NCBI GenBank assembly: GCA_041686855.1
Contig: JAWLDA010000001.1
Span: 111,700-175,699, forward strand
DNA length: 64,000 nt
Origin: Limnochordia bacterium
GTDB taxonomy: Bacteria > Bacillota > Limnochordia > DTU080 > RSA5
Direction of reading: 5' to 3'
In this document: positions 1 to 64,000 of the stretch, piece after piece
Position numbering within the stretch: the stretch's first letter is position 1
How the letters are laid out: every line of letters starts with the position of its first letter
Position numbers and translations under genes: made by a program
Notes under the pieces: generated by a model
What the model was told of the DNA's origin: nothing
What the model saw: only the letters and a program-made list of their open reading frames with translations
The model's database searches: none

Positions 1-189
1 GGGGTCGTCATTCAAAATAATGTGATCTTTGAGGGACCGACGGGCGGCGCCATGGAGGGTCCGCTTGGAGATCCCGGGCCACTGCGCCTACAGGATCACC
101 GGGATGCTGTCCAATACCGCAATATCTGGCTGGTCCACCTTCCCGAGAAGGGTTCGGACGAGTACGAGCCGCGCTAGGAGGGACGACAG

Positions 190-1275
190 ATGAGCGTACG
201 AATTGGTTTCATCGGATCGGGCGGCAACGCCCGTGGTCATATGAACCGCCTAAAGAGCATTGAGAACGCCCAGCTTGTCGCCTTCGCAGATGTCCAAGAG
301 GAGGCTGCCAAGAGCGCAGCCGACGAATTCGGTTGCCGGGCGTTCACCGACGTGCGGCGCATGCTCGACGAAGCCGAGCTGGACGCAGTCTACGTGTGTA
401 TTCCTCCGTTTGCTCACGGTGACGCGGAGCGGGCGTGTCTAGAGCGGAGACTCCCAATGTACGTCGAGAAGCCCGTCCACCTTGACATTGGGGTGGCCCG
501 CGAGATTGCCGCCGAGATCGACCGGTTAGGGATCGTGACAACGTCGGGGTATCAGGAGCGCTACCTCGACATTATCGAACGCCTCAAAGCATTCCTCGTC
601 GACCACCCGGTCGGGCTCTGTATGGGATACTGGATGGGCGGTGTGGCGCGCCCAGCGTGGTGGCGGCGCAAGGCGATGTCTGGGGGACAGGCCGTCGAGC
701 AGACGACACACGTCTTTGATATGGCTCGCTACTTACTCGGTGACGTTCGCCAGGTACAGGCGGTTGCGCGCAAGGGCCTTGTAACCGAGTTTGAAGGGTA
801 CGACATCGAAGACGCATCGGCCGCCAATCTCGTCTTTGAGAGTGGCGTAATCGGTACGATCTTCTCCGGCTGCTTCCTCAACGTCAAGCAGGAGATTCCG
901 GCGGGCCTCGACCTCTACTGTCCGGACGCTGTGCTCAAGTATCGGCGCCGCAAGTCCGTCCTTGTCGCGAGTGCGGACGGCACCCAGGAGTGGGTGAATG
1001 AGAATGACTACGCCACCGATGCGGACCGGGCGTTCGTCAATGCCGTCGCAGCCAAGGATCCCTCCAAAGTGCGCTGCTCGTACGCCGACGCCGTGCGATC
1101 GCTCGAGGTGAGCCTCGCCGTCAACCGCTCGCTTGAGACGGGTGAGACGGTCGAGCTACCCTTACCGGCAGGCAGGAGCGGCGAAGCGGCCTCGCAGTAC
1201 GTGATTGGTCGCGCCGACGCCGCGGCAATGACGCATTCCGTCGGAGTCGGCGCTCTCATGGTATGTGCCGCGTGA
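190..1275 (+). CDS. Gfo/Idh/MocA family NAD(P)-dependent oxidoreductase
   Basis: N-terminal Rossmann motif IGFIGSGGNARGH; the EKP motif (YVEKPV) is typical of the family. ATG is preceded by GGAGGGACGACAG. Confidence 0.9.
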   Translation: MSVRIGFIGSGGNARGHMNRLKSIENAQLVAFADVQEEAAKSAADEFGCRAFTDVRRMLDEAELDAVYVCIPPFAHGDAERACLERRLPMYVEKPVHLDIGVAREIAAEIDRLGIVTTSGYQERYLDIIERLKAFLVDHPVGLCMGYWMGGVARPAWWRRKAMSGGQAVEQTTHVFDMARYLLGDVRQVQAVARKGLVTEFEGYDIEDASAANLVFESGVIGTIFSGCFLNVKQEIPAGLDLYCPDAVLKYRRRKSVLVASADGTQEWVNENDYATDADRAFVNAVAAKDPSKVRCSYADAVRSLEVSLAVNRSLETGETVELPLPAGRSGEAASQYVIGRADAAAMTHSVGVGALMVCAA

Positions 1276-2340
1276 TCACGCGGAACGGGTCGCTCCGTTT
1301 TCGTGTGTTGCCGCCAGGGCCGTCTGTACAAAGGGCCAGACGTCTTTCTTGTAGTAGCGGTGCCCTCCTTCTCCGATACTGAGGCCGCACTGGTCCTGTG
1401 CGCCAAAGAGTTTGTAAACCTGTTGGAGGCGCTGGAAGGCGTACTGAGTGGCGTGCACGGGGAAGATGCGGTCCTCTCGACCGGTGACCGCGAGGAACGG
1501 CCTGGGAGCAATGAGACCGGCCACGTCCCACATCTCCGCGATGCGACCCAATCCCGGGACGTAGTTGCAGGCGCAGTGACGGATGGCGAGGATTGAGTCT
1601 TTGAACGTACAAAAGTAGCTACCCGGAACAGCGACCCGGATACGTTCGTCCATTGCGGCAGAGAAGAGGGTGACCGTACCGCCACCAGAGTTGCCGGTGA
1701 TGACGATCCGGTCGGGGTCGACGTCGTCTCGCTGTGTCGCCCAGTCGATCAAACGCTGGATGTCCCATACTCGATCACCGATCAACGTACGACCAAACAT
1801 GTAAGCCCGCAATTGGAGCGTCTGGCACGAATTGTTGGCGTCTTTCTCAATATCGTCTTGGAGCCTAAGCGACGCAAAGCCGCGCATGTCGGGTGCGATG
1901 GCGATGTAACCAGCGCGGACGGCCTGCAAGGCGATGTCACGCTCACCCTCTTCCATCTGTTGGCGGTCGCTCTCCGACTCGCTGATGCCTACGTAGGTCT
2001 TTTTGCCCAGCTTCCCGTGACCATGAGGGGTCAAGACAAGAGGGAGCCGGTGATTGGGGGCCTCTATGGGACGCAGTAGGTAAAAGGGGAGATGAAAGCC
2101 GGGCTCGGTCTCGAGGCGCCACTCCTCACGAATGTGATCGGTTTGCGGCTCCGTAGAGATCTTTGTCGCGGTTAGCGGTGGTGTTCCTCGGGACGCGATC
2201 ACCGGCAGTCCGAGGAGGCGGCCGAGCTCGCTGCGGAACGACTGTTGCCAGCGCTTAGCTTCGTCGACGTCTTGAGCACGAAAGGCGAAGTGCGGGTAGG
2301 TCTCGGCGCCGAGTTGCGCTGAGTAGGTATCGGAGTTCAT
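1276..2340 (-). CDS. alpha/beta hydrolase, acetyl-xylan-esterase (AXE1)-like serine esterase
   Basis: GNSGGG nucleophile elbow and HCACNYVPG...IAPRPFL segment. Start is taken at the internal Met (MNSDTYS) with GGAGG 8 bp upstream. The longer ORF start would overlap the AraC gene by 77 bp. Confidence 0.75.
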   Translation of the reverse strand: MNSDTYSAQLGAETYPHFAFRAQDVDEAKRWQQSFRSELGRLLGLPVIASRGTPPLTATKISTEPQTDHIREEWRLETEPGFHLPFYLLRPIEAPNHRLPLVLTPHGHGKLGKKTYVGISESESDRQQMEEGERDIALQAVRAGYIAIAPDMRGFASLRLQDDIEKDANNSCQTLQLRAYMFGRTLIGDRVWDIQRLIDWATQRDDVDPDRIVITGNSGGGTVTLFSAAMDERIRVAVPGSYFCTFKDSILAIRHCACNYVPGLGRIAEMWDVAGLIAPRPFLAVTGREDRIFPVHATQYAFQRLQQVYKLFGAQDQCGLSIGEGGHRYYKKDVWPFVQTALAATHENGATRSA

Positions 2341-2365
2341 CGTGAAATCCTCCAGTCTGTAGGCC

Positions 2366-3172
2366 TTATAAATTTGGAAATGACTCTCTGTACTCGCGGG
2401 GGGAGAATCCGACCACCCGCTGGAAGGCGCGCTCAAACCCACGTAGACTTGAGAAGCCTACCGCGTATCCCACCTCCTTAATGGCGAGTGATTCTTGCAA
2501 GAGTTTGCAGGCTGTGTCGATACGGAGCTTGAGCCAGTACTGATGGGGCCCGCAACCCACATGCTCTTGAAAGAGCCGGTGGAGTTGGCGCTTGCTGACG
2601 TAAAAGCGGCGAGAGAGTTGGTCGATGGAATCGGTCTGGTCCGGTCGGCTTTTCATATAGTCAATGATCTCACGGACGACGGGAGGATGCTGTGCCGGGT
2701 GATCGTGGTCCGCGCCGTAAATTTCGCTTAGGATCACCGTCAGGAGAGCCTTGGCCGTCTCTGTGCTCACACTCTCCGGCCTGCTCAACGTGCGCGCCGA
2801 CCATAAGATGCGCTCCACGGACTCGCTTGAGAGGTTTGGAATCCACCCGCCGCCACTCTCCTGTACTTTCCGTTCCACGCTGCTTGCCAGATCGTAGGCG
2901 ACGTGAGGCATAAAATGCACCGCTGTGCGCACCCACTCGCGTTGGTCGGGACGAGTGATGTGCGGCAACTCGGCAGCAATCACCGCGGCTTGACCCGGCG
3001 CAACGTGACCCTGCCAATCTCCTGAGTAAATCTCTACACTGCCAGAGTGGACTAAAAGAATCTCTATGCCTCCATGGCGGTGGCCGTATGGATAATTTCC
3101 CGGACTAGGCTGGGTGTTTACAATATATCCACGCTGGTCCAATTGACGCTGGGTCTTGGCGCAGTGTCTCAT
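2366..3172 (-). CDS. AraC family transcriptional regulator (N-terminal cupin sensor plus C-terminal HTH)
   Basis: Cupin-like HRHGGIEILLVHSGSVEI segment. C-terminal AraC HTH (IDQLSRRFYVSKRQLHRLFQEHVG...SPREYR). Confidence 0.85.
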   Translation of the reverse strand: MRHCAKTQRQLDQRGYIVNTQPSPGNYPYGHRHGGIEILLVHSGSVEIYSGDWQGHVAPGQAAVIAAELPHITRPDQREWVRTAVHFMPHVAYDLASSVERKVQESGGGWIPNLSSESVERILWSARTLSRPESVSTETAKALLTVILSEIYGADHDHPAQHPPVVREIIDYMKSRPDQTDSIDQLSRRFYVSKRQLHRLFQEHVGCGPHQYWLKLRIDTACKLLQESLAIKEVGYAVGFSSLRGFERAFQRVVGFSPREYRESFPNL

Positions 3173-3422
3173 CGGTCTGGGGCCCCCTTTACCATGTGCT
3201 GCAACTCCAATCCCGACGATTGACTGCCATTTACCTCACTTGAGATTAATCCGACGTCTTACAAAAAACTCCTTGGTAAATGCCTGGGGTCCAGCCTGAT
3301 TCTCTTGGCACGATCGGTCGCGCGCGTGGCATTTTTGTACCAATGAATGACCGCAAAGATAGGGAAAAATGCAGCAAGCGGCAATAAGTTTAGTATTCAA
3401 CATTAGAGTGGAGGCAAGAACG

Positions 3423-4724
3423 ATGAGGGGTAAAGCGCACCAATCGCTGAGAAAATCTATGGCGCTGACTGTCGTTGCGGTGGTAACGTTGCTGTGTGCT
3501 TCGTTCAGCTGGGCTGCTGAGCCAGTTACGTTGCAGGTCCTGGTGCACGGCAGCTCGGGCACCGACTACTGGAACCGCACCCGTACATTCTTTGACGGGT
3601 TCGAAGAGCTCAACCCGGACATCAAGATTGAGATGACGCCGAGCCCGGCCTCGAACCCGGCCGAAGGATTGGCGGTCCGTGTGGCTGGCGGAATCTCTCC
3701 GGACTTGGTCCGCCTCTGGGGGGTCCCCGAGGTCGCGAAGGCCGGATTAATTCAAGACATCACCGATCGGTTTGAGCGACTCCCAAGTGATGTGCGCTCC
3801 GACTTTTGGCCGGTGCTCATCGATGGCACCTTGAGCTGGAACGGGAAGCTCTACGCGCTCCCCTTGGGTACCGCGGTGAGCAGCTACTTCTACAACAAGC
3901 GGCTCTTCAACGAGAGTGGTGTCCCCTTCCCAACCGCTGATTGGAGTTGGGAACAGGAAGGGACGCAAGAGATTCCCCGTATGACCCGCGATCAAAACGG
4001 CGATGGGACGCCGGAGACATGGGGGATTGTCCGCATCGACGGCGGATTGGGACGTGAGACGTATCACTTTAGCTACGCCGCAGGCGGCGGCCCTCTGTTC
4101 AGTCAAGACGGGACCAAGTTTCTCGGCAACTCTGATGCCGTGAAGGACGCTCTACAGTTTATTCACGACCTGGCGCACGTCCATCAGGCGATGCCGGCAC
4201 AGGGCACCGGTTGGACCAACTTTGGCGAGCAGACTGCTGCATCGATGATGTGGGGCAGCTTCATGTTTGGATTCATGCAGCGTTTCCCGGATCTGGATTG
4301 GGATATCTCGTACACCCCCACGTTCCAGGGAGGTCGGGCGACCAACATCTGGCCCGAAACCCCGTACGCGATCCCCGTCGGCGCGAAACATCCAGATGAA
4401 GCCTGGAGAGTGCTCGAGTTCATCGCCAGTGTGGAAGGGCAAACCCTGGCCATGGAGCTGGGATGGGGTATTCCTCCGGCTAGGCGCAGTGTCGCACTCT
4501 CGGCCTTCCTCGATGCCAACGCTGACGTAAACATTCCGGCCATGATCGATATGATCAACACACCCGCGACACAGGTGTTGCCCGAACACGTTCCCCAGGA
4601 TATCCGGACGTACTACTATAACAATGTGATCAAGCCGGTGGCCACCGGGGAGAAGAGCGCAGTGCAGGCGCTCGACGAGGCGAGCCCAGTCATCCAGAGT
4701 ATGCTCGACGAGTGGAACGAGTAG
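3423..4724 (+). CDS. ABC transporter substrate-binding protein (carbohydrate, family 1), orphan
   Basis: Signal peptide MRGKAHQ...SFSWAAEP. Typical SBP segments (WNGKLYALP, YYNKRLF). Start chosen at Met19 with GGAGG 8 bp upstream. No permease genes adjacent. Confidence 0.85.
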   Translation: MRGKAHQSLRKSMALTVVAVVTLLCASFSWAAEPVTLQVLVHGSSGTDYWNRTRTFFDGFEELNPDIKIEMTPSPASNPAEGLAVRVAGGISPDLVRLWGVPEVAKAGLIQDITDRFERLPSDVRSDFWPVLIDGTLSWNGKLYALPLGTAVSSYFYNKRLFNESGVPFPTADWSWEQEGTQEIPRMTRDQNGDGTPETWGIVRIDGGLGRETYHFSYAAGGGPLFSQDGTKFLGNSDAVKDALQFIHDLAHVHQAMPAQGTGWTNFGEQTAASMMWGSFMFGFMQRFPDLDWDISYTPTFQGGRATNIWPETPYAIPVGAKHPDEAWRVLEFIASVEGQTLAMELGWGIPPARRSVALSAFLDANADVNIPAMIDMINTPATQVLPEHVPQDIRTYYYNNVIKPVATGEKSAVQALDEASPVIQSMLDEWNE

Positions 4725-4784
4725 GAACGAGTAGCGTTCACAGCCCGTTTGAGCGCGTCACGACAACAGGTGAGTTAGGAGCGC

Positions 4785-4811
4785 GGGGCGACCTCTCGTT
4801 TAGGTCGCCCC
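4785..4811 (+). terminator. GC-rich hairpin (GGGGCGACC-N10-GGTCGCCCC) after the SBP gene
   Basis: Perfect 9-bp inverted repeat seen in sequence. No U-tract, so rho-independent function is uncertain. Confidence 0.35.
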
Positions 4812-4832
4812 CGTCATTAGGAGGAGATTCAG

Positions 4833-6830
4833 ATGCCGAGGGAGCTAGGAACTGCAGCCGGTTACGCCTTTCAGCAATGGCTACGCAACCAGGTGCGTAG
4901 CGAGACGTGCGCACCCGCATTTCCTCAAACCAAGGACGAAGTCGCAGAGTACCGACGAAAGGTCCGCAGTATCTTGGAGGAAGCCGCCGGGCCCACGCCC
5001 GACTACGATCCCCTTGAGGCGGAGATTCACCAAGTGCATCAACGGGACGGGTACCGGATCGAAGCGGTCAGTTTCCCGACCTTCGGTGGACTGCGGATGA
5101 CGGCTACCGCATTTGTCCCTGAGACAGACGCGCCTGTACCCGGTGTCTTGGCCGTGCACGGACACTCCAAACATGGACGGCGCGACGCCCGCAACCAACA
5201 GCGGTGTGCCGCTTTGGCTAAAGCGGGGTATTTTACGCTTGCAGTCGATGCAGTGGGGAACGGCGAACGCAGTCTCGAGCTCCCTGGCTCCTACCACGGC
5301 GGTCATCTTGCGGGGGCTCTTTGGCTCACGGGATACTCCGTCTTTGGAATTCAAATTCACGAGAACTTCCGCGCTTGTGACTACCTCGCCTCGCGACCTG
5401 AAGTGGACGAGACGCGCCTTGCCATCTCAGGAGCCTCGGGCGGAGGCAACCAGAGCTTTTACTCGGGGGCGTGGGACGGGCGTTTCACCGCGGTTGTCCC
5501 TGTCTGTTCGATGGGGGCGTATCGCAAGTTTGTGGGATCGTTTAATTGCATGTGTGAGACTCCGTTTGGGATCGCCGGGAAGTTGGAACAGTTTGACGTG
5601 ATGGCGGCGATCGCGCCCCGAGCGCTGTTGGTTATGAGCGCGCGAGTGGATAACGTGAGCTTTCGGTACGAGGATGCCCAAGCCAACACCGAGCAGGCGA
5701 GCCGGCTTTGGGAGCTGTTTGGAGAGCGGGAGCGTGTGCGCTTTGAGTCGCTTCCTGTCTCGCACGGTTACCCCAAAGAGGCGCGTGAGGCGTGTTTAGG
5801 CTGGTTTAATCGGTGGTTAAAAGACGGAGAAGAGAGCGCCCCCATCCAAGAGATGGAGGTGCCGGTCGAAGATTACGCGACGCTGTCGTGCTATCCCACG
5901 GCAGCGACGGCGCAAGTGATGACGCTTCCGGCTTTCTTTGCCCGGAGACGGGACGAGGTTTCCCCCTCGGCTGTTGATCTCGGCATGGATGATGTACGCC
6001 GCGTCTTTGGACCGAGTCGCGAGATCTCCCTCGAGATGGAGACCATCGATCGCCTGCCCAACCTGGCAGAAGATCTCGCCGGGGCTCTGCGTGTCTACGA
6101 AAGTCCGGAAGGGGAATTGATCCCCGTCTCCGTGTACTGGCCGGATTTCACCAGCACGACCGAGCGGGTCCTTATGATGGTAGGCGATCGAAAGGAAGAT
6201 ATGGTGAAATCGCCTCTGGCAAAAGAGGCGTTGCGTACGGGGAGCACGCTCTGGGCGGTTGATCTGCCGGGTCTCGGCGAGGCGCGGTTACCGGGAGAGG
6301 TAACGGAGTACGTTGAGAATCTCCTCGGTTTGCACGGTTGCAGCAGCGCTGTGAGAGCGTGTCAACTCCTCGGGTTCCCCCTGGCCGGGTACTGGGTCTC
6401 GTTGTTGCAATCGTTGGCTCGCCACGTCCCCGAAGGGGTTGAGTCCGTGCGCCTCGCTGCCTCCGGCGGGCCTGCGACCACCGTTTTGACAGCAGCTTCT
6501 TTGCTCGATGGGTTTGAGACGATCACTGTCACACACCCATTGGTCACGTATCGGCGTGACGATCGATTCACGGGAATCCCGTTTGAAGCGTTGATTCCCA
6601 ACCTCCTAAAGGTGGGGGACATTCCCGATTTCGTGGCGGTGGCGGCGCCGAAACCTCTGACAGTTGTGGCGCCACTCGCCTCCGACGGGAGTCCTATTCC
6701 TGTGAACGAGGCGCATCGGATCCTGGAGCCGGTGGCTGCGCGGTACAAACAGCTTGGCCGGCCTCAGGCCTTTCACGTAGTCGGTGACGGAGAAGCGTCA
6801 GTGAGCCCGCTGCTCAACTTGGCTCACTAA
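4833..6830 (+). CDS. alpha/beta hydrolase, AXE1-like esterase with ~300-aa C-terminal extension
   Basis: GASGGG nucleophile motif. CMCETPFGIAG...IAPRALL is paralogous to the 1276-2340 protein. GGAGG 7 bp before ATG. The C-terminal 300 aa has no motif I recognise. Confidence 0.75.
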   Translation: MPRELGTAAGYAFQQWLRNQVRSETCAPAFPQTKDEVAEYRRKVRSILEEAAGPTPDYDPLEAEIHQVHQRDGYRIEAVSFPTFGGLRMTATAFVPETDAPVPGVLAVHGHSKHGRRDARNQQRCAALAKAGYFTLAVDAVGNGERSLELPGSYHGGHLAGALWLTGYSVFGIQIHENFRACDYLASRPEVDETRLAISGASGGGNQSFYSGAWDGRFTAVVPVCSMGAYRKFVGSFNCMCETPFGIAGKLEQFDVMAAIAPRALLVMSARVDNVSFRYEDAQANTEQASRLWELFGERERVRFESLPVSHGYPKEAREACLGWFNRWLKDGEESAPIQEMEVPVEDYATLSCYPTAATAQVMTLPAFFARRRDEVSPSAVDLGMDDVRRVFGPSREISLEMETIDRLPNLAEDLAGALRVYESPEGELIPVSVYWPDFTSTTERVLMMVGDRKEDMVKSPLAKEALRTGSTLWAVDLPGLGEARLPGEVTEYVENLLGLHGCSSAVRACQLLGFPLAGYWVSLLQSLARHVPEGVESVRLAASGGPATTVLTAASLLDGFETITVTHPLVTYRRDDRFTGIPFEALIPNLLKVGDIPDFVAVAAPKPLTVVAPLASDGSPIPVNEAHRILEPVAARYKQLGRPQAFHVVGDGEASVSPLLNLAH

Positions 6831-9195
6831 GGGCCCTAGTGCCTTTGGCATGGCGTTCGAGCCATGTGTGCATCTCCCAAAGCATGTGCTTGACGGATTC
6901 TCGGGCTCGGTAGTGGTGGCTCTCATGCGGTAGCATGACGAGTCGAGCGGTCACGCCGAGCCCTTTTAGCGCGTTGTAAAAGCGTTCACTTTGCATGGGA
7001 AAGGTGCCGGCGTTGTCGTCGGCGTCGCCATGGATCAAGAGGAGTGGCGCGGAAATTTTGTCGGCGTGAACAAACGCGGACATCGCAAAGTAGACGTCGG
7101 GCGCTTCCCACAAGGTGCGCTCCTCGGACTGAAAGCCAAATGGCGTCAGCGTCCGGTTATACGCCCCGCTACGAGCGATTCCCGCACAAAATAGGTCGGT
7201 GTGGGCGAGCAAATTGGCCGTCATGAAGCCACCGTAGGAGTGACCACCGACCGCAATCCGGTCCGGGTGGGCGACGCCACGTCGCACGACCTCGTCAACA
7301 GCGGCTTGCGCACTCGCCGCCAACTGCTGGACGTATGTATCATTCGCCTCTTGCTCTCCCACTCCGATGATCGGCATGGAGGGACCGTCGAGGACAGCGT
7401 ACCCGGCCATAAGCATGTACAGCGGCGAGGCCCATGAGAGGCGGACAAAGCGGTACGGAGACTCCCGCACTTGACCGGCGGCGTCGGCGTTTTTAAACTC
7501 GCGCGGATACGCCCACAAAAGCAGGGGGCGCGGTGGATCGCCTGGTTTCGCCCCTGGTGGGAGGTAGAGCGTAGCAGTCAACTCGACGCCGTCAGCACGC
7601 TGGTAGCGGAGTAACTCCTTGTGCACCTGGGCGAGTTGCGGTGTCGGATGCTCAAAACGCGTCAATCGTCGCTTGGCTCCGGTGGCCAACTCTCTAAGTA
7701 CGGCGTTGGGCGGCTCGGAGACGGACTCCTGTGACGTGAGCAAGATTCCCCGCGTCGGATCGATAAGTCGGATCGGACGTTCGTAGTGCGGTGGTTGGGA
7801 CTGCCACAGTCGTTGGGTACTTTGGGTTGCCGTGTCAAAGCGATCGAGGAACGGACGGTCACCCTCGGGCGAGGCCCCAGCGCCGACGAGGAACAAGCTT
7901 TGGCCACCGTCCGCAGAGAGGAGGACTCGTGTGCCGCGCTCGGTACGGCGCATGAGAAACGTGCCCGGATCGTTGTATCGGTCCTCGAACGAGCGATCAA
8001 ACCAGAGCGCGGCGCCACGCTCTGGCGCGCTCGGGTCGATGTGCCAGGTGCGAATCCGCCGCTCTCTCCACCACCGTTCGTGGACCACCATCAGCGAGTC
8101 GTCCCCGCATTGAATGCCTGCGAAGCGCAGTTCGAGGGAGGTGAGGAGCTGCGGTTCGCCCTCAAAGGGAGCACCCAGTGAAAAAAGCCGGTCCCGGATG
8201 GGCGCGTTGACGCGGGGATCGCCGCCGTCTTGCGCCTCTGTCCACAGTAACGTAGCGTCAGCGTCACTACGCCACATGACATGGCGCGGTCCCTGCGGCA
8301 CGGCGTCGACGCCTATAGGGATCTCTTCCGCCAAGGGCAGCTCCGCCAGTCGGCGTACCGGCCGGCCGGTGCGATCCAACACCTCGAGGGTGTGAGGAAA
8401 GCGGTACCAGGGAACCAGGTACGAGAACGGACGATTCACCCTGTCCACTAGGATGAAGCGACCATCAGGCGATGATTCCGTACGCCGTATGAGTCCCGTG
8501 CATCCCAATCTGTCGATTCCTCCGTCAAGGGCCACTCGAACCAACTCGGAGGTCGCGTAATACGCAAAGAGCTCTTCGTCGTATGGGTTCTTAAGGAGAT
8601 CCTGATAGGTGCGAGCCGGCGCGGCTCCCGCTCGTGTCTCCTGAATGATCGGTCCGGTGGGGATTTGGGGCGGGCGCGGCGGTTCACCACGACCTGGAGG
8701 AATTGCAAGAGCCAGCAAGGCTTGGCCATCTGGCTCCCATACAAACGGTGTGCCCAAAAGGGAGTTGAGTCGGGAGCAGCACTGCAGTGCCTCAGCGGTC
8801 TGCGTCTCGATAATCCAGAGCGAGAGCGATTCGTCGTGGAGAACGCCGCAAGCGAAGTGCTTGCCGTCCGGAGACCATCGGAGCCAATCGATTGAGGCGC
8901 CGGTGGGGAGAGCGCCGATAGGTCGAGCCTCTCCCGTAGGGATGTGAAGGAGCGTGAGGCGCGTGTATGGATGGGACCGTTCAACGCAGTTGGTGCCCGG
9001 ATCGAAGCGGATCCCAGCCAGCCTTAGTTGAGACCGAGCCTGTTCGGCAATCGAGACAAGCGCCTCGCGCTCTTTGAGCAACAGCCAAACGCCCGTGGGG
9101 TCTGCCTCAAATTCTGGTGGCGGCGGCGCGTCGACGACCTCGGCAATCTCTGCGGGCGGAACCCGATAGCATTGCTCATCTCCGGAAGATGTCAT
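6814..9195 (-). CDS. S9 family serine peptidase (prolyl-oligopeptidase/acylaminoacyl-peptidase-like) with N-terminal beta-propeller
   Basis: C-terminal catalytic domain GGHSYGGFM...LLIHGDADDN...HESHH (Ser-Asp-His). Long N-terminal WD/TolB-like region. The 3' end overlaps the convergent esterase by 17 bp. Confidence 0.85.
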   Translation of the reverse strand: MTSSGDEQCYRVPPAEIAEVVDAPPPPEFEADPTGVWLLLKEREALVSIAEQARSQLRLAGIRFDPGTNCVERSHPYTRLTLLHIPTGEARPIGALPTGASIDWLRWSPDGKHFACGVLHDESLSLWIIETQTAEALQCCSRLNSLLGTPFVWEPDGQALLALAIPPGRGEPPRPPQIPTGPIIQETRAGAAPARTYQDLLKNPYDEELFAYYATSELVRVALDGGIDRLGCTGLIRRTESSPDGRFILVDRVNRPFSYLVPWYRFPHTLEVLDRTGRPVRRLAELPLAEEIPIGVDAVPQGPRHVMWRSDADATLLWTEAQDGGDPRVNAPIRDRLFSLGAPFEGEPQLLTSLELRFAGIQCGDDSLMVVHERWWRERRIRTWHIDPSAPERGAALWFDRSFEDRYNDPGTFLMRRTERGTRVLLSADGGQSLFLVGAGASPEGDRPFLDRFDTATQSTQRLWQSQPPHYERPIRLIDPTRGILLTSQESVSEPPNAVLRELATGAKRRLTRFEHPTPQLAQVHKELLRYQRADGVELTATLYLPPGAKPGDPPRPLLLWAYPREFKNADAAGQVRESPYRFVRLSWASPLYMLMAGYAVLDGPSMPIIGVGEQEANDTYVQQLAASAQAAVDEVVRRGVAHPDRIAVGGHSYGGFMTANLLAHTDLFCAGIARSGAYNRTLTPFGFQSEERTLWEAPDVYFAMSAFVHADKISAPLLLIHGDADDNAGTFPMQSERFYNALKGLGVTARLVMLPHESHHYRARESVKHMLWEMHTWLERHAKGTRALSEPS

Positions 9196-9283
9196 CTCCT
9201 CGTCTCACCCTTCGTTAGTCTCTAGGTTTCGGTCGTTCACCTTTTTCTCTTAAAGGATCTCGGATTACTCCCTTGAGTGAACG

Positions 9284-9709
9284 TCATAATCCAGTAGCGT
9301 CGAAAAGGATCTGTGTGCTGGTGTAAACGATAAGCGTGAGACAAAACTGAGCCGTCTGGAGGGACGCGATTCGGTATTGCCAGTCGAGGCGATGTAGGTT
9401 GGGCGTGCCGTTGATGTAGGCTGCAACTCCCCAGATCAATGCTGCGGGGGCCAAACTCATTCTTGCGATGTCAATCGTCGAAGTGAATCGTGCCAACTGG
9501 AGATTTGCCCAGCTGAATTCGTTAACGGGAGAAATCACTAGTAATGTTGCTGCACAGGTGATGGTGTTCACGAGAATAAGGTCCAAGTTGATGGAGAGCC
9601 AGTCGAGGATTCCTCGACCAGAACGGCGGCCTGTCATGGCGACCATGGCACTGGCAACAATCAACCCTAACCTCAATGAAACTGCGAAGTGGTCGATATC
9701 GATCTCCAA
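9284..9709 (-). CDS. hypothetical 4-TM membrane protein (possible immunity/partner protein)
   Basis: Four hydrophobic segments. TTG start with GGAGGGGG 6 bp upstream. Lies 80 bp downstream of the glycine-zipper secreted protein on the same strand. Local GC is lower than the flanks. Confidence 0.5.
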   Translation of the reverse strand: MEIDIDHFAVSLRLGLIVASAMVAMTGRRSGRGILDWLSINLDLILVNTITCAATLLVISPVNEFSWANLQLARFTSTIDIARMSLAPAALIWGVAAYINGTPNLHRLDWQYRIASLQTAQFCLTLIVYTSTQILFDATGL

Positions 9710-9789
9710 TCGGCCCCCTCCAACCGTATGGCGGTACGTAACAAACGTACCGCCAGGGAATCATCTCGGCTGCCCCGAGGTGGGGGATG

Positions 9790-10230
9790 CTACCACACGT
9801 GATCCATCGCCCCGGAGAGTGCACCAACATTGCCGCTACCCCACGCACTCCACGCTGTGGCTGCCGCGCTGACCGCCACTTGTGCTCCCGTGGCCACTAA
9901 TGCGATGGTAGTAGCTGTCCCGGTGAGAGCGCCAGTTAGCGTTCCCTTTCCGACTGCCTCGGCGAAACCACCGAAACTCTTTTCGCCCGGTGAGGTTGCG
10001 TAATAAAACGCGCTGCCAACAGCGCCTGCGATCGCACCGGCGACAATCGGATGAACCTCACCGGTGATCTGGTCCATTTCGCTCTCCGACAGTATTTCCA
10101 CATGCTCGGGTAACGTGCCGGGATTCGACACCTTGGACAAATCGCTGGAGGCAAAGCTCTGACTTGTCATCAAAGCCATTGCAACCAGCACAACGACGAT
10201 TCGGGAAGTTAACCCACGGATCATGCCCAT
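9790..10230 (-). CDS. small secreted glycine-zipper (GxxxG-rich) protein, bacteriocin-like
   Basis: Sec signal MGMIRGLTSRIVVVLVAMALMTSQSFA. Mature part is Gly/Ala/Thr-rich with GAIAGAVGS, GALTGTATT and ALSGA motifs. Start set at the internal MGM. The long ORF N-terminus is GC-poor and has no RBS. Confidence 0.55.
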   Translation of the reverse strand: MGMIRGLTSRIVVVLVAMALMTSQSFASSDLSKVSNPGTLPEHVEILSESEMDQITGEVHPIVAGAIAGAVGSAFYYATSPGEKSFGGFAEAVGKGTLTGALTGTATTIALVATGAQVAVSAAATAWSAWGSGNVGALSGAMDHVW

Positions 10231-10526
10231 TGTATAAGCCCCTTTGTGTTTTCCCCTCATAGGCGTGTGTCCATTGTAGAGGCGTTCTGATTTGGTATCA
10301 AATGCGATAAAGGCAGCAAATAGTCGATTACGGAAACGTTTCAATAGAAGACACAACACCGTAATCGCCTCCGTTCTCTCATTATCTCCGTTTCTCGCGG
10401 GACCCAGGGGCACTCTGCCGCGCATGAGTTTCCAGGAGAGTGTGTCGTTTCCCCGAAAGGTGATGCCAAAGACTGACGGGCGCACATCGGCGCATTTAGC
10501 GCACTTCATGGAGGAGCTGATCTCTG

Positions 10527-11525
10527 GTGATAGGAGCAGCGGTCGTAGGTGTCGGTTACGCGGGTGGACAGCATGCAGCGGCCTATCGGAGGCACCCAAA
10601 GACCGAGTTGCGGGGAATTGTTACCCGAGACCCCGACAATGTTGTGGGGGCCGACGACGTAAGGCTCATTACGGCTGATCTTGACGAAATGCTGGCAGAT
10701 TCCGACATTCATATCGTCTCGATCTGTACACCTGATGCCCTCCACGCAGAGCAGGTCGAAAAAGCGTTGGCCGCCGGCAAACATGTCGTTTGTGAGAAAC
10801 CGCTGGCGCCTTCTGTCGAGGAGTGCCGACGCATCCTGGACGCCGCCAAGGCATCCGGACGCAAGGTGATGACGGGACAGATCCTGCGATTCTCGCCTCA
10901 ATTCGAATCAATTCACAAAATGGTGCACCAAGGAGAATTGGGCGCTCCCTTTTTTGTGGAAGCGGACTACCTACACAATCTAGAGCCCTTCCTGGGTGGC
11001 TGGCGATCTGATCCTGACCATAAGCCTAACCTGACGCTCGGAGGCGGATGCCACCCCGTTGACCTGCTACGTTGGTTGGTCGGCGAGGTGGTAGAAGTGC
11101 ACGCTTACGGCAATCGCAAAGTGCTGCACGAGTCGGCGTATCCCCACGACTGCATTCTTATGAGTCTCACGTTTGCCACCGGTTGTATTGGAAAGGTCTT
11201 GGTGAGCGGGGGATGTAGGAGGCCGTACGCCCTCAACCTGTCGGTGTACGGAGATCAAGGGACGATCGAGAATGACAAGCTCTTCTTGGCCAAGATCGAT
11301 CATCTACAGGACTGGATGAATCTTTCCCTTCCAGTCGAAGAGGAGTACCCCTACTACTACGAAGAGATTGACCACCTCTTGCAATGTATCGAGCAGGATA
11401 CGTTACCCCGGGTTGACGCGGCTGAAGGGGCCCGTTCGGTAGCCGTTTGTCTGGCTGCGCAGCGCTCGATTGACGAAGGAAGGACCGTTAAGGTCGCTGA
11501 GGTCGAGTCGGAGATGGGGCTATAA
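10527..11525 (+). CDS. Gfo/Idh/MocA family oxidoreductase
   Basis: VVGVGYAGGQHAAAY Rossmann motif. CEKPLA motif. GTG start with GGAGGAG 10 bp upstream. Confidence 0.85.
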   Translation: MIGAAVVGVGYAGGQHAAAYRRHPKTELRGIVTRDPDNVVGADDVRLITADLDEMLADSDIHIVSICTPDALHAEQVEKALAAGKHVVCEKPLAPSVEECRRILDAAKASGRKVMTGQILRFSPQFESIHKMVHQGELGAPFFVEADYLHNLEPFLGGWRSDPDHKPNLTLGGGCHPVDLLRWLVGEVVEVHAYGNRKVLHESAYPHDCILMSLTFATGCIGKVLVSGGCRRPYALNLSVYGDQGTIENDKLFLAKIDHLQDWMNLSLPVEEEYPYYYEEIDHLLQCIEQDTLPRVDAAEGARSVAVCLAAQRSIDEGRTVKVAEVESEMGL

Positions 11526-11719
11526 ATCCAACCCAATAAACTAAAACACGCTCCTTGGGCTCCCGGATGGTCGGGGTGGCCGCCGCTTCCATCGCCATCT
11601 GCACAGAATGTGCGACACGTGAGTATCATGAGTGACCACTCTCATTAACCACTGAATCCCTCGGATTTAGGACGAATTCTCAGGTCGCCAACACTTCCAT
11701 AAAGGAGCGTGTTTTCCGA

Positions 11720-12043
11720 GTGAAGTTTAACTGCCTTTGCGGACGAGTCATTGTTGACAGTGCCGATTGCAGCCCGGTTAAAGCGCACGTTATTCCTGAT
11801 CAAGAAGCGTTCAGCATTCTTGACGCTATCGACGCAGCCATCTCTCATTCCGGATCGAGCGCCCATGCCAAAGCGGTGGCGTGTATGAAGGTGCGGGCGC
11901 TCCTGAGTGATGTGGCCCGACGTATTTGGCAATGTCAAGAGTGCGGGCGACTGTGGATCGAGGACAAGGCGAAAGAGATAAAGCTAAAGGCGTTTCGCCC
12001 GGAGTCGGGGGAGAACCTGGTCGGAATCCTAGCCAAAGAGTGA
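11720..12043 (+). CDS. small Cys-rich (zinc-ribbon-like) hypothetical protein
   Basis: CLC...C and CQEC pairs. GTG start preceded by AAGGAG. Ends 12 bp before the ADH start. Confidence 0.45.
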   Translation: MKFNCLCGRVIVDSADCSPVKAHVIPDQEAFSILDAIDAAISHSGSSAHAKAVACMKVRALLSDVARRIWQCQECGRLWIEDKAKEIKLKAFRPESGENLVGILAKE

Positions 12044-12054
12044 GGGCAGATTTC

Positions 12055-13047
12055 ATGAGAGTAGTGCGCTACGAAGGGAGCCGCCGTGTCTCGGTCGTCG
12101 AGGCGCCGGAGCCGAGACCGAAACCGGGCGAGGTGGTTGTAGAGATTGCCGTCTCGGCTCTATGCGGCAGTGAGTTGGGGGCGTATCGACGGGATCAAGG
12201 TACGCCCGGTAACAGCGGTCACGAAGCGGCAGGCGTCGTCGTCGAACTCGGTCCGGGCGTGAGTGCGTTGGAGGTCGGACAGCGGGTCGGCTTGAGCGCC
12301 GTCGTCGGGTGTGGTGCATGTCGTCAGTGTGACGCCGGAGCGTACACGTGGTGTCCAGATTACCGGGTGTATTCAAACATGCATGCAGAGCGTGTCGCGA
12401 TACCGGCCAGAGCGTGTCATGTTCTCCCGGACGATGTGGACTGGGACGTAGGGGTGTTGATAACGGGCGACGCGTTGGGCGTGCCCTATCACACGTCGAG
12501 AAAAATGGGATCCGATGTGAGGAGCGTTGCAATCTTTGGCGTTGGACCAGTCGGACTAGGTAACACCCTCGTACAGAGTTACCAGGGGCGAGACGTGATC
12601 GCCGTCGATTTGTCGCCGAAGCGCCTCGAGCTGGCTCGGGGCCTCGGGGCCGTACATACGGTGAACGCTGCAGAAAAGGATCCCGTAGAGGCTGTTGTCG
12701 TCCTGACGTCCAGCGATGGGGCCGATGTCTGTATTGAAGCGGCCGGGCGACCGACAACGTTAAAGCAGTGTTTTAAAGCGGTGCGAACAGGCGGTCACGT
12801 CGTCATGAACGGCGAGCAAGGGAGTGTAGAGCTCTCACCCAGCAACGATTTTATTCGCCGGGATATCACGGCGACCGGGTCGTGGTTTTATCACTACGCG
12901 GAGTTCCATCAAATGCTTACACTCTATCGACAGGGGCTGCGCGTTCGCGACCTGGTGACGCATCGATTCGATCTTGAGCGGGCTGACGAGGCGTTCGCGC
13001 TCTTTGATGCTGGTGAGACTGGGAAGGTACTTTTGGAAATGAAATAG
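12055..13047 (+). CDS. zinc-dependent alcohol dehydrogenase (MDR superfamily, sorbitol/threonine-DH-like)
   Basis: GHEAAGVV catalytic-zinc motif. CGACRQCDAGAYTWC structural-zinc motif. GVGPVG NAD motif. Start at internal Met with GAGTGAGGG upstream. The upstream ORF extension is an Arg/Gly-rich artefact. Confidence 0.85.
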   Translation: MRVVRYEGSRRVSVVEAPEPRPKPGEVVVEIAVSALCGSELGAYRRDQGTPGNSGHEAAGVVVELGPGVSALEVGQRVGLSAVVGCGACRQCDAGAYTWCPDYRVYSNMHAERVAIPARACHVLPDDVDWDVGVLITGDALGVPYHTSRKMGSDVRSVAIFGVGPVGLGNTLVQSYQGRDVIAVDLSPKRLELARGLGAVHTVNAAEKDPVEAVVVLTSSDGADVCIEAAGRPTTLKQCFKAVRTGGHVVMNGEQGSVELSPSNDFIRRDITATGSWFYHYAEFHQMLTLYRQGLRVRDLVTHRFDLERADEAFALFDAGETGKVLLEMK

Positions 13048-13161
13048 TAATTCATTACAATTTGACCACTTCTCACCCCAAATTGGGAATTCTGTGGTAC
13101 AATTTTGTATTGGTGGTACGACCAGTAGACCGATGGACATTACAACAAAGGAGTGCGATCA

Positions 13162-14475
13162 ATGAGGTTGGCAAAAGGAATGCGCGTTGGACTTTTCACC
13201 ATCGTATTCTGCCTGCTCATCAGCGGGGCGCTGGCGGCCGCGCCGGTGAACATCACGATGTGGCACCCGTTCCCCGATCGGGAGGAGTTTGGCGCTTGGC
13301 AGACGCTGGTGGACAGGTTTAATGCCGAGAATCCGGATATTAGCGTAACGTTGGAGGGTAAAGCGGGCATGACCTCCAGCCCTGACGGGTTGATTGTACC
13401 GGTCGCCAGCGGCGCCGGTCCCGATCTTGCCTTTTTTAGTTACGCTTGGACCCCGATGCTCTCGGCTAACGAGGTCTTTCTCAATCTGCGGCCTATGATG
13501 GAAAGGGACGGCTTCCTTCCTGAGCTGGAAGAAGATTTCCTCCCCGGTACACACAGCGCCCTCGGATGGCAAGGCGGAATTTACGGGGTGCCGGCCGACG
13601 TATCGGTGATGGTGCCGATGTATCTCCCCGAGGTACTCGACGTCTCGGGTGTGGCCGCGCCCGCGCCAGGCTGGACCTGGGACGACATGATCGACCTCGT
13701 ACGATCGGTGCGGCGGATGGGCTCTAACGGTGAGTGGGACATCTATCCGGGGTTGGACGATCATCCCCTCCACACTTACCTTCCAATCGTGTTGCAGGCC
13801 GGCGCCCGTTTCTTTGACAACGACGCGCGCAGCTCCGCAGTCGACAGTGCTGAGATGCGAGAAGGGCTCGAGTTTCTGACTCGTCTCTTTGACGAGGAGT
13901 ACCTCGTCTGGACCCCCGACCGCCGCGATGTCTTTATGGCGGGCAAAGGTGCCATCCTCTTTGGTTCGGATGCTTCTATCGGAAACCTCTTCTTGGACCA
14001 ACGGCCAAATATGCGGGTCGCGCATCCACCGCGCCACCCCAATCGGGAGCCGGTCACGTCCATGGTCTTTCACTCGCTCTCGGTCGTACGGTCCGGTGAT
14101 TCCGAGCGCGAAGAGGCTGCGTGGAAACTCCTGCGTTACCTTACCACCACGGATTCCTTAGTACATGTTGCCCGCATTAGTGGTAAGATGCCTCCACGGA
14201 TCAGCGCGCTCCGAGATGCCGACTTCCAGTACGATCGACGGGAGTACCCGGCGCTGATGGACGTCCTCGAAGTGCTTCCGATGGGAACGACCGATGGTTG
14301 GGTGGGAGTTCCCGATGCAGGACCGTACTTGCGGGGTGTCCTCTCGGCAGGACTGGGCAAAGCACGACCCGGTCCCAATCGGGCCAGTGTCGAAGAGATT
14401 GTGGAAGAGATGCACGTCGGCACGCAAAACGTGCTCGATGATTTCTGGAACAATTACCAAGCCACGGATCGCTAG
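13162..14475 (+). CDS. ABC transporter substrate-binding protein (carbohydrate), orphan
   Basis: Signal peptide MRLAKGMRVGLFTIVFCLLISGALAAAP. AAGGAG 8 bp before ATG. SBP family-1 architecture. Confidence 0.85.
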   Translation: MRLAKGMRVGLFTIVFCLLISGALAAAPVNITMWHPFPDREEFGAWQTLVDRFNAENPDISVTLEGKAGMTSSPDGLIVPVASGAGPDLAFFSYAWTPMLSANEVFLNLRPMMERDGFLPELEEDFLPGTHSALGWQGGIYGVPADVSVMVPMYLPEVLDVSGVAAPAPGWTWDDMIDLVRSVRRMGSNGEWDIYPGLDDHPLHTYLPIVLQAGARFFDNDARSSAVDSAEMREGLEFLTRLFDEEYLVWTPDRRDVFMAGKGAILFGSDASIGNLFLDQRPNMRVAHPPRHPNREPVTSMVFHSLSVVRSGDSEREEAAWKLLRYLTTTDSLVHVARISGKMPPRISALRDADFQYDRREYPALMDVLEVLPMGTTDGWVGVPDAGPYLRGVLSAGLGKARPGPNRASVEEIVEEMHVGTQNVLDDFWNNYQATDR

Positions 14476-14521
14476 TAAGCGTTGAGGAAATCGGGGGAGA
14501 GCGCCGCGTGCGCTCTCCTCT

Positions 14522-15673
14522 TTGGATTTGTGTGTGAGAAAGGGTGCGAGCTCGTTGGAGATTGTTGACGGTGCGTTTCGGGTTGGCATAGTAGGGTTGG
14601 GTCGAAGGGCCGGGGGGTGGAACTCGACTAGCCCTGGCTGGTCTGACGAAGTGGTGCACGGCAAGTTTGACACGTTTTTGCCCCCGTATCCATGGACTCA
14701 TGCCAGCGCGTACAGTTATTTGCGTGAGACGAGGATTGTCGCAGGCGCTGACGTGGATGCAGAGGCACGGGAGATTTTCGGCCGTCGATGGCGGGTGGAC
14801 GACCTTTATGCATCGTACGAGGAGATGCTTGCGAACGAAGCCCTCGACATTGTGAGTGTCACCACTCAGGCTCCACTCCACGCTGAGGTTGTGGCCGCTT
14901 CCATCCGCGCCGGCGTTCGCGGCGTGTACGTGGAGAAACCCTTGGCGTGCACGTTGCGGGAAGTGGACGAGCTTGTTGAGATGTGCGAAACTTCCAAGAC
15001 CGCCCTTGCTTACGGAGCCCAACGGCGCTACGATAAGCCCTTTGAAGAGGCGACCGCCCATGCACGCTCGGGGTTGTTGGGAACCATTCAGCGAGCCTAT
15101 TCGATCTCGTTTGGCGGCGGTCTCTTCCATTCGCATTCGCACACGGTGGATACGCTCCTCTACCTCTTGGGCGATCCGGTACCTGTGGCCGTGAGGGCCC
15201 AACTAACTGGTGTCGAGCTCGAGGATGGCCATGAGGGTCGCAGGTTTGCCCGCGACCCCGGTGTCGCATGGATGAGCGTTGAATGTGAGGGCGGCGTTTC
15301 GTTTGACATTCTCACAGTCGCAGCGAAACGAGTGGAGTACGCTCTCTTGGGCACCCAGGGCGAGGCGCGGATTCGCAATAACGGGCGGAGCTTAGAACTG
15401 TCTCTCATGGATGATGAAGCCAGCGATAATTTGCTGGGCCAAGTGCTCCGCCGCGGTGAGGAAGAGACCTATCCCTATATGTCGACCGGCGGCGCAAATC
15501 TCGTTAAAGATCTCCTCGATTCTGTGCGGACGGGCCAATCTCCGCGAGGCGGTATGCACCAGGCGCGCTGGGGTATGGAAGTGCTCTTCGGCGCGGTGGA
15601 CTCACACCTTGCCGGTGGTAAGCCCATTGAGCTGCCGCTCGCACGCAGAGACGCGTACGTCCCTTCACGCTAA
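14522..15673 (+). CDS. Gfo/Idh/MocA-like oxidoreductase with atypical N-terminal insertion
   Basis: RVGIVGLGRRAG Rossmann motif, then a ~30-aa insertion, then YVEKPLA. The true start is possibly a downstream TTG/GTG (LEIVDG...). Confidence 0.7.
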   Translation: MDLCVRKGASSLEIVDGAFRVGIVGLGRRAGGWNSTSPGWSDEVVHGKFDTFLPPYPWTHASAYSYLRETRIVAGADVDAEAREIFGRRWRVDDLYASYEEMLANEALDIVSVTTQAPLHAEVVAASIRAGVRGVYVEKPLACTLREVDELVEMCETSKTALAYGAQRRYDKPFEEATAHARSGLLGTIQRAYSISFGGGLFHSHSHTVDTLLYLLGDPVPVAVRAQLTGVELEDGHEGRRFARDPGVAWMSVECEGGVSFDILTVAAKRVEYALLGTQGEARIRNNGRSLELSLMDDEASDNLLGQVLRRGEEETYPYMSTGGANLVKDLLDSVRTGQSPRGGMHQARWGMEVLFGAVDSHLAGGKPIELPLARRDAYVPSR

Positions 15674-15692
15674 AGTCCGGGAGGATCCATCT

Positions 15693-16889
15693 ATGCGAAC
15701 GGTTGAGAACTGGTCAGAGCTCGCCGCGTATTCGGGATTAAAAGCCGCTGAAGTCCTCGATCACGAACAAAGAGAGGCGTACCTGGCCAATTGGAATCAA
15801 TTGCAGGCCAACTACGGTGAAAACGTCGAGTTTCAATTGCGACGTGAACAGACGCTCTTGCGCCCGGAAACAGCCGACTTTCTCTACACAGAGTTCACTC
15901 CACTTGCGACTCGGTACAAATCGGGGATGCGACCTGAACTGGAGCAACTCGTCCATTCGCTGACGTCCCGCTGTGAGTCCGACCGTGACAAAGCGCTCTC
16001 CATCATGCGCTTCACCCGAGATTTGTATCAGCGCGTCGATGGGCGACAACTCTTCTTTGGCGGGACGGAGGAAGCGTTGATCCGAAAAGGCGAGCAGCTG
16101 TGCGAGTGCTTGGGACGCCTAATGGTGGCGCTTGCCGAAATAGCCGGAATACCCGGGCGGATCGTCATGCACGTGATCGGTGGTCACATCGTCTCTGAAC
16201 TCTATGTCGACGGATCGTGGGCTTACTTCGATCCTCGGTGCGGGGTGTACTTTGTGAAGCCCGATGGTCGCCTAGCTTCGACGTGGGAGCTTTGGCGCAA
16301 TCCTGAGCTCACACTGGACCAACCGGCCGAGGTAAAAGCAGATGTCTCGCCCCGATGGTCGTGGGAGGAACGGGCGCGTATTTGCAGGGAGCGATACTTT
16401 CATCCCCGCGAAGTGAATGGTTTTCAAAACTACTCATTGGCCGACGCTGCGAAGTATAACTACGAGTGGCTCACCCACCACGATTTGGCCCGAAATGGAA
16501 TGAATCGTGCTGCCCGCAGATACCGAGCCGCGATTGAGCGCGTGCTGGGTTCGTCGTTTCCCCCGCAAAGCCTCACACTTTCACTCCTTGAGAACCAAAT
16601 CGTAAGCGGTCGCGTCTTGGTCGCCGCGAAGCCGGAGGGATTTCCGGTTCCCCCTGTCGACTTGGCGTTTTATGTCGACGGTAATCCAGTACCGTTGACC
16701 CGATCGTTCGAGACGTTTCCTTCCTTTGACGGTACTCTTGCCTGGTGGTGGGAGACAAACGAGGTGCCAGACGGTCTCCGCGAGGTTCGAGTCCAAACCG
16801 AGGAAGGAGGGGAACGTCCGGTCGAAGCGAGGGTGCGGGTGCACGTTGCAAACGAGCGCGCTCATGGGGCGGAGGGAATGCGATGCTGA
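15693..16889 (+). CDS. transglutaminase-like (Cys-His-Asp) domain protein
   Basis: Core GEQLCECLGRLMVALAEIAGIPGRIV...GGHIVSELYVDGSWAYFDP. Start at internal Met with GGGAGG upstream. The first 94 codons of the raw ORF overlap the preceding gene. Confidence 0.7.
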   Translation: MRTVENWSELAAYSGLKAAEVLDHEQREAYLANWNQLQANYGENVEFQLRREQTLLRPETADFLYTEFTPLATRYKSGMRPELEQLVHSLTSRCESDRDKALSIMRFTRDLYQRVDGRQLFFGGTEEALIRKGEQLCECLGRLMVALAEIAGIPGRIVMHVIGGHIVSELYVDGSWAYFDPRCGVYFVKPDGRLASTWELWRNPELTLDQPAEVKADVSPRWSWEERARICRERYFHPREVNGFQNYSLADAAKYNYEWLTHHDLARNGMNRAARRYRAAIERVLGSSFPPQSLTLSLLENQIVSGRVLVAAKPEGFPVPPVDLAFYVDGNPVPLTRSFETFPSFDGTLAWWWETNEVPDGLREVRVQTEEGGERPVEARVRVHVANERAHGAEGMRC

Positions 16890-16972
16890 TTTTACTGTTC
16901 GCGGGTAGATCCTAATTCAAAGTGATCCGTCGAAGTCGACAACAATAAACATTCTTAGGGGGGGAAACAGAC

Positions 16973-18267
16973 ATGAAGAGACGCTCATGGTTTCGTACGT
17001 TCTTTTTCGTTGTGAGTATGGTCTTGGTTATAGGAGCGGGAATCACTCAAGCAAAGATTGTGGTGTTGGCATGGCCGAGTATTGCTCAAATCCACGATTT
17101 GGAGGGTGCTGTTGAGCGGTTTAACACGTTGCATCCCGAAATTGAAGTCGAGTTTCTGTTGGGTGCGTCAAACTCTCGCGGTTACATCGAGCAAGTGATG
17201 ATTATGCAAGCGTCTGGCCAACAGGTGGACGTTGTGACCGCCATGCCTCACTGGGGTCTTCCATTGGCTATTGGTGACGGGACGACTGATCTCATCCCGT
17301 ACCTCAACGCAGCCGGTTTAAATGACTCTGATTATGCCCCCGGGACTTTGGATGGTTTCCGATGGAACTCGGAAGTTTGGGGGTTGCCGCTGAGCGTCCT
17401 GCTTTATGGTTCAGCATACAACGAGCGTCTCTTGACCGAGAGTGGGTTTGCTGCGCCTCAAGACTCTGATTGGACTTGGGAGACGGTTGTAGAAATGGCT
17501 CGTAGAACCACGTTGGAGATCGTTCAGGTGATGGCGTGGCAGACCAATATGGCGTCGACGCAGGCGGAAGTCCGCGAACACTCTTCCTCTATCCGCTTGT
17601 TAACCAAGCCGGCGGGCTCGCGTATGACCGATATGTGGATCCGCAGCGCGCGTTATGGACGGAGTCCTATGTAACCAGGGCCCTGGAATATTACCTTGGG
17701 CTTTTTGAGAATGGGTACGCTCCGCGTTCGGGGCACATACCTGCAAACATTGGCTGGAACGAAGGGAACGTTGCATTTCGAATGATTGCGGGACCAACGT
17801 CCTATGCAACGCTTGCAGAGTCGCTTGGGCATCGGGAAGTGAAGTTCATCCAAGCACCTCGCGGACCTGTTCGAGGCGGAAATCAAATCGCCGCGTATGG
17901 GGTCAATATGACGGCGACGAGTCAACATAAAGACGAAGCCTGGATGTTCATGGAGTATGTCTCGACTTCCGCGGCTGAGCTCCTTGAGAGATATCGTGAG
18001 CCTTCAAGACAGCGTCCATCCTCGTATATACCGAACATCCAACACTTTATGGAGCTGGACGACATTGCCGATCTTCCGGTGTGGCAAGCGCTCGCAGTGA
18101 ATCCGGACAATACTCCTCGATATGCACTCAGGGGCGAGTCGAGAATTAATGATGCGATTCAGAATGCCCTGTTAGACGTCGTGAATCAGGAACAAGCGCT
18201 ACCAGCGGCAGTGGAGAATATCCAACGTGTCGTTCAATCGATTTTAGACGAAGAACACAGCAGGTAA
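16973..18267 (+). pseudogene. ABC sugar substrate-binding protein gene disrupted by a frameshift near 17500-17540
   Basis: Two overlapping ORFs (16973-17674 and 17536-18267) each carry half of an SBP: signal peptide plus N-lobe, then a FLYPLVNQAGG...YY..LF C-lobe. Local GC is ~50%. Confidence 0.6.
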
Positions 18268-18269
18268 TA

Positions 18270-19768
18270 GTGAACAATCGTCTTCGATTCGTGACGGTGG
18301 GGGAACAGGTTGTGGGAAACACAAGGCCCGAATTGCTTATTTTGCAACCGAGTGATCCGGAAGAACCAAGTTTCGTCTCGTTGGTTGAGCGATGCGTTGA
18401 ACGTGGGTTATACTTCACGTTTGATTCACATGAGCGGCTCCCTGTGAGCATAGGCACGGACCTTAGTTCGTATCGAGCGATTGTACTTGATCCAAGACTT
18501 CGGTGGAAAGACCGGGAACCGTACGCAACTCCACTCAAAGAGTATATAGCGCAGGGGGGAGTCGTCCGCGAGTTCTCCACAATCGATTCGTTTAGACGAG
18601 ATCTGGAGAATCCATATGACAACTTTCTTGACTTGCTGATCGACCAAGTCGGATTAACACCCCAGCACCCCGGGATTCGATCGGCATTGGCATCTAGAGA
18701 TGATCGACAACTGCTAGAGTCGCTTGTTGATAGTGCGCTGGAACCATCACGACACCGTCCGCACCTGGATCAAAGCCTTCACTCACTCTACACAAGTCTC
18801 GGTGACACGGGGAGTTATTGGGCCCGACGCCCGTTGATGCTTGCGGGTTTGTATTTTCAAGATCCCGAAATTCTCGAGAAAGTCGTGCACTGGGTCGACC
18901 TTACAATGGCATCCCGTGAGAACCCACCCCTTCATCTCGACGGAGTATCGGATGCCTGTACTTGGATTTGGGCTTTCAAATCAACGGGGAATGAACAATA
19001 CCTTCATTACATTAGGGAACGTGTGGATCGTGTCATCCGCACGTTCCCCCGGGTCCACGGAGTTGCGAGCCACAGCGTGTGGATGACTACTGAGTCGTGT
19101 GCGATGTTGGCGCCGACACTCGCCGCATTGGGAGCCTGCTTAGACGAACCGGAGTACACTGATCGCGCTATCGATCACTTGGAAAGGGTGTACCGCCACC
19201 ACTTCGATCGGAGCGACGGGTTGTGGCATCACGGGACGCGCCCGGGAAAAAAACCGCAGCAAAGTGGGGGCGAGGCCAGGGTTGGGCCCTCTATGGGATT
19301 GCTGGGACGCTCGAAGCCCTACCGCCGAATCACGCAAAGCGGGCTTGGTTGTGCCAACGAATCGAAGAAGCGGCTATCTCAATGGGGCGTCTCCAAGATC
19401 CAGAGACAGGGTGTTGGTACAACATCTTAACGGATCCTATGAGTGGATTGGAGAGCAGCATCACCTCAATGGCCGTCGAGGTGTTCTCTCAAGCCTGGAG
19501 CGCGGGATGGTGTAACAACGAGTTCTTGCCCGCAATGATTAGAAAGGCATGGGCTGGCCTTAAAGCTCGCACGTTTCGAGAACGCACGGTCGGATGGTGT
19601 CCGGGCACGGGGATGTCAACTGAGTATCGGTATTACCTGCGTCGCCCACGGGTGTCGCAACCCTCGTACATCATTTCGGCGAACGTTCGCTATCTAGAAG
19701 CATTTGATGCGCCAGCGGCGCACCGTGGGACTGCATCGCAACCAAGACCTCATCTTGAAGCACCGTAA
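18270..19768 (+). pseudogene. GH105/GH88-family unsaturated glucuronyl/rhamnogalacturonyl hydrolase gene split by a -1 frameshift at an A7 run (~19240)
   Basis: The downstream frame carries the family motif KWGRGQGWALYG...QDPETGCWYNILTDP. The frames meet at GGGAAAAAAACC (the A_AAA_AAA heptamer). Confidence 0.6.
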
Positions 19769-19778
19769 AAGATCCAGG

Positions 19779-19816
19779 GCCGAGGTCCACTCCCTTTAGG
19801 GAGTAAACCTCGGCCT
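19779..19816. terminator. bidirectional hairpin between convergent genes (GGCCGAGGT-N20-ACCTCGGCC)
   Basis: Perfect 9-bp stem with an internal sub-stem. Sits between the 19768 stop (+) and the 19831 stop (-). Confidence 0.5.
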
Positions 19817-19830
19817 CTGAAGTGTGTCCA

Positions 19831-20844
19831 TTACACGGCGATGCGCGTATTGCGTTCGGCCGACTCGTACATGGCTAGGACAACGCGCAGCGATTCGGTC
19901 CCATCTTCAGCGCTGATGGGGACAGGGGTGTCGTCTTGGATGCTCCCTAAGAACGCTCGGATCTCGTTGTCAAACGCGGTCGGAGGACGCTTGACGGCCT
20001 CGACGTTCCATTCGCCGTCCTCAGAGCACCAGCGCACCTCTTTCCACGTATCGACGACGAGACTCCCCTTCGTTCCCAGAAACTCCGCCACACACCGGCC
20101 GGTTGCCTTGGGAACGGTTCTATTCAAGTAGATCTGTGCTGTGGGAGCTGTACCATGAGGCGCACTTGCGTCGCCAAAGTGGACGTTTGCAACCGCAGCG
20201 TCTTCGACATCGGCTCCCGGCACAACGGTCCACATCCGGGCGTCGACGTCGGTCGCGTTCAATCCGAGCCAATATCGAAGCCGGTCGACGGCGTGGACGC
20301 CGTTATCCATCACCACACCTCCGCCGGCGACGGCCTTTTTGAATCGCCATGGCAAGGGGGCGTTGGGTTCGCGTTTTGCTGTCGAAAGGATTTCGTCGCG
20401 GGCCATCACGATCTCGCCAATCTCACCGGACGCGATGATCTCTCGGGCTCGTTGGTTTGTCGACCAAAACCGGTGGCTGTGGGCCACCATGGCTTTGAGT
20501 CCGCCAGACGTGGCAGTGGAACTCATGATCCGCTGCGCGTCCGCGAGCGTGGTGCAGACGGGTTTCTCGATAAGTACGTGCTTGCCCGCCTCGAGCACCT
20601 CGATCGCCAGATCGGCGTGACTGGTCGGAGGGGTACACACGCTCACGGCTTGGATGTTTGGGTCGTTTAGGAGCGACTCGACGTCCATGGCCTTTACGTT
20701 ATATCGGCCGGCGGCGCTCTCGGCGGCCGCCGGATTGAGATCTGCAAAGCCTACGATTTGAGCGAGGTCGCAATCGGCATACGCTTTTGCATGCGCCCCG
20801 GCAATGCCACCCGCGCCGATGATTCCAATTCCCAACTTAGCCAT
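19831..20844 (-). CDS. Gfo/Idh/MocA family oxidoreductase
   Basis: MAKLGIGIIGAGGIAGAHAKAY Rossmann motif. EKP motif. Start at Met16 with GGAGGG 8 bp upstream. Confidence 0.85.
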   Translation of the reverse strand: MAKLGIGIIGAGGIAGAHAKAYADCDLAQIVGFADLNPAAAESAAGRYNVKAMDVESLLNDPNIQAVSVCTPPTSHADLAIEVLEAGKHVLIEKPVCTTLADAQRIMSSTATSGGLKAMVAHSHRFWSTNQRAREIIASGEIGEIVMARDEILSTAKREPNAPLPWRFKKAVAGGGVVMDNGVHAVDRLRYWLGLNATDVDARMWTVVPGADVEDAAVANVHFGDASAPHGTAPTAQIYLNRTVPKATGRCVAEFLGTKGSLVVDTWKEVRWCSEDGEWNVEAVKRPPTAFDNEIRAFLGSIQDDTPVPISAEDGTESLRVVLAMYESAERNTRIAV

Positions 20845-20899
20845 TGCTAAACCCTCCATGCAGTAGTCGGTTTCAACGAACTCGGCCAATCACCCGCAA

Positions 20900-22153
20900 T
20901 TAATGCGGCAGGAGTGCCGAGGCCCGCCGTGCGGCTTCTTCGACCGCAGAGCGGACGGATGTCTCGCCGCGCCACACTTTGCTGATCTCCTGGTTCAACA
21001 CTGCATTTGCGTCGTTCCACCAGGTTGTGACAGGCAGATACCGTCCGGTTCCAAGCGCTGCGCCGATTTGTAGATTGTCTTCGCGGGAGAGGAAGGGCGC
21101 TCCGTTGTCGAGGAATTCGTCGAGCTGTGCTGCTCGGCGGTTAAGCGGCACTCCGGCCTGCTGCACCGCGTTGAGGCGTATGCGCCACCCCTCTTCGCCA
21201 AAGGCCCATGTGGCAAACTTAAACGCTTCCTCGGGATGCGCCGAGTTTTTGGGAATAGCGACAGCGTTGCCACCGAGCTGTCCAATAGAACCCGCCGGCC
21301 CATTTGGGAGCGGCGCCATGCCCCAGTCGAACGGGACTTCCCTCATGGTGAACCAAAAGGAGCGGTTGAGGCGTGTCATGACGGTCTGGCCGTTTTGAAA
21401 GCCTGGCGCAGGTCCTGGGCCGCCGGTGCCAGGTGCCGGTTCGACGCCTTCGGTGACAAACCGTTCGAGAAACTCCAGACCTTCGACGGACTCACTCGAG
21501 GTGAGCTCGATCGATCTGTAATCCTGCGAGACGATTTCTCCACCAAAACTCCATACGACGGAGGGCCAGATAGGAGTCATGCTGAGGACGCCCCAACGGT
21601 TGACCGAACCGTCGCCACCAGTTTTTACTCCCCGTTTGCCGATGTCGAGCATGTCGGTATACGTCCAGTCGGCAGTGGGCGCGGGAATGCCAATCTCGTC
21701 TAGAGCGTTTTTATTATAGAGGATTGAAGGCGCGCCGCCCTCTCGAGGGACGCCGAAGATTCCTTCGTCATGGCTCAGGGCTTCGATGGCAGGAGGGAAG
21801 AACTCGTCGGATTTGCCGGACCGTTCATAATAAGGTGAGAGGTCGACCAGGGCGCCCGTCTCGGCCATTGACACGATGGTCCAAAATGAAGTCTCGAAGA
21901 GATCGAGTTGTGTACCCGATGCCAACATCACTTGCGCAGCCGGAACCTCTGGCGTTTTGTGAATGTACTCAATCTCTACTTGGGGATTGAGTTTCATATA
22001 CTCTGCGGCAAGGGTCTTGTGGGCGTGCTCAACTGTTTCGTTTCCGTTTCCCATCCACACCAGCTTGATGTTTTGGGCGCCCGCAAGGGCCGAGAGGATT
22101 ACGACGATGCAGGAAACTAAGAGCAAGTCAAACCCTAAGTGACGCATCTTCAT
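20900..22153 (-). CDS. ABC transporter substrate-binding protein (carbohydrate), orphan
   Basis: Signal peptide MKMRHLGFDLLLVSCIVVILSALAGAQN. AAGGGAG 7 bp before ATG. 20 bp downstream of the ROK regulator gene. Confidence 0.85.
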   Translation of the reverse strand: MKMRHLGFDLLLVSCIVVILSALAGAQNIKLVWMGNGNETVEHAHKTLAAEYMKLNPQVEIEYIHKTPEVPAAQVMLASGTQLDLFETSFWTIVSMAETGALVDLSPYYERSGKSDEFFPPAIEALSHDEGIFGVPREGGAPSILYNKNALDEIGIPAPTADWTYTDMLDIGKRGVKTGGDGSVNRWGVLSMTPIWPSVVWSFGGEIVSQDYRSIELTSSESVEGLEFLERFVTEGVEPAPGTGGPGPAPGFQNGQTVMTRLNRSFWFTMREVPFDWGMAPLPNGPAGSIGQLGGNAVAIPKNSAHPEEAFKFATWAFGEEGWRIRLNAVQQAGVPLNRRAAQLDEFLDNGAPFLSREDNLQIGAALGTGRYLPVTTWWNDANAVLNQEISKVWRGETSVRSAVEEAARRASALLPH

Positions 22154-22173
22154 TGGAATCTCCCTTTCGTTGG

Positions 22174-23331
22174 TTAGGCTGCGTTTGGATTGTAAATCCA
22201 CGATTGTAGACATACGGCGCCAATGCCGGCGATGCTCTCCCAACCAACGAAGGAGGAGCGACTTACGTGCGGTCGCGCTCCCGTCGCAGTCGAAAGCCCG
22301 TTTGAGAGTATATGGAACGCTCGCTTGCTCTTGTCAATGAGAGGGCCGGTGAGAATGACACTCGATGGCGCTGTCAGACGCACAAGCGTCTCCAAAACGT
22401 CTCGAATGTACTGAATGCGCTCAATGAGGAGTTCTGAGACCTCGCTCTCTCCGTTATCGAAATTGCGCAAGAGTGCATTCCACGCTAGGGATCCAAAACG
22501 TCCAAAAGCAGCTTCTTGGATGGCCGGAATCGAAGCGAGCGACTCGAGGCAGCCGCGGCGGCCACACCGACAGAGATGGGTGGCGTGGGGAACACGAGTG
22601 TGTCCGATTTCGCCCGCTGCGCCTTGATGACCGGCCAGGACTTGGCCCCCTAGCACAAGGGCTGCGCCAATTCCCGTTGAGACTCTCAAGAGAAGGAGTA
22701 ACCCCGCTGCGCGTGGTTTGCCGAAGAGGTACTCACTGATGGCCATGGCGGGCACTTTGGAGCTGACCACCGTCGGAACGCCTAGCCTCTCCTCCAGTTG
22801 TTCTTTGAGGCGAATGTTTCTCCAACCGAGAATGTCGCTGGAGAGAAGTAACTCTTGGTTAGGATCGTAGATGCCGGGTAAGGCAACCCCGACCCCCAAC
22901 AGTCGACGTTGTTGGTTTGGGGTCAAGCGATCGAGGCATTCTCCAATAAAATCGGCCACGTCGACCGGTGCATACCCACGTGACGTAGGCGCACTCCATT
23001 GGGAGAGAAGCTCGTTTTTTAGGCCGAGCAGTCCGGCCTCTATGGTGTCATCGCTAAGGGAGACTCCGAGTGTTAGTCGGGCTTCTGGACGGATTTCGAG
23101 CAGGGTTGGCCTAGGTCCTGAAATTCCCGCCGGCACGGATTCACTCCCTCCTTCGTGTAGGAGGCCGTTGCGAATCAGCTCGGTGACGGCGACGCTTACC
23201 GTCGCTTTCGTCAGGCCGGTCACGGCCGCGAGATCTTTGCGTGTGACGGCTTCGCCCCTAAGGATGAGTCGCATGATGGCGGCTCGATTCTGTAACTTCA
23301 CGGTTTGACTATTGCTGCCGGACGCAACCAT
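22174..23331 (-). CDS. ROK family transcriptional regulator (NagC/XylR-like)
   Basis: N-terminal wHTH (RKDLAAVTGLTKATVSVAVTELI). ROK signature and zinc motif (GEIGHTRVPHATHLCRCGRRGCLE). Confidence 0.85.
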   Translation of the reverse strand: MVASGSNSQTVKLQNRAAIMRLILRGEAVTRKDLAAVTGLTKATVSVAVTELIRNGLLHEGGSESVPAGISGPRPTLLEIRPEARLTLGVSLSDDTIEAGLLGLKNELLSQWSAPTSRGYAPVDVADFIGECLDRLTPNQQRRLLGVGVALPGIYDPNQELLLSSDILGWRNIRLKEQLEERLGVPTVVSSKVPAMAISEYLFGKPRAAGLLLLLRVSTGIGAALVLGGQVLAGHQGAAGEIGHTRVPHATHLCRCGRRGCLESLASIPAIQEAAFGRFGSLAWNALLRNFDNGESEVSELLIERIQYIRDVLETLVRLTAPSSVILTGPLIDKSKRAFHILSNGLSTATGARPHVSRSSFVGWESIAGIGAVCLQSWIYNPNAA

Positions 23332-23343
23332 GTCTCCGGCTCC

Positions 23344-24228
23344 CTAGGAGGCCTCTGTGGCGTCGGTATTCCTATTGGTCGGTGAGAGGGGGGGAAACGA
23401 GCGCAAGAACCGGGCACCCTTCTTCACATCTTCGATCGGGTTGTCGGCCTTCTCACGCTCAATAGCCACGTCACCCACGAATCCCTGGGCGCGTAAAAGT
23501 TCAAAGAGACGCTGCCAGCGGACCCAACCTTCGCCCAGGGGTGTCTCTGTCGCCGTGCCCTCAGGAGCGACCCGAGCATCCTTCGCGTGCACGTGGACGA
23601 TGTGCGGACCCAAAATCTTTACCCCTTCGGTGGGCATGAACTCCTCAATCGCCTGCAATGTATCGTAGCCAGTGTTCTCTTTGGCGGCCATGAGGGCCGG
23701 CCACAGAATGAAATTGGCTGGGTCATAGTTTACCTTTAGGCCTGGAGAGCCAACTTGGTCGATGAAGTCAAGAAGAACCAATGGCGGCTCCGGACCGGTC
23801 TCAACAGCAAGGTAGACGCCGTGATCGTAGGCGATGTCAGCTGCCGCACCGACGGTGCGCAGCATCTCGAGGCGCTCGGTGTCCCGGGGGGATTCCGGAA
23901 TCTGGCCGATGTGCGATTGCCAGACGTGCGTGTCCAGATCTGCAGCCAGCTGAGCGACTTGGCGCACCCGTTGGAGCAGATCGGACCGCGCATCCGGATG
24001 GTGGTAGGGGAAGTTGCGACCGCCAGCCGCGACTCCAGAGACACGGAGGTTGTGACGTTTAACCTCGTCGAGCAACCTCTTACGCTGATCCTTGGTGAGG
24101 CTCGTGGCTTCCCAGGGCCCGGCGCCGACCGGGAGTTGCACGGCGTCGAAGCCTAGCTCCGCCGCCTTTGCAATGCTTTCATGTGGGGGAAGTTTAAGGT
24201 GAGACGACAAAAAGATCGAGAGTTTCAA
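23344..24228 (-). CDS. sugar phosphate isomerase/epimerase (xylose-isomerase-like TIM barrel)
   Basis: Family pattern AAELGFDAVQL...HVHAKD...E.E; typical length of 294 aa. Confidence 0.85.
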   Translation of the reverse strand: MKLSIFLSSHLKLPPHESIAKAAELGFDAVQLPVGAGPWEATSLTKDQRKRLLDEVKRHNLRVSGVAAGGRNFPYHHPDARSDLLQRVRQVAQLAADLDTHVWQSHIGQIPESPRDTERLEMLRTVGAAADIAYDHGVYLAVETGPEPPLVLLDFIDQVGSPGLKVNYDPANFILWPALMAAKENTGYDTLQAIEEFMPTEGVKILGPHIVHVHAKDARVAPEGTATETPLGEGWVRWQRLFELLRAQGFVGDVAIEREKADNPIEDVKKGARFLRSFPPLSPTNRNTDATEAS

Positions 24229-24311
24229 TAGCTGCGCCCCTTCGAACCTATTGCGGTTTAATAAATAGTTAAGTGATCTAACCGTTTCGAGCCAAATTCA
24301 TCGGTATTCGG

Positions 24312-24647
24312 CTAATTCCTTTGATTGCTGCTGAATTTAAAACGCGTCACCGGCTGACGAACGAAACTCGGTAGGTCCGTCTCAAACGGCGTCGTGGGTA
24401 CAGCGAACGTGTCGTCGCACTCGTTTAACTTACCCTGCCAAGCAGTGCTGGTCGCGACTTGCTCGCCGTTTACGTACATCGTGATCGTGGTGCCGTCAAA
24501 CGTCATCGCCACATGCGTCCACTCGTTGGCGTTCACCGTCGCGGCGCTATCAACCCATGACCAAGAATTGAAGGCGCACGAATGCGGATCCTTTCTGATT
24601 TGAGGGAACACTGTGACACCTCTGGGTTTCCTAGCTACAGCGTACAT
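24312..24647 (-). CDS. short LamG/concanavalin-like domain fragment (possible gene remnant)
   Basis: WTHVAMTFDGTTITMYVNGEQV motif. Sits in an AT-rich spacer. The long ORF N-terminus overlaps the Gfo gene on the opposite strand, so start is taken at the internal Met with GAGGAA upstream. Confidence 0.35.
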   Translation of the reverse strand: MYAVARKPRGVTVFPQIRKDPHSCAFNSWSWVDSAATVNANEWTHVAMTFDGTTITMYVNGEQVATSTAWQGKLNECDDTFAVPTTPFETDLPSFVRQPVTRFKFSSNQRN

Positions 24648-24824
24648 ACAAACGTTCCTCTGATTTTGACAGACTGATTTCTCCTGGGGCGTTACCTTGG
24701 CGCCAATCGATGCGGAGAAGAGAGGAGTGCAGGCAAAGCGTGACAAGACAGAGAATGGACCGCAAGTGAAATATTGATTATTATCTTGTAAATCTCTTTC
24801 TTTTGTGATTAGGAGGATTGGCAG

Positions 24825-25994
24825 ATGATTCGACTCGGAGTAATCGGATACGGGGGGCGTATTCGAGGAGTCTTGCGCGAGATTGCTGTGCATGGGCGTT
24901 CGGAGCTCGTGGCGATTGCGGATCTCAAAGCCGAGGAGATTCGCAAGCAAGAAGGCGAGGCACTCGAAGGTGTGCAGTTCTTCACGGACGCCGACGAGAT
25001 GTTGCACACTATGGAGCTCGACGGAGTACTGGTCGGCACGCGCTGTTCACTCCATTCGCAAATGGGCGCAAGAGTCGCCAAGCGGAATATCCCCCTCTTT
25101 CTGGAAAAACCGGTCGCCACGTGCTCGGAAGATGTCGAGCGCTTGTGCAACGCTTGGGCGGAATCGACGTCGCCGGTAGTGGTCTCATTCCCCCTGCGAG
25201 TGAGCCTCACCGTCGAACGCGTGAAGGAGATTATCGACTCGGGTGCGATCGGGAGCGTCGAGCAGGTACAGGCGGTGAACAACGTTCCCTACGGCGACGT
25301 CTATTTTCACAATTGGTATCGCGATCACAACGAGACAGGGGGCCTGTGGCTGCAGAAGGCTACTCACGATTTCGATTACATCTCATATTTGCTCGAAAGT
25401 CGGCCGAGGTGGGTCGCGGCAATGAAATCTCAGCGCGTTTACGGTGGCGAGATGCCGGCGGGGCTGCGTTGTGTGGACTGCGACAAACAAGAAGAGTGCA
25501 TCGAAAGTCCCCAAAACCTTTTCTACCGTCGTCATGCTCGTAAAAGTCCGTTTGACGATCAGCGCATGTGCCTCTTTGGCGAGGAGATTGAGAATGAGGA
25601 TAATGCGAGCGCCTTGCTTGAGTATGAGAGCGGTGTCCAAGTGTCGTACAGTCACAACTTCTTTGCTCGCAATACCGCCGCAGCTCGGGGGGCGCGCCTC
25701 CTCGGCTACGAGGGGACCATCGACTTCGACTGGTACCGAGGGGATATCATTGTTCACTACCACCACACGCCGCGTACTGAACGGATTGAGTTCGACACGT
25801 CCAAGGCAAGCCACTTCGGTGGTGATCGTGTCTTAGCCCGCAACTTCCTGGACGTGATCGAAGGTAAGGCCGAGTCGCTTACACCATTGCGCGCGGGAAT
25901 CGAAAGCGCCGTCTCGTGTATGGCAGCGCGGGAAGCCTCGGAGAACCGGCGTTTCACTGAGGTGGCATTCCCTGCGTCCATGCCGGCCGTGTAG
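24825..25994 (+). CDS. Gfo/Idh/MocA family oxidoreductase (with Cys-rich insertion CVDCDKQEEC)
   Basis: MIRLGVIGYGGRIRG Rossmann motif. LEKPVA motif. GGAGG 9 bp before ATG. Confidence 0.85.
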   Translation: MIRLGVIGYGGRIRGVLREIAVHGRSELVAIADLKAEEIRKQEGEALEGVQFFTDADEMLHTMELDGVLVGTRCSLHSQMGARVAKRNIPLFLEKPVATCSEDVERLCNAWAESTSPVVVSFPLRVSLTVERVKEIIDSGAIGSVEQVQAVNNVPYGDVYFHNWYRDHNETGGLWLQKATHDFDYISYLLESRPRWVAAMKSQRVYGGEMPAGLRCVDCDKQEECIESPQNLFYRRHARKSPFDDQRMCLFGEEIENEDNASALLEYESGVQVSYSHNFFARNTAAARGARLLGYEGTIDFDWYRGDIIVHYHHTPRTERIEFDTSKASHFGGDRVLARNFLDVIEGKAESLTPLRAGIESAVSCMAAREASENRRFTEVAFPASMPAV

Positions 25995-26152
25995 TGTTGG
26001 CCTGAACGTACTGGGTTGTCTCCTGCCCTTGCCCGAAACGTTGCCGGCGAAAGAGTGCGATATTTCTTTCTGCTATAGGAAGGATTATCTCTCTAAAGGA
26101 GCAATCAAGAAGAGTATTAACGTTCATATTTCTGCTGGAGCTTTATGACCTT

Positions 26153-27154
26153 ATGAAACAGGTTACCTTGCGTGATATTGCTAGTCAGGTAGGCGTCTCG
26201 ACGAACACGGTCTCGTTAGCGCTTAAGAATAGTGATCGGGTGGCGCTCGAAACGCGACAAAAGATACTGCTGTGCGCACGCGAATTGGGTTACGTACCGA
26301 ATGCCGCTGCTCAGACACTCGTTACTAAACGAAGTGGGTTGATTGGCGTCGCGTTGGGCAATCGGAGCGACTTCCGCGATGATATGTTCCTGGGGATGGT
26401 AGAGCGGGCTCGTCACTATTCGTACGACGTGGTGGTCAGTTCCGAGCCGGATGACCCAGCACAAATCGTCCATGCATTTCAAAGGAGACATACTGAAGGG
26501 GTTGTCCTGCTCCTGGGGGAGGATCGAGCGGCGATGTTGGGAGAGTATTTACAGGCGTCGGGCCATCCTCATGTTTTTGTTCTGGGAGAGAGACCGCGGC
26601 GCAGCGTGAGTGGCCCATCGGTCGCCGTCGACAATTACATGGGAGCGTATCAGGCGGTTGCCTATCTGATCACCAACGGGCATCGCAACATTGGTTACCT
26701 CTCAGGCTCTGCCGGCGTTTCTACGGGAAAAACCCAGGGCGTTCGTCAGGCGTTGGCAGACCATGGTCTCACTTTGCGGGAGGAGTGGATCTTTGGCAGT
26801 GAGCACTCAGTTTCCGGAGGCCGTGATGCTGCAAATGCGTTCTTGGCTTTACCGTTGACTCACAGACCGACCGCGGTATTTGCCCGAACGGACCACCTTG
26901 CGTTGGGGTTTATCGCGGTAATAGCCCGGAGCGGTATGCGAGTGCCCCAAGATCTCAGTGTAATTGGATATGACGGAATTGAAGCAGGCCAAGTTATGAC
27001 ACCCTCCTTAACGTCGATGGTTTACCCTGCACGTGAGATTGGGGCGCGAGCGATGGACACCCTTCACGGGATCATAGAAGGGGAACCGGAGTCGTCGAGT
27101 TTATTGATTGCACCTTCGTTGCGCAGAGGTGGAACGGTTTTGCCAAAATGTTGA
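26153..27154 (+). CDS. LacI family transcriptional regulator
   Basis: N-terminal HTH VTLRDIASQVGVSTNTVSLALKN. Periplasmic-binding-protein-like effector domain. Confidence 0.9.
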   Translation: MKQVTLRDIASQVGVSTNTVSLALKNSDRVALETRQKILLCARELGYVPNAAAQTLVTKRSGLIGVALGNRSDFRDDMFLGMVERARHYSYDVVVSSEPDDPAQIVHAFQRRHTEGVVLLLGEDRAAMLGEYLQASGHPHVFVLGERPRRSVSGPSVAVDNYMGAYQAVAYLITNGHRNIGYLSGSAGVSTGKTQGVRQALADHGLTLREEWIFGSEHSVSGGRDAANAFLALPLTHRPTAVFARTDHLALGFIAVIARSGMRVPQDLSVIGYDGIEAGQVMTPSLTSMVYPAREIGARAMDTLHGIIEGEPESSSLLIAPSLRRGGTVLPKC

Positions 27155-27317
27155 CCGAACTGGGTAGGAAGAACATAAAGGGGGACTGTCCTTGTTGTAT
27201 TAACGTTCATATTCGGGCGCGATGTATGCAGCTCTTACGAGAGTGGAGACCGCGTTCAAATGTCGGAAAATGATGTGTGTTGCGTAAGGTGAAAATCAAT
27301 TCGAGGAGGAACCACGT

Positions 27318-28556
27318 GTGAGAGGGATCCGCATTACCTTCCTAATGTTGTTGGTTTTCGCTGTCACCGGTTCAGTGGTGTTCGCCCAGGAGAATAACGT
27401 CACCCTAAAGTTCGCCTATTGGGGCGATCAAGAGTACCACGAAGCGATTGTCGGCGCGCTTGAGGCGTTTCAAGAAGAGTACCCGCGGATCAAGGTCGAT
27501 CCTCAGTATGTGACAGGGATGGCCTTCAGTGACGCAATCCTGACGATGATCGCGGGTGGGGTTGCCCCAGACGTGATGGACATGAGCGTAGATTTGTACC
27601 CTTTGCTCGTAGAGAATGAGTCGCTGTTAGACCTGGGTGCGTACATCGATCGCGATCCTGAACTCGACCGGACGACGTGGCTACCAGGAGTCCTTGAAAT
27701 GTTTAGCGAGGGTGATAGGGTGTATGCTCTGCCTCGTTCACCAAACATGCAGCTGCTTTGGTACAACGGGAACGCTTTTGATGAAGCAGGAATAGCACGT
27801 CCCGGAAGTGGTATGACATGGGACGAATACGTCGATGCAGGGCAGCGCCTCACTCTAAGGCGAGGGGAAGATGTCGTGCGTTGGGGCGCATCACCTTATT
27901 CGTGGACATCAGCCGTCTACGAAAATGGAGGAGAAGTGATTGGAGAGGAAGGACTCGCGCTTGGAAGCGCGGCTGCCCTCGAAGCGCTTCAGTGGACGGC
28001 CGGTCACGCTCTTGAGCGACAATTCGCTCCGACTCCTTCGATGAACGTTTCGGCGACCCGGTTTATGGATGGGCACTTCGCCATGAGTGTTCAAGGATCG
28101 TGGAGGCTCGCCGCACATCTCAATATCGAGGCATTTGAGTGGGGAGCGACCGGGTTGCCGTCGGGAAAAAGGTCGGCGGCCGAGGGCTCCATTGATATGG
28201 GCGTCGTCAGCGCCTCAACGCAGCATCCCGAAGAGGCGTGGTTGCTTCTTAAGTACCTGAATGTAAAGGGCGAGAAGGTCTCAACGCTCTTTGGCGAGGC
28301 GGGGAAATTGAAGCCACCACTGACACGAGATCCAGGCGTCCACGGCGAAATCTGGGCAGCGGAGCCGCGATCCGACGTAAAACAGGTGATCACGGCGCAG
28401 GCCCAGTACATTGTTGATCCGTTTCACGGACTTTCGCGGGCCGCTGAAATTCGCTCGGCGATCAACCCGGTGATTCGAGAGATTATGGATGGTATAGTCA
28501 GCGTCGAAGCGGGCGTTGAGCGGCTCGAGCCGGTTATCAACGCCATGGTGCCCTAA
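27318..28556 (+). CDS. ABC transporter substrate-binding protein (carbohydrate), orphan
   Basis: Signal peptide MRGIRITFLMLLVFAVTGSVVFAQE. GTG start with GAGGAGG 9 bp upstream. Confidence 0.85.
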   Translation: MRGIRITFLMLLVFAVTGSVVFAQENNVTLKFAYWGDQEYHEAIVGALEAFQEEYPRIKVDPQYVTGMAFSDAILTMIAGGVAPDVMDMSVDLYPLLVENESLLDLGAYIDRDPELDRTTWLPGVLEMFSEGDRVYALPRSPNMQLLWYNGNAFDEAGIARPGSGMTWDEYVDAGQRLTLRRGEDVVRWGASPYSWTSAVYENGGEVIGEEGLALGSAAALEALQWTAGHALERQFAPTPSMNVSATRFMDGHFAMSVQGSWRLAAHLNIEAFEWGATGLPSGKRSAAEGSIDMGVVSASTQHPEEAWLLLKYLNVKGEKVSTLFGEAGKLKPPLTRDPGVHGEIWAAEPRSDVKQVITAQAQYIVDPFHGLSRAAEIRSAINPVIREIMDGIVSVEAGVERLEPVINAMVP

Positions 28557-28579
28557 GCGGGTTAGTAAATGAAGTAGTG

Positions 28580-28610
28580 GTGCAAGCGGTGGAGAATACC
28601 GCTTGCACCA
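28580..28610 (+). terminator. hairpin GGTGCAAGCGGT-N7-ACCGCTTGCACC after the SBP gene
   Basis: Perfect 12-bp inverted repeat, 23 bp after the stop codon. Confidence 0.5.
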
Positions 28611-28653
28611 ACGTATTCAATGATGAAACCACCACGGGAGGCTAAATCTTCGC

Positions 28654-29496
28654 ATGAAGTTTGCTGGACACACGATGGGGACCCCAGGGAAGTCGCTAGA
28701 GGAAGCAATGCGTATTTTTCACGAGATCGGCTTTACGGGCATCGAGATCCGTTGTGCAACAGACGGTCAGCTCGATACGGAGAGATTCTCGTTAAGTCAG
28801 GCTCCCAGCGTTCGGAAGTTGGCCCAAGAGTTCAACTTGGATATTGTCTGTTTGACACCGTACTTTCGCGATTTCATCAGTGAAACGAAGCGTGCCCGAG
28901 AGCTTGCGGCGATGCGCCACGTAATTGATATTGCACAGGCGATTGACTGCCCCAACGTGCGTGTGTACGGAGGATTGCTACCCAAAGAGTCTCAGGATGG
29001 CGCCCGCTATTGGAGTCGCACCGTCTCCGGCCTTAAAGAGATTGGGCGGTACGCCGCGACGAAAGGGATTACGCTGTGCATCGAGACACATGGCGGCTCT
29101 TTGACGATGTCGGTTGCGGACACCGTTCGCATGGTCGAAGACGTGAACCTTCCCAACGTGGGCATTCTGTTCGATTATCCCTGGGTCTCTCTAGCCGGAT
29201 TGGAAGGGGCACGAGAGGCGGTCGAAATGGGGGCGCCCTACATAAAGCATGTTCATGTAAAAGACTGGACGGTTCCAACGGAAGGGAGTCCGCGCACCAC
29301 GTTGCTCGGTGAGGGTGAGCTCGATTGGCCCACCGTGATCGCCGCACTCAAGGACGCGGGGTATACGGGCTACCTCAGCGATGAATACGAGAAGTACTGG
29401 AAGGAGTACCTCCCCGAGCCTGAGGTTGGGATGAAGAGAGATTTAGAGGTGCTTCAAGACTGGGTCACTTCGCTCGAGCAGAGGAGACTAGCGTAA
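28654..29496 (+). CDS. sugar phosphate isomerase/epimerase (xylose-isomerase-like TIM barrel)
   Basis: IGFTGIEIRC...IETHGG...HVHVKD motifs; typical length of 280 aa. Confidence 0.85.
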   Translation: MKFAGHTMGTPGKSLEEAMRIFHEIGFTGIEIRCATDGQLDTERFSLSQAPSVRKLAQEFNLDIVCLTPYFRDFISETKRARELAAMRHVIDIAQAIDCPNVRVYGGLLPKESQDGARYWSRTVSGLKEIGRYAATKGITLCIETHGGSLTMSVADTVRMVEDVNLPNVGILFDYPWVSLAGLEGAREAVEMGAPYIKHVHVKDWTVPTEGSPRTTLLGEGELDWPTVIAALKDAGYTGYLSDEYEKYWKEYLPEPEVGMKRDLEVLQDWVTSLEQRRLA

Positions 29497-30527
29497 TGAA
29501 ATGCGTTGTAGTGGGCTGCGGAGGCATCGGGAGGGCGCATGCACGTGCTCTACAAAAACTGGGCGTGGAGATTGCGGCGGGGGTTGATCTGCACGCGCCC
29601 ACTCTGGACTCGTTCTGTGAGAGCTTTGGGACCAAGGGCTTTGGGAGTGTCGAAGCGTGTATAGCGAAGTTGGGAGGGAGCCTGGACTTCGCGACGATCG
29701 CGTCCACGCCGGCCGCTCATTACCCGTTGGCAAAGGAGCTCCTCTTGGCCGACGTCCCAGTGATGGTAGAGAAACCGTTAAGCATGAACGTCGCTGAAGC
29801 GAACGAGTTGGCACAGTTGGCGACGGAGCGTGGGTTGCACCTCGGCGTCGGATTCAAGATGCGTTTTGAGCCTATTTTCTTAAAGGCGCGAGAGCTCGTC
29901 GGGAGACTCGGGCCCCTGCGTGGCGTGACCAGCTTCAAGCTGCAGCCCCGTCCGAAGAAACCCGTGAATGATTGGATTCCCGACGTTGGCGCTATGTATG
30001 AACTCTCCGTGCACGAATTCGACTTGATTCATTGGATTTGTGGAATTAAGCCTCGGCGCGTCATCGCTAAACTCGAATACCCGTCCGGGTGGTTGCGTGA
30101 GTCCGCGTTTGCAGCAATCGTCGAGTATAACGGTGATGTGCTCGGGAATTTGGCCGGTCGTTTTACTGACGAGTCCACGTTTTTATATCGTGACCTAACC
30201 ATCATCATTTCAGGTGAACGCGGCTATATGCGGATTGAGCGGCCCGATCGCATCGACCTTCACGTAGACGGATACACCAGCATCAAGATTGAGAATACGG
30301 TCGACGCGTTTGTCGCAGAGTTTCGAGCGTTTACGGATTCCCTAAGAAGTCACCCCTCCGGGTTGCTGAGCGCCGACGGATACGCTGGTGTATGGACCAC
30401 AGCGTTGACTGAGGCAGCCGTTTTGTCTGATCGGCGAGCTGCGCCTGTAGAGATCGTCGAACGGGCAGACGGTGGCGCTGAATTGAGTGTAGGGAGAATT
30501 GACGATCACTTATCATCTATAGGATAA
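29496..30527 (+). CDS. Gfo/Idh/MocA family oxidoreductase
   Basis: MKCVVVGCGGIGRAHA Rossmann motif. VEKPLS motif. TAATGA stop/start overlap with the preceding TIM-barrel gene. Confidence 0.85.
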   Translation: MKCVVVGCGGIGRAHARALQKLGVEIAAGVDLHAPTLDSFCESFGTKGFGSVEACIAKLGGSLDFATIASTPAAHYPLAKELLLADVPVMVEKPLSMNVAEANELAQLATERGLHLGVGFKMRFEPIFLKARELVGRLGPLRGVTSFKLQPRPKKPVNDWIPDVGAMYELSVHEFDLIHWICGIKPRRVIAKLEYPSGWLRESAFAAIVEYNGDVLGNLAGRFTDESTFLYRDLTIIISGERGYMRIERPDRIDLHVDGYTSIKIENTVDAFVAEFRAFTDSLRSHPSGLLSADGYAGVWTTALTEAAVLSDRRAAPVEIVERADGGAELSVGRIDDHLSSIG

Positions 30528-31249
30528 TGTCCTATAATCCGTACGTCGTCGTCGAAACGAGGCCTTCGTTGAGAGAGAAACGCACGTCCTCAAGTCAAAC
30601 GTCCCTCAGCCAACCCGCCTATCTGCGTGTGCGCGATCAGATTCGCGCGGAGATCCTCAGAGGTGACCTTCAGCCCGGAACTCGTCTCCTCGTCAGTGAG
30701 TTGGCTCGGAGGTACGGTGTAAGCCAGATGCCGGTTCGAGACGCTCTGCAACTCTTGCAGGGCGAGGGGATCGTCACGAACGTCCCTCACCAGGGGGCGC
30801 GAGTTCGCGATATAAACGAGCAGTTCATCGCCAACATGTATGATGTGCTTCTCCTCATGACGGAGTATTTGGTGGAGCGAGCGGCTCGAGTGATTCAACC
30901 CCATGATATCGAGGAGCTCGAAGCGATCCAAAAAGAGATAGAGAGAGCGGCGACGAGCGCCGACATCGAACGGATCCTCGAGCTCAATCGAGAGTTCAAC
31001 GACAAGATTCACTCACTGGCGGGGAATCCCGAAGCCATGCGCATTGTGAGTCAGTATCGCGGGCTCAGAGATGCACTCCGTTACACGCTCGGATTCTCGC
31101 GCTCACGCCTTGAGGCGATGTGCCGAGACCATCGGCGGCTAATTGCGGCGCTCGCATCGCAAGACGCAGCGAAGGCGGTAGAAATCGCCCGGCAGCACTC
31201 CCAAGAAGCCCAACACGACCTCATGACCCATCTAAAAACGAAGCATTAA
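30527..31249 (+). CDS. GntR family transcriptional regulator (FadR/FCD subfamily)
   Basis: wHTH LVSELARRYGVSQMPVRDALQLLQGEGIV. C-terminal all-helical FCD-like domain. Confidence 0.85.
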   Translation: MSYNPYVVVETRPSLREKRTSSSQTSLSQPAYLRVRDQIRAEILRGDLQPGTRLLVSELARRYGVSQMPVRDALQLLQGEGIVTNVPHQGARVRDINEQFIANMYDVLLLMTEYLVERAARVIQPHDIEELEAIQKEIERAATSADIERILELNREFNDKIHSLAGNPEAMRIVSQYRGLRDALRYTLGFSRSRLEAMCRDHRRLIAALASQDAAKAVEIARQHSQEAQHDLMTHLKTKH

Positions 31250-31361
31250 CGTCGTCGAACTCTGAAAGTTTGCAGGAATGTCGGCTCGGGCTTCAAAGAT
31301 TATAAAATATAAATCCGTCGATACATGATGGACCGCAACTCGACTGAAAAGGGGAACACAA

Positions 31362-32750
31362 ATGAGCGATCGATACTCACAGTTGCTCGCAAACTACGCC
31401 GCCAATGTACAGAACGTTCCGGAAAATAGCCGTCACGAAGCGAAACGACGCTTGCTCGACACGCTCGGGGTGATGTACGCCGCTTCGGGCGAGGAGACTG
31501 TTGCCAAGTTTGCCGGATACGCGAAGCAGTTTCGATTTGATAACGGCGCCCGCGTGCTGGGCCTCCCGCACCGCGTGGCGCCCGAGATCGCGGCCTTCGT
31601 CAACGGTATGATGGCTCGTTACCTAGATTACAACGATACATACCTCTCGCTCGAACCGCTGCATCCCAGCGATATGATCCCTGGGCTCCTGGCGCTCGCG
31701 GAATGGAGGCAGGTCGACGGTAGGAGCTTGTTGGACGCCATAGCCGTCGCGTACGAGGTGAGCGTCACGTTGTGCGACGCTGCCAGCCTTCGCAAGCACG
31801 GCTGGGATCACGTCAACTATATCGGCATCGGTACGGCGTGCGGCGCGTCTCGCCTGCTCCACTTGAGCGCGGAGCAGACCGAGCACGCGATCTCGATCGC
31901 TGCACTCCCGCATGCGTCGGCCCGTCAAACCCGTGCAGGAGAACTCTCCAATTGGAAGGGAGCGGCCGCTGCCAACTCCGTGCGCAACGGTGTATTTGCC
32001 ACCTTGCTAGCGGAGCAGGGAGTCACCGGTCCGTTTCAACCGTTCGAAGGTGAGATGGCCTTTTTCAAGCAGCTGCTCAATGGCGAGCGTTTTGACGACA
32101 CAGTCCTTGAGCCTCTGGAGGCGCTGCAGCCACCGACCCGGATTCTCGACACGTACATCAAGTTGTACCCGGTGGAGTACCACGCGCAAAGCGCGGTGGA
32201 CATTGCGTTGGACCTCCGCAATGAACTCGGCGCCGAGGGGCTGAAGCACATCGAACATATCGCGATCGACACGTTTCGTGTGGCCTACGAGATCATCGCT
32301 AAAGATCCCGAAAAGTGGCGCCCAACGACTCGCGAAACCGCCGACCACAGCCTCCCTTACATCACGGCAGTCGCTCTGCTTGACGGGACGGTGACGCAGC
32401 GATCGTTCGATTCGGATCGTCTCTCGCACCCCATGATTCGGGAGTGGTTGGGAGAGAGAATGAGTCTCGAGGAGAAAGCGGAGCTCTCTGCGGGGTATCC
32501 GGAGGGGATTCCCAACCGAATTGCAATTCGAACCTCCGACGGGAAATGTATCGAGCGCACCGTCGCGTACCCAAGGGGGCACGCCAAAAACCCCATGACC
32601 GACGATGAAGTGACCGCCAAGTTTCGACAAAACGTCGAGGGTCGATTGCAACCGGAGGAGGCGGAGGCTCTTATTGCCGCCGTCTTGCAGTTTGACACGA
32701 GGACAGATATGGGGGCCTTCACGGATTTGTGGAAAGGAGTCAACCATTGA
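31362..32750 (+). CDS. prpD: MmgE/PrpD family protein (2-methylcitrate dehydratase-like)
   Basis: 462 aa. Family-typical segments (LDTLGVMYAA, HPSD, AALPHASARQTR). Context with a citrate synthase and a methylisocitrate lyase. Confidence 0.85.
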   Translation: MSDRYSQLLANYAANVQNVPENSRHEAKRRLLDTLGVMYAASGEETVAKFAGYAKQFRFDNGARVLGLPHRVAPEIAAFVNGMMARYLDYNDTYLSLEPLHPSDMIPGLLALAEWRQVDGRSLLDAIAVAYEVSVTLCDAASLRKHGWDHVNYIGIGTACGASRLLHLSAEQTEHAISIAALPHASARQTRAGELSNWKGAAAANSVRNGVFATLLAEQGVTGPFQPFEGEMAFFKQLLNGERFDDTVLEPLEALQPPTRILDTYIKLYPVEYHAQSAVDIALDLRNELGAEGLKHIEHIAIDTFRVAYEIIAKDPEKWRPTTRETADHSLPYITAVALLDGTVTQRSFDSDRLSHPMIREWLGERMSLEEKAELSAGYPEGIPNRIAIRTSDGKCIERTVAYPRGHAKNPMTDDEVTAKFRQNVEGRLQPEEAEALIAAVLQFDTRTDMGAFTDLWKGVNH

Positions 32751-33892
32751 AACCCGAGGAGACCGTCAACACAGGCTTAGATGGCGTTGTCGCGACGAGT
32801 ACCTCCGTCTCCTGTCTTGATACCGTCGCTGAGCAGATCGTGGTCCGTGGCTACGATCTGATTGACCTAGCCACACACGCTCAATACCTCGACGTAGCTC
32901 ACTTGTTACTGTTTGGTTCGCTACCGACGGCTCACGAACGAAACGGGTTTGCCGAACAGATTTGGAACGAGATGTCGCTGCCTGAAGAGGTCGAAACGCT
33001 CCTGGGATTGGTGCCGCCCCCAATGGCGCCGATGGATGTGTTGCGCACGGCGCTCTCGTTCTTGGCCGGATTCGATCCTGTTTTGCGTGAGAATACTGAG
33101 CCTGCCAATCGGGAGAAAGCCGTACGGTTGCTGGCCAAACTGCCCCTCGTGGTCGCGCACGGATACCGTTTGCAGCACGGGCTGCCGACGGTGGCGCTCG
33201 ACCGCGGCATCGGTTACGCCGCCAACTTCCTGAGGTTGATGACAGGCGAGACACCTTCGTCCGAGGCTGCCGCGCTCTTTGATATGACGCTCTCGTGCTA
33301 CAGTGAGCACGAGTTGCCCAACTCGACATTCACCGCCCGGGTGATCGCCTCGACGTTGAGCGACCTCTACGGTGCGATGGTCGGAGCGGTGGCGTCTCTC
33401 AAGGGTCCATTACATGGCGGCGCCAATGAGGCGGCGGCCGACATGCTCGTTGCAATTGGGGACCCGAGCAAGGCGCGGGCGTACGTCCTTGATAAGCTCG
33501 GTCGCAAAGAGCGGATCATGGGATTTGGTCATCGGGTGTACATGCGTCGAATCGATCCACGGGCGGCCCTGCTGGAAGGGCACATCGAACCGCTGGCCCA
33601 GTCGGTCCCCGGAGGCGTGGAGCTCCTCGAGACGTATCGCATCGTGGCGCAGACGATGCGCGATGAAAAGGGGTTGCACCCTAACGCCGACTTCCCAATC
33701 GGACTCATCTACCATCTCCTAGGGATCCCGCGACCGCTCTACACGCCAATCTTCTTTGTCGCACGTGCCGCCGGGCTTGGCGCTCACGTGATCGAGCAAC
33801 ACGCACAAAACCGGCTCTACCGTCCTCGGGCCCAATACGAGGGTCCCCGAGGTCTCTCGGTGGTGCCTGCGTCGGAGGGGAACGCCCAGTGA
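32747..33892 (+). CDS. prpC: citrate synthase family protein (2-methylcitrate synthase)
   Basis: GFGHRVY motif and HPNADFPIGLIY segment. TTG start with AAGGAG 8 bp upstream, overlapping the prpD stop. Confidence 0.8.
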   Translation: MKPEETVNTGLDGVVATSTSVSCLDTVAEQIVVRGYDLIDLATHAQYLDVAHLLLFGSLPTAHERNGFAEQIWNEMSLPEEVETLLGLVPPPMAPMDVLRTALSFLAGFDPVLRENTEPANREKAVRLLAKLPLVVAHGYRLQHGLPTVALDRGIGYAANFLRLMTGETPSSEAAALFDMTLSCYSEHELPNSTFTARVIASTLSDLYGAMVGAVASLKGPLHGGANEAAADMLVAIGDPSKARAYVLDKLGRKERIMGFGHRVYMRRIDPRAALLEGHIEPLAQSVPGGVELLETYRIVAQTMRDEKGLHPNADFPIGLIYHLLGIPRPLYTPIFFVARAAGLGAHVIEQHAQNRLYRPRAQYEGPRGLSVVPASEGNAQ

Positions 33893-34782
33893 GCACCACA
33901 TCCGGACGTCTACGTGAACTACTCTTAGGCTCCAAAACACTTCTCGTACCGGGGTGTTACGACGCGCTGGGCGCCCGCATTCTGGAGAAAGCGGGCTTTC
34001 AGGCGATCTACATGAGCGGCTCTGCGGTGACGGCAAGCCTCCTGGGCTACCCCGACCTTGGACTCCTGAGTTTCCAGGAGATGGTGGATCAAGCCCGTCG
34101 CATCGCACTGGCTGTCGATGTTCCTGTTATCTCAGACGCCGACACCGGGTATGGGAACGCCGTCAATGTATGGCGCACGGTGCGAGAATTCGAGGCGGCC
34201 GGAGTCGCCGGGATTCACCTTGAGGATCAGGAGCTGCCCAAGCGGTGTGGTCACTTTGAAGGGAAACGACTCGTCGATGAGGCGGAGATGGCTAAAAAGC
34301 TGGAAGCGGCTTTGGCTGCTCGAAGGAGTGACGACTTCGTCGTCATCGCACGCACGGATGCCCGAGCCGTCGAGGGAATGGAGGGAGCGCTTCGACGGGC
34401 GAAACTCTACAGGTCGGTGGGAGTCGACATGCTCTTTGTCGAAGCGCTTGTCAGCGTCGATGAGATGAAGCAGCTCAACGAAGCCTTTGAGGGATTCCCA
34501 CTTCTGGTGAACGTGGTGGAAGGAGGGAAGACCCCGCAACTCCCGTTTGAGACGTACGAGCGTCTCGGTTACCGGGTGGTCTTGTATCCGACCGCGAGCG
34601 TGCGCGCCGTGATGAAGAGCTTTCAGGAGCTGGCCAGGGAGCTCGCGACCCATCGGACGACGGCGGGCTCGCTGGAGCGCTTGGTCGCATTCGACGAACG
34701 GAATCAGATCACGGGGCTCGCTGCCTTCGAGGCGTGGGAGCGCCGATTTGCTGTTGAGGAGACCGGAGATGGAACGCAGTGA
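33889..34782 (+). CDS. prpB: isocitrate lyase/PEP mutase family (2-methylisocitrate lyase)
   Basis: KRCGH motif and ISDADTGYG motif. ATGA-type overlap with prpC. Confidence 0.8.
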   Translation: MSTTSGRLRELLLGSKTLLVPGCYDALGARILEKAGFQAIYMSGSAVTASLLGYPDLGLLSFQEMVDQARRIALAVDVPVISDADTGYGNAVNVWRTVREFEAAGVAGIHLEDQELPKRCGHFEGKRLVDEAEMAKKLEAALAARRSDDFVVIARTDARAVEGMEGALRRAKLYRSVGVDMLFVEALVSVDEMKQLNEAFEGFPLLVNVVEGGKTPQLPFETYERLGYRVVLYPTASVRAVMKSFQELARELATHRTTAGSLERLVAFDERNQITGLAAFEAWERRFAVEETGDGTQ

Positions 34783-35578
34783 AGAGGGGCACATTGGCCT
34801 CCAACAGGAAGCGCACGTAGCGACGATTACGATTCACCGTCCCCACGTGCGCAATGCGATGAATCGCGCCATGTGGGTCGAGATACGTCGGGCGTTTGAG
34901 TCGGTGAGTCGGGAAGAGAGCGATGTTCGGGTCTTGGTAGTAAAGGGAGCTGCCGGGAATTTCTGCGCTGGGTCGGATATCAAAGAGATGCAGGGGCGAA
35001 CGACCCAGGATGCAGAAAGCACGTTTCGCCTCGTCGAAGAGGCGCTCGAAGCGCTCGAAAAGGTACCGGTGCCCGTGATTGGGGCGCTCTCGGGGGTCGC
35101 AGCGGGGGGAGGCTGTGAGTTGCTGCTCGCCAGTGACCTCCGTGTCGCCGCTGCCTCGGCTAGGATCGGTATGCCCGTAGCACGGTTGGGAATCACGGTG
35201 AGCCCGGCCTTTATTCGCAGATTGGTGCGTGCAGTCGGGGAGTCGAGGGCTGGGGACCTCCTCATGAGCGGGCGCCTTATCGGCGCGGAAGAGGCGTACA
35301 CGTGGGGATTGGCCCACTACCTTGTCGCTGATGGTGCGGCCGAGGAGACGGCGAATGAGCTCGCTCTCCGGATTGCAACGTACTCACCCGCCTCGCTGAG
35401 ACATAGCAAGCGCTTGTTGCGCGGTCTTGCCCAACTCGGCGATGGAACCGAGTCGCATCCAGTCGGCTCCCCCCCAAACGAAGCACATGCGTTGGACGCC
35501 CACCGCTTTCTCGGCAACCCCGAGGAGTTTTGGGAAGGAGTCTCTGCGTTTATAGAAAAACGTGAGCCCAACTTCTAA
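34769..35578 (+). CDS. enoyl-CoA hydratase/isomerase (crotonase) family protein
   Basis: VVKGAAGNFCAGSDI and GGGCELLLASD motifs. GAGGAG 7 bp before internal Met. Overlaps the prpB end. Confidence 0.8.
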   Translation: MERSEEGHIGLQQEAHVATITIHRPHVRNAMNRAMWVEIRRAFESVSREESDVRVLVVKGAAGNFCAGSDIKEMQGRTTQDAESTFRLVEEALEALEKVPVPVIGALSGVAAGGGCELLLASDLRVAAASARIGMPVARLGITVSPAFIRRLVRAVGESRAGDLLMSGRLIGAEEAYTWGLAHYLVADGAAEETANELALRIATYSPASLRHSKRLLRGLAQLGDGTESHPVGSPPNEAHALDAHRFLGNPEEFWEGVSAFIEKREPNF

Positions 35579-35700
35579 TCCTGTAACCCGTTGTCGCCAC
35601 CTTGGAAACCACCTGAGTCAACATACGGCTCAGCAGACGGGTCAACACATGGGTCAACACGCTGATTTCGCCCACTCACCAAAAGGAGCGTCGACCGCCA

Positions 35701-37644
35701 ATGAGCGTGCCCTACGATGAAAGGCTCTGGACCAAGCACGAGGATCCCATTGCCGATTCCCTCGAAAGACTACCCCACCTGCAGCTAAGGGAGTACCCGG
35801 AGCGGCTTGAAGCGTTTTGGGCGCTCTTCGAAGATGTGCAACTTGACGGCGTGGCCGTCTGCCCGAACCTGCGGATGCCGGCCCGCGATGGCGTCGGCCT
35901 TGGGTGTGACATCTACGTGCCGGCCCGCAGCGGTCTACCTCTACCGGGACCGTGGCCGGTCGTCTTGGAGCGTACACCCTATGGGAAAGACCGAGCCGGA
36001 CAGGTGATGACGGCTCGGCATCTCGTCAAGTCGGGATACGCCGTCATCATTCAAGACGTGCGCGGTCGATACGCCTCGGAAGGTCAATTTTACGCCTTCG
36101 GTGACGAGGGGCTTGATGGTTACGACACCATCGCGTGGATTCAGTCCCAACCGTGGTGCAACGGCAAAGTCGGCACAATGGGAATATCGTATGCCGGAGC
36201 GACACAGACGGCCGCCGCTGCAACGAATCCCCCCGGACTCGCCGCTCAGATTGTGACGCAAGGACCGTTTAACTATCACACGGGCTCGATGCGTCAAGGC
36301 GGGTGCCTGGAGCAGCGCTTTTACGCGTATGCGTTTCGCATGGCCAAAGAGAGTCGGGAGGCTATGGCGGACGCTGGATTGCGCAGCGCACTGGAGGCGA
36401 GTTTTGAGGACGTGGAGAGTTGGTTGCTGAGGGCGCCGATCCGCCCGGGAGCGACGCCGCTGGCCCGCATTCCTTCATATGAGGCGTGGGTGAAGGATCT
36501 GTACACACATGGGAGCTTCGACGAGTACTGGCAACGCCCGGGTTACACCGTCGAGCCGTTCCTCGACAACCATGCAGACGCACCGACCATCTTCTTGGGT
36601 AGCTGGTACGACAGTTATGCACGCAATACGTGCGATAGTTTTGTTGAGCTCTCCAAGCGAAAGAAAGGGCCGTTTAAGCTCATCATGGGTCCGTGGCTGC
36701 ACGGGAAGGTGAACACGGAGGTGAGCGGCGACGTCGGCTTTGGTTCTCACGCCGTCCTTGGATACGACACCCTTCACAAACGGTGGTACGATGCGGTGCT
36801 GAAAGGCGACGATGACGGAATCCTTTCGGAGCCGCCCGTGAAAATCTTTGTGATGGGCGGCGGGAGCGGTCGCAAACGCCTCGACGGCCACCTCGATCAC
36901 GGGGGACGCTGGCGATTTGAGAATGAATGGCCGCCGGCTCGGTCGGTGAACACGCCTTTTTACATCCACGCAGGCGGAAGGTTGAGCGTTGATCCACCGG
37001 CGATAGACCCGGAAGCGGTTGAAGCGAAGACGGTCTACGCGTTTGACCCTGAGCGTCCGGTCCCCACCATTGGGGGGTGTTTGTCGGCAGCGGACGATAT
37101 CATGCCGCCGGGAGGCTTTGATCAGACGGCGCATCTCGGGATGTTGGGCGCCGAGGACGAGCTCCCTCTTGCCGCTCGAGCAGACGTGCTCGTCTTCCAA
37201 ACCGACGTGTTGGAGCGAGACGTGGAAGTGACCGGTCCAATCCACGTTAAACTCTACGTTTCATCGGACGCGGTGGATACGGACTTCACGGCGAAGCTAA
37301 TCGACGTGTACCCGCCCAACCCCGACTACCCGCTGGGGTACGCGCTGAACATACAGGACGGCATTCAACGAATGCGCTATCGAGAGGATCGCAGCCGTGA
37401 GGTGTTCATGACACCGGGAGACGTTTACGAAGTGACAATCTCGTTGTATCCGACAAGCAACCTCTTTGTGGCCGGCCACAAGATTCGCCTCGACATCTCG
37501 AGCAGCAACTTTCCACGTTTTGACGTCAACCCCAACACCGGTGATCCGTTGGGCCAACATCGACGGTACCGAGTGGCGGAGAACACCGTGTGGCACGCAC
37601 AGGGAAGGGCGTCTCACGTGGTCCTGCCCATCGTACCTGCATAG
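35701..37644 (+). CDS. CocE/NonD family hydrolase (S15 X-Pro dipeptidyl-peptidase-like alpha/beta hydrolase)
   Basis: LERTPYGK...GYAVIIQDVRGRYASEG...GYDTIAWI...GKVGTMGISYAG motifs. C-terminal beta-sandwich domain. Confidence 0.8.
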   Translation: MSVPYDERLWTKHEDPIADSLERLPHLQLREYPERLEAFWALFEDVQLDGVAVCPNLRMPARDGVGLGCDIYVPARSGLPLPGPWPVVLERTPYGKDRAGQVMTARHLVKSGYAVIIQDVRGRYASEGQFYAFGDEGLDGYDTIAWIQSQPWCNGKVGTMGISYAGATQTAAAATNPPGLAAQIVTQGPFNYHTGSMRQGGCLEQRFYAYAFRMAKESREAMADAGLRSALEASFEDVESWLLRAPIRPGATPLARIPSYEAWVKDLYTHGSFDEYWQRPGYTVEPFLDNHADAPTIFLGSWYDSYARNTCDSFVELSKRKKGPFKLIMGPWLHGKVNTEVSGDVGFGSHAVLGYDTLHKRWYDAVLKGDDDGILSEPPVKIFVMGGGSGRKRLDGHLDHGGRWRFENEWPPARSVNTPFYIHAGGRLSVDPPAIDPEAVEAKTVYAFDPERPVPTIGGCLSAADDIMPPGGFDQTAHLGMLGAEDELPLAARADVLVFQTDVLERDVEVTGPIHVKLYVSSDAVDTDFTAKLIDVYPPNPDYPLGYALNIQDGIQRMRYREDRSREVFMTPGDVYEVTISLYPTSNLFVAGHKIRLDISSSNFPRFDVNPNTGDPLGQHRRYRVAENTVWHAQGRASHVVLPIVPA

Positions 37645-37679
37645 ATTGTGTCGTTGCGCGTTACGGTCAAGAGTCATAT

Positions 37680-37985
37680 CACCTGCAGGCCGACGTCCGG
37701 CCGCCAGCTGACGTCCGGCTGTAGGCGGACCTCTGGCCATAGACGGGACTCACGACGGCTGCAGACCGACTTTCGGCTGCAGGCGGGACTCACGACGGCT
37801 GCAGACTGACTTTCGGCCGCAGGCGGGACTCAGGGCGCCCGAAGACCATCTTTAGGCTACAGGCGGGACTCACGACGCCCGAAGACCATCTTGTGGCGGT
37901 AAGCTGTCAACTGGCTGCAGGCTGACGTCCATTCTTAGACGGGAGTCACGACGACTGCGAGCTGATTCGGTGGCAAGCGGCCTCC
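37680..37985. repeat. degenerate ~38-40 bp tandem repeat, ~5 copies, core RGRCGGGACTCACGACG
   Basis: Cores at ~37742, 37780, 37820, 37860 and 37938. The variable halves are pairwise similar. Not CRISPR-like: no uniform spacers. Confidence 0.7.
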
Positions 37986-37990
37986 GGCCA

Positions 37991-38760
37991 AGCAAGGTGC
38001 CGAAATGGCGACTGATGCCCTTCTTGCGGGGAGTGATTGCACAAGGACGAGGAATCGCCCCCCACCAGAAAGGCAACAACGCCGTGTTTGCCCCGATTTT
38101 CGCCGGATTGTCGTGTCTGGGCGCGACGTCAAACGGATGGCGTGCAGGTGTACGTGTAGGGCATGATCCAAACGGCCAGCTAGGAGCGCTGACCGTTTTC
38201 CACGGATGCGCGCCAATTTCAAGCAAGGTGCCGAAATGGCGGCTGATGCCCTTCTTACGGGGAGTGATTACACAAGGGCGAGGAATCGCCCCCCACCAGA
38301 AAGGCAACAACGCCGTTTTCGTCCCGATTTTCGTCGGATCTAACGTCTGGTCGCTACGTCAAACGGATGGCGTGCAGGTGGACGTACAGGGCATGATCCA
38401 AACGGCCAGCTAGGAGCGCTGACCGTTTTCCACGGATGCGCGCCAATTTCAAGCAAGGTGCCGAAATGGCGGCTGATACCCTTCTTGCGGGGAGTGATTG
38501 CACACGGACGAGGAATCGCCCCCCACCAGAAAGGCAACAACGCCGTTTTCGTCCCGATTTTCGCCGGATCGTGGCGTCCGGGCGCGACGTCAAACGGATG
38601 GCGTGCAGGTGGATGTGCAGGTGGACGTGTAGGGTATGATCCAAACGGCCAGCTAGGAGCGTTGGCCGATTTCCACGGATGTGCGTCGATTTTAAGCAAG
38701 GTGCCGAAATGGCGGCTGATGCCCTTCATGCAGGGAGTCATTGCTCATGAACGAGGAATC
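37991..38760. repeat. ~230-243 bp tandem repeat, 3.3 copies, ~95% identical, last copy degenerate
   Basis: Copies start at ~37991, 38222, 38452 and 38695 with AAGCAAGGTGCCGAAATGGCG. Each copy contains AAGGTG-N6-ATG plus a 35-57 codon Arg-rich ORF. Periods 231/230/243 are not all multiples of 3. Confidence 0.8.
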
Positions 38761-38843
38761 TTCTAATAGACCCAAAAGCACTGAGAGCGTGGATACTGGT
38801 TCAACTGTGAGTTCAAAGTCTTTACCTAGTGACCAGACGGAAC

Positions 38844-39020
38844 CTCGGAGTCTGGAAACCTGGGAGTCTCGGAACCCCGGAGTCTGGAAACCTGGGAGTC
38901 TCGGAACCTCGGAGTCTCGGAACCCCGGAATCTCGGAACCCCGGAATCTCCGAACCCTGGAATCTCCGAACCCCGGAATTCCGGAATCTCCGAACCCCGA
39001 AACCTCGAAGCCTCGAAGCA
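38844..39020. repeat. ~16-bp microsatellite (GGAATCTCSGAACCCY / GGAGTCTCGGAACCYC), ~11 copies
   Basis: Direct head-to-tail 16-bp periodicity seen in sequence. Low-complexity ORFs on both strands are considered artefacts. Confidence 0.75.
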
Positions 39021-39181
39021 GCGATTTTCGCCTCCATGTTTCGACCAGTCCCGGTAAATACCCAAAAGCTTTTAGAAAGACAAGGAAGAACTGGTCCGTA
39101 GGAGAAAAGTGACAAACAAGTGTATTGGGGGAAATTGCAACAAATCGACACCTACACTTCACAAAGGAGCGAGTCACTAAT

Positions 39182-40216
39182 ATGAAGGCCGGTATCGTTG
39201 GAACTGGTTGGGTTGCTGGCGAGCACGTAGCTGCCTATCAGGAGAATCCGCACATCGAAGTGAAGGGGATCGCCAGTCGCACCCGTGAAGGCGCCGAGGC
39301 TAAAGCTGCTGAATGGGGCTTCGACGGCAAGGTTTACGACACGGTCGACCAACTCATCGAAGATGACGAGATTAAGGTCGTCTCCATCTGTTCGCCACCG
39401 GATGTTCACGCCGAACAGGTCATCAAGTGTGCCCAGGCCGGCAAGCATGTTGTCATTGAGAAGCCTGTCGCCCTCACCCGTGAGGATGTATGGGCCATGG
39501 AAGAGGCCGTCGCCAAAGCGGGCGTCAAGAGCGTCGTCAGCTTCGTGCTACGGTGGAATCCACTCTTTGAAACGATCAAGGCTTTGTTGGCGGACGGTGC
39601 GCTCGGCAATGTCTTTTACTCCGAGTCTGACTATTGGCACTGGGTAGGGCCGCACTACAAACAGTATCACTGGGCCAAGACCAAGAAGGCCGGCGGGAGC
39701 AGCTTGCTCTCTGCGGGTGTTCACGCTGTCGATGCGCTCCGGTGGTTCTCCGGTGAGATTGTCGAAGTGAGTGGATACTCCGCGCCCAAGTGGGAGGGCT
39801 CCGACTACGAATTTGATCCTAATATCGTAGCTGCTCTCAAGTTCGAAAACGGTGCGATCGGCAAAGTCTCGTCGTCGCTGGAGTGCCAAACGCCTTACAT
39901 CTTCAACATTCAACTCATGGGTGACCAAGGCACGTTGCGCAACAACAAGCTCTTTAGTAAGTCCAAGCTGCCGGGGCAGACGGATTACGCCGAGATTCCG
40001 ACGATCCTGCCTGACAGCGGTGACGTGACACATCACCCGTTCAAGGGCCAGATCAACCACTTTGTTGAGTGCATCCTGGAGAATAAGGAGTCGCACTGCA
40101 ACTTAGCCGATGCTGCCAAGAGCATGGATGTCTGCTTCGCAATTGACGAATCCATTGCCACCGGCCGACCGGTGAAGCTTCCGCTGGACCGTTCGAGTGA
40201 GAGGGTTGGAGCGTGA
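39182..40216 (+). CDS. Gfo/Idh/MocA family oxidoreductase
   Basis: MKAGIVGTGWVAGEHVAAY Rossmann motif. IEKPVA motif. AAGGAG 13 bp upstream of Met20. Confidence 0.85.
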   Translation: MKAGIVGTGWVAGEHVAAYQENPHIEVKGIASRTREGAEAKAAEWGFDGKVYDTVDQLIEDDEIKVVSICSPPDVHAEQVIKCAQAGKHVVIEKPVALTREDVWAMEEAVAKAGVKSVVSFVLRWNPLFETIKALLADGALGNVFYSESDYWHWVGPHYKQYHWAKTKKAGGSSLLSAGVHAVDALRWFSGEIVEVSGYSAPKWEGSDYEFDPNIVAALKFENGAIGKVSSSLECQTPYIFNIQLMGDQGTLRNNKLFSKSKLPGQTDYAEIPTILPDSGDVTHHPFKGQINHFVECILENKESHCNLADAAKSMDVCFAIDESIATGRPVKLPLDRSSERVGA

Positions 40217-41502
40217 GTTCGGCCGTGCCGCAACGCGGAGACCAATCGCAGACCGCTGCGGCTATTGACGCGTGGGTCGACTCACACCGGGACGAGTTGC
40301 TGCGCGTCATGGGCGATCTGATTCAGATTCCGACGGAGAATCGACCGCCTGTCGGCGAGGAGCTCGAAGGGCAGCTATACTTCAAGAAGCTCCTTGAGCA
40401 GCACGGGGCCGAAACCGACCTCTTTTACCTGCACGATGTAGAAGGACTGGAGGAGCATCCGGTCTACTGGCCGGGGCGCGAGTACGCCAATAGACCCAAC
40501 GTTGTTGGACGGTTCCCGGGCAGCGGCGGCGGTCGGTCGCTTGGATTCTCGAGCCACATGGATACGGCGGCCCGTGATCCGTTGCCGTGGGAAGAGTCTG
40601 AACCGTTCTCAGGTGAAGTCAAAGGCGAGCGACTCTACGGCCGGGGTTCGTATGACATGAAAGCGGCCATGGTCTCGTCCCTCTTTGCAGTGAGGGCCGT
40701 GCGGGACCTGGGACTTCCGCAGCGCGGAGACGTCATCGTTGAGAGTGTAGTCGACGAGGAGTGGGGCGGCTCCAATGGAACACTAGCTGCCCGCCTGCGT
40801 GGGTACAACGCTGACGCCTTTGTGATCCCCGAGCCGAGTCACATGGTGATCTGCCCGGCACACCTTGGCGTCCGCCTCTTTCGGATCACGGTCCGTGGAC
40901 AGGACGGGATGCGCTTTGGTGGCGAGGGACTGGCCAATCCGGTCTTGGCAATCTCTCGTGTGATTCGCGCTTTTGAGGAGTTTGCGGCCACGCGTCAGTC
41001 GGCGCCGTTACCGCCAATCTACGCCGGCGGCAATCCGGCTCCCATCGACATTCAGGGCGTACATGCCGAAGGGTACGGTGTGCCGCGGGAGTGTACGCTC
41101 GACTTCAATGTGCACTGCATGTTGGGTGAGACGGAAGAGTCGTTGAACCGCTCCGTACAGCAGTTTGTGGAGTCGGTCAAGAGCCACCCTGACCTGCAGG
41201 GGGTCGAGATCAAACTCGAACCGACGTCTCGATTCATTGAGCCGACGTCGATTGGCGCCGATCACCCCATCGTCGCTTGCGCATCAGACGCGATGAGCGA
41301 GGTCCCAGGTCGGGAGGTCGTGGTTAGGGGCGCCCCCTTCGCCTGTGACGGGTTCGTCTTTAACAGGCACTCGCCGAGCCCCGCGCTCATACTGGGACCG
41401 GGCGGCGCACGTGCGCATGCGGCCGACGAGTTCGCTCTCGTTGAGGATCTCGTCGATTTGGGGCGGGTGTACGCGCGGATGATCACATCGTGGTGTGGCT
41501 AA
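40213..41502 (+). CDS. M20 family metallopeptidase (ArgE/DapE/acetylornithine-deacetylase-like)
   Basis: SHMDTA and GRGSYDMKAA motifs, DEEWGGSNG segment. GTGA overlap with the preceding Gfo gene. Confidence 0.8.
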   Translation: MSSAVPQRGDQSQTAAAIDAWVDSHRDELLRVMGDLIQIPTENRPPVGEELEGQLYFKKLLEQHGAETDLFYLHDVEGLEEHPVYWPGREYANRPNVVGRFPGSGGGRSLGFSSHMDTAARDPLPWEESEPFSGEVKGERLYGRGSYDMKAAMVSSLFAVRAVRDLGLPQRGDVIVESVVDEEWGGSNGTLAARLRGYNADAFVIPEPSHMVICPAHLGVRLFRITVRGQDGMRFGGEGLANPVLAISRVIRAFEEFAATRQSAPLPPIYAGGNPAPIDIQGVHAEGYGVPRECTLDFNVHCMLGETEESLNRSVQQFVESVKSHPDLQGVEIKLEPTSRFIEPTSIGADHPIVACASDAMSEVPGREVVVRGAPFACDGFVFNRHSPSPALILGPGGARAHAADEFALVEDLVDLGRVYARMITSWCG

Positions 41503-41525
41503 ATGAAGAGCGCGGATAATTGAAG

Positions 41526-41578
41526 GGCGCTGACGTGGAATGGCACTGACGAGGGCGCTGACGTGGAATGGCGCTGAT
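41526..41578 (+). promoter_or_regulatory. 24-bp direct repeat x2 (GGGCGCTGACGTGGAATGGCRCTGA) upstream of hypothetical gene
   Basis: Two near-identical copies separated by 4 bp, 20-70 bp upstream of the 41596 start. Candidate regulator binding site. Confidence 0.35.
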
Positions 41579-41595
41579 GAAGAAGGGCTCGTGAG

Positions 41596-42762
41596 ATGAC
41601 GATCAATGCGTGTATTCCTATCGCCGTTCAGGTGGTGATCGACGACGTCGGCTGGTGGTCGGGCGCGAACGATAGTGAGCGGGGCGGTCCCTACCGCACG
41701 GGTATCGATCGGGATCACGTACCCGCAGATTACGAAGCGATCGTTGAGTTAGGCAGGCGGCTCGGGGTGCGTCCCCAGGCCGCCCTCATCCTGTGTGAAT
41801 GGGACCGGACAAACATATTGCGCAATCTCCCGACAGCAACGTGGATGGGCGCAGCATGGGATAATCGCAAGTGGGTCGGACCGTGGCTCGAGGAAGCGGC
41901 TCGCATCATGGGCGAGAACTCCGAGTACATAGAGTTGACGCTTCACGGCATCGGACACGAGTACTGGCAGGACGGCGCCTTTACCCGGGCGGAATGGTAC
42001 GATTCCGAGTATCGCATGCGTCCGGAGTCCGATGTACGAGCGCGACTCGAGCTCTTTGCCGAAATCATGCGGCAGAATGAGTTGGGACCTCTCCCGACCT
42101 CAATGGTGCCCCCTGCCTACAAATACCGCTTTCGTGATCCGAGCGGGTTTGCCTCGATGATGCGTGAGAACGGCATCCAAAGCGTTACGACGGTGACCCC
42201 GCACATGCTGAAGCACACCGGGCAAACGATGGAATCGCCCTGGTTTGGCATCGACGCCGGCCTCCTCATCGTTGAGTGGGGAGCGTCGGTGACGGGGCGG
42301 GGAGGCACCCTTCCCTGGTACGTGATCGAGCCCGACCTGTCGGAGACACGTGAAGTGGAAGGGCCGACCCTGGGACTTCACTGGCCCAACCTTCTTCACA
42401 CGGATCCGGCGCGCAACTCCGAGGTGATCGACCGGTGGGTGGCGTATCTTGGAGGGTATCGTGACCGCTTTGATCGGATGCTCGCCCGGGACTCAGTCCA
42501 ATGCCACACGCAGCTTTTGTATCAGTGGGGAACGGACGTAAGGGTCGACGACGAGCGCACGGTCCATTGCGATTTCACCCGTCTAGACCAGCTTGGCTAC
42601 CAAGGGCTAGGCGATGAGTTTGTCTTGCGCGTCGAGACGCCGCGTACAGCCTCTCGTACACTGCGATTTGCAGCAGATCTGAGCGCGACGCCTGTGGGAG
42701 ACGGAGCCGCAGGCGGGTTTGCATCCTTTAGAGTCCGGCGGCGCCAAGGCGCGGGAGCGTGA
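41596..42762 (+). CDS. hypothetical protein (Trp-rich, HGIGHEYW motif); no family recognised
   Basis: 388-aa ORF with good codon usage, sitting between the M20 and Gfo genes. I could not assign a family from sequence alone. Confidence 0.6.
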   Translation: MTINACIPIAVQVVIDDVGWWSGANDSERGGPYRTGIDRDHVPADYEAIVELGRRLGVRPQAALILCEWDRTNILRNLPTATWMGAAWDNRKWVGPWLEEAARIMGENSEYIELTLHGIGHEYWQDGAFTRAEWYDSEYRMRPESDVRARLELFAEIMRQNELGPLPTSMVPPAYKYRFRDPSGFASMMRENGIQSVTTVTPHMLKHTGQTMESPWFGIDAGLLIVEWGASVTGRGGTLPWYVIEPDLSETREVEGPTLGLHWPNLLHTDPARNSEVIDRWVAYLGGYRDRFDRMLARDSVQCHTQLLYQWGTDVRVDDERTVHCDFTRLDQLGYQGLGDEFVLRVETPRTASRTLRFAADLSATPVGDGAAGGFASFRVRRRQGAGA

Positions 42763-42837
42763 CGTAGACGAGGAGTACGAAAGGCGTCCGCCGGATGTTT
42801 GTCCGATGTGTGGTCAATGAGTTGAAGGAGGAGAAGT

Positions 42838-43845
42838 GTGGTGAGCTTACGGATTGGATTGGTTGGCGCGGGGGGCATCGGCGCCCACCATGCGGCGCGG
42901 TATTCCGAGGTCGAGAACGCCCAACTTACCGCTGTCGTGGACATCGATACGGAGAGGGCGAACGCCCTCGCTAAAGAGTACGGTATTGAGAATGTCTACG
43001 CTTCGGTCGACGAGGCGGTGGCGTCGGGCACCTTTGACGCCGTCGATATTTGTCTGCCGACCTGGTTGCACGCGGACGCCGCGGTGGCCGCTGCGAAAGC
43101 CGGGAAGCATGTCCTCTGCGAGAAACCGATGGCGACGACGCTTGAAGAAGGGGACCAGATGATCCAAGCGGCCCGGCAAGCCGGCGTCGTCCTTATGATT
43201 GCGCAGTGCCGGCGTTACGACAACTTTTGGGGCGCAGTGCGGGATGCATTGGCGGACGGCGCCATCGGCGGGCCCGTCGTGTGGCGGGATGTGAGCGGCA
43301 GTAACGGTCCTGGACCCGCGTGGTTCTACGATCGCCACAAAGGGCTGGGTCCGCTCGTCGACGGCGCCATTCACAACTACGACTTCGCCCGGACCATGTT
43401 TGGCGAAGCGACCTCGGTGTACGCTACCGGCCGCTCCTTTAAGGATGTGACCGCTGTGGATACAGGGATTGCGGTCATTCGGTTCGAACGGGGCGACGAG
43501 CTTCAGTTGACGTGGTCGTGGGGCCTACCCAAAGGGGTGCGGGCCAACGGGGGTCACGATATCTTGGGTCCCAAGGGCGTGCTCTTTTTTGCGCCACCCG
43601 CTTTTGTCAAGGCGCCGGAGTGCCCGGAAGGGCACCGTCAAGTGGTCGCGGTGCGCGAGGGCGGGGAAGTGGTTCCGTACCAGTATAAGGTGAACGACAT
43701 GTATCGCGAAGAGATTCAAGCGTTTGTCGACAGCGTCGCCGGCAAGCGCGAGGCTTACCCCGACGGCGAGGACGCCAAGAGAAGTCTGGCGATTGGCATG
43801 GCCGTCTTGGAGTCTGCAGAGAGTGGTAAGTTGGTTCACCTCTAG
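42838..43845 (+). CDS. Gfo/Idh/MocA family oxidoreductase
   Basis: LRIGLVGAGGIGAHHAARY Rossmann motif. CEKPMA motif. GTG start with GAAGGAGGAG upstream. Confidence 0.85.
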   Translation: MVSLRIGLVGAGGIGAHHAARYSEVENAQLTAVVDIDTERANALAKEYGIENVYASVDEAVASGTFDAVDICLPTWLHADAAVAAAKAGKHVLCEKPMATTLEEGDQMIQAARQAGVVLMIAQCRRYDNFWGAVRDALADGAIGGPVVWRDVSGSNGPGPAWFYDRHKGLGPLVDGAIHNYDFARTMFGEATSVYATGRSFKDVTAVDTGIAVIRFERGDELQLTWSWGLPKGVRANGGHDILGPKGVLFFAPPAFVKAPECPEGHRQVVAVREGGEVVPYQYKVNDMYREEIQAFVDSVAGKREAYPDGEDAKRSLAIGMAVLESAESGKLVHL

Positions 43846-43905
43846 ACAGGATTGCGGTTACACGCGAGTAGCGTTCAATGAGTAAGTAATAAGTAAGCGA
43901 TGAGC

Positions 43906-43934
43906 AGAGGCGCCCCGCCAAAGGGCGCCTCTGT
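43906..43934 (+). terminator. rho-independent-type terminator (CAGAGGCGCCC-N7-GGGCGCCTCTG followed by T-rich tract)
   Basis: Perfect 11-bp stem 60 bp after the Gfo stop, followed by TTACTACTTGTTCTCTTTCG. Confidence 0.6.
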
Positions 43935-44056
43935 TACTACTTGTTCTCTTTCGTGTTTCCGGCTTTACTCTTCTTTCTCGCTCTCTTCTTACTCTGCACT
44001 GCCATTAGGTTTGCCGGTCCGCCGGTCCGCCGGTTGTCTGTCGCAGGCCTCTGTGA

Positions 44057-45601
44057 TCAAGACTCTTGAAACGCTTGTAAAGGGCCGGCGTAGGGAGCGT
44101 GTTCGAAACGGCAGGGCGTTTCGAACACCCGCGGGTCGTCTTGCCCAGTGAGCACTTCCATGAGCTGGGCTGAGAGCTCGGCCTTCACGTTTTGGTACTC
44201 CGCATGATCCGCCACATTCACCATGTAGTGGCGGTCGGTGCGCAAATCGTACAACTCTTCTTTGGGCCGCTTACCAAAGGCCAAATCAAAGAGGGGTTTC
44301 ACCTCCTCGTCGCTTCGATGGTAAATCATCCAAGCCTTGGTAGGGCTGGCGTCCAAGTCTTTGTAGACGATCCTCGTATCCGACTTGAGCTGTTCGTAAG
44401 GGGGAGGCTCGGTATCGGGGCGATCTAAGCCGCCCGGATCCCCCATGGGCCAACGGTCCGGCTCGAAGTTGATAATGTAAAGATACTCTCCGGTGCGAAT
44501 CGCCCGCTGAGGGTAAGGGAGGCCACCCTCACGGGCGACGTGAACGTGGCGTTCCCGTCCGGTCACGACAAAGGTGCGATCCTGCTCGATGTGTCCACTT
44601 TCCCGGCTGGTGAGGATCGGCATCAGGCTGTGGGCGGTCATTGACTTGGGTACTTCTACACCTGCTGCCTCCAAAAAGGTGGGCGCAAGATCCATAATGT
44701 TGACGAAATCCTCGACCACACGCCCCGCAGCGACCTGCCCAGGCCAGCGCATCGCTAAGGCGACTTCACAGCCGATATCGTACAAGTTGCATTTAGCCCG
44801 CGGCATCCCCGGGATCCCGTGGTCTCCACTCACGACGACGAGGGTGTTCTCCAATTCACCCATCTCTTCGAGACGCTGTAAAATGACCCCGAGACCGGCG
44901 TCAAAGGCCAGCGCTTCGCCGAGGTAATCGCAGAAGTCTTCGCGCACCTCATGGACGTCAGGCAGAAACGCCGGCATTCGACCCCCCAGATCGTCAGGCT
45001 CCAGTCCCCACAGCGCTTTACCAGAGCCCTGCTCCCACGTGCGGTGTGTGTTGGTCGGTCCCCACCAGTAGCAAAAGGGTTTGCCCTTAGGCCTCGCAGC
45101 GAGAAAGTCGTCGAAGTTGGCGAGCACCTCGTCCAGGAGCTCCTGTTTTGCAGCATCGATGCCAATCTCTTGAGCCCGGTTTGTCGCATGATGGGAGAAG
45201 CGGTTGAAATGCGTACCCGCCTTGTTATACGCGGTGCGACTCCCTCCATGAGGGGCGTTCGCGGGTTTGCCGGGGCCCCAGACTTTGTACGTGTGACCGA
45301 TGTGGTATCCCGCCCGCTCCAGTTCCAGTGGATAGGAGGGGATCGTCTCGTCCCAGACTGCCCCTCGGAGAATCGCTCCCAGCCCGGTCTGCCAAAAGTA
45401 CCGTCCTGATAAGACCGAACTGCGGCACGGCGTACAGCTCGGCGCGGGCACATACGCGTTGGTAAAGAGGGCTCCTTCGCCGGCCACTCGATCAAAGTGG
45501 GGCGTGGAGATGAGATGGTTGACGGAATTGGGGGCTTCGTGCGCCGCATACGCACTGGCGTAGCGCCCCCAGTCATCGGCAAACGCAAAAAGGATGTTCA
45601 T
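44057..45601 (-). CDS. sulfatase (Cys-type formylglycine sulfatase), apparently cytoplasmic
   Basis: CTPCRSSVLSGRY sulfatase signature. No signal peptide. Start at Met19 (MNILFAF) with GGGAG upstream. Confidence 0.85.
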   Translation of the reverse strand: MNILFAFADDWGRYASAYAAHEAPNSVNHLISTPHFDRVAGEGALFTNAYVPAPSCTPCRSSVLSGRYFWQTGLGAILRGAVWDETIPSYPLELERAGYHIGHTYKVWGPGKPANAPHGGSRTAYNKAGTHFNRFSHHATNRAQEIGIDAAKQELLDEVLANFDDFLAARPKGKPFCYWWGPTNTHRTWEQGSGKALWGLEPDDLGGRMPAFLPDVHEVREDFCDYLGEALAFDAGLGVILQRLEEMGELENTLVVVSGDHGIPGMPRAKCNLYDIGCEVALAMRWPGQVAAGRVVEDFVNIMDLAPTFLEAAGVEVPKSMTAHSLMPILTSRESGHIEQDRTFVVTGRERHVHVAREGGLPYPQRAIRTGEYLYIINFEPDRWPMGDPGGLDRPDTEPPPYEQLKSDTRIVYKDLDASPTKAWMIYHRSDEEVKPLFDLAFGKRPKEELYDLRTDRHYMVNVADHAEYQNVKAELSAQLMEVLTGQDDPRVFETPCRFEHAPYAGPLQAFQES

Positions 45602-45792
45602 GCGTCCATCACTCCCAAAGATAGATGGGCATGCATTCCCGACCCGCTTTTTCAATCCCTTCGGCGCCTCGACTCCCGCTCGCGTCTCTTAGGCGCCTCG
45701 GGAAATGGGTCTTATTGCAGGGCTATAGAGGGATTGCGTAGATTGTTAAAGAAGCGGGAACGATCACACTCTTTGAAAAGGGAGAGAGGAAT

Positions 45793-46965
45793 GTGAGCTC
45801 CTCTGCGCGGCCGGTAACCGATCCCAATGCTCGCCGAGCAAAGAAGTCTGAGTATTACATTGTAGACTGTGATGTTCACCACACGTTTAAATCGATCAAG
45901 GAGTTGTACCCCTACTTTCCGTCAGTCTACAGGGAACGACTTGAGGAGTTTGGCGTCTCTCAAGGTGGTGGCCCTGGGTACCTTAACGGCGGCTATCGGG
46001 GACGGCGGGACGACTCCTTCCCCAAAGAGGGCCCCTCAGGCTCTGACTACGATCTACTGCGAGAGCAACTTCTAGATGAATTTGACATCGACTACGCCGT
46101 GCTCACAGGGGATAACATCGCCGGGCTGATGGCCGGACCGGACCCGGATTTTGCGGCTGCAACGGCCAGGGCATTCAATGAATGGACGTATGAGACGTGG
46201 ATGTCTAGAGACGATCGCTTCCTTGGTTCCATCTATGTCGCACCGCAAGATCCGCACCTGGCGGCGCAGGAGATTGACCGCTGGAGCGAGCATCCGCGCA
46301 TGGTCCAGGCGTACGCCATCGCAGGAGCCCGCTTCCTTTACGGCCAGCGCTACTATTACCCGATCTACGAAGCGTGTTGTCGCAACGGTATTCCCTTTGC
46401 CGTTCACGTCACGGGCGAAGGCTCCGGGATCAACCCACCACCGACGGCCGCCGGTTACCCCACCTACTACATCGAGATGCGGATGCTCCGCTCGTCGATT
46501 TTTCAAGCGCACATCGTCAGCATGGTGACGGAAGGGGTGTTTGAGCGCTTTCCCGATCTCAAGGTGAATATGATCGAGGGTGGGACTGCATGGGTGCCCG
46601 CCATGATGTGGAAGTTCGATCAGGATTGGAAAGCTCTGCGTGACCAGACGCCTTGGATTAAGCGGCGACCCAGTGAGTATATCAAGGAGCACGTGCGCTT
46701 CACAACCCAGCCGTTGGAGGAGCCGGAGAACCCCAAGGATATCTTGACGATCTTTGATTGGATGGATGGAGCAAGCACCTTGATGTTCTCCAGCGACTAC
46801 CCTCACTGGGATTTCGACTCCCCTGAGCGCACTTTCCCCAAGATGCCCAAGGATCAACTTCAGCGCATCTTGGCAGTCAACGCCGCCGAACTATACGGAT
46901 TGAAGCTCGAAGGGAAAGGGGCCTCCGAGACTGCCAGATCCCCTCGTTCTCCCCAGACCGCATAA
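45793..46965 (+). CDS. amidohydrolase-2 family metal-dependent hydrolase
   Basis: VDCDVHH N-terminal metal motif. HVTGEG, DYPHWD and TIM-barrel hydrolase pattern. GTG start. Confidence 0.75.
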   Translation: MSSSARPVTDPNARRAKKSEYYIVDCDVHHTFKSIKELYPYFPSVYRERLEEFGVSQGGGPGYLNGGYRGRRDDSFPKEGPSGSDYDLLREQLLDEFDIDYAVLTGDNIAGLMAGPDPDFAAATARAFNEWTYETWMSRDDRFLGSIYVAPQDPHLAAQEIDRWSEHPRMVQAYAIAGARFLYGQRYYYPIYEACCRNGIPFAVHVTGEGSGINPPPTAAGYPTYYIEMRMLRSSIFQAHIVSMVTEGVFERFPDLKVNMIEGGTAWVPAMMWKFDQDWKALRDQTPWIKRRPSEYIKEHVRFTTQPLEEPENPKDILTIFDWMDGASTLMFSSDYPHWDFDSPERTFPKMPKDQLQRILAVNAAELYGLKLEGKGASETARSPRSPQTA

Positions 46966-46988
46966 TCGAACAAATAACGTGACGGGGA

Positions 46989-47399
46989 GTGAATGAAGTG
47001 GCCACGCATACTCGACAAAAGCACGTGGTCTGTCGCACGGACGAGCTCCCTCCCGGGGAGCGGAAGATTGTGGAGGTGGCCGGTCGGTCGATCGGTGTGT
47101 TCAACATCGGTGGGACGTATTACGCCCTGCGCAACCTTTGTCCGCACAAGGGCGCTGAGCTGTGCAGAGGGAGGCTCACCGGTCTCATGTTGGGTGAGAA
47201 CCCGCAGGAGTTGCGGTACGAACGGGTGGGAGAGGTGCTCCGTTGTCCCTGGCACGGCTGGGAGTTTGACGTCAAGACAGGGAAGATGGTGATCCAGCCT
47301 GGGATGAGAGTGAAGACCTACGACGTCTCGGTGGAAGAGGTCTCCGTCGAACAATTCCATGTCTCCGTGGAAGGTGAAGCTGTCGTGCTCCATGTATAA
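46989..47399 (+). CDS. Rieske [2Fe-2S] domain protein (stand-alone)
   Basis: CPHKGAEL and CPWHGWEF Rieske boxes. 136 aa. Confidence 0.8.
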   Translation: MNEVATHTRQKHVVCRTDELPPGERKIVEVAGRSIGVFNIGGTYYALRNLCPHKGAELCRGRLTGLMLGENPQELRYERVGEVLRCPWHGWEFDVKTGKMVIQPGMRVKTYDVSVEEVSVEQFHVSVEGEAVVLHV

Positions 47400-47439
47400 A
47401 TGGAAGAGTATTCAAACTCCGACTCCTAGAGGAGAGATA

Positions 47440-48303
47440 GTGTTGAAGATCGTGGGTATCACCTTGCCCTACAGCCATCTGTCGTTTGAGCGGGCGCTGG
47501 AGGGGATTGCCAAGGCTGGGTATACGCACGTCGGCTTCGGACTTAAGCATTCCGGGGAGCTTGTGCCGCCCTTGGATGCCCCGGCGGCCGAGTGGAAGCA
47601 GGTTGCAGACCTGTGTGCCCGCTACGGTTTGACTCCGGCGTCTATCTTTGGTCGAGCGGGCGTCAAGGACGCAACCCAGACCGATCAAATCGACGTTTAC
47701 AAGCGGGAGATCGACGCGGCAGCCGGTGTCGGGATCAGGTACATAACCAGCGCGGGTATTTGGGGTTACAAGTCGTTTCCGGACGTACCGCTCACCGAAG
47801 AGGAGATGGCTGCGCCCCACGAGTCGTTTGTGCGGGCGATGCGGATACTCGGTGAGCACGCGCACCGCCAGGGTGTGACGATCGTCCTCAAGCCCCACAC
47901 GGGCGATACGGCGACGGCAGAGATTTTGCTCAAGACCTTGTCGGAGATCGGGAGCCCGGCCGTCAAGGCGTTTTACGATCCCGGGAACGTCCGTTTCTAC
48001 GAGGGGATCGATCCGGCGGAGGACGTGAAGCTCATCGAGGGTGATATGCCTCTGATCTGCGCAAAAGACCATCGTGGACCGCGCGCGGTAGGAGATTTTC
48101 CGATTCCTGGTGAGGGCGACGTGGATTTTCCCGCGATCTTTAGACACCTGCATGCGATTGGCTTTGATGGAATGGTGACGGTCGAGCGGGTCGACGGCAG
48201 CGACAAAGCCGCTGACCTCACCGCCGACGAGATTGATGCACGGATGCGGCGGGCCCGCGAGAATCTGGAGCGGATCGCGCGGGAAGCGGGGTATGCGCTG
48301 TGA
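47440..48303 (+). CDS. sugar phosphate isomerase/epimerase (xylose-isomerase-like TIM barrel)
   Basis: ITLPYSHLSFERALEGIAKAGYTHVGFGLKHSG is paralogous to the 54279-55124 protein. Start at GTG/TTG after AGGAGAG. The antisense ORF 47272-48153 is rejected. Confidence 0.8.
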   Translation: MLKIVGITLPYSHLSFERALEGIAKAGYTHVGFGLKHSGELVPPLDAPAAEWKQVADLCARYGLTPASIFGRAGVKDATQTDQIDVYKREIDAAAGVGIRYITSAGIWGYKSFPDVPLTEEEMAAPHESFVRAMRILGEHAHRQGVTIVLKPHTGDTATAEILLKTLSEIGSPAVKAFYDPGNVRFYEGIDPAEDVKLIEGDMPLICAKDHRGPRAVGDFPIPGEGDVDFPAIFRHLHAIGFDGMVTVERVDGSDKAADLTADEIDARMRRARENLERIAREAGYAL

Positions 48304-49484
48304 GGCTGCCCGAGTCGCCTGCGGACGTCCTCAACATCGCTGTCGTCGGCACGGGGGGGCGGGCGGCAAGTCATCTCGAGACGATTCAGACCTTGAAGGA
48401 TCTTTACCGCCTCTCGGCCGTTTGCGACGTGATGCCGGGACGAGCCGATGAGGTTGGTGGGCGTCTGGGGGTTCCGGGATATACAATCCTCGATGAGATG
48501 CTCGAGCAGGAGCGTCCCGACGTTGTGCTGATCACCGTTCCACCCGAGTATCACCACACGGTCGCCTACAAAGCGATGGAGTACGGCGCCCATGTCATCT
48601 GTGAGACGCCCATAGCGATTGCGCTTCCATACGCCGATGCGATGATCAATTTGGCCAAGGAGAAGGGCGTCGCAATCGAAGTGGCGGAGAACGTGTGGCG
48701 GCATCCCGAAGAGCGCTTTAAGAGAATGATTGTAGACTCCGGAATGCTTGGGGACGTGCGAGTGATGCACATGCACTACTCAGCTGGTTCCTACCACGGC
48801 ATGAGTGCTGTCCGAAACCTCATCACCTCCAATCCGGTTCGGGCGATCGGGATGGCACGCCTGATGAAGGCACCGAAGCGGCGCAAATACGTCGACCCGT
48901 TCCACTTCCGCACCTTTGGTCCGCCGGGGGATCAGCCACCTGCCCACCTTTCGGAGTCCGACCTCGCGAGTTGGGAAGCGGGGATGATCGAGTTTGACGA
49001 CGGTGCGGTGGTCAGTTACGAGTTTCCCATGGCCAGCCCATCGGGTCGTGGATGGGATCTACAGGCGACCGAAGGATGGATGTCCCTCACCGAGGTCGTG
49101 CTGATGAACGAGCCCCAACGGCGCTACCGGATCGTGACCGAGTATGACGGGGAGGGCGAGAGTCGTGTACTCACCTCCGTGCGCCTCTACGATGGGGATC
49201 GACCGCTCTCAGATGTCGTGTGGGAGAATCCATTTCTGCGCTACAAGACGAAAGGCCCTGACGACGTAGCCCGAATCGACCAACTGGTGAGCGTCTATCG
49301 CTCGCGAACCGAAGGGATCCAACCGGAGTACGACGGTCATGAAGGTCGCAAGGATATGGAACTCTTGATCGCGGTGCGGGAGTCTGCCCGACTGGGTAGC
49401 CAACCTGTTGCACTCCCCCTGAACGAAGTGACGGGGTATGAAAGGCGGCTCTTTCCCGTTTACGGAGAGCCTCCAGGGAGGTGA
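48300..49484 (+). CDS. Gfo/Idh/MocA family oxidoreductase
   Basis: LNIAVVGTGGRAASH Rossmann motif. GTGA overlap with the upstream gene. Confidence 0.8.
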   Translation: MRLPESPADVLNIAVVGTGGRAASHLETIQTLKDLYRLSAVCDVMPGRADEVGGRLGVPGYTILDEMLEQERPDVVLITVPPEYHHTVAYKAMEYGAHVICETPIAIALPYADAMINLAKEKGVAIEVAENVWRHPEERFKRMIVDSGMLGDVRVMHMHYSAGSYHGMSAVRNLITSNPVRAIGMARLMKAPKRRKYVDPFHFRTFGPPGDQPPAHLSESDLASWEAGMIEFDDGAVVSYEFPMASPSGRGWDLQATEGWMSLTEVVLMNEPQRRYRIVTEYDGEGESRVLTSVRLYDGDRPLSDVVWENPFLRYKTKGPDDVARIDQLVSVYRSRTEGIQPEYDGHEGRKDMELLIAVRESARLGSQPVALPLNEVTGYERRLFPVYGEPPGR

Positions 49485-50050
49485 CGGCGGTGCCGGCACG
49501 ATTTTTGATGGTTCGTCCAGACTTGGAGGCTCTTCCGCAATTAAATCTGCCCGAAGGGTACACCCTCCGCACGTATGTCGATGGGGACGAAGAGGCCTGG
49601 TGCGCCCTGATGGAAGGCGAGATCGGAACGGGGTGGACGTTGAAGAAGTGGCGTACGGATATGGCCGGGCAACCGCAGTTCGATCCCCAAGGGCTTTATT
49701 TTATTGAGATAGAGGGGCGTCCCGTCGCTTCGGCATGTGCCTGGTCTCTCCCGGACAAATACGGGCCCCAGACCGGGGTGCTGCACATGGTGGCCGTACA
49801 TCCCGACCACAGGGGCAAGCGATTGGGCAAAGAGGTGAGCCTGGCCGTGCTGCACTTCTTCCGGGAGCACGGCTACAGCGACGCAGCGCTACATACCGAT
49901 GAGGAACGACCGGCGGCAATTCGGACGTACTTCAACCTCGGTTTTCGGCCCAGTTTTCGTTCGGACGACGAGAAGGCCGGCTGGGAGCGGGTGACCCAGC
50001 ATTGGCCGGAATTGGGCCAAGAACGACCCAAAGAGGGGACAAGCGCGTGA
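49481..50050 (+). CDS. GNAT family N-acetyltransferase
   Basis: HMVAVHPDHRGKRLGK acetyl-CoA-binding motif. GTGA overlaps on both sides. Confidence 0.75.
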   Translation: MTAVPARFLMVRPDLEALPQLNLPEGYTLRTYVDGDEEAWCALMEGEIGTGWTLKKWRTDMAGQPQFDPQGLYFIEIEGRPVASACAWSLPDKYGPQTGVLHMVAVHPDHRGKRLGKEVSLAVLHFFREHGYSDAALHTDEERPAAIRTYFNLGFRPSFRSDDEKAGWERVTQHWPELGQERPKEGTSA

Positions 50051-51015
50051 AAGACGAGATTCGAATCGGGTTGATAGGATGCGGGGTGCGCAGTCGCGTC
50101 CACATCGCTGGGTTTGGTGGAACGGCGAATGCTCGGATCGCGGCCGTCTGCGACGTGGATGACCAGAAGGCACTGGAGGTCGGGAACACGCTGGGCGTCC
50201 CGGCCTATCAGGATGCAGCCGCCATGCTCGAGAATGAGCAGATCGACGCAGCGTGCATCGTGGCGCCGGCGTTTGTTCGAGGCGTCATCGAAGACGTCTG
50301 CATTGACGCAGGCGTGCCGTTTCTGCTTGAGAAGCCGGTCGCCGTCGAGGTCGAGATTGCAGCGCGCATCTCGGAGCGGTTGAGAGCCTCGGGCCTTATG
50401 GCCTGTATCGGCTATCAATTGCGCTACGGGGCGGAGGCGCGGGCGATTCGCCGCTGGAGTGAGGGGCGGCAGATCGGGCTCACTGAGGGCAGGTACTGGA
50501 GTGGCTCCGCTCGCCGGCGGCCCGAAGTTGCGGAGAATCCTCGCATCGGGGGCCAATTGATTGAGCAGGTGACGCATACGTTTGATCTCATGCGCTATTG
50601 GATGGGAGACGTCGAAGAGGTCTTCTCGTACCAGACGCGCAGCTTGGTCGAGCGCGCCGGAACGGCCAACGACTCGTCGGCCGTGGCACTTAAGTTCGCC
50701 GATGGCGCCGTTGGATCGACTCTAGCGACTTGGGGCTCCTCCGCCAAGTATGGTGAAGCCAACGTCGTCACACTCTTCGCCGGAGAGAATCGGGTTGAGT
50801 ATCGCACCGGCAAGGCGCCCATGACGCCACAAGGGCCTCTTGAGACTGTCGATGGGCCGACGCTGCACGAAGCGTTTGTGGAGGCAGTTCGTACAGGTGA
50901 TCCTGCGGGCATCCTCTCTCCGTACGACGATGCGCTGCAGACGCTTTTGGTTTCGGTGGCAGCCAACGAGTCGGCCCGCACGGGGAAACCAGTGCGCATT
51001 GATCGTTTGATCTAA
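50047..51015 (+). CDS. Gfo/Idh/MocA family oxidoreductase
   Basis: IRIGLIGCGVRSRVH Rossmann motif. LEKPVA motif. GTG start with AGAGGGG upstream. Confidence 0.85.
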   Translation: MKDEIRIGLIGCGVRSRVHIAGFGGTANARIAAVCDVDDQKALEVGNTLGVPAYQDAAAMLENEQIDAACIVAPAFVRGVIEDVCIDAGVPFLLEKPVAVEVEIAARISERLRASGLMACIGYQLRYGAEARAIRRWSEGRQIGLTEGRYWSGSARRRPEVAENPRIGGQLIEQVTHTFDLMRYWMGDVEEVFSYQTRSLVERAGTANDSSAVALKFADGAVGSTLATWGSSAKYGEANVVTLFAGENRVEYRTGKAPMTPQGPLETVDGPTLHEAFVEAVRTGDPAGILSPYDDALQTLLVSVAANESARTGKPVRIDRLI

Positions 51016-51040
51016 GGCGAGTATACGAGGAGGCTCGGAG

Positions 51041-52888
51041 ATGTCGGGACTCTTTTTGGTGAAAGACGGGCAACCGACCAGCGTGATCGTGCGCGAAGTG
51101 GCAGCGGGGCTCAATGCGCCTTTGGACGATGCAATCGAGGAGTTGCAGGAGGCGGTACGACGGGCGAGTGGGGCGACGCTTGATCTCGTCTCGCCGCTCC
51201 AATTCGCCGATCTCCCCAAAGAGGTTGTACGCATCTCCGTGGGTCCGACCCGTCTGACGCGCGCACTCGGAATCGACCCCGAGAGTTTGCCACCAGAGAC
51301 GTTTCGAGTCGTGGCTCGGGAGAATTCACTCGCCCTTGTCGGTAGCGCCCTCACGCCCGATGCTACGCTTTGGGCCGTTGTCCACTTTCTCGATCGATGC
51401 TTGGGAGTGCGCTGGCTATGGCCGGGAGAGACCGGCACTTACGTCCCAAAGCACTCGACCATCTCCCTGCCCTCAATCGATGTGACAGCGCGCCCTGGCC
51501 TCGAGAAGCGTAACTTGCGCGTCTCGGCATTGGCTCCCAAGGAAGGGACACGGTGGCTACGGGTCCACCAGATGGGGAGTCGCAGTCAATACTCGTTTGG
51601 GCACGCGTTTATGCATTGGTGGGACGCGTACCATGTGGAGCATCCAAAGCTTTTCGCGGTGCCCCCGCCAGGAAAAGAGCAAGTACGGGGAGACCGGGTC
51701 AAGCTCAACATTGCCAATCCGTCGATCGATGACGTCATCCTCCGGGAGTGGCAGGCAGCCGGTACGCCGGATAACTGGAATGTCTCTCCCAACGACGGGA
51801 CTGGCTTTTGCACGTGCGATGCGTGTCGGGCGATGGATGTTCCCACAGACCAGCCGCCTGAGGAGATTTGGGCGGGCAAGGCGAAACTGGCCGCACGGTA
51901 CGTGCGCTTTTGGAATCGACTCCTTGCAAAGATGCGGGCGATCAATCCGCGGGCGACACTCTCCGCGTATGCGTACAGTGCCTATCGGGACCTGCCCCCG
52001 GAAGTGCGACTACAAGACGGCATTGTGTTAGGTTTTGTGCACACCTACTGGGCCCAGGAGCGTTGGCAGGCATGGTCGGCTGCCGGAGCCAAGCTGCTCC
52101 TCCGTCCCAACTGGTGGTACTCCGGCGGTATCGCTCCCCACCTTCCCCTGCACTCACAAGGGGAGTTCTTTCAGTTTGCTCAGGAGAACGGCATGATTGG
52201 GTTTGACTTTGACACTCTGCACGGACACTGGGCGACGCAAGGCGTGCTCTATTACCTCATTGCACGATTAGCTGAACGCCCGGAACTCTCCATCGACGAC
52301 GTAATCCGGGAGTATGCGTCCGCCTTTGGCCGTGCGGCGCCCGCGATCGTCGAGTACATCTCGTACTGGGAGCGTTTCTCGGAGGAAGCCGCCGTCCCCG
52401 CCGCCGCGGGCGGCGTCGTCACCCAGGAGAGGCGAGGGCGGTATGAGGAGATTGCCGAAGCGTACGGCGTGCCCCTCCATCCTATCACGGGGAGTTACCC
52501 CGCTTTGCAATACCTGTACACCGACGACGTTATCCATGACGCGCGCTCGATTCTTGACAGGGCGGAGGCGTTGGCACAGGACGACGAGGACATCGTCCAC
52601 GAGCGGATTGCTTTCTTGCGAGATGGGTTGCGTCACGTGGAGCTGACTCGGGACCTGGTGAGCATCGGGTACGAGGGGGCGCCGGACGATGACGCTTCTG
52701 CCGCGTTTGGGAAGATGCGTGAAGAGTTGGAGCGTTTCCGTGCGGACGCCTCTGAGCGACATGTCGTCTGGGCGCCCGTTCTGGCCGCGTACGAGGCGCG
52801 TCGTCAGATTCCCACTCACGAGAGTCGGATCGTGCGTCGTAAGGAGGAGCTCGCGCAAATCAATCAGAGTGAGCGTCACTTCGGGTGA
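51041..52888 (+). CDS. DUF4838-like domain protein (glycoside-hydrolase-related fold, function unknown)
   Basis: N-terminal segment LFLVKDGQPTSVIV..A.EELQE and the CTCDACRAMD cysteine motif resemble DUF4838 proteins. GAGGAGG 8 bp before ATG. Assignment made from memory, not by search. Confidence 0.5.
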   Translation: MSGLFLVKDGQPTSVIVREVAAGLNAPLDDAIEELQEAVRRASGATLDLVSPLQFADLPKEVVRISVGPTRLTRALGIDPESLPPETFRVVARENSLALVGSALTPDATLWAVVHFLDRCLGVRWLWPGETGTYVPKHSTISLPSIDVTARPGLEKRNLRVSALAPKEGTRWLRVHQMGSRSQYSFGHAFMHWWDAYHVEHPKLFAVPPPGKEQVRGDRVKLNIANPSIDDVILREWQAAGTPDNWNVSPNDGTGFCTCDACRAMDVPTDQPPEEIWAGKAKLAARYVRFWNRLLAKMRAINPRATLSAYAYSAYRDLPPEVRLQDGIVLGFVHTYWAQERWQAWSAAGAKLLLRPNWWYSGGIAPHLPLHSQGEFFQFAQENGMIGFDFDTLHGHWATQGVLYYLIARLAERPELSIDDVIREYASAFGRAAPAIVEYISYWERFSEEAAVPAAAGGVVTQERRGRYEEIAEAYGVPLHPITGSYPALQYLYTDDVIHDARSILDRAEALAQDDEDIVHERIAFLRDGLRHVELTRDLVSIGYEGAPDDDASAAFGKMREELERFRADASERHVVWAPVLAAYEARRQIPTHESRIVRRKEELAQINQSERHFG

Positions 52889-52918
52889 GTGCGGTAGACG
52901 ATGACGTGGAGGCAGGGT

Positions 52919-54217
52919 CTACTCTTCGGCGAGGATCGCGTTGATTTGGCGAGAAGCCTCCGCCAATGCTTCGCCGGCACCGATCCGGCCAGCCAAGATG
53001 TTGAGGCTCACCTGTGTCAACGTGCGGCGAATCTCGGGCTTGGGGTAGCGAGGCAGGGGCGTGAATGTGTTCATGGTCTCATTCCAGACGGCTTCCACCG
53101 CGGTGCGAAACTGCCCGTAGCTCATCTGGAGATCGATATGAGGCCTCACGAGGCTTCGTTGATTGGGTATGTTCCCGAGTTGTGTCATCTGGTACTCGGC
53201 TTGGTGTGGAACAATAAACTTGAGGACTTCCCAGGCTGCGTCTGTTCGTGGAGACGCAGCGTTAATCATCCATGGCTGGAACGAGGCCATGGTATGCCGT
53301 CCAGCCGGCCCTGACGGGTATGGGACGTAGTCGGGCAGATACGGGAAGAGACCGATGTGAAAGGCGGTAGGCGTGCCCTGGTCAAAGACGACGTCCCCGC
53401 TCTCGCGCCGCTCGTACGTACCGGGCGCCTCCAGATCAGCAATGACGATCGCGTCTCTTACGACTTGGTCGGCCATCCACTCGTACGCCGTCACCGTTTC
53501 GAGCGAGTTGATCGCCGTCTGATTGCTGTCGACCGACATCACGTTGCCGCCGAAGTTCCAAATAAACGGCCATTCGTTGAACGCGGAACTCGCCGTACCC
53601 AGGAGACCGATCTGGACGAGATGCCCTTCGCCTTCACGTTCGGTCACTTTCGTCGCGTAAAGGGCGAAGGTCTCCTGATCCCACCGACCCGCATCGAAGA
53701 GAGCGTTGGGGTCTTCGAGGCCGGCCGCGTTGAGCGCGGCGGCGTGGTACGCCATGGGCTTGACGTAAACGGATCCGGGGATGCCGACGGTCTTCCCGTT
53801 GTACCGATCGAAAAAGAGGAGCTCTTGCGCGAAGTCACGCTCCTGCGCTAAAAAGCCGTCGAGCGGGAGGGCAGAGTTGGTCAAGTAAACACTGTTCGCG
53901 TCCTCCGGCTCCATAATAAAGAGATCCGGCGCCTCGTCTCCAAGGGTTGCGAGCATGACAAGGACTTTCTCTGCGTACTCGGAGGCGCGCCCGGGGACGA
54001 CCATCAAATTGATGTCGATGTTGGGGTGGTCAAACTCCTGAAGTAGCCGTTGTAAATTGGGTTGGGGGCCGGCCTCTTCGACGAACTGTCCCCACACGGC
54101 CACATTGACGGTCGTTGCCGCGGCGCTTTGCGCTGAAACAGGGCGCACAGCGGCTCCAAACGCCCCAACCAGCGCTATGAGGACTCCAATGAGAAACGGG
54201 TTCGCCATTCGATGCAC
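52919..54217 (-). CDS. ABC transporter substrate-binding protein (carbohydrate), orphan
   Basis: Signal peptide MANPFLIGVLIALVGAFGAAVRPVSAQS. SBP family-1 pattern. GAGGGA upstream of GTG. Confidence 0.85.
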   Translation of the reverse strand: MHRMANPFLIGVLIALVGAFGAAVRPVSAQSAAATTVNVAVWGQFVEEAGPQPNLQRLLQEFDHPNIDINLMVVPGRASEYAEKVLVMLATLGDEAPDLFIMEPEDANSVYLTNSALPLDGFLAQERDFAQELLFFDRYNGKTVGIPGSVYVKPMAYHAAALNAAGLEDPNALFDAGRWDQETFALYATKVTEREGEGHLVQIGLLGTASSAFNEWPFIWNFGGNVMSVDSNQTAINSLETVTAYEWMADQVVRDAIVIADLEAPGTYERRESGDVVFDQGTPTAFHIGLFPYLPDYVPYPSGPAGRHTMASFQPWMINAASPRTDAAWEVLKFIVPHQAEYQMTQLGNIPNQRSLVRPHIDLQMSYGQFRTAVEAVWNETMNTFTPLPRYPKPEIRRTLTQVSLNILAGRIGAGEALAEASRQINAILAEE

Positions 54218-54278
54218 GGTCGCATCCCTCCCCTCAAAACAATATCAGAAAACCTCTATGCGAGCCATGGTCTCGCCG

Positions 54279-55124
54279 TTACGCTTGCGCCATGGCTCGC
54301 TCAATGTTCTCGCGGGCCACGAGAATGCGACGGTCCAACTCCTGCGCTGACGCCGGTTCACGATCGGTGCCATCAAGTCGTTCAATCACGACAGGGCCGT
54401 CGAAGCCTCTCTGCTTAAGCACCCGAAAGATGCGCACCCAATCAATATCACCCTCACACGGGATCGGGAAGTTCACTTCGGCTCGAGCGCCCTTGTGGTC
54501 CTTGGCGATCAAGCAGTGAATCTCGTCTGCGATATACTCGAGATCCTCTTCGGGCGAGATCCCCTCGTAAAAGCGGACGTTGCCTGGATCGTAACATCCC
54601 CGCACACTCGGATGACCCACATCGGCGAGGGTCTTGGCGAGCACGCGCGCCGTTGCGGTGTTCCCTGTGTGCGGCTTAAATGTGATGGTGATGCCTCGGG
54701 TTGCCGCGTGCTCGGCGACCGGCTTCACTCGCTCTAGGAAGATTTGGTGCTCACGTTTTTGTTCGGCGGCGGGCTTTGGCTCTTCGGGGGCCTGGGTGTA
54801 CCCAAACACCCGGTAGCCAAAGGGTCCGAGCCAGACGACCATTTTAGCGCCGACGTCCGCGGCGAAGTCAATGCGGCGTTGCATCTCTTCGACCTCGAGG
54901 TTCATCACTTGGACTCCGTAAAGGACAGAGGGCTGGAGTCGATACGCTTCGCACATACGCGCGACTCGGGAAGCTTCGGACGGCGTGTGCTCTTGGGGTA
55001 CACCGACGCCGGCATGGCGCAGGCCAAATCCGACGAAGCGGTAGCCGGCCCCGGCGACACCTTCGAGCGCGCGTTCAAAGGGGTAACGGGCGTACGGCAA
55101 GGTGAAACAGACGAGCTCAGACAT
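54279..55124 (-). CDS. sugar phosphate isomerase/epimerase (xylose-isomerase-like TIM barrel)
   Basis: FTLPYARYPFERALEGVAGAGYRFVGFGLRHAG. Paralogous to the 47440-48303 protein. Confidence 0.85.
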   Translation of the reverse strand: MSELVCFTLPYARYPFERALEGVAGAGYRFVGFGLRHAGVGVPQEHTPSEASRVARMCEAYRLQPSVLYGVQVMNLEVEEMQRRIDFAADVGAKMVVWLGPFGYRVFGYTQAPEEPKPAAEQKREHQIFLERVKPVAEHAATRGITITFKPHTGNTATARVLAKTLADVGHPSVRGCYDPGNVRFYEGISPEEDLEYIADEIHCLIAKDHKGARAEVNFPIPCEGDIDWVRIFRVLKQRGFDGPVVIERLDGTDREPASAQELDRRILVARENIERAMAQA

Positions 55125-55242
55125 TAAAGGTCACCTCAAAATGAGCATGGAGTGGGTCAAGAGATGCACGGTTGTATCGCGTTGGAATTCATCGAAGGGG
55201 AGCACGCTCCTGCGGAGTGTCCTGGCTCGCTTTGGGAGGTGT

Positions 55243-55926
55243 CTAGCGATGGTCGCGCAAAGCGATGGCGATGTCGGGACGATCGGTGGTGATACCGTCT
55301 GGCTGTAACGCCATCGTAGAACGGATCGCCTCCTCGGTAATTGGATTCCACGCGCGCACAAAGAGTCCAAGCTCGCGGCAGAGGCGTAGGTGCTCTCGCG
55401 TCAGCGCGGTGTAGTGAATCCCCACACCCTGAGCACCTAGACGTGCAGCGCTGTGTAAGTCCGAGTCCGCAGGAGTGTGGAAGGGCAGTCCGACTGAGAG
55501 ACGGGGCTCGAGCTGCTTAGCTTGCGAGACTGTGATGATGCTACCGGTAACGATGACGAGTTCGAGAAGGTTGTGAGCGCACACGGCAGCCAACGTCCCG
55601 TCGACGGCTTCGGGCGCTTTGATCTCCAAGAGCGCGGGGATTTGGCGACCGGCGATCAGTGCCAACATCTCGTCTAGGAGTGGGACACGCTCCCCGTTGC
55701 CGGCGTCGAGAGAGCGGATTTCGCTCAAGGAGAGCGAAGAGACGGGGCCGCTTCCGTTGGTCGTGCGATCGACTGTGGCGTCGTGCATCAACACGAGATG
55801 CCCGTCGGCGGTGGCGCGGATATCGCACTCAAGCATGTCGACTCCGAGACGGATCGCTTCCTCAAATCCGAGTAATGTATTCTCCGGTTTGAGACCGGCG
55901 GCACCGCGGTGACCGATGACGATCAT
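55243..55926 (-). CDS. glycerophosphodiester phosphodiesterase (GDPD family)
   Basis: IGHRGA...ENT...ECD and LMHD motifs characteristic of GDPD. Confidence 0.85.
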   Translation of the reverse strand: MIVIGHRGAAGLKPENTLLGFEEAIRLGVDMLECDIRATADGHLVLMHDATVDRTTNGSGPVSSLSLSEIRSLDAGNGERVPLLDEMLALIAGRQIPALLEIKAPEAVDGTLAAVCAHNLLELVIVTGSIITVSQAKQLEPRLSVGLPFHTPADSDLHSAARLGAQGVGIHYTALTREHLRLCRELGLFVRAWNPITEEAIRSTMALQPDGITTDRPDIAIALRDHR

Positions 55927-55938
55927 CGGCAGCGACCC

Positions 55939-56196
55939 CTAAACATGCTCTGTGGTCGACAAAGCGCGTTGGTGGTTGGTGCGCTCCACCGACTTGTAGG
56001 CGTCGTACATCCCCCACAACCACAAGATTGGCGTGGTCATAAACCCGACGGCTCCGCTCATTAGCAAGAGTGAAATGATGTAGGCAATGACCAACGTAAT
56101 TCCTTTGCCTTTCTCACCACTGTAAATATGGCCGAGACCGCAGAAAAGGAACGACAACAAGACAGCGGTACTGGTCTTTTTCTCCAATGCTGTCAC
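55939..56196 (-). CDS. TM2-domain small membrane protein
   Basis: 85 aa with two TM helices. LSFLFCGLGHIYSGEKGKG resembles the TM2 domain. 12 bp upstream of the GDPD gene. Confidence 0.5.
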   Translation of the reverse strand: MTALEKKTSTAVLLSFLFCGLGHIYSGEKGKGITLVIAYIISLLLMSGAVGFMTTPILWLWGMYDAYKSVERTNHQRALSTTEHV

Positions 56197-56346
56197 ACCC
56201 CTATCGCGTGTGTCATCGTTGGGTCTTTTAGTTGGATCTTAATCATAATGCATGGCCTTACTCTTTGACGGAACCTGTGGGTCACCTCCTAAAAATTCAA
56301 AAATAAACACCGAATGTGATGTCGAAGATTGTCGTAACGTTGTGTT

Positions 56347-56375
56347 TGACACCGCCAACACAATTAGGTAAAATC
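56347..56375 (+). promoter_or_regulatory. near-consensus sigma70 promoter TTGACA-N17-TAAAAT upstream of cysD
   Basis: Perfect -35 hexamer and TAAAAT -10 hexamer with 17-bp spacing, ~55 bp upstream of the cysD ATG. Confidence 0.5.
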
Positions 56376-56393
56376 GGACCACGAAATCGGACT

Positions 56394-56409
56394 AAAACGC
56401 GCGTTTTAC
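56394..56409 (+). promoter_or_regulatory. 16-bp perfect palindrome TAAAACGCGCGTTTTA between promoter and cysD start (candidate operator)
   Basis: Perfect dyad ~+12 to +27 relative to the predicted TSS. Flanked by AATCGGAC direct repeats. Confidence 0.4.
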
Positions 56410-56427
56410 TCGGAATTGGTGGTGTGA

Positions 56428-57309
56428 ATGGATTATCTCCAACGACTCGAGAATCGCAGTATTCACATCCTGCGCGAGGCCTACAGCGGCTTTCGCCAAT
56501 TGGGCATGCTCTGGTCCATCGGCAAGGATAGCACCGTCTTGCTGTGGCTGGCTCGCAAAGCCTTCTTTGGGCACGTTCCTTTCCCGCTCATTCACGTCGA
56601 CACCAGTTACAAGATCCCCGAAATGATCGAGTACCGTGACCGCTTGGCCCGCGAGTGGCGCCTCGATATGATCTACGGCCAAAACCAGGCTGCGCTCGAG
56701 GCCAAGCAGACCTTCCCCGAAGGCAACGCAACGCGCCTCGAGTGCTGCAAAGCGCTTAAGACACAAGCGTTGATCAACACGCTCAACGGCGAGTGGCCCC
56801 GCTTTCGACTCAACCACGAGATGGGCGAGTACGAGCCCGACGCCAATACGGAGGCGTACACCGGAGTGATTGTCGGGGTCCGCTCAGACGAAGAAGGGAC
56901 TCGCTCTAAGGAGCGTTACTTCTCGGCCCGCGGCGCCAACAGCGAGTGGGATTTCGGCGATCAGCCCCCTGAGTTTTGGAACCAGTACAAAACCGACTTC
57001 GCACCGGGGACACATGTGCGGATTCACCCCTTACTCGACTGGACGGAGTTGAACATTTGGGAGTACATCGACCGGGAGAAGATTCCCGTGGTCTCCCTCT
57101 ACTTTGACCAAGGCACCGGGACGCGCTACCGCTCGCTTGGGTGCGCTCCGTGTACCAAACCCGTGGAGTCGACTGCTCGCAACGTGAAGGAGATCATCGC
57201 AGAGTTGGCGACGGGGAAGTTTGCAAATGTCGCCGAGCGATCTGGAAGGGAGCAGGACAAAGAAGATGGCGGTGGACTTGAAGCGCTTCGCAGAGAAGGG
57301 TACATGTAA
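56428..57309 (+). CDS. cysD: sulfate adenylyltransferase subunit 2
   Basis: PP-loop motif SIGKDS. Full-length similarity to the CysD pattern. Start of the sulfate-assimilation operon. Confidence 0.9.
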
Positions 57310-59161
57310 CGAGTCGCACTCCGTTCCGGAAGATATGAACATCGTGATCGTGGGTCACGTCGACCACGGCAAGAGCACGATCATTGGCCGACTCCTCGCC
57401 GACACCGATGCCCTGCCTGAGGGAAAATTGGAGCAGGTGCGTGAGAGGTGCCGACGCAACAGTAGGCCTTTTGAGTACGCCTTTTTGTTGGATGCGCTCA
57501 AAGATGAGCAGGATCAAGGGATCACCATCGACGCCGCGCGGTGTTTCTTTAAAAGCTCCAAACGCAGGTACATCATCATCGACGCTCCGGGCCATATCGA
57601 GTTCCTCAAGAACATGGTGACCGGCGCCGCTCGTGCCGAGGCGGCACTCCTCGTCATTGACGCGACGGAGGGCGTTCAGGAGAATTCGAAGCGGCATGGT
57701 ACGCTCCTCTCCATGCTCGGCATCTCACAGATCTCCGTCCTGATCAACAAGATGGATCTTGTCGGCTACGATCAGGGTGTCTTTGATCGGGTCGTGGAGG
57801 AGTATCGGACGTTTCTCCACTCCATCAACGTGGAGGCATCCTCGTTTGTGCCTGTCAGCGGTATGGCCGGCGACAATATAGCGATCCGTTCCTCCTCCAT
57901 GCCATGGTACAGCGGAGCTCCCCTCCTTGAGGTCCTGGACGACTTCATGAATCCACCTTTACCGATCGACAAGCCATTGCGGATGCCGGTCCAAGGGGTC
58001 TACCGCTTCACGAATGACGGCGATCAACGAAGGATTGTCGCGGGAACGGTGGAGAGTGGCCGCCTCAGAGTAGGCGACACGATTCGCTTCTCGCCCTCGG
58101 GCAAGCAGAGTCAAGTGAAGTCGATCGAAGCGTTTAACGCACCCCAACCGCCGACAGAGGCAGTAACTGGGTGGGCGACGGGTTTTACACTCTCGGAGCA
58201 AATCTATATCACCCGCGGCGAGATCGCATCGCGGGTCGATGAAGAGCCGCCCGCGGTCGCCTCGGCGTTGCGGGTGAATCTCTTTTGGCTAGGCAAAAAG
58301 CCGTTGCAGATAGGCAAGGTGTACCACCTAAAGCTCGGAGCGGCCAAAGTTGCCGCTCGGCTTGCCGAGGTTCGCGAAGTGCTCGACGCCTCCAACCTTA
58401 CGCGCGACTCCAAGCGCGAGCGGGTCGACCGCCACGAAGTCGCAGAGTGTGTGCTGCGGCTCAGTGCCCCGGTCGCCTTCGATACCGTCGACACAAATGA
58501 GCACACGTCTCGTTTTGTGATCGTCGATGACTACGAGATCGCAGGTGGCGGTATCATCCTTGAACCCTACCAGGAGAGTGTGGTGTGGCATCAGGGGCTG
58601 GTTACGTACGAGGACCGCTGTAGAGTCCTTGGCCACGAAGGTCTTGTCCTTTGGTTCACTGGGCTCTCCGGTTCCGGAAAGTCGACGATTTCGGCCGCCG
58701 TCGAGCGCCATCTGAACGCGGCCGGCCGGGCGACTTATCGGTTGGACGGCGACAACATCCGTCACGGTCTCTCAAGTGATCTGGGATTTAGCGGAGCGGA
58801 CCGGGACGAGAATATTCGCCGGATCGCAGAGGTTGCAGCGCTCTTCGCCGACGCAGGGTTGATCACGCTCGTCTCGTTTATATCACCGACCGCGGCGATG
58901 CGGCAGTTTGCCCGTGAACGAGTTGGCGCGGCTCGATTTGTCGAGATCCACGTGAAAGCTGACATCGAGACGTGCGCCAAGCGGGACCCCAAGGGAATGT
59001 ATCAGCGAGCCCGCCGCGGTGAGATCAAGGAGTTCACCGGTGTCTCGGCGCCCTACGAAGCGCCGAATTCTCCGGATCTGGTTGTCGAAACCGATGCTCG
59101 CTCAGTGGAAGTGTGTGTGGCTGACGTGTTGGAACTCGTACGAGCAAGGGAAGGAGCTTAA
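57266..59161 (+). CDS. cysNC: bifunctional sulfate adenylyltransferase subunit 1 / adenylylsulfate kinase (CysN-CysC fusion)
   Basis: GTPase P-loop [10 protein letters not shown]-terminal APS kinase domain with P-loop GLSGSGKST. Start (Met16 of the ORF) is chosen by analogy to the CysN N-terminus length. It overlaps the cysD 3' end, so translational coupling is likely. Confidence 0.8.
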
Positions 59162-60804
59162 TGATGGCCAAACGAGAGCGAACGAGAGCGGTGCGACGAG
59201 AGAAGCCGTTGACGTGGGAAGAGGTACGCTCCCGAAACTCGGTCGAACGGATCAAGCACGAGAAGCAACCGTTCGACCTGATCGACGAGCTACCCCGATT
59301 GGCCGAGACGCCTTACGAGGCCATTGATGAAAACGACATCCTGCGCCTACAGTGGTGGGGACTCTACCACGACAAGCCCAAGATCGGGCACTTTATGATG
59401 CGAGTGAAGATCCCCGGGGGCGTCCTGACGGCTGAGCAGCTGCGCGTGATTGGTCGCCTCTCGGTCGAATTCGGTCAAAATAAAGGCGAGCTCACCACCA
59501 GACAGTGCATTCAACTGCACAACATCGAACTCCCCAACTTGCCGGAGATCTTCCAGATCATGAAAGAGGCGGAGCTCACGACAGCCGGGGCGTGCGGAGA
59601 TATCCTGCGTAACATCACGAGCTGCCCCGTAGCCGGAATCGATCCTCATGAACTCTTTGACACCCGCCCCGTGATCGACGAATTGGCCGCTTTCTTCTAC
59701 GGCAATCGGGAGTACAGCGATCTCCCGCGCAAGCACAAGTGGACCCTAGCGGCCTGCCCACACCACTGCAATGTACCGGAGATTCACGATATCGGCTTGA
59801 TCGGTACGGTACAGGACGGGGAGGTCGGCTTTGCCATCACAGTCGGCGGTGGACTCTCTACAGCGCCGCGCATCGCTCAGTCCTTTGGCGTCTTTGTCCG
59901 ACCCGAAGAGGCGCGGGAGGTGCTTCAGGGCCTCCTCGACATTTGGAGTAACGATCTGACCTACCGCCGATCCCGCGGTAAGGCTCGGTTTAAGTTTATG
60001 GTCGACGATCACGGTCCCGACGGTGTGCGCGAGCGCCTCGAATCACACCTGGGACGTGCGCTCACCCCTCTCAAGGAGGCGCCAACGCCGATCGGACGCA
60101 CCGATCACATGGGAGTGCACGCCCAAAAGCAACAAGGACTGCACTACATCGGCTTCCCCGTCTTCCCCGGACTCATCACCGGTGAGCAAATGATGGCGGT
60201 AGCGGAGATTCTCGCGGAGTACGGCAACGATTTTCGCATCACCCGCGAGCAAAACTTCATCCTCACCGGAATTGCCACGGCCGACGTGGAGCAGGTAATC
60301 GCCCGGATGGCTGCGCTCGGCTTCTCGCTTGACGTCAACCCCGTGCGCGGTCACAGCATCGGCTGCACCGGCAATCCCTACTGCAACTTTGCCGTGGGCG
60401 AGACCAAGCCGCGCCTCGTCCGCCTCATTGATCACTTGGAGGCGCGATTTGGCGAGGCCATCGCCGACTTGCGCTTTCATCTCGACGGCTGCCCCCATGC
60501 CTGCGGTCAGCATTTCATCGGAGACATCGGTTTTCAAGGGACCACCAAGCGCACTGACGATGGCAAGATTCAGGCGTATGACATTTTCCTTCGGGGCGGT
60601 ATGGGCAAAGAGGCTGCGATCGGCAAACCGATTTTGCGCCGGGTCGCTACCGATGACTTGGAGCTTTACGTGGAGCGGCTCCTCTCACTTTACCTGAGTG
60701 AGCGGCGTTCTGAGGAGACGCTTCAGCAGTTTTGCGCCGCCAAGAGTGACGAGGAGATCGTCGCTGTCATGGAAGGCGCGCTCTCCGAAAGGAGCGTAGG
60801 CTGA
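59161..60804 (+). CDS. sir: ferredoxin-dependent sulfite reductase (siroheme hemoprotein, NirA/Sir family)
   Basis: Nitrite/sulfite reductase ferredoxin-like half-domains and siroheme-Fe4S4 Cys cluster (CPHAC...C motifs). GGAAGGAG 6 bp before ATG. Confidence 0.85.
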   Translation: MMAKRERTRAVRREKPLTWEEVRSRNSVERIKHEKQPFDLIDELPRLAETPYEAIDENDILRLQWWGLYHDKPKIGHFMMRVKIPGGVLTAEQLRVIGRLSVEFGQNKGELTTRQCIQLHNIELPNLPEIFQIMKEAELTTAGACGDILRNITSCPVAGIDPHELFDTRPVIDELAAFFYGNREYSDLPRKHKWTLAACPHHCNVPEIHDIGLIGTVQDGEVGFAITVGGGLSTAPRIAQSFGVFVRPEEAREVLQGLLDIWSNDLTYRRSRGKARFKFMVDDHGPDGVRERLESHLGRALTPLKEAPTPIGRTDHMGVHAQKQQGLHYIGFPVFPGLITGEQMMAVAEILAEYGNDFRITREQNFILTGIATADVEQVIARMAALGFSLDVNPVRGHSIGCTGNPYCNFAVGETKPRLVRLIDHLEARFGEAIADLRFHLDGCPHACGQHFIGDIGFQGTTKRTDDGKIQAYDIFLRGGMGKEAAIGKPILRRVATDDLELYVERLLSLYLSERRSEETLQQFCAAKSDEEIVAVMEGALSERSVG

Positions 60805-61634
60805 TGGCGCAACCAGAGGTGTCTCGGCAGGGGGAAGCCGAGCGTGAATTGCTTATGGATGACTACGAAGCGGGTGAGCTCTCGGTCTTTTTCGAAGACA
60901 AGGAGCCAGAGGACGTCCTCGAATGGGCGTTTGAGCGCTTTGGGCCGGAGCGGTTCGCTCTGGTCTCCAGCTTTCAGGCTGAGGCCGTAGTCCTCATCGA
61001 CATGGCGTGGCGGATCAACGACCAGGTGCGCGTGGTAACCGTCGACACCGGACGCCTGCCCCAAGAGACGTACGAACTGATTGACAGGGTCCGTGATGAG
61101 TACGGTATTCCAATCGAAGTGGTCGTGCCTGATTCGCGCATGACACAAAAGATGGTCTCACGCAACGGCGTCAACCTTTTTTACAAGAGTGTCGAGATGC
61201 GGCTCCTCTGCTGTCACGTGCGCAAAGTGCTCCCGTTGACGGGGATCTTGGAGGAGCTCGATGGTTGGGCGACGGGGTTGAGGCGCGGTCAGTGGGCCAC
61301 CCGCGGTAACATTCGCAAGGTGGATATCGATCACGATCACGGTGGGCTGGTGAAGGTGAGTCCTCTGGCGGACTGGAGCGACGACGCGGTCTGGGAGTAC
61401 ATCCGGGACAATGACGTGCCGTACCATGCGCTCTACGACAAGGGGTTCACCAGCATTGGGTGTGCGCCGTGCACGCGTCCGGTTGAGCCCGGCCAAGATG
61501 CCCGCAGTGGCCGGTGGTGGTGGGAGAACGGCGCACCGAAGGAGTGCGGCATGCACTGCCCGATCGAGACGGGTGGTTTTGAGCATGAGGTTGAGGCGAT
61601 CCTTGGGGAACGAGCGGAAATGAGGGGCGAGTGA
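60804..61634 (+). CDS. cysH: adenylyl-sulfate (APS) reductase, thioredoxin-dependent, [4Fe-4S] type
   Basis: PAPS/APS reductase fold. The CC (LLCCHVRK) plus KECGMH motifs are diagnostic of the APS-reductase subtype. Confidence 0.85.
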   Translation: MAQPEVSRQGEAERELLMDDYEAGELSVFFEDKEPEDVLEWAFERFGPERFALVSSFQAEAVVLIDMAWRINDQVRVVTVDTGRLPQETYELIDRVRDEYGIPIEVVVPDSRMTQKMVSRNGVNLFYKSVEMRLLCCHVRKVLPLTGILEELDGWATGLRRGQWATRGNIRKVDIDHDHGGLVKVSPLADWSDDAVWEYIRDNDVPYHALYDKGFTSIGCAPCTRPVEPGQDARSGRWWWENGAPKECGMHCPIETGGFEHEVEAILGERAEMRGE

Positions 61635-61635
61635 G

Positions 61636-62094
61636 ATGGCACTGGAGTTAAGTGAAGGTCAACAGGCGTTGATAGTTGACGAGGCGGCGGCCTTTGCCGA
61701 GCGTGTAGAGAATCCGGCGATCAAAGAAGCGTACCACCGCCTGCGCGACGAAGCGTCAGCCGGGGCGCTCTCTGATGAGTTGGACGAGGCGTGCGCGAAC
61801 ATGCTCGAACTCGGACTCAGCAGCGGGCGCATCCGCGCCTTGCACGGCGCCCATGCAGAGATGGAGGCGACCAAACTCTTCCGTAAGACGGCTAAAGGTC
61901 GTGAGCTCGACTCACAATTTGAGGCGGCCAACCGGATGTTTTCGGCGCTTGCGGGCCATACGGTCCGCAAAGTGACTCTCTCTGCTCGAGGTCCAGGGAT
62001 GTACACCCTTGTCGTGGAGACTGAGGAATCCCGAGTGGTCACCAACGTGGGCCAAAACGGTGTCGATGTGCGCAGCGTCGAAGTCGCGTTGTGA
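61636..62094 (+). CDS. hypothetical acidic 152-aa protein embedded in the sulfate-assimilation/siroheme operon
   Basis: Tightly packed: 2 bp after the cysH stop, GTGA overlap with the next gene. No recognisable motif. Confidence 0.5.
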   Translation: MALELSEGQQALIVDEAAAFAERVENPAIKEAYHRLRDEASAGALSDELDEACANMLELGLSSGRIRALHGAHAEMEATKLFRKTAKGRELDSQFEAANRMFSALAGHTVRKVTLSARGPGMYTLVVETEESRVVTNVGQNGVDVRSVEVAL

Positions 62095-62828
62095 TAGGGG
62101 AGAAGAACGTGAGCAAAAGCCAAAGCGAGTATGTACAACGGATCGGATGGGACGGGCCGATGACCACCTATCCGGTCTTCCTCGTCGGCCTCGCCCGGCG
62201 TCGGTGCGTCGTTGTTGGGGGAGGAACGATTGCCACGGAGAAGGTGCATGGACTCCTCAATGGTGGAGCAACGTGTGTCGATGTCGTCAGTACTGAGCTC
62301 TCTCCCCAGCTCCGATCCCTCCTCGAGGCGGGTCGCGTCCGTCATGTAGGGGAGCGCTTCGTTCCAGAGCACGTCGACGGCGCCTTTTTGGTGATTGCTG
62401 CGACCGACGACTCTCACGTGAACGGCGCAGTCTTTGAGGCCGCCGAAGCGCGTGGGGTATTGGCCCAAGTTGTGGACGATCCGCCTCGCTGTGCATTCAT
62501 CATGCCGTCGATTGTGCGTCGGGGTGATCTCACGGTGGCGATTTCGACGGGAGGGGCGAGCCCGGCGCTCGCCTCTCGCCTGAAGGAGCGGCTGCAGGAG
62601 GAGCTCGGTGTGGAGTATCAACGATTCGTGGCCTTGGCCGGTCGCATTCGCCCGATGGTGATGGATCGCATCAAGGACCCCCAGGTGCGTAAGTCGCTGT
62701 GGTACCAAATCGTCGACTCGGAGATATTGACGCTCCTGCGCGAGGGGCGTGAAGCCGATGCCATGGCGGTTGCCGAGCGGCTGATCGACGCAGCGGTGAA
62801 CGAGAGCCGTCAGGCGGTGGGATCGTGA
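62091..62828 (+). CDS. precorrin-2 dehydrogenase / sirohydrochlorin ferrochelatase (SirC/Met8, CysG N-terminal-domain-like)
   Basis: YPVFLVGLARRRCVVVGGGTIATEK aligns with the CysG N-terminus (LPIFCQLRDRDCLIVGGG). Alternative start at Met24 (62160). Confidence 0.75.
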   Translation: MIGEKNVSKSQSEYVQRIGWDGPMTTYPVFLVGLARRRCVVVGGGTIATEKVHGLLNGGATCVDVVSTELSPQLRSLLEAGRVRHVGERFVPEHVDGAFLVIAATDDSHVNGAVFEAAEARGVLAQVVDDPPRCAFIMPSIVRRGDLTVAISTGGASPALASRLKERLQEELGVEYQRFVALAGRIRPMVMDRIKDPQVRKSLWYQIVDSEILTLLREGREADAMAVAERLIDAAVNESRQAVGS

Positions 62829-63946
62829 GCGCGGAGATCGTAAGTGAAGGCATCGTCTACCTCGTTGGGGCGGGTCCAGGGGATCCGGAATTGATCACGC
62901 GCCGGGGGTACGCCTATCTACAGCAGGCGAATGTGGTGGTGTTCGATCGGCTGATACCGCCCGCACTCTTGTGCGATGCGCCATTGGCGGCGGAACGCTA
63001 CTGCGTCGCAAAGTCACCGGGGCGACACCGGCTGAGTCAGCGTGAGATCGAGCGGCTCTTAGTCGCCAAAGCGCGGGAAGGAAAGGTGGTCGTCCGCCTT
63101 AAAGGCGGCGACCCTTTCTTGTTTGGACGTGGCGGCGAAGAGGTGCACGCGCTCAAGCAAGCGGGCGTCCGGGTTGAGGTTGTACCCGGAGTGAGCAGCG
63201 CCTTAGCAGTGCCGGCGGCGGTTGGTATACCGGTGACTCACCGTGGCATTTCGGACGGTGTTGCGGTATGGACCGGTCACCGCTCCGACAGTCGAAGGTG
63301 TCACGAACTCGACGCTCCGACACAAGTGGTTCTGATGGGCGTAGAGAGCTTGTCTGATACGGTGGCGGGGCTGATCGATGCGGGGCGGAGTCCTCAAACG
63401 CCGGTAGCCGTCATCTCTTGGGGAACCACGGCGCGCCAACGTTGGGTGATCGCGACGTTGGAGAGCATCGTCCGTCGGGTTGAGTTGGCGGGGTTGACCG
63501 CGCCGGCGACAGTGGTCGTGGGTGAGGTCGTCGCGTTGGCGCAGGCGGGCGAGGAGCGTGAGGAAGACGGCAGCCTGGCGGGCAAGCGGGTCGCCTACGT
63601 CTGTGCTGTCCGTCCCGGGGCAGAGGCGCATTCACTGGCTCGGCGACTCGCAGCGCAAGGCGTCGACTGTCGGGGAGCTGAGGTGTTTGCGCTCCCTATC
63701 GGTACGATTGCCAGAGTCGGTGCGGCTCCGCTGCCGGAGCCGGAGATGGTCGGCCTGCTCGACGACCTGATTCGTGAAGGAATGATCGACGTCATCCTCC
63801 TGGAGTCCTTACAGTGCCTAGAGACCATTGTGAGCGTGCAACCGGATCATGCTCTCTCGGTCGGTTTGCCTCGATGCATCGACGTCCGGCTCGTACCCGA
63901 AACGCGTGCCGCCGAAGTGAGAGGTGTTGTCGCCGAGTTTAGATAA
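62825..63946 (+). CDS. cobA: uroporphyrinogen-III C-methyltransferase (SUMT) with ~130-aa C-terminal extension
   Basis: VYLVGAGPGDPELIT and VVRLKGGDPFLFGRGGEE SUMT signatures. C-terminal extension could be a partial HemD-like domain. GTGA overlap with the upstream gene. Confidence 0.85.
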   Translation: MSAEIVSEGIVYLVGAGPGDPELITRRGYAYLQQANVVVFDRLIPPALLCDAPLAAERYCVAKSPGRHRLSQREIERLLVAKAREGKVVVRLKGGDPFLFGRGGEEVHALKQAGVRVEVVPGVSSALAVPAAVGIPVTHRGISDGVAVWTGHRSDSRRCHELDAPTQVVLMGVESLSDTVAGLIDAGRSPQTPVAVISWGTTARQRWVIATLESIVRRVELAGLTAPATVVVGEVVALAQAGEEREEDGSLAGKRVAYVCAVRPGAEAHSLARRLAAQGVDCRGAEVFALPIGTIARVGAAPLPEPEMVGLLDDLIREGMIDVILLESLQCLETIVSVQPDHALSVGLPRCIDVRLVPETRAAEVRGVVAEFR

Positions 63947-64000
63947 GTATCTCTTTAGCTTGCGACCTTAGGAGGCGCGCCGTTTAATGGGGACCACGTC

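Follow-up and report, generated by a model that had tools for sequence, protein, structure and literature searches.

A probable nested minisatellite with a 40-bp higher-order repeat in a lineage-specific intergenic spacer of a Limnochordia bacterium

Analysis of a 64,000-nucleotide stretch of the genome of a Limnochordia bacterium (hereafter the window) revealed a degenerate tract of tandem repeats behind a gene for a CocE/NonD family hydrolase. The tract is an instance of a known feature, the bacterial intergenic minisatellite, which here has a higher-order structure and contains an unevenly conserved box. On balance, we take it to be a non-coding, lineage-specific product of slippage that has no dedicated sequence-specific function. 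Its periods are nested, neighbouring copies are near-twins, only one locus is known, no functional signature was found and the same dispensable spacer contains two further arrays, unrelated to it; all of this points to a minisatellite formed by slippage or unequal recombination. The tract is restricted to one lineage and displays no coding, RNA-structure, CRISPR or dispersed-element signature in the searches described below.

Results

Anatomy of the repeat tract

A search of the 64 kb with the core GGCGGGACTCACGACG, allowing up to 3 mismatches, returned 6 matches, against 1.57 expected by chance and a count that none of 100 shuffles reached. The sixth match, at position 59568 with 3 mismatches, is intragenic, while the other 5 lie in the tract, all on the + strand:

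37742 to 37757, + strand: core copy 1, GACGGGACTCACGACG, 1 mismatch
37782 to 37797, + strand: core copy 2, GGCGGGACTCACGACG, exact, 0 mismatches
37822 to 37837, + strand: core copy 3, GGCGGGACTCAGGGCG, 2 mismatches
37862 to 37877, + strand: core copy 4, GGCGGGACTCACGACG, exact, 0 mismatches
37938 to 37953, + strand: core copy 5, GACGGGAGTCACGACG, 2 mismatches, flanks strongly diverged

The start-to-start spacing of the cores is 40, 40, 40 and 76 bp, three non-core units (19 + 17 + 18 bp) lying between copies 4 and 5. TRF reported a period of 40 at 37744-37892 (3.3-3.7 copies, 84-86% matches, score 186-191), and autocorrelation over 37680-37995 gave 56% matches at lag 40 (z 10.6), with z 8.4 at lag 80 and z 5.3 at lag 18. 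The core search, TRF and autocorrelation thus confirmed the original prediction of five cores in a degenerate ~40-bp tandem repeat. Its first and last core positions (37742 and 37938) were exact, whereas 37780, 37820 and 37860 each fell 2 bp short of the observed 37782, 37822 and 37862, and the core measured 16 nt instead of the proposed 17 bp. Since an independent short-read contig (L026) of a sister metagenome-assembled genome (MAG), GCA_041685055.1, carries an array that matches the window base for base, an assembly artefact is excluded.

Parsing of the sequence on either side of the cores extended the repeat and resolved two levels of organization:

37689 to 37992, unstranded: full degenerate repeat tract, 16 head-to-tail units of 15-23 bp (parsing, MAFFT unit alignment, autocorrelation)
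37742 to 37901, unstranded: four 40-bp higher-order copies (22 + 18) of two subtypes (TRF, repeat-family search, mismatch table)

Each of the 16 units ends at its 3′ side with (C/T/A)AG, and their MAFFT alignment yields the consensus RCNGACNTC[ACGA]CGGCTGCAG. Five units are of a 22-23-bp "core" type with a 4-nt insertion, and the remaining ones measure 15-19 bp. The left flank taken by itself (37680-37745) displays 67% matches at lag 18 (z 5.6), which, together with the consensus shared by the 16 pieces, indicates that the tract is an old, decayed ~18-bp repeat. The 40-bp unit is a higher-order repeat and not the basic one, and the nested structure suggests that the 22+18 dimer was amplified four times at a later stage.

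The four 40-bp copies fall into two subtypes according to their variable half, which is GCTGCAGACYGACTTTCGGCYGCA in units 1 and 2 and starts with CCCGAAGACCATCTT in units 3 and 4, the latter sequence having 2 exact occurrences. Units 1 and 2 differ at 3/40 positions and units 3 and 4 at 7/40, compared with 10-12/40 between types, in agreement with the earlier remark that the variable halves resemble each other pairwise. Such near-twin neighbours, set against a larger divergence between types, form the pattern of recent local duplications. As in minisatellites, the units are head-to-tail, imperfect, non-coding and within 10-100 bp (TRF period 40 x 3.7, sub-periods 18 and 22).

Genomic context

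Behind the CocE/NonD gene, which ends at 37644, come the start of the tract at 37689 and that of the first core at 37742. The whole tract lies within a gene-free spacer of 1,537 bp (37645-39181), whose surroundings are organized as follows:

35701 to 37644, + strand: upstream gene, CocE/NonD family hydrolase (Peptidase_S15 + PepX_C in Pfam; NCBIfam TIGR00976, 396 bits)
37989 to 38760, unstranded: neighbouring array of ~230 bp x 3.3, start-to-start 231, 230 and 243 bp (TRF, alignment)
38838 to 39020, unstranded: third array, 16-bp unit with an 8-bp sub-period, CGGAACCCCGGAGTCT x 8.8, then CGAAGCCT x 2.8 (TRF, repeat-family search)
39060 to 39181, + strand: conserved ~120 bp 5′ of the downstream gene (blastn, 76% in the relatives' loci L029 and L072)
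39182 to 40216, + strand: downstream gene, Gfo/Idh/MocA oxidoreductase, 344 aa (Pfam, NCBIfam; exact protein in the sister MAG)

The CocE/NonD gene is the final one of a same-strand run that includes prpD, citrate synthase, PEP mutase/methylisocitrate lyase-like and enoyl-CoA hydratase genes. On the other side, the Gfo/Idh/MocA gene and the M20 peptidase gene behind it (40213-41502) share this strand. Among named homologues, those closest to the flanking genes come from Chloroflexota-type MAGs (Dehalococcoidia, Anaerolineae). The conserved block at 39060-39181 is probably the promoter and 5′ leader of the Gfo/Idh/MocA gene, and it forms the right-hand limit of the lineage-specific filler. It aligns at 76% with positions 2716-2834 of L029, the other surrounding intergenic DNA being unrelated. 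A 17-nt piece of this block, ACCCAAAAGCTTTTAGA, recurs in degenerate form at 38770-38786, by the right edge of the 230-bp array.

The 40-bp, 230-bp and 16-bp arrays have no similarity to one another or to the rest of the 64-kb window. The presence of two further, unrelated arrays in the spacer suggests that this stretch tolerates and accumulates slippage products. The 16-bp array is identical in the sister MAG; it contains 17 GGA in 183 nt, that is ~93 per kb versus ~22 per kb in the window, and it is traversed by an ORF (38741-39112) that has no family match.

Elsewhere in the window, the only other tandem array is a small repeat at 41522-41588, GGCGCTGACG(T/A)GGAAT x 4 (TRF period 28 x 1.9). 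It sits in a 93-bp spacer between the M20 peptidase gene and an ORF at 41596-42762, and is the same in the sister MAG. This 388-aa ORF is a called protein in the NCBI source genome and has no Pfam, NCBIfam or PDB sequence match. The motif GCTGACG, common to the tract and to this small repeat, was considered as a link between them and rejected, as it is frequent throughout the window.

Pfam assigned the ORFs of 200 aa or more in the 64 kb to sugar and organic-acid metabolism, ABC-transporter binding proteins, sulfate assimilation and four ordinary regulators; cas, rep, par, transposase and integrase genes were all missing from this set. The window also holds eleven Gfo/Idh/MocA-family genes, several xylose-isomerase-like TIM-barrel genes and several solute-binding protein genes. 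The GC content of the tract region (0.575-0.606) is like that of its surroundings, and the GC skew rises monotonically with no break at the tract.

Comparison with relatives

The sister MAG GCA_041685055.1, 99.77% identical over 3.9 kb, has the same array up to its contig end. Its contig L026 ends at 37933, 5 bp before the fifth core, and its contig L001 starts at ~38509, inside the 230-bp array; such breaks within the spacer indicate that the repeat cluster fragments short-read assemblies.

Two other lineages carry different DNA between the same genes. The first (L029/L072), found in four samples, shares 84% protein identity with the CocE/NonD hydrolase and 90% with the Gfo oxidoreductase. 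At the same spot it has a 404-aa Gfo/Idh/MocA gene and a 245-bp spacer, and of this DNA only the 120 bp directly before the 344-aa gene can be aligned to the window. We considered whether the repeats of the spacer could be the wreck of this 404-aa gene and rejected the idea, as tblastn and blastn gave no signal; a six-frame tblastn match extending past the conserved 120 bp was unsupported by DNA alignment.

In the second lineage (L027/L075, 81-85% protein identity), the hydrolase gene is followed by an orphan CRISPR-like repeat pair and then by a gene on the opposite strand. The pair, at 2085-2190 of L027, consists of two type I-E-like CRISPR repeats, GGCTCTCCCGCACGCGGGGATCGACCC and a degenerate copy, ~32 nt apart. 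This orphan mini-array lies directly past the stop of the 81%-identical CocE/NonD gene, at the position that matches the 40-bp array. No tandem repeats were found at the L029, L072, L027 and L075 loci. As these relatives carry other DNA without repeats, the repeat-filled spacer is specific to the window's own species, and the finding of three fillers in three lineages between the same conserved genes marks this site as a variable spot.

Coding, RNA, dispersed and mobile signatures

No ORF spans the 40-bp array, whose period is not divisible by 3, and Pfam returned nothing at E<=0.01 for the ORFs of the spacer. On neither strand does the folding energy of the tract stand out (z -0.54 on the + strand, -0.92 on the - strand). 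Rfam 15 gave no match in the window at the gathering threshold and only sub-threshold ones at E<=10, such as Chloroflexi-1 with 18.3 bits versus a gathering score of 80. No promoter-like or terminator-like site was found in 37400-39400.

Nor was any dispersal of the tract seen in the sequences scanned. The repeat search reported no inverted repeat within it, so that the stable stem-loop typical of REP/BIME elements is absent, and the 64-kb window contains the tract only once. The 18-mer CAGGCGGGACTCACGACG returned 24 single matches, in unrelated phyla, among 596 Gb of species-representative genomes, where ~17 were estimated by chance, and 42 single matches in a metagenome collection, while the 16-mer returned 22 single matches in viral contigs. 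Flanks of the genome and metagenome matches agreed with the unit at 7-19/44 positions, which is random. The sole matched locus with core-like copies nearby (L009) was rejected, being a 15-bp coding repeat. A core present at hundreds of genomic sites, which the original prediction had named as evidence against its view, was found neither in the 64-kb window nor in the genome, metagenome and viral scans. Phage, plasmid and viral collections contained nothing similar to the tract. Traits of the MIRU type are also absent, the tract occupying a single locus in the window, 45 nt past the stop codon and 1.19 kb before the next start.

Because GANTC occurs in the cores and core copy 5 bears a GACTC to GAGTC substitution, a role as methylation or restriction motif was considered. 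It was rejected: with 323 sites against ~235 expected, GANTC shows no depletion in the window, and its excess in the spacer arises because the repeats contain it. The counts of CTGCAG and GACGTC in the window are unremarkable.

The neighbouring 230-bp units

Each 230-bp unit comprises a ~75-nt imperfect palindrome and a second hairpin, with folding z values of -2.65 on the + strand and -3.78 on the - strand. No compensatory changes were seen among the few copies. The second hairpin is located at 38160-38214, 38390-38444 and 38633-38687, and at 112-166 of L001 in the sister MAG, where the copy may be a collapsed consensus. All 6 of its 6 paired-position substitutions are C-to-T on the + strand; they preserve G-U pairs, would fit a + strand RNA and include no double compensatory change.

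An exhaustive protein search with a spurious ORF that reads through two units retrieved one NCBI protein, P0246, from a single genome. P0246 is a 77-aa (231-bp) tandem repeat, and its best match is to the minus-strand translation of the ~75-nt palindrome (15/23 residues identical, E 2e-16). The hairpin module and the 231-bp period therefore recur in a second genome, which suggests, from the sequence comparison, that the 230-bp units represent an undescribed family of tandem hairpin elements. ORF 37970-38413 was rejected as a hidden gene, as it is a read-through of two 230-bp copies. An ATG-initiated frame (38005, 38236, 38466) was likewise rejected: the differences between its copies are mostly non-synonymous, and a stop follows after 13 codons in the last copy.

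The earlier suggestion that the short repeats seed the larger ones did not hold, with 27-31% ungapped identity between them and a local score of 17 versus a shuffle mean of 17.3. Having a distant relative of its own elsewhere and only chance-level similarity to the 40-bp tract, the 230-bp unit was not seeded by it. The view of the tract as a decayed copy of the 230-bp unit, or as its seed, was also rejected: the 62% "copy" at 37884-38109 scores through its part after 37989, and its portion within the 40-bp tract displays a random 27-31% identity.

Uneven conservation of the core and a possible binding array

Comparison of the two subtypes revealed that the core outconserves the remainder of the unit, with differences at 0/16 core positions and 10/24 other positions (hypergeometric P 0.0023). 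A permutation test over any 16-column window gave P 0.008 and a consensus-versus-consensus estimate gave P ~0.014, for a comparison made post hoc. Core copy 5 keeps 14-15/16 core positions while 13-18/24 flank positions differ in an ungapped comparison, a count inflated by indels in these flanks. No sparing of the core is seen within the two young pairs, with differences at 3/32 core positions compared with 7/48 elsewhere. The uneven divergence suggests either a constraint on the core or a homogenisation confined to it.

Because the core is spared beyond what plain neutral decay predicts, we kept as a rival, unlikely though worth retaining, an array of phased sites to which a sequence-specific DNA-binding protein would bind, either iteron- or centromere-like or serving as an upstream activating or roadblock platform. 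The original prediction had also put forward a protein-binding iteron array, a reading that is weakly motivated. It would consist of five direct 16-nt sites, the intervening 24 bp being freely drifting spacer. Four copies are spaced at exactly 40 bp, which would turn each candidate site ~70 degrees round the helix from its neighbour, and the tract abuts the 230-bp units with their conserved hairpin.

The architecture is reminiscent of F-plasmid sopC, in which 43-bp direct repeats x 12 each contain a 16-bp site, of the 11-20-bp direct repeats of R1 and pSK41 parC, and of iteron arrays. By analogy, the tract shares with these systems direct repeats of 18-43 bp, a conserved site of ~16 bp and a regular spacing. 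In contrast to the palindromic site of sopC, however, the core is non-palindromic, and it has no second site in the window. Replication-origin iterons are accompanied by an adjacent rep gene, an AT-rich unwinding element and DnaA boxes, and partition centromeres of the sopC, parC or parS type by neighbouring parA/parB or parM/parR genes and a repeat that includes the site bound by the adaptor. The tract differs from both by its chromosomal metabolic-gene context, without DnaA boxes; no rep, par or other candidate partner gene occurs among the ORFs of at least 200 aa scanned by Pfam in the 64 kb, the GC content of 0.575-0.606 shows no AT-rich dip, and the monotonic GC skew gives no origin signature. 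The regulators of the window (AraC, ROK, LacI and GntR) are at least 6.4 kb off, in other operons. The position of the array, upstream of the conserved promoter block and 1.3 kb away from the next start codon, also counts against this rival. Further evidence against binding sites comes from the two core substitutions of copy 3 and from the relatives, which lack the array except for one 99.8%-identical strain.

Less likely readings: import, composite locus or RNA element

Divergence in the variable halves reaches 42%, more than the ~23% nucleotide divergence of the flanking genes from L029, which has no array. The array is therefore either fast-evolving or imported. According to the second possibility, which we regard as improbable, the 1.4-kb block formed by the 40-bp, 230-bp and 16-bp arrays would be foreign or relocated DNA that arrived whole and replaced the relatives' gene, for instance as non-coding DNA belonging to a mobile element, a defence element or a non-coding RNA locus, the 40-bp array being a subterminal or accessory repeat. 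The three different fillers in three lineages and the lack of any tblastn or blastn trace of the 404-aa gene in the window are consistent with a replacement, and the relative P0246, with the same period in one other genome, suggests that at least the 230-bp part is not home-made. Nevertheless, the scanned ORFs of at least 200 aa include no transposase, integrase or other mobility gene, the repeat search showed neither terminal inverted repeats nor a target duplication, the phage, plasmid and viral collections gave no match, the GC content agrees with the surroundings, and the three arrays have no common sequence.

A composite locus, to which we assign a similarly low probability, would combine several of these elements. 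The 40-bp array would be its functional front end, with the five phased cores as candidate protein recognition sites, on DNA or on a read-through transcript, acting on the 230-nt units. The latter would belong to an undescribed family of tandemly arrayed RNA/DNA elements.

We consider very unlikely a role at the RNA level, in which a transcript of the array, attached to the 3′ end of the CocE/NonD mRNA or made together with the 230-nt units, would act as a repeated RNA. The models for it are the antitoxin (ToxI) of a type III toxin-antitoxin system and a multi-site sponge for an RNA-binding protein. The ToxI antitoxin has 36-nt repeats x 5.5, and type III arrays are followed by a terminator and a ToxN-family toxin gene. 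By analogy, the 40 nt x 4-5 of the array are within the range of ToxI, CptI and TenpI (tandem units of ~36-40 nt in 2-5.5 copies), and the lack of an intrinsic terminator between the upstream gene and the array makes read-through transcription plausible. Unlike toxIN, cptIN and tenpIN, however, the locus has no ToxN, CptN or TenpN-like gene downstream: the ORFs of the spacer have no Pfam match, and the one just 3′ of the array is the read-through of the 230-bp repeat. There is no terminator past the array in 37400-39400, the folding energy is no better than that of shuffles on either strand, and Rfam gave no match. A CsrA-type GGA sponge was also rejected, since the GGA density of the 40-bp tract is ordinary (19.7 per kb versus 22.4 per kb in the window). 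With no toxin gene, terminator or structure, an RNA role is unlikely.

Rejection of a degenerate or orphan CRISPR array

CRISPR arrays have repeats of ~23-55 nt and unique spacers of similar or greater length. The tract resembles them by its regular spacing, in which a better-conserved segment alternates with a more variable one, and in the L027 relative an orphan type I-E-like repeat pair follows the orthologous gene at this very position; that the tract is itself a degenerate or orphan CRISPR array can nonetheless be dismissed as next to impossible, since the 16-22-nt "repeats" and 18-24-nt "spacers" are below the known range, the "spacers" are mutually homologous (79-92% identical in pairs, ~58-70% between types), "repeats" and "spacers" alike derive by divergence from a single 18-bp unit, neither a palindromic stem in the repeat nor a leader is present, the core is unlike the L027 repeat in direct reading, and the ORFs of at least 200 aa scanned in the 64 kb include no cas gene. 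The original prediction had likewise set the array apart from CRISPR, and the short period, the duplicated "spacers" and this lack of cas genes bear it out.

Discussion

The tract is best compared with the intergenic minisatellites and VNTRs of bacteria, such as the MIRU-VNTR loci of Mycobacterium and those used for MLVA in Xanthomonas and Ralstonia. Like them, it consists of head-to-tail repeats of tens of bp flanked by same-strand genes, with imperfect copies, near-twin neighbours, an origin in slippage or unequal recombination, and broken short-read assemblies. MIRUs, in contrast, form a dispersed family at tens of loci, whereas the tract is known from one locus, and some MIRU units overlap the flanking stop and start codons, which the tract does not. 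It also differs from MIRUs in that its unit is a dimer of an older 18-bp unit and that its 16-nt box is unevenly conserved. The hallmark of VNTRs is copy-number polymorphism between strains; in the one other strain compared, which is 99.77% identical, the array is identical up to the contig end.

A second likeness is with eukaryotic alpha-satellite DNA and its CENP-B box, where diverged monomers also gave rise to an amplified higher-order unit and a short box is kept among drifting monomers. As the tract measures 304 bp and lies on a bacterial chromosome arm, this likeness is a pattern analogy only.

For the neutral minisatellite that we favour, the anatomy suggests the following history, in which the order of the duplication events, like the lack of function, is what we infer. 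An ancestor of ~18 bp, RCNGAC.TC.CGGCTGCAG, would have multiplied head to tail and then decayed. A 4-nt insertion in one unit would have brought it to 22 bp and created the unit that bears the present core. The 22+18 dimer of 40 bp would then have been amplified to four copies, arranged as two near-twin pairs. Slipped-strand mispairing during replication, unequal recombination of adjacent units, or both could have driven these steps; the nested structure, leading from 18 and 22 to 40 bp, fits the slipped-strand duplications that had been proposed as one origin of the array. The site would be dispensable DNA, in which relatives differ in content. The tract would act as a passive filler, probably crossed by read-through transcription, with the CocE/NonD transcription unit ending on one side and the conserved promoter region of the Gfo/Idh/MocA and M20 peptidase operon on the other.

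Two further considerations weigh against neutrality. Bacteria usually delete useless DNA, which counts against a neutral filler. In addition, the 230-bp unit apparently belongs to a conserved element family, judging from its match in another genome, and the spacer as a whole may therefore not be junk.

If the core were a binding site, the tract would represent a new protein-DNA recognition array, located beside a tandem hairpin element that recurs in another genome. If the tract is a plain minisatellite, it would be a potential strain-typing (VNTR) marker for an uncultured lineage and a documented cause of contig breaks in the short-read MAGs of this lineage. It would also provide a clean, small bacterial example of higher-order repeat evolution, from 18 bp through 22+18 to 40 bp.

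Follow-up and report, generated by a model that had tools for sequence, protein, structure and literature searches.

A 230-bp tandem array in an intergenic spacer of a Limnochordia bacterium, probably a lineage-specific non-coding minisatellite

Introduction

Bacterial minisatellites, the VNTRs of MLVA typing, consist of units of more than 9 bp that are arranged head to tail in intergenic DNA and include a diverged edge copy; they differ between strains within a species and have no dedicated machinery nearby. The tandem array described here, from the genome of a Limnochordia bacterium, shares the head-to-tail arrangement, the intergenic setting, the diverged edge copy and the lack of machinery, and it may share the variation between strains. 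It differs in that its copies are 7–9% diverged and not near-identical, and its unit of 230 bp is among the longer ones for bacterial intergenic repeats and VNTRs. Mycobacterial interspersed repetitive units (MIRUs) also form tandem repeats in the spacers of co-directional genes and contain short open reading frames (ORFs) whose start signals invite a small-peptide reading. MIRUs, however, measure 46–101 bp, occupy tens of dispersed loci and carry ORFs that are phased with the flanking genes, whereas the array studied here has a 230-bp unit at a single locus and ORFs that are neither conserved nor phased.

REP/BIME elements and REPINs resemble the array in being intergenic hairpin repeats downstream of a gene that sometimes form tandem clusters, and the RNA hairpins of REP/BIME elements can stabilise the upstream message. 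REP units are 20–40 nt long, occur in hundreds of dispersed copies and are accompanied by a RAYT gene; in contrast, in the window (the whole stretch of 64,000 nucleotides that was analysed) we found neither a second copy in the remaining 62.5 kb nor a RAYT-like gene. Tandem sRNA arrays such as Qrr, PrrF1/2 and LhrC1-5 share with the array a unit of about 100–250 nt, the tandem arrangement in a spacer and internal hairpins, but each of their units has a recognisable promoter and intrinsic terminator and is conserved across species, three properties that we did not see for the array. Integron attC arrays (CALIN) and CRISPR loci are similar in displaying regularly spaced imperfect palindromes. 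We rejected the former, given that GTTRRRY and RYYYAAC motifs occur once each, only in the variable block of copy 2 and not at hairpin ends, and the latter, given that the units of the array directly abut each other, are homologous along their entire length and leave no unique spacers.

Results

Structure of the array and its surroundings

The array is located in a 1.5-kb intergenic gap (37645–39181) between two co-directional genes and was delineated by Tandem Repeats Finder at 37989–38760 with a period of 230, 3.3 copies and a score of 1173. An invariant 21-mer, AAGCAAGGTGCCGAAATGGCG, is found at 37990, 38221, 38451 and 38694 (0 expected by chance) and marks the starts of three full copies and one partial copy in an (AB)3A structure. 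The features of the gap and its flanks are as follows.

35701–37644, + strand: Peptidase_S15/PepX_C (CocE/NonD-type) hydrolase, upstream neighbour
37683–37975, unstranded: 40-bp (20+20) tandem family with its core at 37744–37892 and degenerate copies on either side
37990–38760, unstranded: tandem array of (AB)3A structure (Tandem Repeats Finder, 21-mer, copy alignment)
37990–38220: array copy c1, 231 nt
38221–38450: array copy c2, 230 nt
38451–38693: array copy c3, 243 nt
38694–38760: array copy c4, a 67-nt partial copy that ends after ..CGAGGAATC
38602–38633, unstranded: 12-nt internal tandem duplication (GTGCAGGTGGAT/C), the source of the 243-nt length of c3
38806–39021, unstranded: 16/8-bp tandem family with its core at 38838–38977 (8.8 copies), downstream of the array
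39182–40216, + strand: Gfo/Idh/MocA oxidoreductase (Gfo344), downstream neighbour, with an M20 peptidase next

Much of this anatomy had been described in an earlier sequence-only reading of the locus. The existence of the array, its unit lengths of 231, 230 and 243 nt (which match the spacing of the copy starts), the degeneration of the last copy and the flanks, comprising a CocE-type hydrolase, a Gfo oxidoreductase and 2 other repeat families (40 bp and 16 bp), were all borne out, and the 4 copy starts that it gave (37991, 38222, 38452 and 38695) are each one base too high. Its estimate of about 95% identity between copies was too generous: The full copies are pairwise 91–93% identical, and the c4 stub is 84–87% identical to the others. 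Transitions outnumber transversions about 3:1 among the differences between copies, and alignment columns 1–21, 61–96, 137–173 and 197–211 form invariant blocks among the full copies. The 12-nt duplication in c3 looks like a sign of continuing slippage.

The 3 repeat families of the gap (230-bp, 40-bp and 16/8-bp) are unrelated among themselves. A CTGACGTSS motif common to the neighbouring repeats was considered and rejected, with 8 occurrences against 3.6 expected that are mostly the repeat copies themselves. Short tandem repeats are also present in several other spacers of the window, which otherwise holds ordinary chromosomal genes for catabolism and sulfate assimilation; the window ORFs that were scanned included no integrase, transposase, reverse transcriptase or RAYT-like gene.

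A lineage-specific segment between conserved genes

The closest relative that we found, a sister species represented by Logan contigs L006 and L007, has a Gfo344 of 90% amino acid identity and the gene order hydrolase, 25 nt, a 404-aa Gfo/Idh/MocA gene, 245 nt, Gfo344 and M20 peptidase. Nucleotide homology between the two species ends 16 nt before the stop codon of the hydrolase and restarts at 39060, which delimits two further features.

37629–39059, unstranded: lineage-specific segment of 1431 nt, unrelated to the 1381 nt (404-aa gene plus spacer) at this position in the sister species
39060–39181, + strand: block upstream of Gfo344 with about 76% identity to the sister species, downstream of all repeats and likely the promoter/5′UTR of Gfo344

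Around 90% of the 1.43-kb lineage-specific segment is made up of the 3 tandem-repeat families. We detected no similarity between its 1431 nt and the 1381 nt of the sister species at either the DNA or the protein level, no remnant of the 404-aa gene in the gap (tblastn; blastn with word size 7) and no tandem repeats at this position in the sister species. In a relative at 85% identity, the upstream neighbour is different again.

Variation between two assemblies of the same species

A second assembly of the same species, GCA_041685055.1, contains a 3.2-kb contig (L001) that carries the downstream oxidoreductase with identical sequence. This contig begins within the array and includes 1.3 copies with one copy-to-copy junction as well as the junction between the array and its flank, while another contig (L003) stops 56 nt short of the array, where the short-read assembly breaks. 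Since GCA_041685055.1 has a copy-to-copy junction as well, the tandem arrangement does not stem from a fault in a single assembly; the array, present in both known strains, is therefore securely established, and uncertainty is limited to its exact copy number.

The flanks of the two assemblies diverge by about 0.2% as opposed to 5–16% within the array: L003 differs from the flank in the window at 9 of 3910 nt, and of the 30 mismatches between L001 and the window, about 4 fall in the roughly 2900 nt that do not belong to the array (our own count). The penultimate copy of the second assembly is nearest to copy 2 of the window (95%) with five private variants, and 11 of the 69 positions compared between the terminal stubs are different, each stub having private variants. 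The second assembly matches the window at 100% in the 40-bp and 16-bp arrays, copy number included, but not in the 230-bp array, and general repeat instability alone does not account for this contrast. The array appears to change quickly between strains, and the simplest candidate reading of these differences is VNTR behaviour, in which copies from a larger or different set would have undergone exchange and conversion. The 7–9% divergence among copies in turn indicates that the array did not arise by accident very recently. Mutagenesis similar to that of DGRs was rejected as a source of these differences, which are mainly G/A and C/T transitions and not adenine-specific, and no reverse transcriptase is present.

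Searches for the repeat unit in other sequences

The 62.5 kb of the window outside the gap contain no further copy of any of the 3 repeat families, and a tblastx comparison of the gap with the rest of the window gave only short out-of-frame chance matches. The conserved blocks of the unit, searched as exact sequences in GTDB genomes (one per species), had only a chance match in a Bacteroidetes MAG with nothing similar beyond the 21-mer. In JGI metagenomes, a 27-mer of the unit had zero matches, and two matches to the 21-mer lie inside AT-rich coding sequence and were dismissed as unrelated. Three exact patterns of the unit were absent from IMG/VR, and plasmid and phage sequences gave no match to the whole gap by blastn.

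Searches for RNA genes were similarly negative. A tRNA/tmRNA scan of the window found none, and Rfam gave nothing at gathering score and nothing relevant at E<=10, with the best matches (E=0.17–0.5) being eukaryotic and viral families. Between 37400 and 39400, we found 0 promoter-like sites, scanning for the sigma-70 consensus only, and 0 terminator-like sites.

Hairpins within the unit

Two hairpins recur in each full copy of the array.

37996–38094, also 38227–38325 and 38457–38555, folding on either strand: H1, a long imperfect palindrome of about 36 pairs
38170–38198, also 38400–38428 and 38643–38672: H3, a short hairpin (AAACGGCCAGC / GCTGACCGTTT) with the 7-nt loop UAGGAGC

These hairpins are the basis of an explanation that we regard as unlikely while ranking it ahead of the other alternatives, namely that the array is a tandem structured noncoding RNA, either as a set of sRNA genes or as cis hairpins in the 3′ region of the hydrolase transcript. 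By analogy with REP/BIME elements, such hairpins would stabilise, terminate or insulate transcripts, or they would bind a protein. H1 is predicted to fold with −37 to −42 kcal/mol on the + strand and −47 kcal/mol on the − strand in all 3 copies, far more stably than dinucleotide shuffles (z of −2.3 to −4.1 on + and −3.8 to −4.8 on −). It also varies less than the remainder of the unit, with 6 of 96 variable columns in columns 1–96 compared to 26 of 134 elsewhere among the full copies (Fisher p=0.006), and this uneven variation could, together with the invariant blocks, reflect constraint and not conversion tracts. Both substitutions in the H1 stem give G-U pairs on the minus strand, and the 7-nt loop of H3 contains GGA, a trinucleotide found 23 times on + but 9 times on −.

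Several observations weaken this reading. If the same substitutions are placed at random, H1 is equally stable in 8–23% of trials (p=0.08–0.23), and the 3–4 near-identical copies compared contain one compensatory pair only, whose helix is disrupted in copy 2. Preferences for one strand conflict, with H1 favouring minus and the 3′ half of the unit favouring plus, and the unit as a whole is less distinct from shuffles on the + strand (z of −0.2 to −2.1 in the three copies; −4.5 on −, calculated for copy 2 only). H3 is followed on the + strand only by TTTTCC and therefore fails the terminator scan. A function as CsrA sponge was rejected given that GGA and ANGGA are not significantly more frequent than in shuffles (p=0.15 and 0.27, respectively), and there is neither a relevant Rfam match at E<=10 nor a promoter or terminator consensus. 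For the tandem sRNA or riboswitch-like elements suggested in the sequence-only reading, we thus find a significantly stable hairpin but no RNA family, no promoter or terminator consensus and no significant structure-preserving variation.

A related and slightly less probable proposal is that the unit is an undescribed structured-RNA or single-stranded-DNA element built around the quasi-palindrome of about 36 bp. Such an element might be a tandem sRNA or protein-sponge family specific to the species, or a hairpin that drives its own amplification in place. If it were true, the invariant blocks would be the functional core of the element and the high divergence between strains would reflect an active process of diversification or conversion.

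A long open frame through the array

The unit also contains a reading frame that stays open over long distances.

37970–38413, + strand: long ORF (SKVPKWRLMPFLRGV...) that resumes at 38458–38766 after a 1-nt deletion in copy 2

This frame could in principle be a decayed or young protein-coding gene with 77-aa repeats that was disabled by the 1-nt deletion in copy 2, which is its sole break, but we consider this improbable. Two of the unit lengths, 231 and 243, are divisible by 3, which keeps the frame open across copies 1, 3 and 4. Among all six frames, it scores best in codon usage (+0.06 to +0.10), and a gene caller annotated it as a 132-aa prediction (P0001) that is already in public databases. 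Of the 14 columns that vary among the first 67, 9 are third positions of this frame, and its pN/pS is 0.33–0.40.

However, its codon score falls at the 5th percentile for real genes and at the 95th for off-frames, and an open frame of 77 codons has a chance of about 7% per frame at this GC content (our own estimate). The phase bias has p of about 0.02, or about 0.05–0.07 when corrected for three phases (our own calculation), and does not extend into the second half of the unit, in which c1 and c3 differ by 12 nucleotides and, as a result, by about 10 residues. Neither of the two possible starts is preceded by a Shine-Dalgarno (SD) sequence. The ORF found only itself among 5.8 billion proteins, no frame had a Pfam or PDB match and AlphaFold predicted no confident fold (pLDDT 39.7). 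The frameshift is also present in the second assembly, where it sits in the penultimate copy and only a 22-aa terminal ORF is left; the ORF structure is thus not kept between strains. We conclude that the long frame is probably a chance open frame that was multiplied by the repeat. The earlier dismissal of the long ORFs as artefacts therefore probably holds, while its argument, a unit length that is no fixed multiple of 3, is weaker given that 231 and 243 are such multiples.

Selfish elements and assembly artefacts

About equally improbable, or marginally more so, is a selfish hairpin element of the REPIN/MITE kind that multiplied locally and may have further copies in other parts of the genome. 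The quasi-palindrome of about 100 nt in each unit, the intergenic position between co-directional genes and the rapid sequence change between strains would fit such an element. On the other hand, the hairpin is internal to the unit and not terminal, target-site duplications are lacking and no transposase or RAYT-like gene turned up among the scanned ORFs of the window. The lack of any copy or fragment in the surrounding 62.5 kb would be unusually sparse for a family with hundreds of copies, and none of the collections searched contains a match. The sequence-only reading had proposed a selfish satellite and had named dispersed REP/MITE-like units as an outcome that would speak against its interpretation: No such units occur in the window outside the gap (62.5 kb), and of its proposal the term “satellite” is nearest to the evidence, while “selfish” finds no copy outside the array to lean on.

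It is very improbable that the array or its copy number is an assembly artefact, a possibility also raised in that reading. The short-read MAG breaks at the array and the two assemblies disagree within it, but the independent assembly contains the junctions between copies and between array and flank, and the differences between copies are mostly transitions as in real divergence.

Small ORFs at the start of each copy

As the sequence-only reading had observed, each copy contains an SD-like AAGGTG ahead of an ATG (4 of 4 copies) that opens a small, arginine-rich ORF; we count five nucleotides between the two.

38005–38166, + strand: small ORF of copy 1, 53 aa, judged non-coding
38236–38343 (35 aa), 38466–38639 (57 aa) and 38709–38750 (13 aa), + strand: its counterparts in the other copies, judged non-coding

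Beyond this start signal, the small ORFs do not behave like a gene. Their length and C-terminus are different in each copy, 9 of 14 variable columns among the first 67 are codon position 1 of the ORF and their pN/pS is 0.55–0.85. Using a codon log-likelihood model trained on 25 genes of the window, the small ORFs score −0.10 to −0.28 per codon, where real genes average +0.25 and off-frames −0.28. The ribosome-binding sites of genes in the window are mostly of the GGAG/GGAGG type as opposed to the AAGGTG of the array, and the ATG is predicted to be paired in the stem base of H1. An exhaustive HMMER search of 1.84 billion representatives returned three matches with E of 1e-4 to 1e-5 (P0124–P0126), all of which are ORFs through other tandem arrays and were rejected as relatives, with E-values that sum 4–5 non-independent repeats; for a single unit, the alignment reaches 28 bits with an E of the order of 10^3 (our own estimate). 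P0126, which at first seemed promising with a period of about 74 aa, was rejected along with the others. The neighbourhood encodes ordinary catabolic enzymes (hydrolase, oxidoreductase and M20 peptidase) and no maturation or immunity genes.

We conclude from these sequence features that the small ORF is in all probability not a gene and judge the SD-ATG-ORF arrangement to be a chance feature of the unit that was multiplied along with it. A tandemly amplified small-peptide gene (leader peptide, RiPP precursor or toxin), the first suggestion of the sequence-only reading, is accordingly the least probable of all explanations that we weighed, with only the conserved AAGGTG and ATG in its favour and the variable lengths, off-frame codon usage and lack of a credible homologue against it.

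Discussion

The anatomy of the array, its absence from relatives, its lack of a coding signal and its difference between strains were all directly established. We find them best explained by a lineage-specific, non-coding minisatellite of (AB)3A structure that arose by unequal exchange or slippage in a dispensable spacer, a reading to which we assign a probability of roughly 60%. It is favoured because of the (AB)3A form with its diverged edge copy, the 12-nt slippage product and the location in a repeat-rich segment, and because the unit is absent from relatives and from the sequence collections searched and shows no signal of a coding sequence or an RNA family. Points that count against it are the uneven variation among full copies, the stability of H1 on both strands, the 7–9% divergence of copies in an array that both known strains retain, and the identity between strains of the neighbouring short-period arrays.

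Both the mechanism of amplification and the selective neutrality of the array are what we infer from this pattern. In the proposed scenario, unequal homologous exchange or replication slippage between direct repeats A...A would amplify the segment between them to form (AB)3A. The outermost, truncated copy would escape homogenisation and thus diverge most, and the long quasi-palindrome of the unit may favour fork stalling and slippage.

If the hairpin were transcribed and functional, the unit would represent a new and very narrow RNA family, but nothing in our data requires that. As a minisatellite, the array is a further instance of a feature type that is already known. It also calls for caution in genome annotation, with the repeat multiplying a chance SD-ATG-ORF fourfold and turning a chance open frame into the 132-aa P0001, and the same repeat breaks short-read assemblies. 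Where the sister species has a gene, the lineage studied here has 1.4 kb built from three unrelated tandem-repeat families, and the locus would thus be a clear example of intergenic DNA that was built by local amplification and not by pseudogene decay or mobile-element insertion.

Sequence turnover at the repeat locus

The position that is occupied by 1.43 kb of tandem repeats in the window (37629-39059) holds a 404-aa Gfo/Idh/MocA gene in the sister species that is the closest relative found (L006:1781-2995). The two segments are close in length (1381 nt in the sister species versus 1431 nt in the window), and no homology between them was detectable. Compared with the second assembly of the same species (GCA_041685055.1), the 40-bp family (37683-37975) and the 16/8-bp family (38806-39021) that flank the 230-bp array are 100% identical, copy number included, whereas the 230-bp copies differ by 5-16%.

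Immediately 3' of the array, TAATAGACCCAAAAGCACTGAGAG (38766-38790) resembles TAAATACCCAAAAGCTTTTAGAAAG (39061-39086), the beginning of the conserved block upstream of the oxidoreductase gene; this likeness suggests that the 16-bp-repeat segment could be the product of a duplication of promoter-proximal DNA.

Several further intergenic spacers of the window genome carry short tandem repeats (units of 8-28 bp, 1.9-4.4 copies); on the sister-species contig, the corresponding orthologous spacers are free of them:
4708-4734, short tandem repeat
35617-35660, short tandem repeat
41522-41588, short tandem repeat
44013-44034, short tandem repeat

Gene content of the window

Among the products encoded in the 64 kb are at least 12 Gfo/Idh/MocA paralogues, together with six SBP_bac_1 proteins and five TIM barrels of the xylose-isomerase-like kind. 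The window as a whole yielded neither mobile-element genes nor tRNAs nor Rfam families. It also contains two metabolic gene clusters, two overlapping plus-strand ORFs that may be a single frameshifted gene, and three sizeable ORFs that gave no Pfam match:
31362-34782, methylcitrate cluster
56428-63946, sulfate-assimilation cluster
16973-17674, + strand, ORF with a match confined to the N-terminal half of an SBP_bac_1 solute-binding protein
17536-18267, + strand, ORF without family, overlapping the preceding one
41596-42762, ORF of 388 aa, no Pfam match
61659-62708, - strand, ORF of 349 aa, no Pfam match
9790-10599, - strand, ORF of 269 aa, no Pfam match

Repeat-derived proteins in public collections

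Public protein collections contain entries that are evidently ORFs running through tandem DNA arrays, namely P0001 and the three weak HMMER matches to the small Arg-rich ORF (P0124-P0126), among which P0001 (window 38015-38413) is the one derived from the 230-bp array. When the query is itself repeat-derived, the internal repeats of such array-derived "proteins" inflate HMMER E-values.

Follow-up and report, generated by a model that had tools for sequence, protein, structure and literature searches.

The window, a 64,000-nucleotide stretch of a Limnochordia bacterium contig, carries seven co-directional open reading frames (ORFs) on the plus strand at 45793–52888. An ORF check bore out this arrangement, first proposed by a sequence-only reading, and the Pfam assignments given there to two Gfo oxidoreductases, an acetyltransferase, a Rieske protein and a TIM barrel hold as well. 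The features are as follows.

44057–45601, minus strand: Cys-type (formylglycine) S1 sulfatase, 514 aa, cytoplasmic (Pfam; CTPCR motif)
45602–45792, no strand: divergent intergenic region, presumed promoters in both directions
45793–46965, plus strand: SfbO-type amidohydrolase-related dinuclear oxygenase (ARO), 390 aa (phmmer against PDB; metal motifs)
46998–47399, plus strand: small Rieske [2Fe-2S] ferredoxin, 133 aa in the public call (Pfam Rieske, 69 bits)
47440–48303, plus strand: xylose-isomerase-like TIM barrel of keto-sugar epimerase/isomerase/dehydratase type, 287 aa (AP_endonuc_2, 101 bits)
48300–49484, plus strand: Gfo1, Gfo/Idh/MocA NAD(P) oxidoreductase, 394 aa (GFO_IDH_MocA, N-terminal domain)
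49490–50050, plus strand: GNAT N-acetyltransferase, 186 aa (Acetyltransf_1, 58 bits)
50047–51015, plus strand: Gfo2, Gfo/Idh/MocA NAD(P) oxidoreductase, 322 aa (GFO_IDH_MocA and C-terminal domains)
51041–52888, plus strand: DUF4838-family glycoside hydrolase candidate, cytoplasmic, 615 aa (Pfam PF16126, 84 bits)

Junction gaps were computed from the starts of the public gene call. ARO is separated from the Rieske gene by 32 nt (GTG 46998), or by 23 nt if the alternative GTG at 46989 is used (136 aa); gaps of 40 nt and 25 nt separate Rieske from TIM and Gfo2 from DUF4838. Among the stop–start overlaps proposed earlier, only those at 48300 and 50047 (4 nt each) stood. The first, between TIM and Gfo1, is used by the public call and has an ATGA at the equivalent place in the orthologous locus L003; the second, between GNAT and Gfo2, agrees with the public 322-aa gene. 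The GTGA at 49481 is probably not the GNAT start: the public call begins at GTG 49490 with GGAGG 9 nt upstream, this GTG aligned with the ATG of the L003 GNAT ortholog, and the L003 counterpart of 49481 is out of frame. With the start at 49490, the Gfo1/GNAT junction becomes a 5-nt spacer. Overlaps of 1 or 4 nt are common across the window (29496, 30527, 33889/33892, 40213/40216, 59161 and 60804), and so are the domains, with no fewer than nine genes for Gfo proteins and four for AP_endonuc_2 TIM barrels in total. Because the window is rich in both, two Gfo genes and one TIM gene in an operon are unremarkable here, and the operon features do not exceed chance expectation.

The seven genes are close-packed and probably co-transcribed. 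We detected no convincing terminator inside the operon, where terminator-like sites are rarer than in shuffled sequence; given this and the 40-nt gap, shared expression of the Rieske and TIM genes is probable. The GC3 of the ARO–Rieske pair resembles that of neighbouring genes. In the intergenic region (45602–45792), we found no sigma-70 consensus match and no Rfam match; a 16-nt direct repeat present in two copies (45656–45671 and 45685–45700) may be a chance occurrence. An SBP gene adjoins the operon, the surrounding genes encode SBPs, esterases, glycoside hydrolases and sugar regulators, and sulfate-assimilation genes lie at 56428–61634, ~3.5 kb downstream. No FGE or anSME maturase, ferredoxin reductase or ABC permease occurred among the window ORFs scanned.

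The product of the first gene had been read as a metal amidohydrolase, and it does match Pfam Amidohydro_2 (146 bits). However, phmmer searches against PDB placed it with SfbO (8SM6, E = 1e-105; 8SM7, 8e-101), with AibH1H2 at about 1e-57 to 1e-59 and LigW-type decarboxylases at 1e-14. It shares 45% identity with SfbO and carries both ARO metal motifs, D27-x-H29 and D335-Y-P-H-W-D340; the gamma5 position is taken by F341 (motif and partner definitions from PMC10811679 and PMC13154177). The D-x-H and D-x-P-H-W-D motifs were invariant in all 80 of 80 ARO relatives. By family identity and motif conservation, the protein is thus assigned to the AROs. In addition, N65, R230 and R233 are counterparts of the SfbO sulfate-binding residues N67, R232 and R235. 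This Asn/Arg/Arg pocket is found in only ~12 of the 80 relatives, and its retention suggests an anionic, probably sulfated or sulfonated, substrate.

The Rieske protein has predicted cluster ligands C51-x-H53 and C86-x-x-H89 (136-aa numbering), and its closest solved relatives are the Rieske ferredoxins of dioxygenase systems. It had been described as stand-alone, serving an oxygenase encoded elsewhere. The partner is instead predicted to be the adjacent gene: a Rieske homolog adjoins the ARO homolog in ~76 of 80 genome loci, spanning Paenibacillus, Chloroflexota, Solirubrobacterales, Terriglobia, Opitutaceae, Latescibacterota, Gemmatimonadota and others, and we interpret the protein as a dedicated electron donor of the adjacent ARO. 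The other five operon genes were absent from the ARO–Rieske loci of these varied taxa. The window ORFs scanned include no reductase that would serve the Rieske protein.

These results bear on an alternative in which all seven genes form one coherent pathway, with a hydrolytic amidohydrolase (deacetylase, lactonase or decarboxylase) and a Rieske protein that serves an oxygenase elsewhere. The Pfam names by themselves would allow it, and PF04909 does include hydrolases and decarboxylases. Yet both ARO-specific motifs are absent from the characterised PF04909 hydrolases and decarboxylases (PMC13154177), the SfbO match far exceeds that to LigW-type decarboxylases (1e-105 versus 1e-14), the Rieske neighbour is conserved with ARO and the seven-gene order is not conserved. 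Already contradicted by the motifs, the SfbO match, the Rieske pairing and the gene order, this earlier version is highly improbable.

The closest known system is SfbO/SfbR of Litorilinea aerophila (8SM6; PMC10811679, PMC13154177). Beyond the PF04909 fold, sequence identity, metal motifs and sulfate pocket, the window ARO shares the low-potential ARO signature of an aromatic gamma4 (Trp) and a hydrophobic gamma5 residue (Phe here, Trp in SfbO), and the small Rieske ferredoxin is likewise adjacent with no reductase alongside. The pair differs in heading an operon with DUF4838, GNAT, two Gfo and TIM genes, and in facing a sulfatase. The likeness is one of sequence and gene adjacency, and because the native substrate of SfbO is itself unknown (PMC10811679), no functional equivalence can be claimed. 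The 2-aminoisobutyrate hydroxylase AibH1H2/AibG/AibF of Rhodococcus wratislaviensis (6M1W, 8FUL; PMC7782822, PMC10401708), a three-component system, also combines an amidohydrolase-fold dimetal hydroxylase with a small Rieske protein; unlike the window, with its single ARO gene and no reductase among the ORFs scanned, it relies on two PF04909 proteins that form a heterodimer, and its operon includes a reductase gene. If the pair works as SfbO and AibH1H2 do, the Rieske protein would deliver electrons to the oxygenase's Mn/Fe or Fe2 centre, which would activate O2 and hydroxylate a C–H bond. In SfbO, the hydroxylated carbon lies beside a heteroatom, so that the product falls apart and the overall outcome is dealkylation.

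The sequence-only reading treated the seven genes as one unit, but the complete order occurs only in this organism and one 99.5%-identical assembly, and only nested sub-modules recur in relatives. That reading had itself named a lack of conserved order in relatives as refuting, and the seven-gene unit does not survive this check. The nearest relative (Gfo1 83% identity) lacks the ARO–Rieske pair; L003 and L004 retain TIM–Gfo1–GNAT–Gfo2–DUF4838 (69–83% identity), and at 72% identity (L172) only the TIM and GNAT genes remain together. L003 also has a divergent sulfatase at the equivalent position. Because this sulfatase is not orthologous to that of the window, the recurrent neighbour seems to be some sulfatase rather than this particular one. 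Judged from these comparisons, the locus is a lineage-specific patchwork of separable modules with a mosaic history. Module A (45793–47399) would be a two-component monooxygenase of ARO and its dedicated Rieske ferredoxin, and module B (47440–52888 with the divergent sulfatase) would process carbohydrates in the cytoplasm.

A and B may be functionally unrelated, the pair acting on a non-sugar sulfonate or sulfate ester, such as an N-substituted taurine (the surrogate reaction of SfbO), in sulfur or carbon scavenging and having landed upstream by chance. The pair occurs by itself at ~76 of 80 loci, amid highly diverse genes, module B's nearest relative lacks it, the only demonstrated SfbO activity is dealkylation of aminoethylsulfonate buffers (PMC10811679), and the sulfate-assimilation genes lie ~3.5 kb downstream. 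Conversely, the Rieske–TIM gap is only 40 nt with no convincing terminator and probably shared expression, a sulfatase adjoins the operon, and SfbO-like AROs elsewhere lie mostly amid AraC, sugar-ABC and glycoside-hydrolase genes: the 59 neighbours at 10 Arg/Arg-type loci included AraC regulators (10), ABC sugar permeases (6), SBPs (4), sulfatases (2), GH28 (2) and GH97 (1). We consider a chance juxtaposition unlikely, though a serious alternative.

Within module B, the TIM protein (AF2 model pLDDT 96.7) had SCO6571, ketose 3-epimerases, UlaE and IolE as top Foldseek matches (TM 0.70–0.77). It reached no NCBIfam equivalog and no PDB sequence match at 1e-5; orthologs share 82% (L003) and 72% (L172) identity. 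For Gfo1 (63 homologs), Pfam covers the N-terminal domain only, the C-terminal domain is divergent and no NCBIfam equivalog was reached. Gfo2 best matched an IolG-like model (103 bits, well under the 355-bit cutoff). GNAT, with orthologs at 74% in L003 and at 69% in L172, where the gene immediately follows TIM, matched mycothiol synthase MshD best, if weakly (NCBIfam 41 bits; PDB 2C27, 4e-5).

Several of these matches would fit catabolism of an amino-cyclitol or modified inositol, following the roles of moc genes in rhizopine use: ARO and Rieske would strip a decoration, Gfo and an IolE/MocC-like TIM would process the ring, and GNAT would act on the amine. The Rieske protein weakly matches the MocE family (TIGR02377, 24.6 bits), best or near-best NCBIfam matches are IolE for TIM and IolG for both Gfo proteins, IolE structures are among the TIM fold neighbours, MshD acetylates a glucosaminyl-inositol conjugate and an SBP gene is adjacent. 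However, scores fall far under the family cutoffs (24.6 versus 136, 43 versus 290 and 103 versus 355), and the DUF4838 hydrolase and recurrent sulfatase are left unexplained, making this route improbable. Even less credible is a biosynthetic cluster that 3-dehydrogenates and N-acetylates a nucleotide amino sugar, to which the top NCBIfam match of Gfo1 (UDP-GlcNAc 3-dehydrogenase, 69 bits) and the presence of GNAT would point. The Gfo1 score is far under the 450-bit cutoff, the operon lacks an aminotransferase, glycosyltransferase and nucleotidyltransferase, the surrounding genes described above do not fit, and the glycoside hydrolase and sulfatase both indicate degradation.

A xylose-isomerase-like TIM barrel, labelled 'sugar phosphate isomerase', with two Gfo proteins also occurs in the levoglucosan LgdA/B/C system (PMC7676230) and the AL/BT alternative glycoside-cleavage cluster (bioRxiv 10.1101/2024.03.25.586180), which are oxidation–elimination–hydration–reduction pathways. 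Unlike these, the window operon has no DUF1080 partner, its Gfo proteins score far below cutoff for the LgdA (levoglucosan dehydrogenase), BT_2158 and BT_2159 models, and searching solved structures with its TIM sequence gave nothing at 1e-5. In fold, the TIM protein lies near ketose 3-epimerases, and the top 50 matches name no 3-keto-glycoside lyase; the operon proteins appear cytoplasmic, whereas three AL proteins have signal peptides.

The sulfatase (Pfam Sulfatase 92 bits, SGSH_C 67 bits) carries the CTPCR formylglycine motif and begins MNILFAFADDWG directly at ATG 45601, a start that agrees with the public gene call and leaves no signal peptide. Domains, motif and start all uphold the earlier description of a divergent, signal-peptide-less Cys-type enzyme. 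Its closest solved relatives are hexosamine sulfatases, the best being GlcNAc-6-sulfatase 5G2V (4e-27), S1_8 sulfatases and human sulfamidase 4MHX (1e-20).

DUF4838 had been listed as of unknown function. It is, however, the catalytic domain of GH163 and GH185, beta-GlcNAc-type hydrolases whose mechanism requires the substrate N-acetyl group (PMC10570127). PF16126 is common to the window protein, GH163 BT1035 (endo-beta-GlcNAcase) and GH185 Sp_0475 (exo-6-sulfo-beta-GlcNAcase). Structure prediction, which had been proposed as a check, points to a GH163/GH185-type fold: the AF2 model (pLDDT 93) had GH115, GH84 O-GlcNAcases, GH67 and GH20 as top Foldseek matches, and its nearest solved neighbours, GH115 4C90 then GH84, are those reported for Sp_0475 (PMC10570127). 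The comparison is by Pfam domain and predicted fold. GH185 is a cytoplasmic 6-sulfo-beta-GlcNAcase (PMC10570127), and the window protein also has no obvious signal peptide; a sulfated-substrate link is suggested here by the adjacent sulfatase. DUF4838 homologs number at least 336; those at 30–51% identity do not keep TIM, Gfo1, GNAT or Gfo2 as neighbours, and a sulfatase lies nearby in only 14 of 80, a count confounded by taxonomy. A published similarity network holds many distinct DUF4838 clusters (PMC10570127). The cluster of the operon protein, whose relatives come from Paenibacillus, Armatimonadota, Latescibacterota and Chloroflexota, could represent a family of its own.

In lysosomal trimming of heparan-sulfate ends, sulfamidase SGSH acts first, then the acetyl-CoA N-acetyltransferase HGSNAT and then the N-acetylglucosaminidase NAGLU. 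The window similarly places an SGSH_C sulfatase, an N-acetyltransferase and a putative N-acetyl-dependent hexosaminidase-type hydrolase side by side. The parallel is offered as a suggestion of the purely 'works-like' kind: none of these three proteins is homologous to HGSNAT or NAGLU (GH89), and known DUF4838 enzymes cleave beta, not alpha, linkages.

We moderately favour a composite operon, in which a two-component monooxygenase (module A) joins a cytoplasmic carbohydrate set with a divergent sulfatase (module B). Most likely, a sulfated amino-sugar glycoside is processed here in the cytoplasm, and the SfbO-type oxygenase is a recent addition ahead of the other genes. Family identities, motif conservation, the conserved ARO–Rieske pairing and the mosaic history are observed, whereas we infer the substrate, step order, co-transcription and functional link between A and B. 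The earlier suggestion of a sulfated and/or N-acetylated sugar thus survives as the best available reading, given the beta-GlcNAc-type DUF4838 protein, the hexosamine-type sulfatase and the recurrence of a sulfatase, and is detached from the single seven-gene unit. The glycoside would be imported, trimmed by ARO and desulfated by the formylglycine sulfatase; GNAT could N-acetylate a free amino sugar, if needed, before the DUF4838 hydrolase cleaves the glycoside, and the released sugar would pass to Gfo/TIM/Gfo for oxidation, rearrangement and reduction.

Against this composite reading, A and B are combined only in this organism and the 99.5%-identical assembly and their juxtaposition could be incidental, the more distant DUF4838 homologs keep other neighbours, the window ORFs scanned hold no sulfatase maturase, ferredoxin reductase or ABC permease, Gfo, TIM and SBP paralogs saturate the window so that the parts are generic, TIM has no specific functional match and the GNAT–MshD match is weak. 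The locus is of use as a clue but does not amount to a novel type of system, and it offers genomic context for the orphan SfbO-type oxygenases.

Seven same-strand open reading frames lie within 45793-52888 of the window, divergent from a further frame at 44057-45655. A reading made from the sequence alone had treated them as one coupled operon, and all the domains it named were recovered with Pfam: Amidohydro_2, Rieske, AP_endonuc_2 (a xylose-isomerase-like TIM barrel), GFO_IDH_MocA twice, Acetyltransf_1 and DUF4838 along the operon, and Sulfatase plus SGSH_C on the divergent gene.

Genes of the operon, with starts and lengths from the public gene calls
45793, plus strand: ARO, the Amidohydro_2 gene, 390 aa
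46998 (GTG), plus strand: Rieske protein, 133 aa
47440 (GTG), plus strand: TIM, the AP_endonuc_2 barrel, 287 aa
48300 (GTG), plus strand: Gfo1, the first Gfo oxidoreductase, 394 aa
49490 (GTG), plus strand: GNAT acetyltransferase, 186 aa
50047 (GTG), plus strand: Gfo2, the second Gfo oxidoreductase, 322 aa
51041, plus strand: DUF4838 protein, 615 aa

The product of the first gene had been taken for a metal amidohydrolase, and it has the corresponding TIM-barrel fold (PF04909, 145.8 bits, residues 25-370, full profile covered). By sequence search against the PDB, it matched 8SM6 (E = 1e-105), 8SM7 (8e-101), 8SM9 (5e-82), 8SM8 (4e-68) and AibH1H2 (6M1W and 8FUL, about 1e-57), and LigW-type decarboxylases only at 1e-14. 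Structure 8SM6 belongs to SfbO from Litorilinea aerophila, an 'amidohydrolase-related dinuclear oxygenase' (ARO) discovered because PF04909 genes adjoin small Rieske ferredoxin genes; with an Mn/Fe or Fe2 site and O2, SfbO hydroxylates the C-H beside nitrogen in aminoethylsulfonate buffers to give sulfoacetaldehyde, and it has no known natural substrate (PMC10811679). The superfamily is defined by an N-terminal D-x-H and a C-terminal D-x-P-H-x-D/E motif, and its low-potential members, which co-occur with Rieske ferredoxins, carry an aromatic residue at gamma4 and a hydrophobic one at gamma5 (PMC13154177, 2026).

Both motifs are present in the window ARO. The segment VDCDVHH holds D27-V-H29, aligned with SfbO D30-V-H32 (metal site 1 ligands, first beta strand), and D335-Y-P-H338-W-D340 holds the metal site 2 ligands, the C-terminal ARO loop being defined by at least about 200 residues before this motif. 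The C-terminal motif is invariant among 80 of 80 ARO relatives, and W339 and F341 occupy gamma4 and gamma5, the low-potential signature. In the SfbO crystal a sulfate ion is held by N67, R232, R235 and W341 (PMC10811679), which align with N65, R230, R233 and W339 here; the Arg-x-x-Arg pair of this pocket is shared by only about 12 of the 80 relatives. The two proteins, 45% identical, are alike in both metal motifs, in the N/R/R/W pocket and in having a small Rieske neighbour, and the 8SM6 match, motifs and pocket residues replace the amidohydrolase label with that of an SfbO-type ARO. PMC10811679 also prints Y280 as a fifth sulfate-binding residue; by our own count position 280 of the 8SM6 chain is Asp, with tyrosines nearby at Y227, Y228 and Y287, and the other four printed numbers agree. 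The mismatch may be a numbering or typographical slip in that paper, or a miscount here.

The Rieske gene begins 32 nt downstream of the ARO gene. We defined a Rieske-type ferredoxin as C-x-H ... C-x-x-H in about 100-140 aa with no catalytic domain; the product (69 bits to Pfam Rieske) has C51-P-H53 and C86-P-W-H89 (136-aa numbering), is of the [2Fe-2S] type and lacks a catalytic domain, and its nearest solved relatives are ferredoxin components of dioxygenase systems. A scan for the ARO with one genome per species gave 596 relatives, from which 80 loci were kept with flanks of up to 10 kb on each side. When all window proteins were searched against these loci by tblastn, a Rieske homolog (32-58% identity) was the immediate neighbour of the ARO homolog in about 76. 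Those loci belong to Paenibacillus, Chloroflexota, Solirubrobacterales, Terriglobia, Opitutaceae, Latescibacterota, Gemmatimonadota, Planctomycetota and others, and none of the other five operon genes was found in any of the 80. The ARO-Rieske pair is an independent, widely conserved module. The Rieske protein, first proposed as a carrier for an oxygenase encoded elsewhere, has its partner next door, and the first two genes are predicted from these sequence features to be a self-contained SfbO-type oxygenase system. Among the window ORFs scanned, none encodes a ferredoxin reductase.

Scored with Pfam, 59 neighbours of 10 Arg-x-x-Arg-type ARO loci included 10 AraC regulators, 7 further PF04909 paralogs, 6 ABC sugar permeases, 4 solute-binding proteins, 2 sulfatases, 2 GH28 and 1 GH97. 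These neighbourhoods are carbohydrate-type, with no single conserved partner, and in Paenibacillus the closest pocket-sharing relatives sit in AraC/ABC-sugar loci. Two or three ARO paralogs stand in tandem or near one another in Caldilineaceae MAGs (L076:469-4859 and L082:6738-11125) and in loci L011 and L085; in L076 they are followed by a class-III aminotransferase and an aminoglycoside-phosphotransferase-like gene. Such arrays hint at multi-ARO pathways or AibH1H2-style heteromers.

Gene order did not bear out the idea of seven genes as one conserved pathway, as only nested sub-modules recur in relatives. Apart from this window, the full set was found in only one other public assembly, with ARO, Gfo1 and DUF4838 proteins of 99.5-99.7% identity. 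The closest non-identical loci, L003 and L004, have TIM-Gfo1-GNAT-Gfo2-DUF4838 (Gfo1 83%, TIM 82%, Gfo2 78%, GNAT 74% and DUF4838 69-71% identity); in L003 a sulfatase lies divergently upstream of this five-gene block, and the ARO and Rieske genes are absent. Further out, loci L172-L174 keep only TIM (72%) and GNAT (69%) adjacent, behind two solute-binding protein genes, and Gfo1 homologs of 43-58% identity stand in different surroundings, where a TIM barrel is often close by and GNAT and DUF4838 are absent. Metagenomes queried with the DUF4838 protein alone gave no relatives; queried with a DUF4838 alignment (A1), they yielded 80 loci at 30-51% identity. None of these has TIM, Gfo1, GNAT or Gfo2 as an adjacent module, and isolated weak Gfo2 or GNAT matches occur in four. 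Neither seven-gene nor five-gene synteny was found beyond close relatives across the 80 ARO loci, the 80 DUF4838 loci and the Gfo1 homologs of up to 58% identity.

On these comparisons the operon is a recent, nested assembly: TIM-GNAT was joined by Gfo1, then by Gfo2 and DUF4838 with a divergent sulfatase, and then by ARO-Rieske. Recent horizontal insertion of the ARO pair was considered on the basis of composition and is unsupported, as the pair has no GC or GC3 anomaly. Aligned with L003, the DNA becomes homologous again only about 15-20 nt ahead of the TIM start, just upstream of the TIM ribosome-binding site, so exact insertion boundaries are not definable.

Start codons were rechecked using ribosome-binding sites, alignment to the orthologous contig L003 and exact matches of alternative translations to public proteins. 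Of the GTGA stop-start overlaps put forward as signs of translational coupling, those at 48300 and 50047 are genuine, whereas 49481 is not the GNAT start according to the public calls and the L003 alignment; in L003 the matching GTGA is out of frame and GNAT starts 7 nt past the stop codon. The overlap at 48300 is kept in L003 as ATGA. Short overlaps are frequent across the whole window and so do not set the operon apart; the packing is largely as first described, but no tighter than the genome's usual style. No internal terminator stands out in the operon, no sigma-70 promoter or terminator signals marking sub-operons exceed shuffle expectation, and the leader and neighbourhood have no Rfam match to a riboswitch or other RNA element at E <= 0.1. 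The region between the sulfatase and the operon carries a 16-nt direct repeat in two copies at 29-nt spacing, which could be a regulator site or chance.

Copies of the direct repeat
45656-45671: TCCCTTCGGCGCCTCG
45685-45700: TCTCTTAGGCGCCTCG

The last gene had been listed as a protein of unknown function; its domain is in fact a known glycoside-hydrolase domain. The protein matches PF16126 at 84 bits against a 26.6-bit cutoff (residues 127-440, full profile), and PF16126 is the catalytic domain of the GH163 endo-beta-N-acetylglucosaminidase BT1035 and of GH185 Sp_0475, a cytoplasmic exo-6-sulfo-beta-GlcNAcase with a more than 110,000-fold preference for sulfated substrate (PMC10570127). Sp_0475 works by substrate-assisted catalysis, requiring the substrate's N-acetyl group, and its active site comprises Q174, H227, D309 and Y436, with R633 binding sulfate (PMC10570127). 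The AF2 model of the window protein (pLDDT 93) has the GH163/GH185 arrangement of a (beta/alpha)8 barrel with an N-terminal alpha/beta domain, nearest to GH115, GH84 and GH20; Foldseek returned GH115 (7PXQ/4C90, about 5e-12), then GH84, GH67 and GH20, the same pattern as the structural neighbours 4C90 then 2V5C of Sp_0475 (PMC10570127). Residues H188, N251-D252, Y312/Y315, R355 and R409, invariant in alignment A1, are candidate active-site residues only. Enrichment of sulfatases near DUF4838 homologs was also considered and set aside: a sulfatase lies within the flanks of 14 of 80 DUF4838 loci against 7 of 80 ARO loci, a difference too weak and confounded by taxonomy.

The divergent gene has the features of an S1 sulfatase: PF00884 at 92.5 bits, CTPCR at residues 56-60 (numbered from ATG 45601), and an N-terminal FADDWG with the metal-binding Asp-Asp. 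Given the N-terminus from that ATG, MNILFAFADDWG, and the CTPCR motif, 'cytoplasmic Cys-type sulfatase' is a fair description.

Divergent gene
44057-45601, minus strand: predicted cytoplasmic Cys-type sulfatase

Among solved structures it is closest to a GlcNAc-6-sulfatase, S1_8 sulfatases and human sulfamidase. A scan of roughly 50 ORFs of the window found no FGE or anSME maturase (PF03781 or radical-SAM). The L003 sulfatase is not an ortholog, matching at 25-32% identity in patches with CMPAR against CTPCR; it is adjoined by a gene for a TauE/SafE-family (sulfite-exporter type) membrane protein (L003:3-2243).

The middle genes gave generic answers. For TIM, NCBIfam, PDB sequence and fold searches returned no specific function: there was no PDB sequence match at 1e-5, and the AF2 model (pLDDT 96.7) showed generic likeness by Foldseek to ketose 3-epimerases, UlaE and IolE. 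Neither Gfo1 nor Gfo2 reached an NCBIfam equivalog cutoff. The only relatives of known function for GNAT, all weak, are mycothiol synthases, enzymes acetylating a glucosamine-linked amine. Oxidation-elimination-reduction sugar pathways (PMC7676230; bioRxiv 10.1101/2024.03.25.586180) use one TIM barrel and two Gfo oxidoreductases, a parts list also present in the operon. A 3-keto-glycoside lyase or levoglucosan-type Gfo-plus-TIM pathway was nevertheless unsupported, with Gfo1 far below the cutoffs (LgdA 46 of 650 bits, BT_2158 38 of 750, BT_2159 28 of 650), the TIM protein unmatched in the PDB and its fold neighbours being ketose 3-epimerases. Rhizopine (moc) catabolism, which would call for a MocE-family Rieske ferredoxin alongside MocA and MocC orthologs, was likewise unsupported: the Rieske protein scores 24.6 bits against the 136-bit cutoff of the MocE-family model TIGR02377, and TIM and Gfo fall far below the Iol cutoffs.

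The whole window is a sugar-catabolism island. Its 64 kb hold at least nine Gfo genes, four AP_endonuc_2 TIM barrels and six or seven SBP_bac_1 genes, which marks these as the organism's generic building blocks, together with acetyl-xylan or glucuronoyl-type esterases, GH88, S9 and S15 peptidases and AraC/ROK/LacI/GntR regulators. Each SBP_bac_1 gene stands beside Gfo and/or TIM-barrel genes in a recurring SBP-TIM-Gfo triad, and the binding proteins are orphans: a scan of roughly 50 ORFs of the window turned up neither an ABC permease (BPD_transp_1) nor an ATPase gene.

Examples of SBP_bac_1 genes, and other features around the operon
3369-4724: SBP gene
13153-14475: SBP gene
20900-22243: SBP gene
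27318-28556: SBP gene
52919-54217: SBP gene
31362-35578: methylcitrate-cycle set inside the island (PrpD-like, citrate/methylcitrate synthase, PEP-mutase/isocitrate-lyase family, enoyl-CoA hydratase)
39125-43845, plus strand: upstream operon of Gfo, M20 peptidase, a 388-aa protein (41596-42762) and Gfo
43903-43935: terminator-like strong 13-bp hairpin with T-rich tail, closing the upstream operon
52919-55926, minus strand: convergent GDPD phosphodiesterase, TIM barrel and SBP, ending 30 nt from the DUF4838 stop
56346-56374: the one strong match to a sigma-70-like promoter (11 of 12 positions) within the scanned region
56428-63946: region with a sulfate-assimilation cluster (genes to 61634), about 3.5 kb downstream of the operon

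The 388-aa protein has no Pfam or NCBIfam match, and the TIM barrel of the convergent set is 45% identical to the operon TIM. At L001, a relative's locus, the Gfo1 homolog lies inside a Gfo-Gfo-Gfo-M20 block, with GDPD and SBP genes also near. The sulfate-assimilation cluster encodes a CysD-like protein, a fused CysN/CysC, a sulfite/nitrite reductase, a CysH-like PAPS reductase and a tetrapyrrole methylase.

The proposed cytoplasmic route for a sulfated and/or N-acetylated sugar is still the best reading of the locus, and it gains more specific support from the GH163/GH185 domain of the DUF4838 protein and the hexosamine-sulfatase relatives of the divergent gene; the substrate is one we infer, and the predicted DUF4838 and sulfatase activities point to a sulfated amino sugar. 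A bolder proposal, which we regard as improbable, is that the SfbO-type oxygenase and its Rieske partner are a true step in sulfated-glycan catabolism, oxidatively removing a sulfated, sulfonated or alkyl decoration from an amino sugar. The oxygenase would hydroxylate the decoration-bearing carbon, so that the group would depart as an aldehyde together with sulfate, sulfite or a sulfo-aldehyde, before the sulfatase and the DUF4838 hydrolase acted. If true, this would give the orphan SfbO clade its first physiological substrate class and bring an O2-dependent Mn/Fe enzyme into the breakdown of sulfated sugars.

The locus also exposes three annotation traps: an 'Amidohydrolase 2' with D-x-H and D-x-P-H-x-D/E motifs is an oxygenase, a lone small Rieske gene beside such an ARO encodes its reductant carrier, and DUF4838 is a glycoside-hydrolase domain. 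Because one lineage stands behind the case, it is a lead and not a result. SfbO-type oxygenases are well studied by structure and spectroscopy, with no known natural substrate, and a pocket-keeping ARO in a sulfatase/DUF4838 operon, together with the Paenibacillus loci, focuses the search on sulfated sugars or other anionic ones. The sulfate-pocket ARO heads its operon in the company of a sulfatase and a sulfo-hexosaminidase-type hydrolase, a position that offers a testable lead towards the clade's physiological substrates, and the locus supplies a concrete set of proteins for joint expression.
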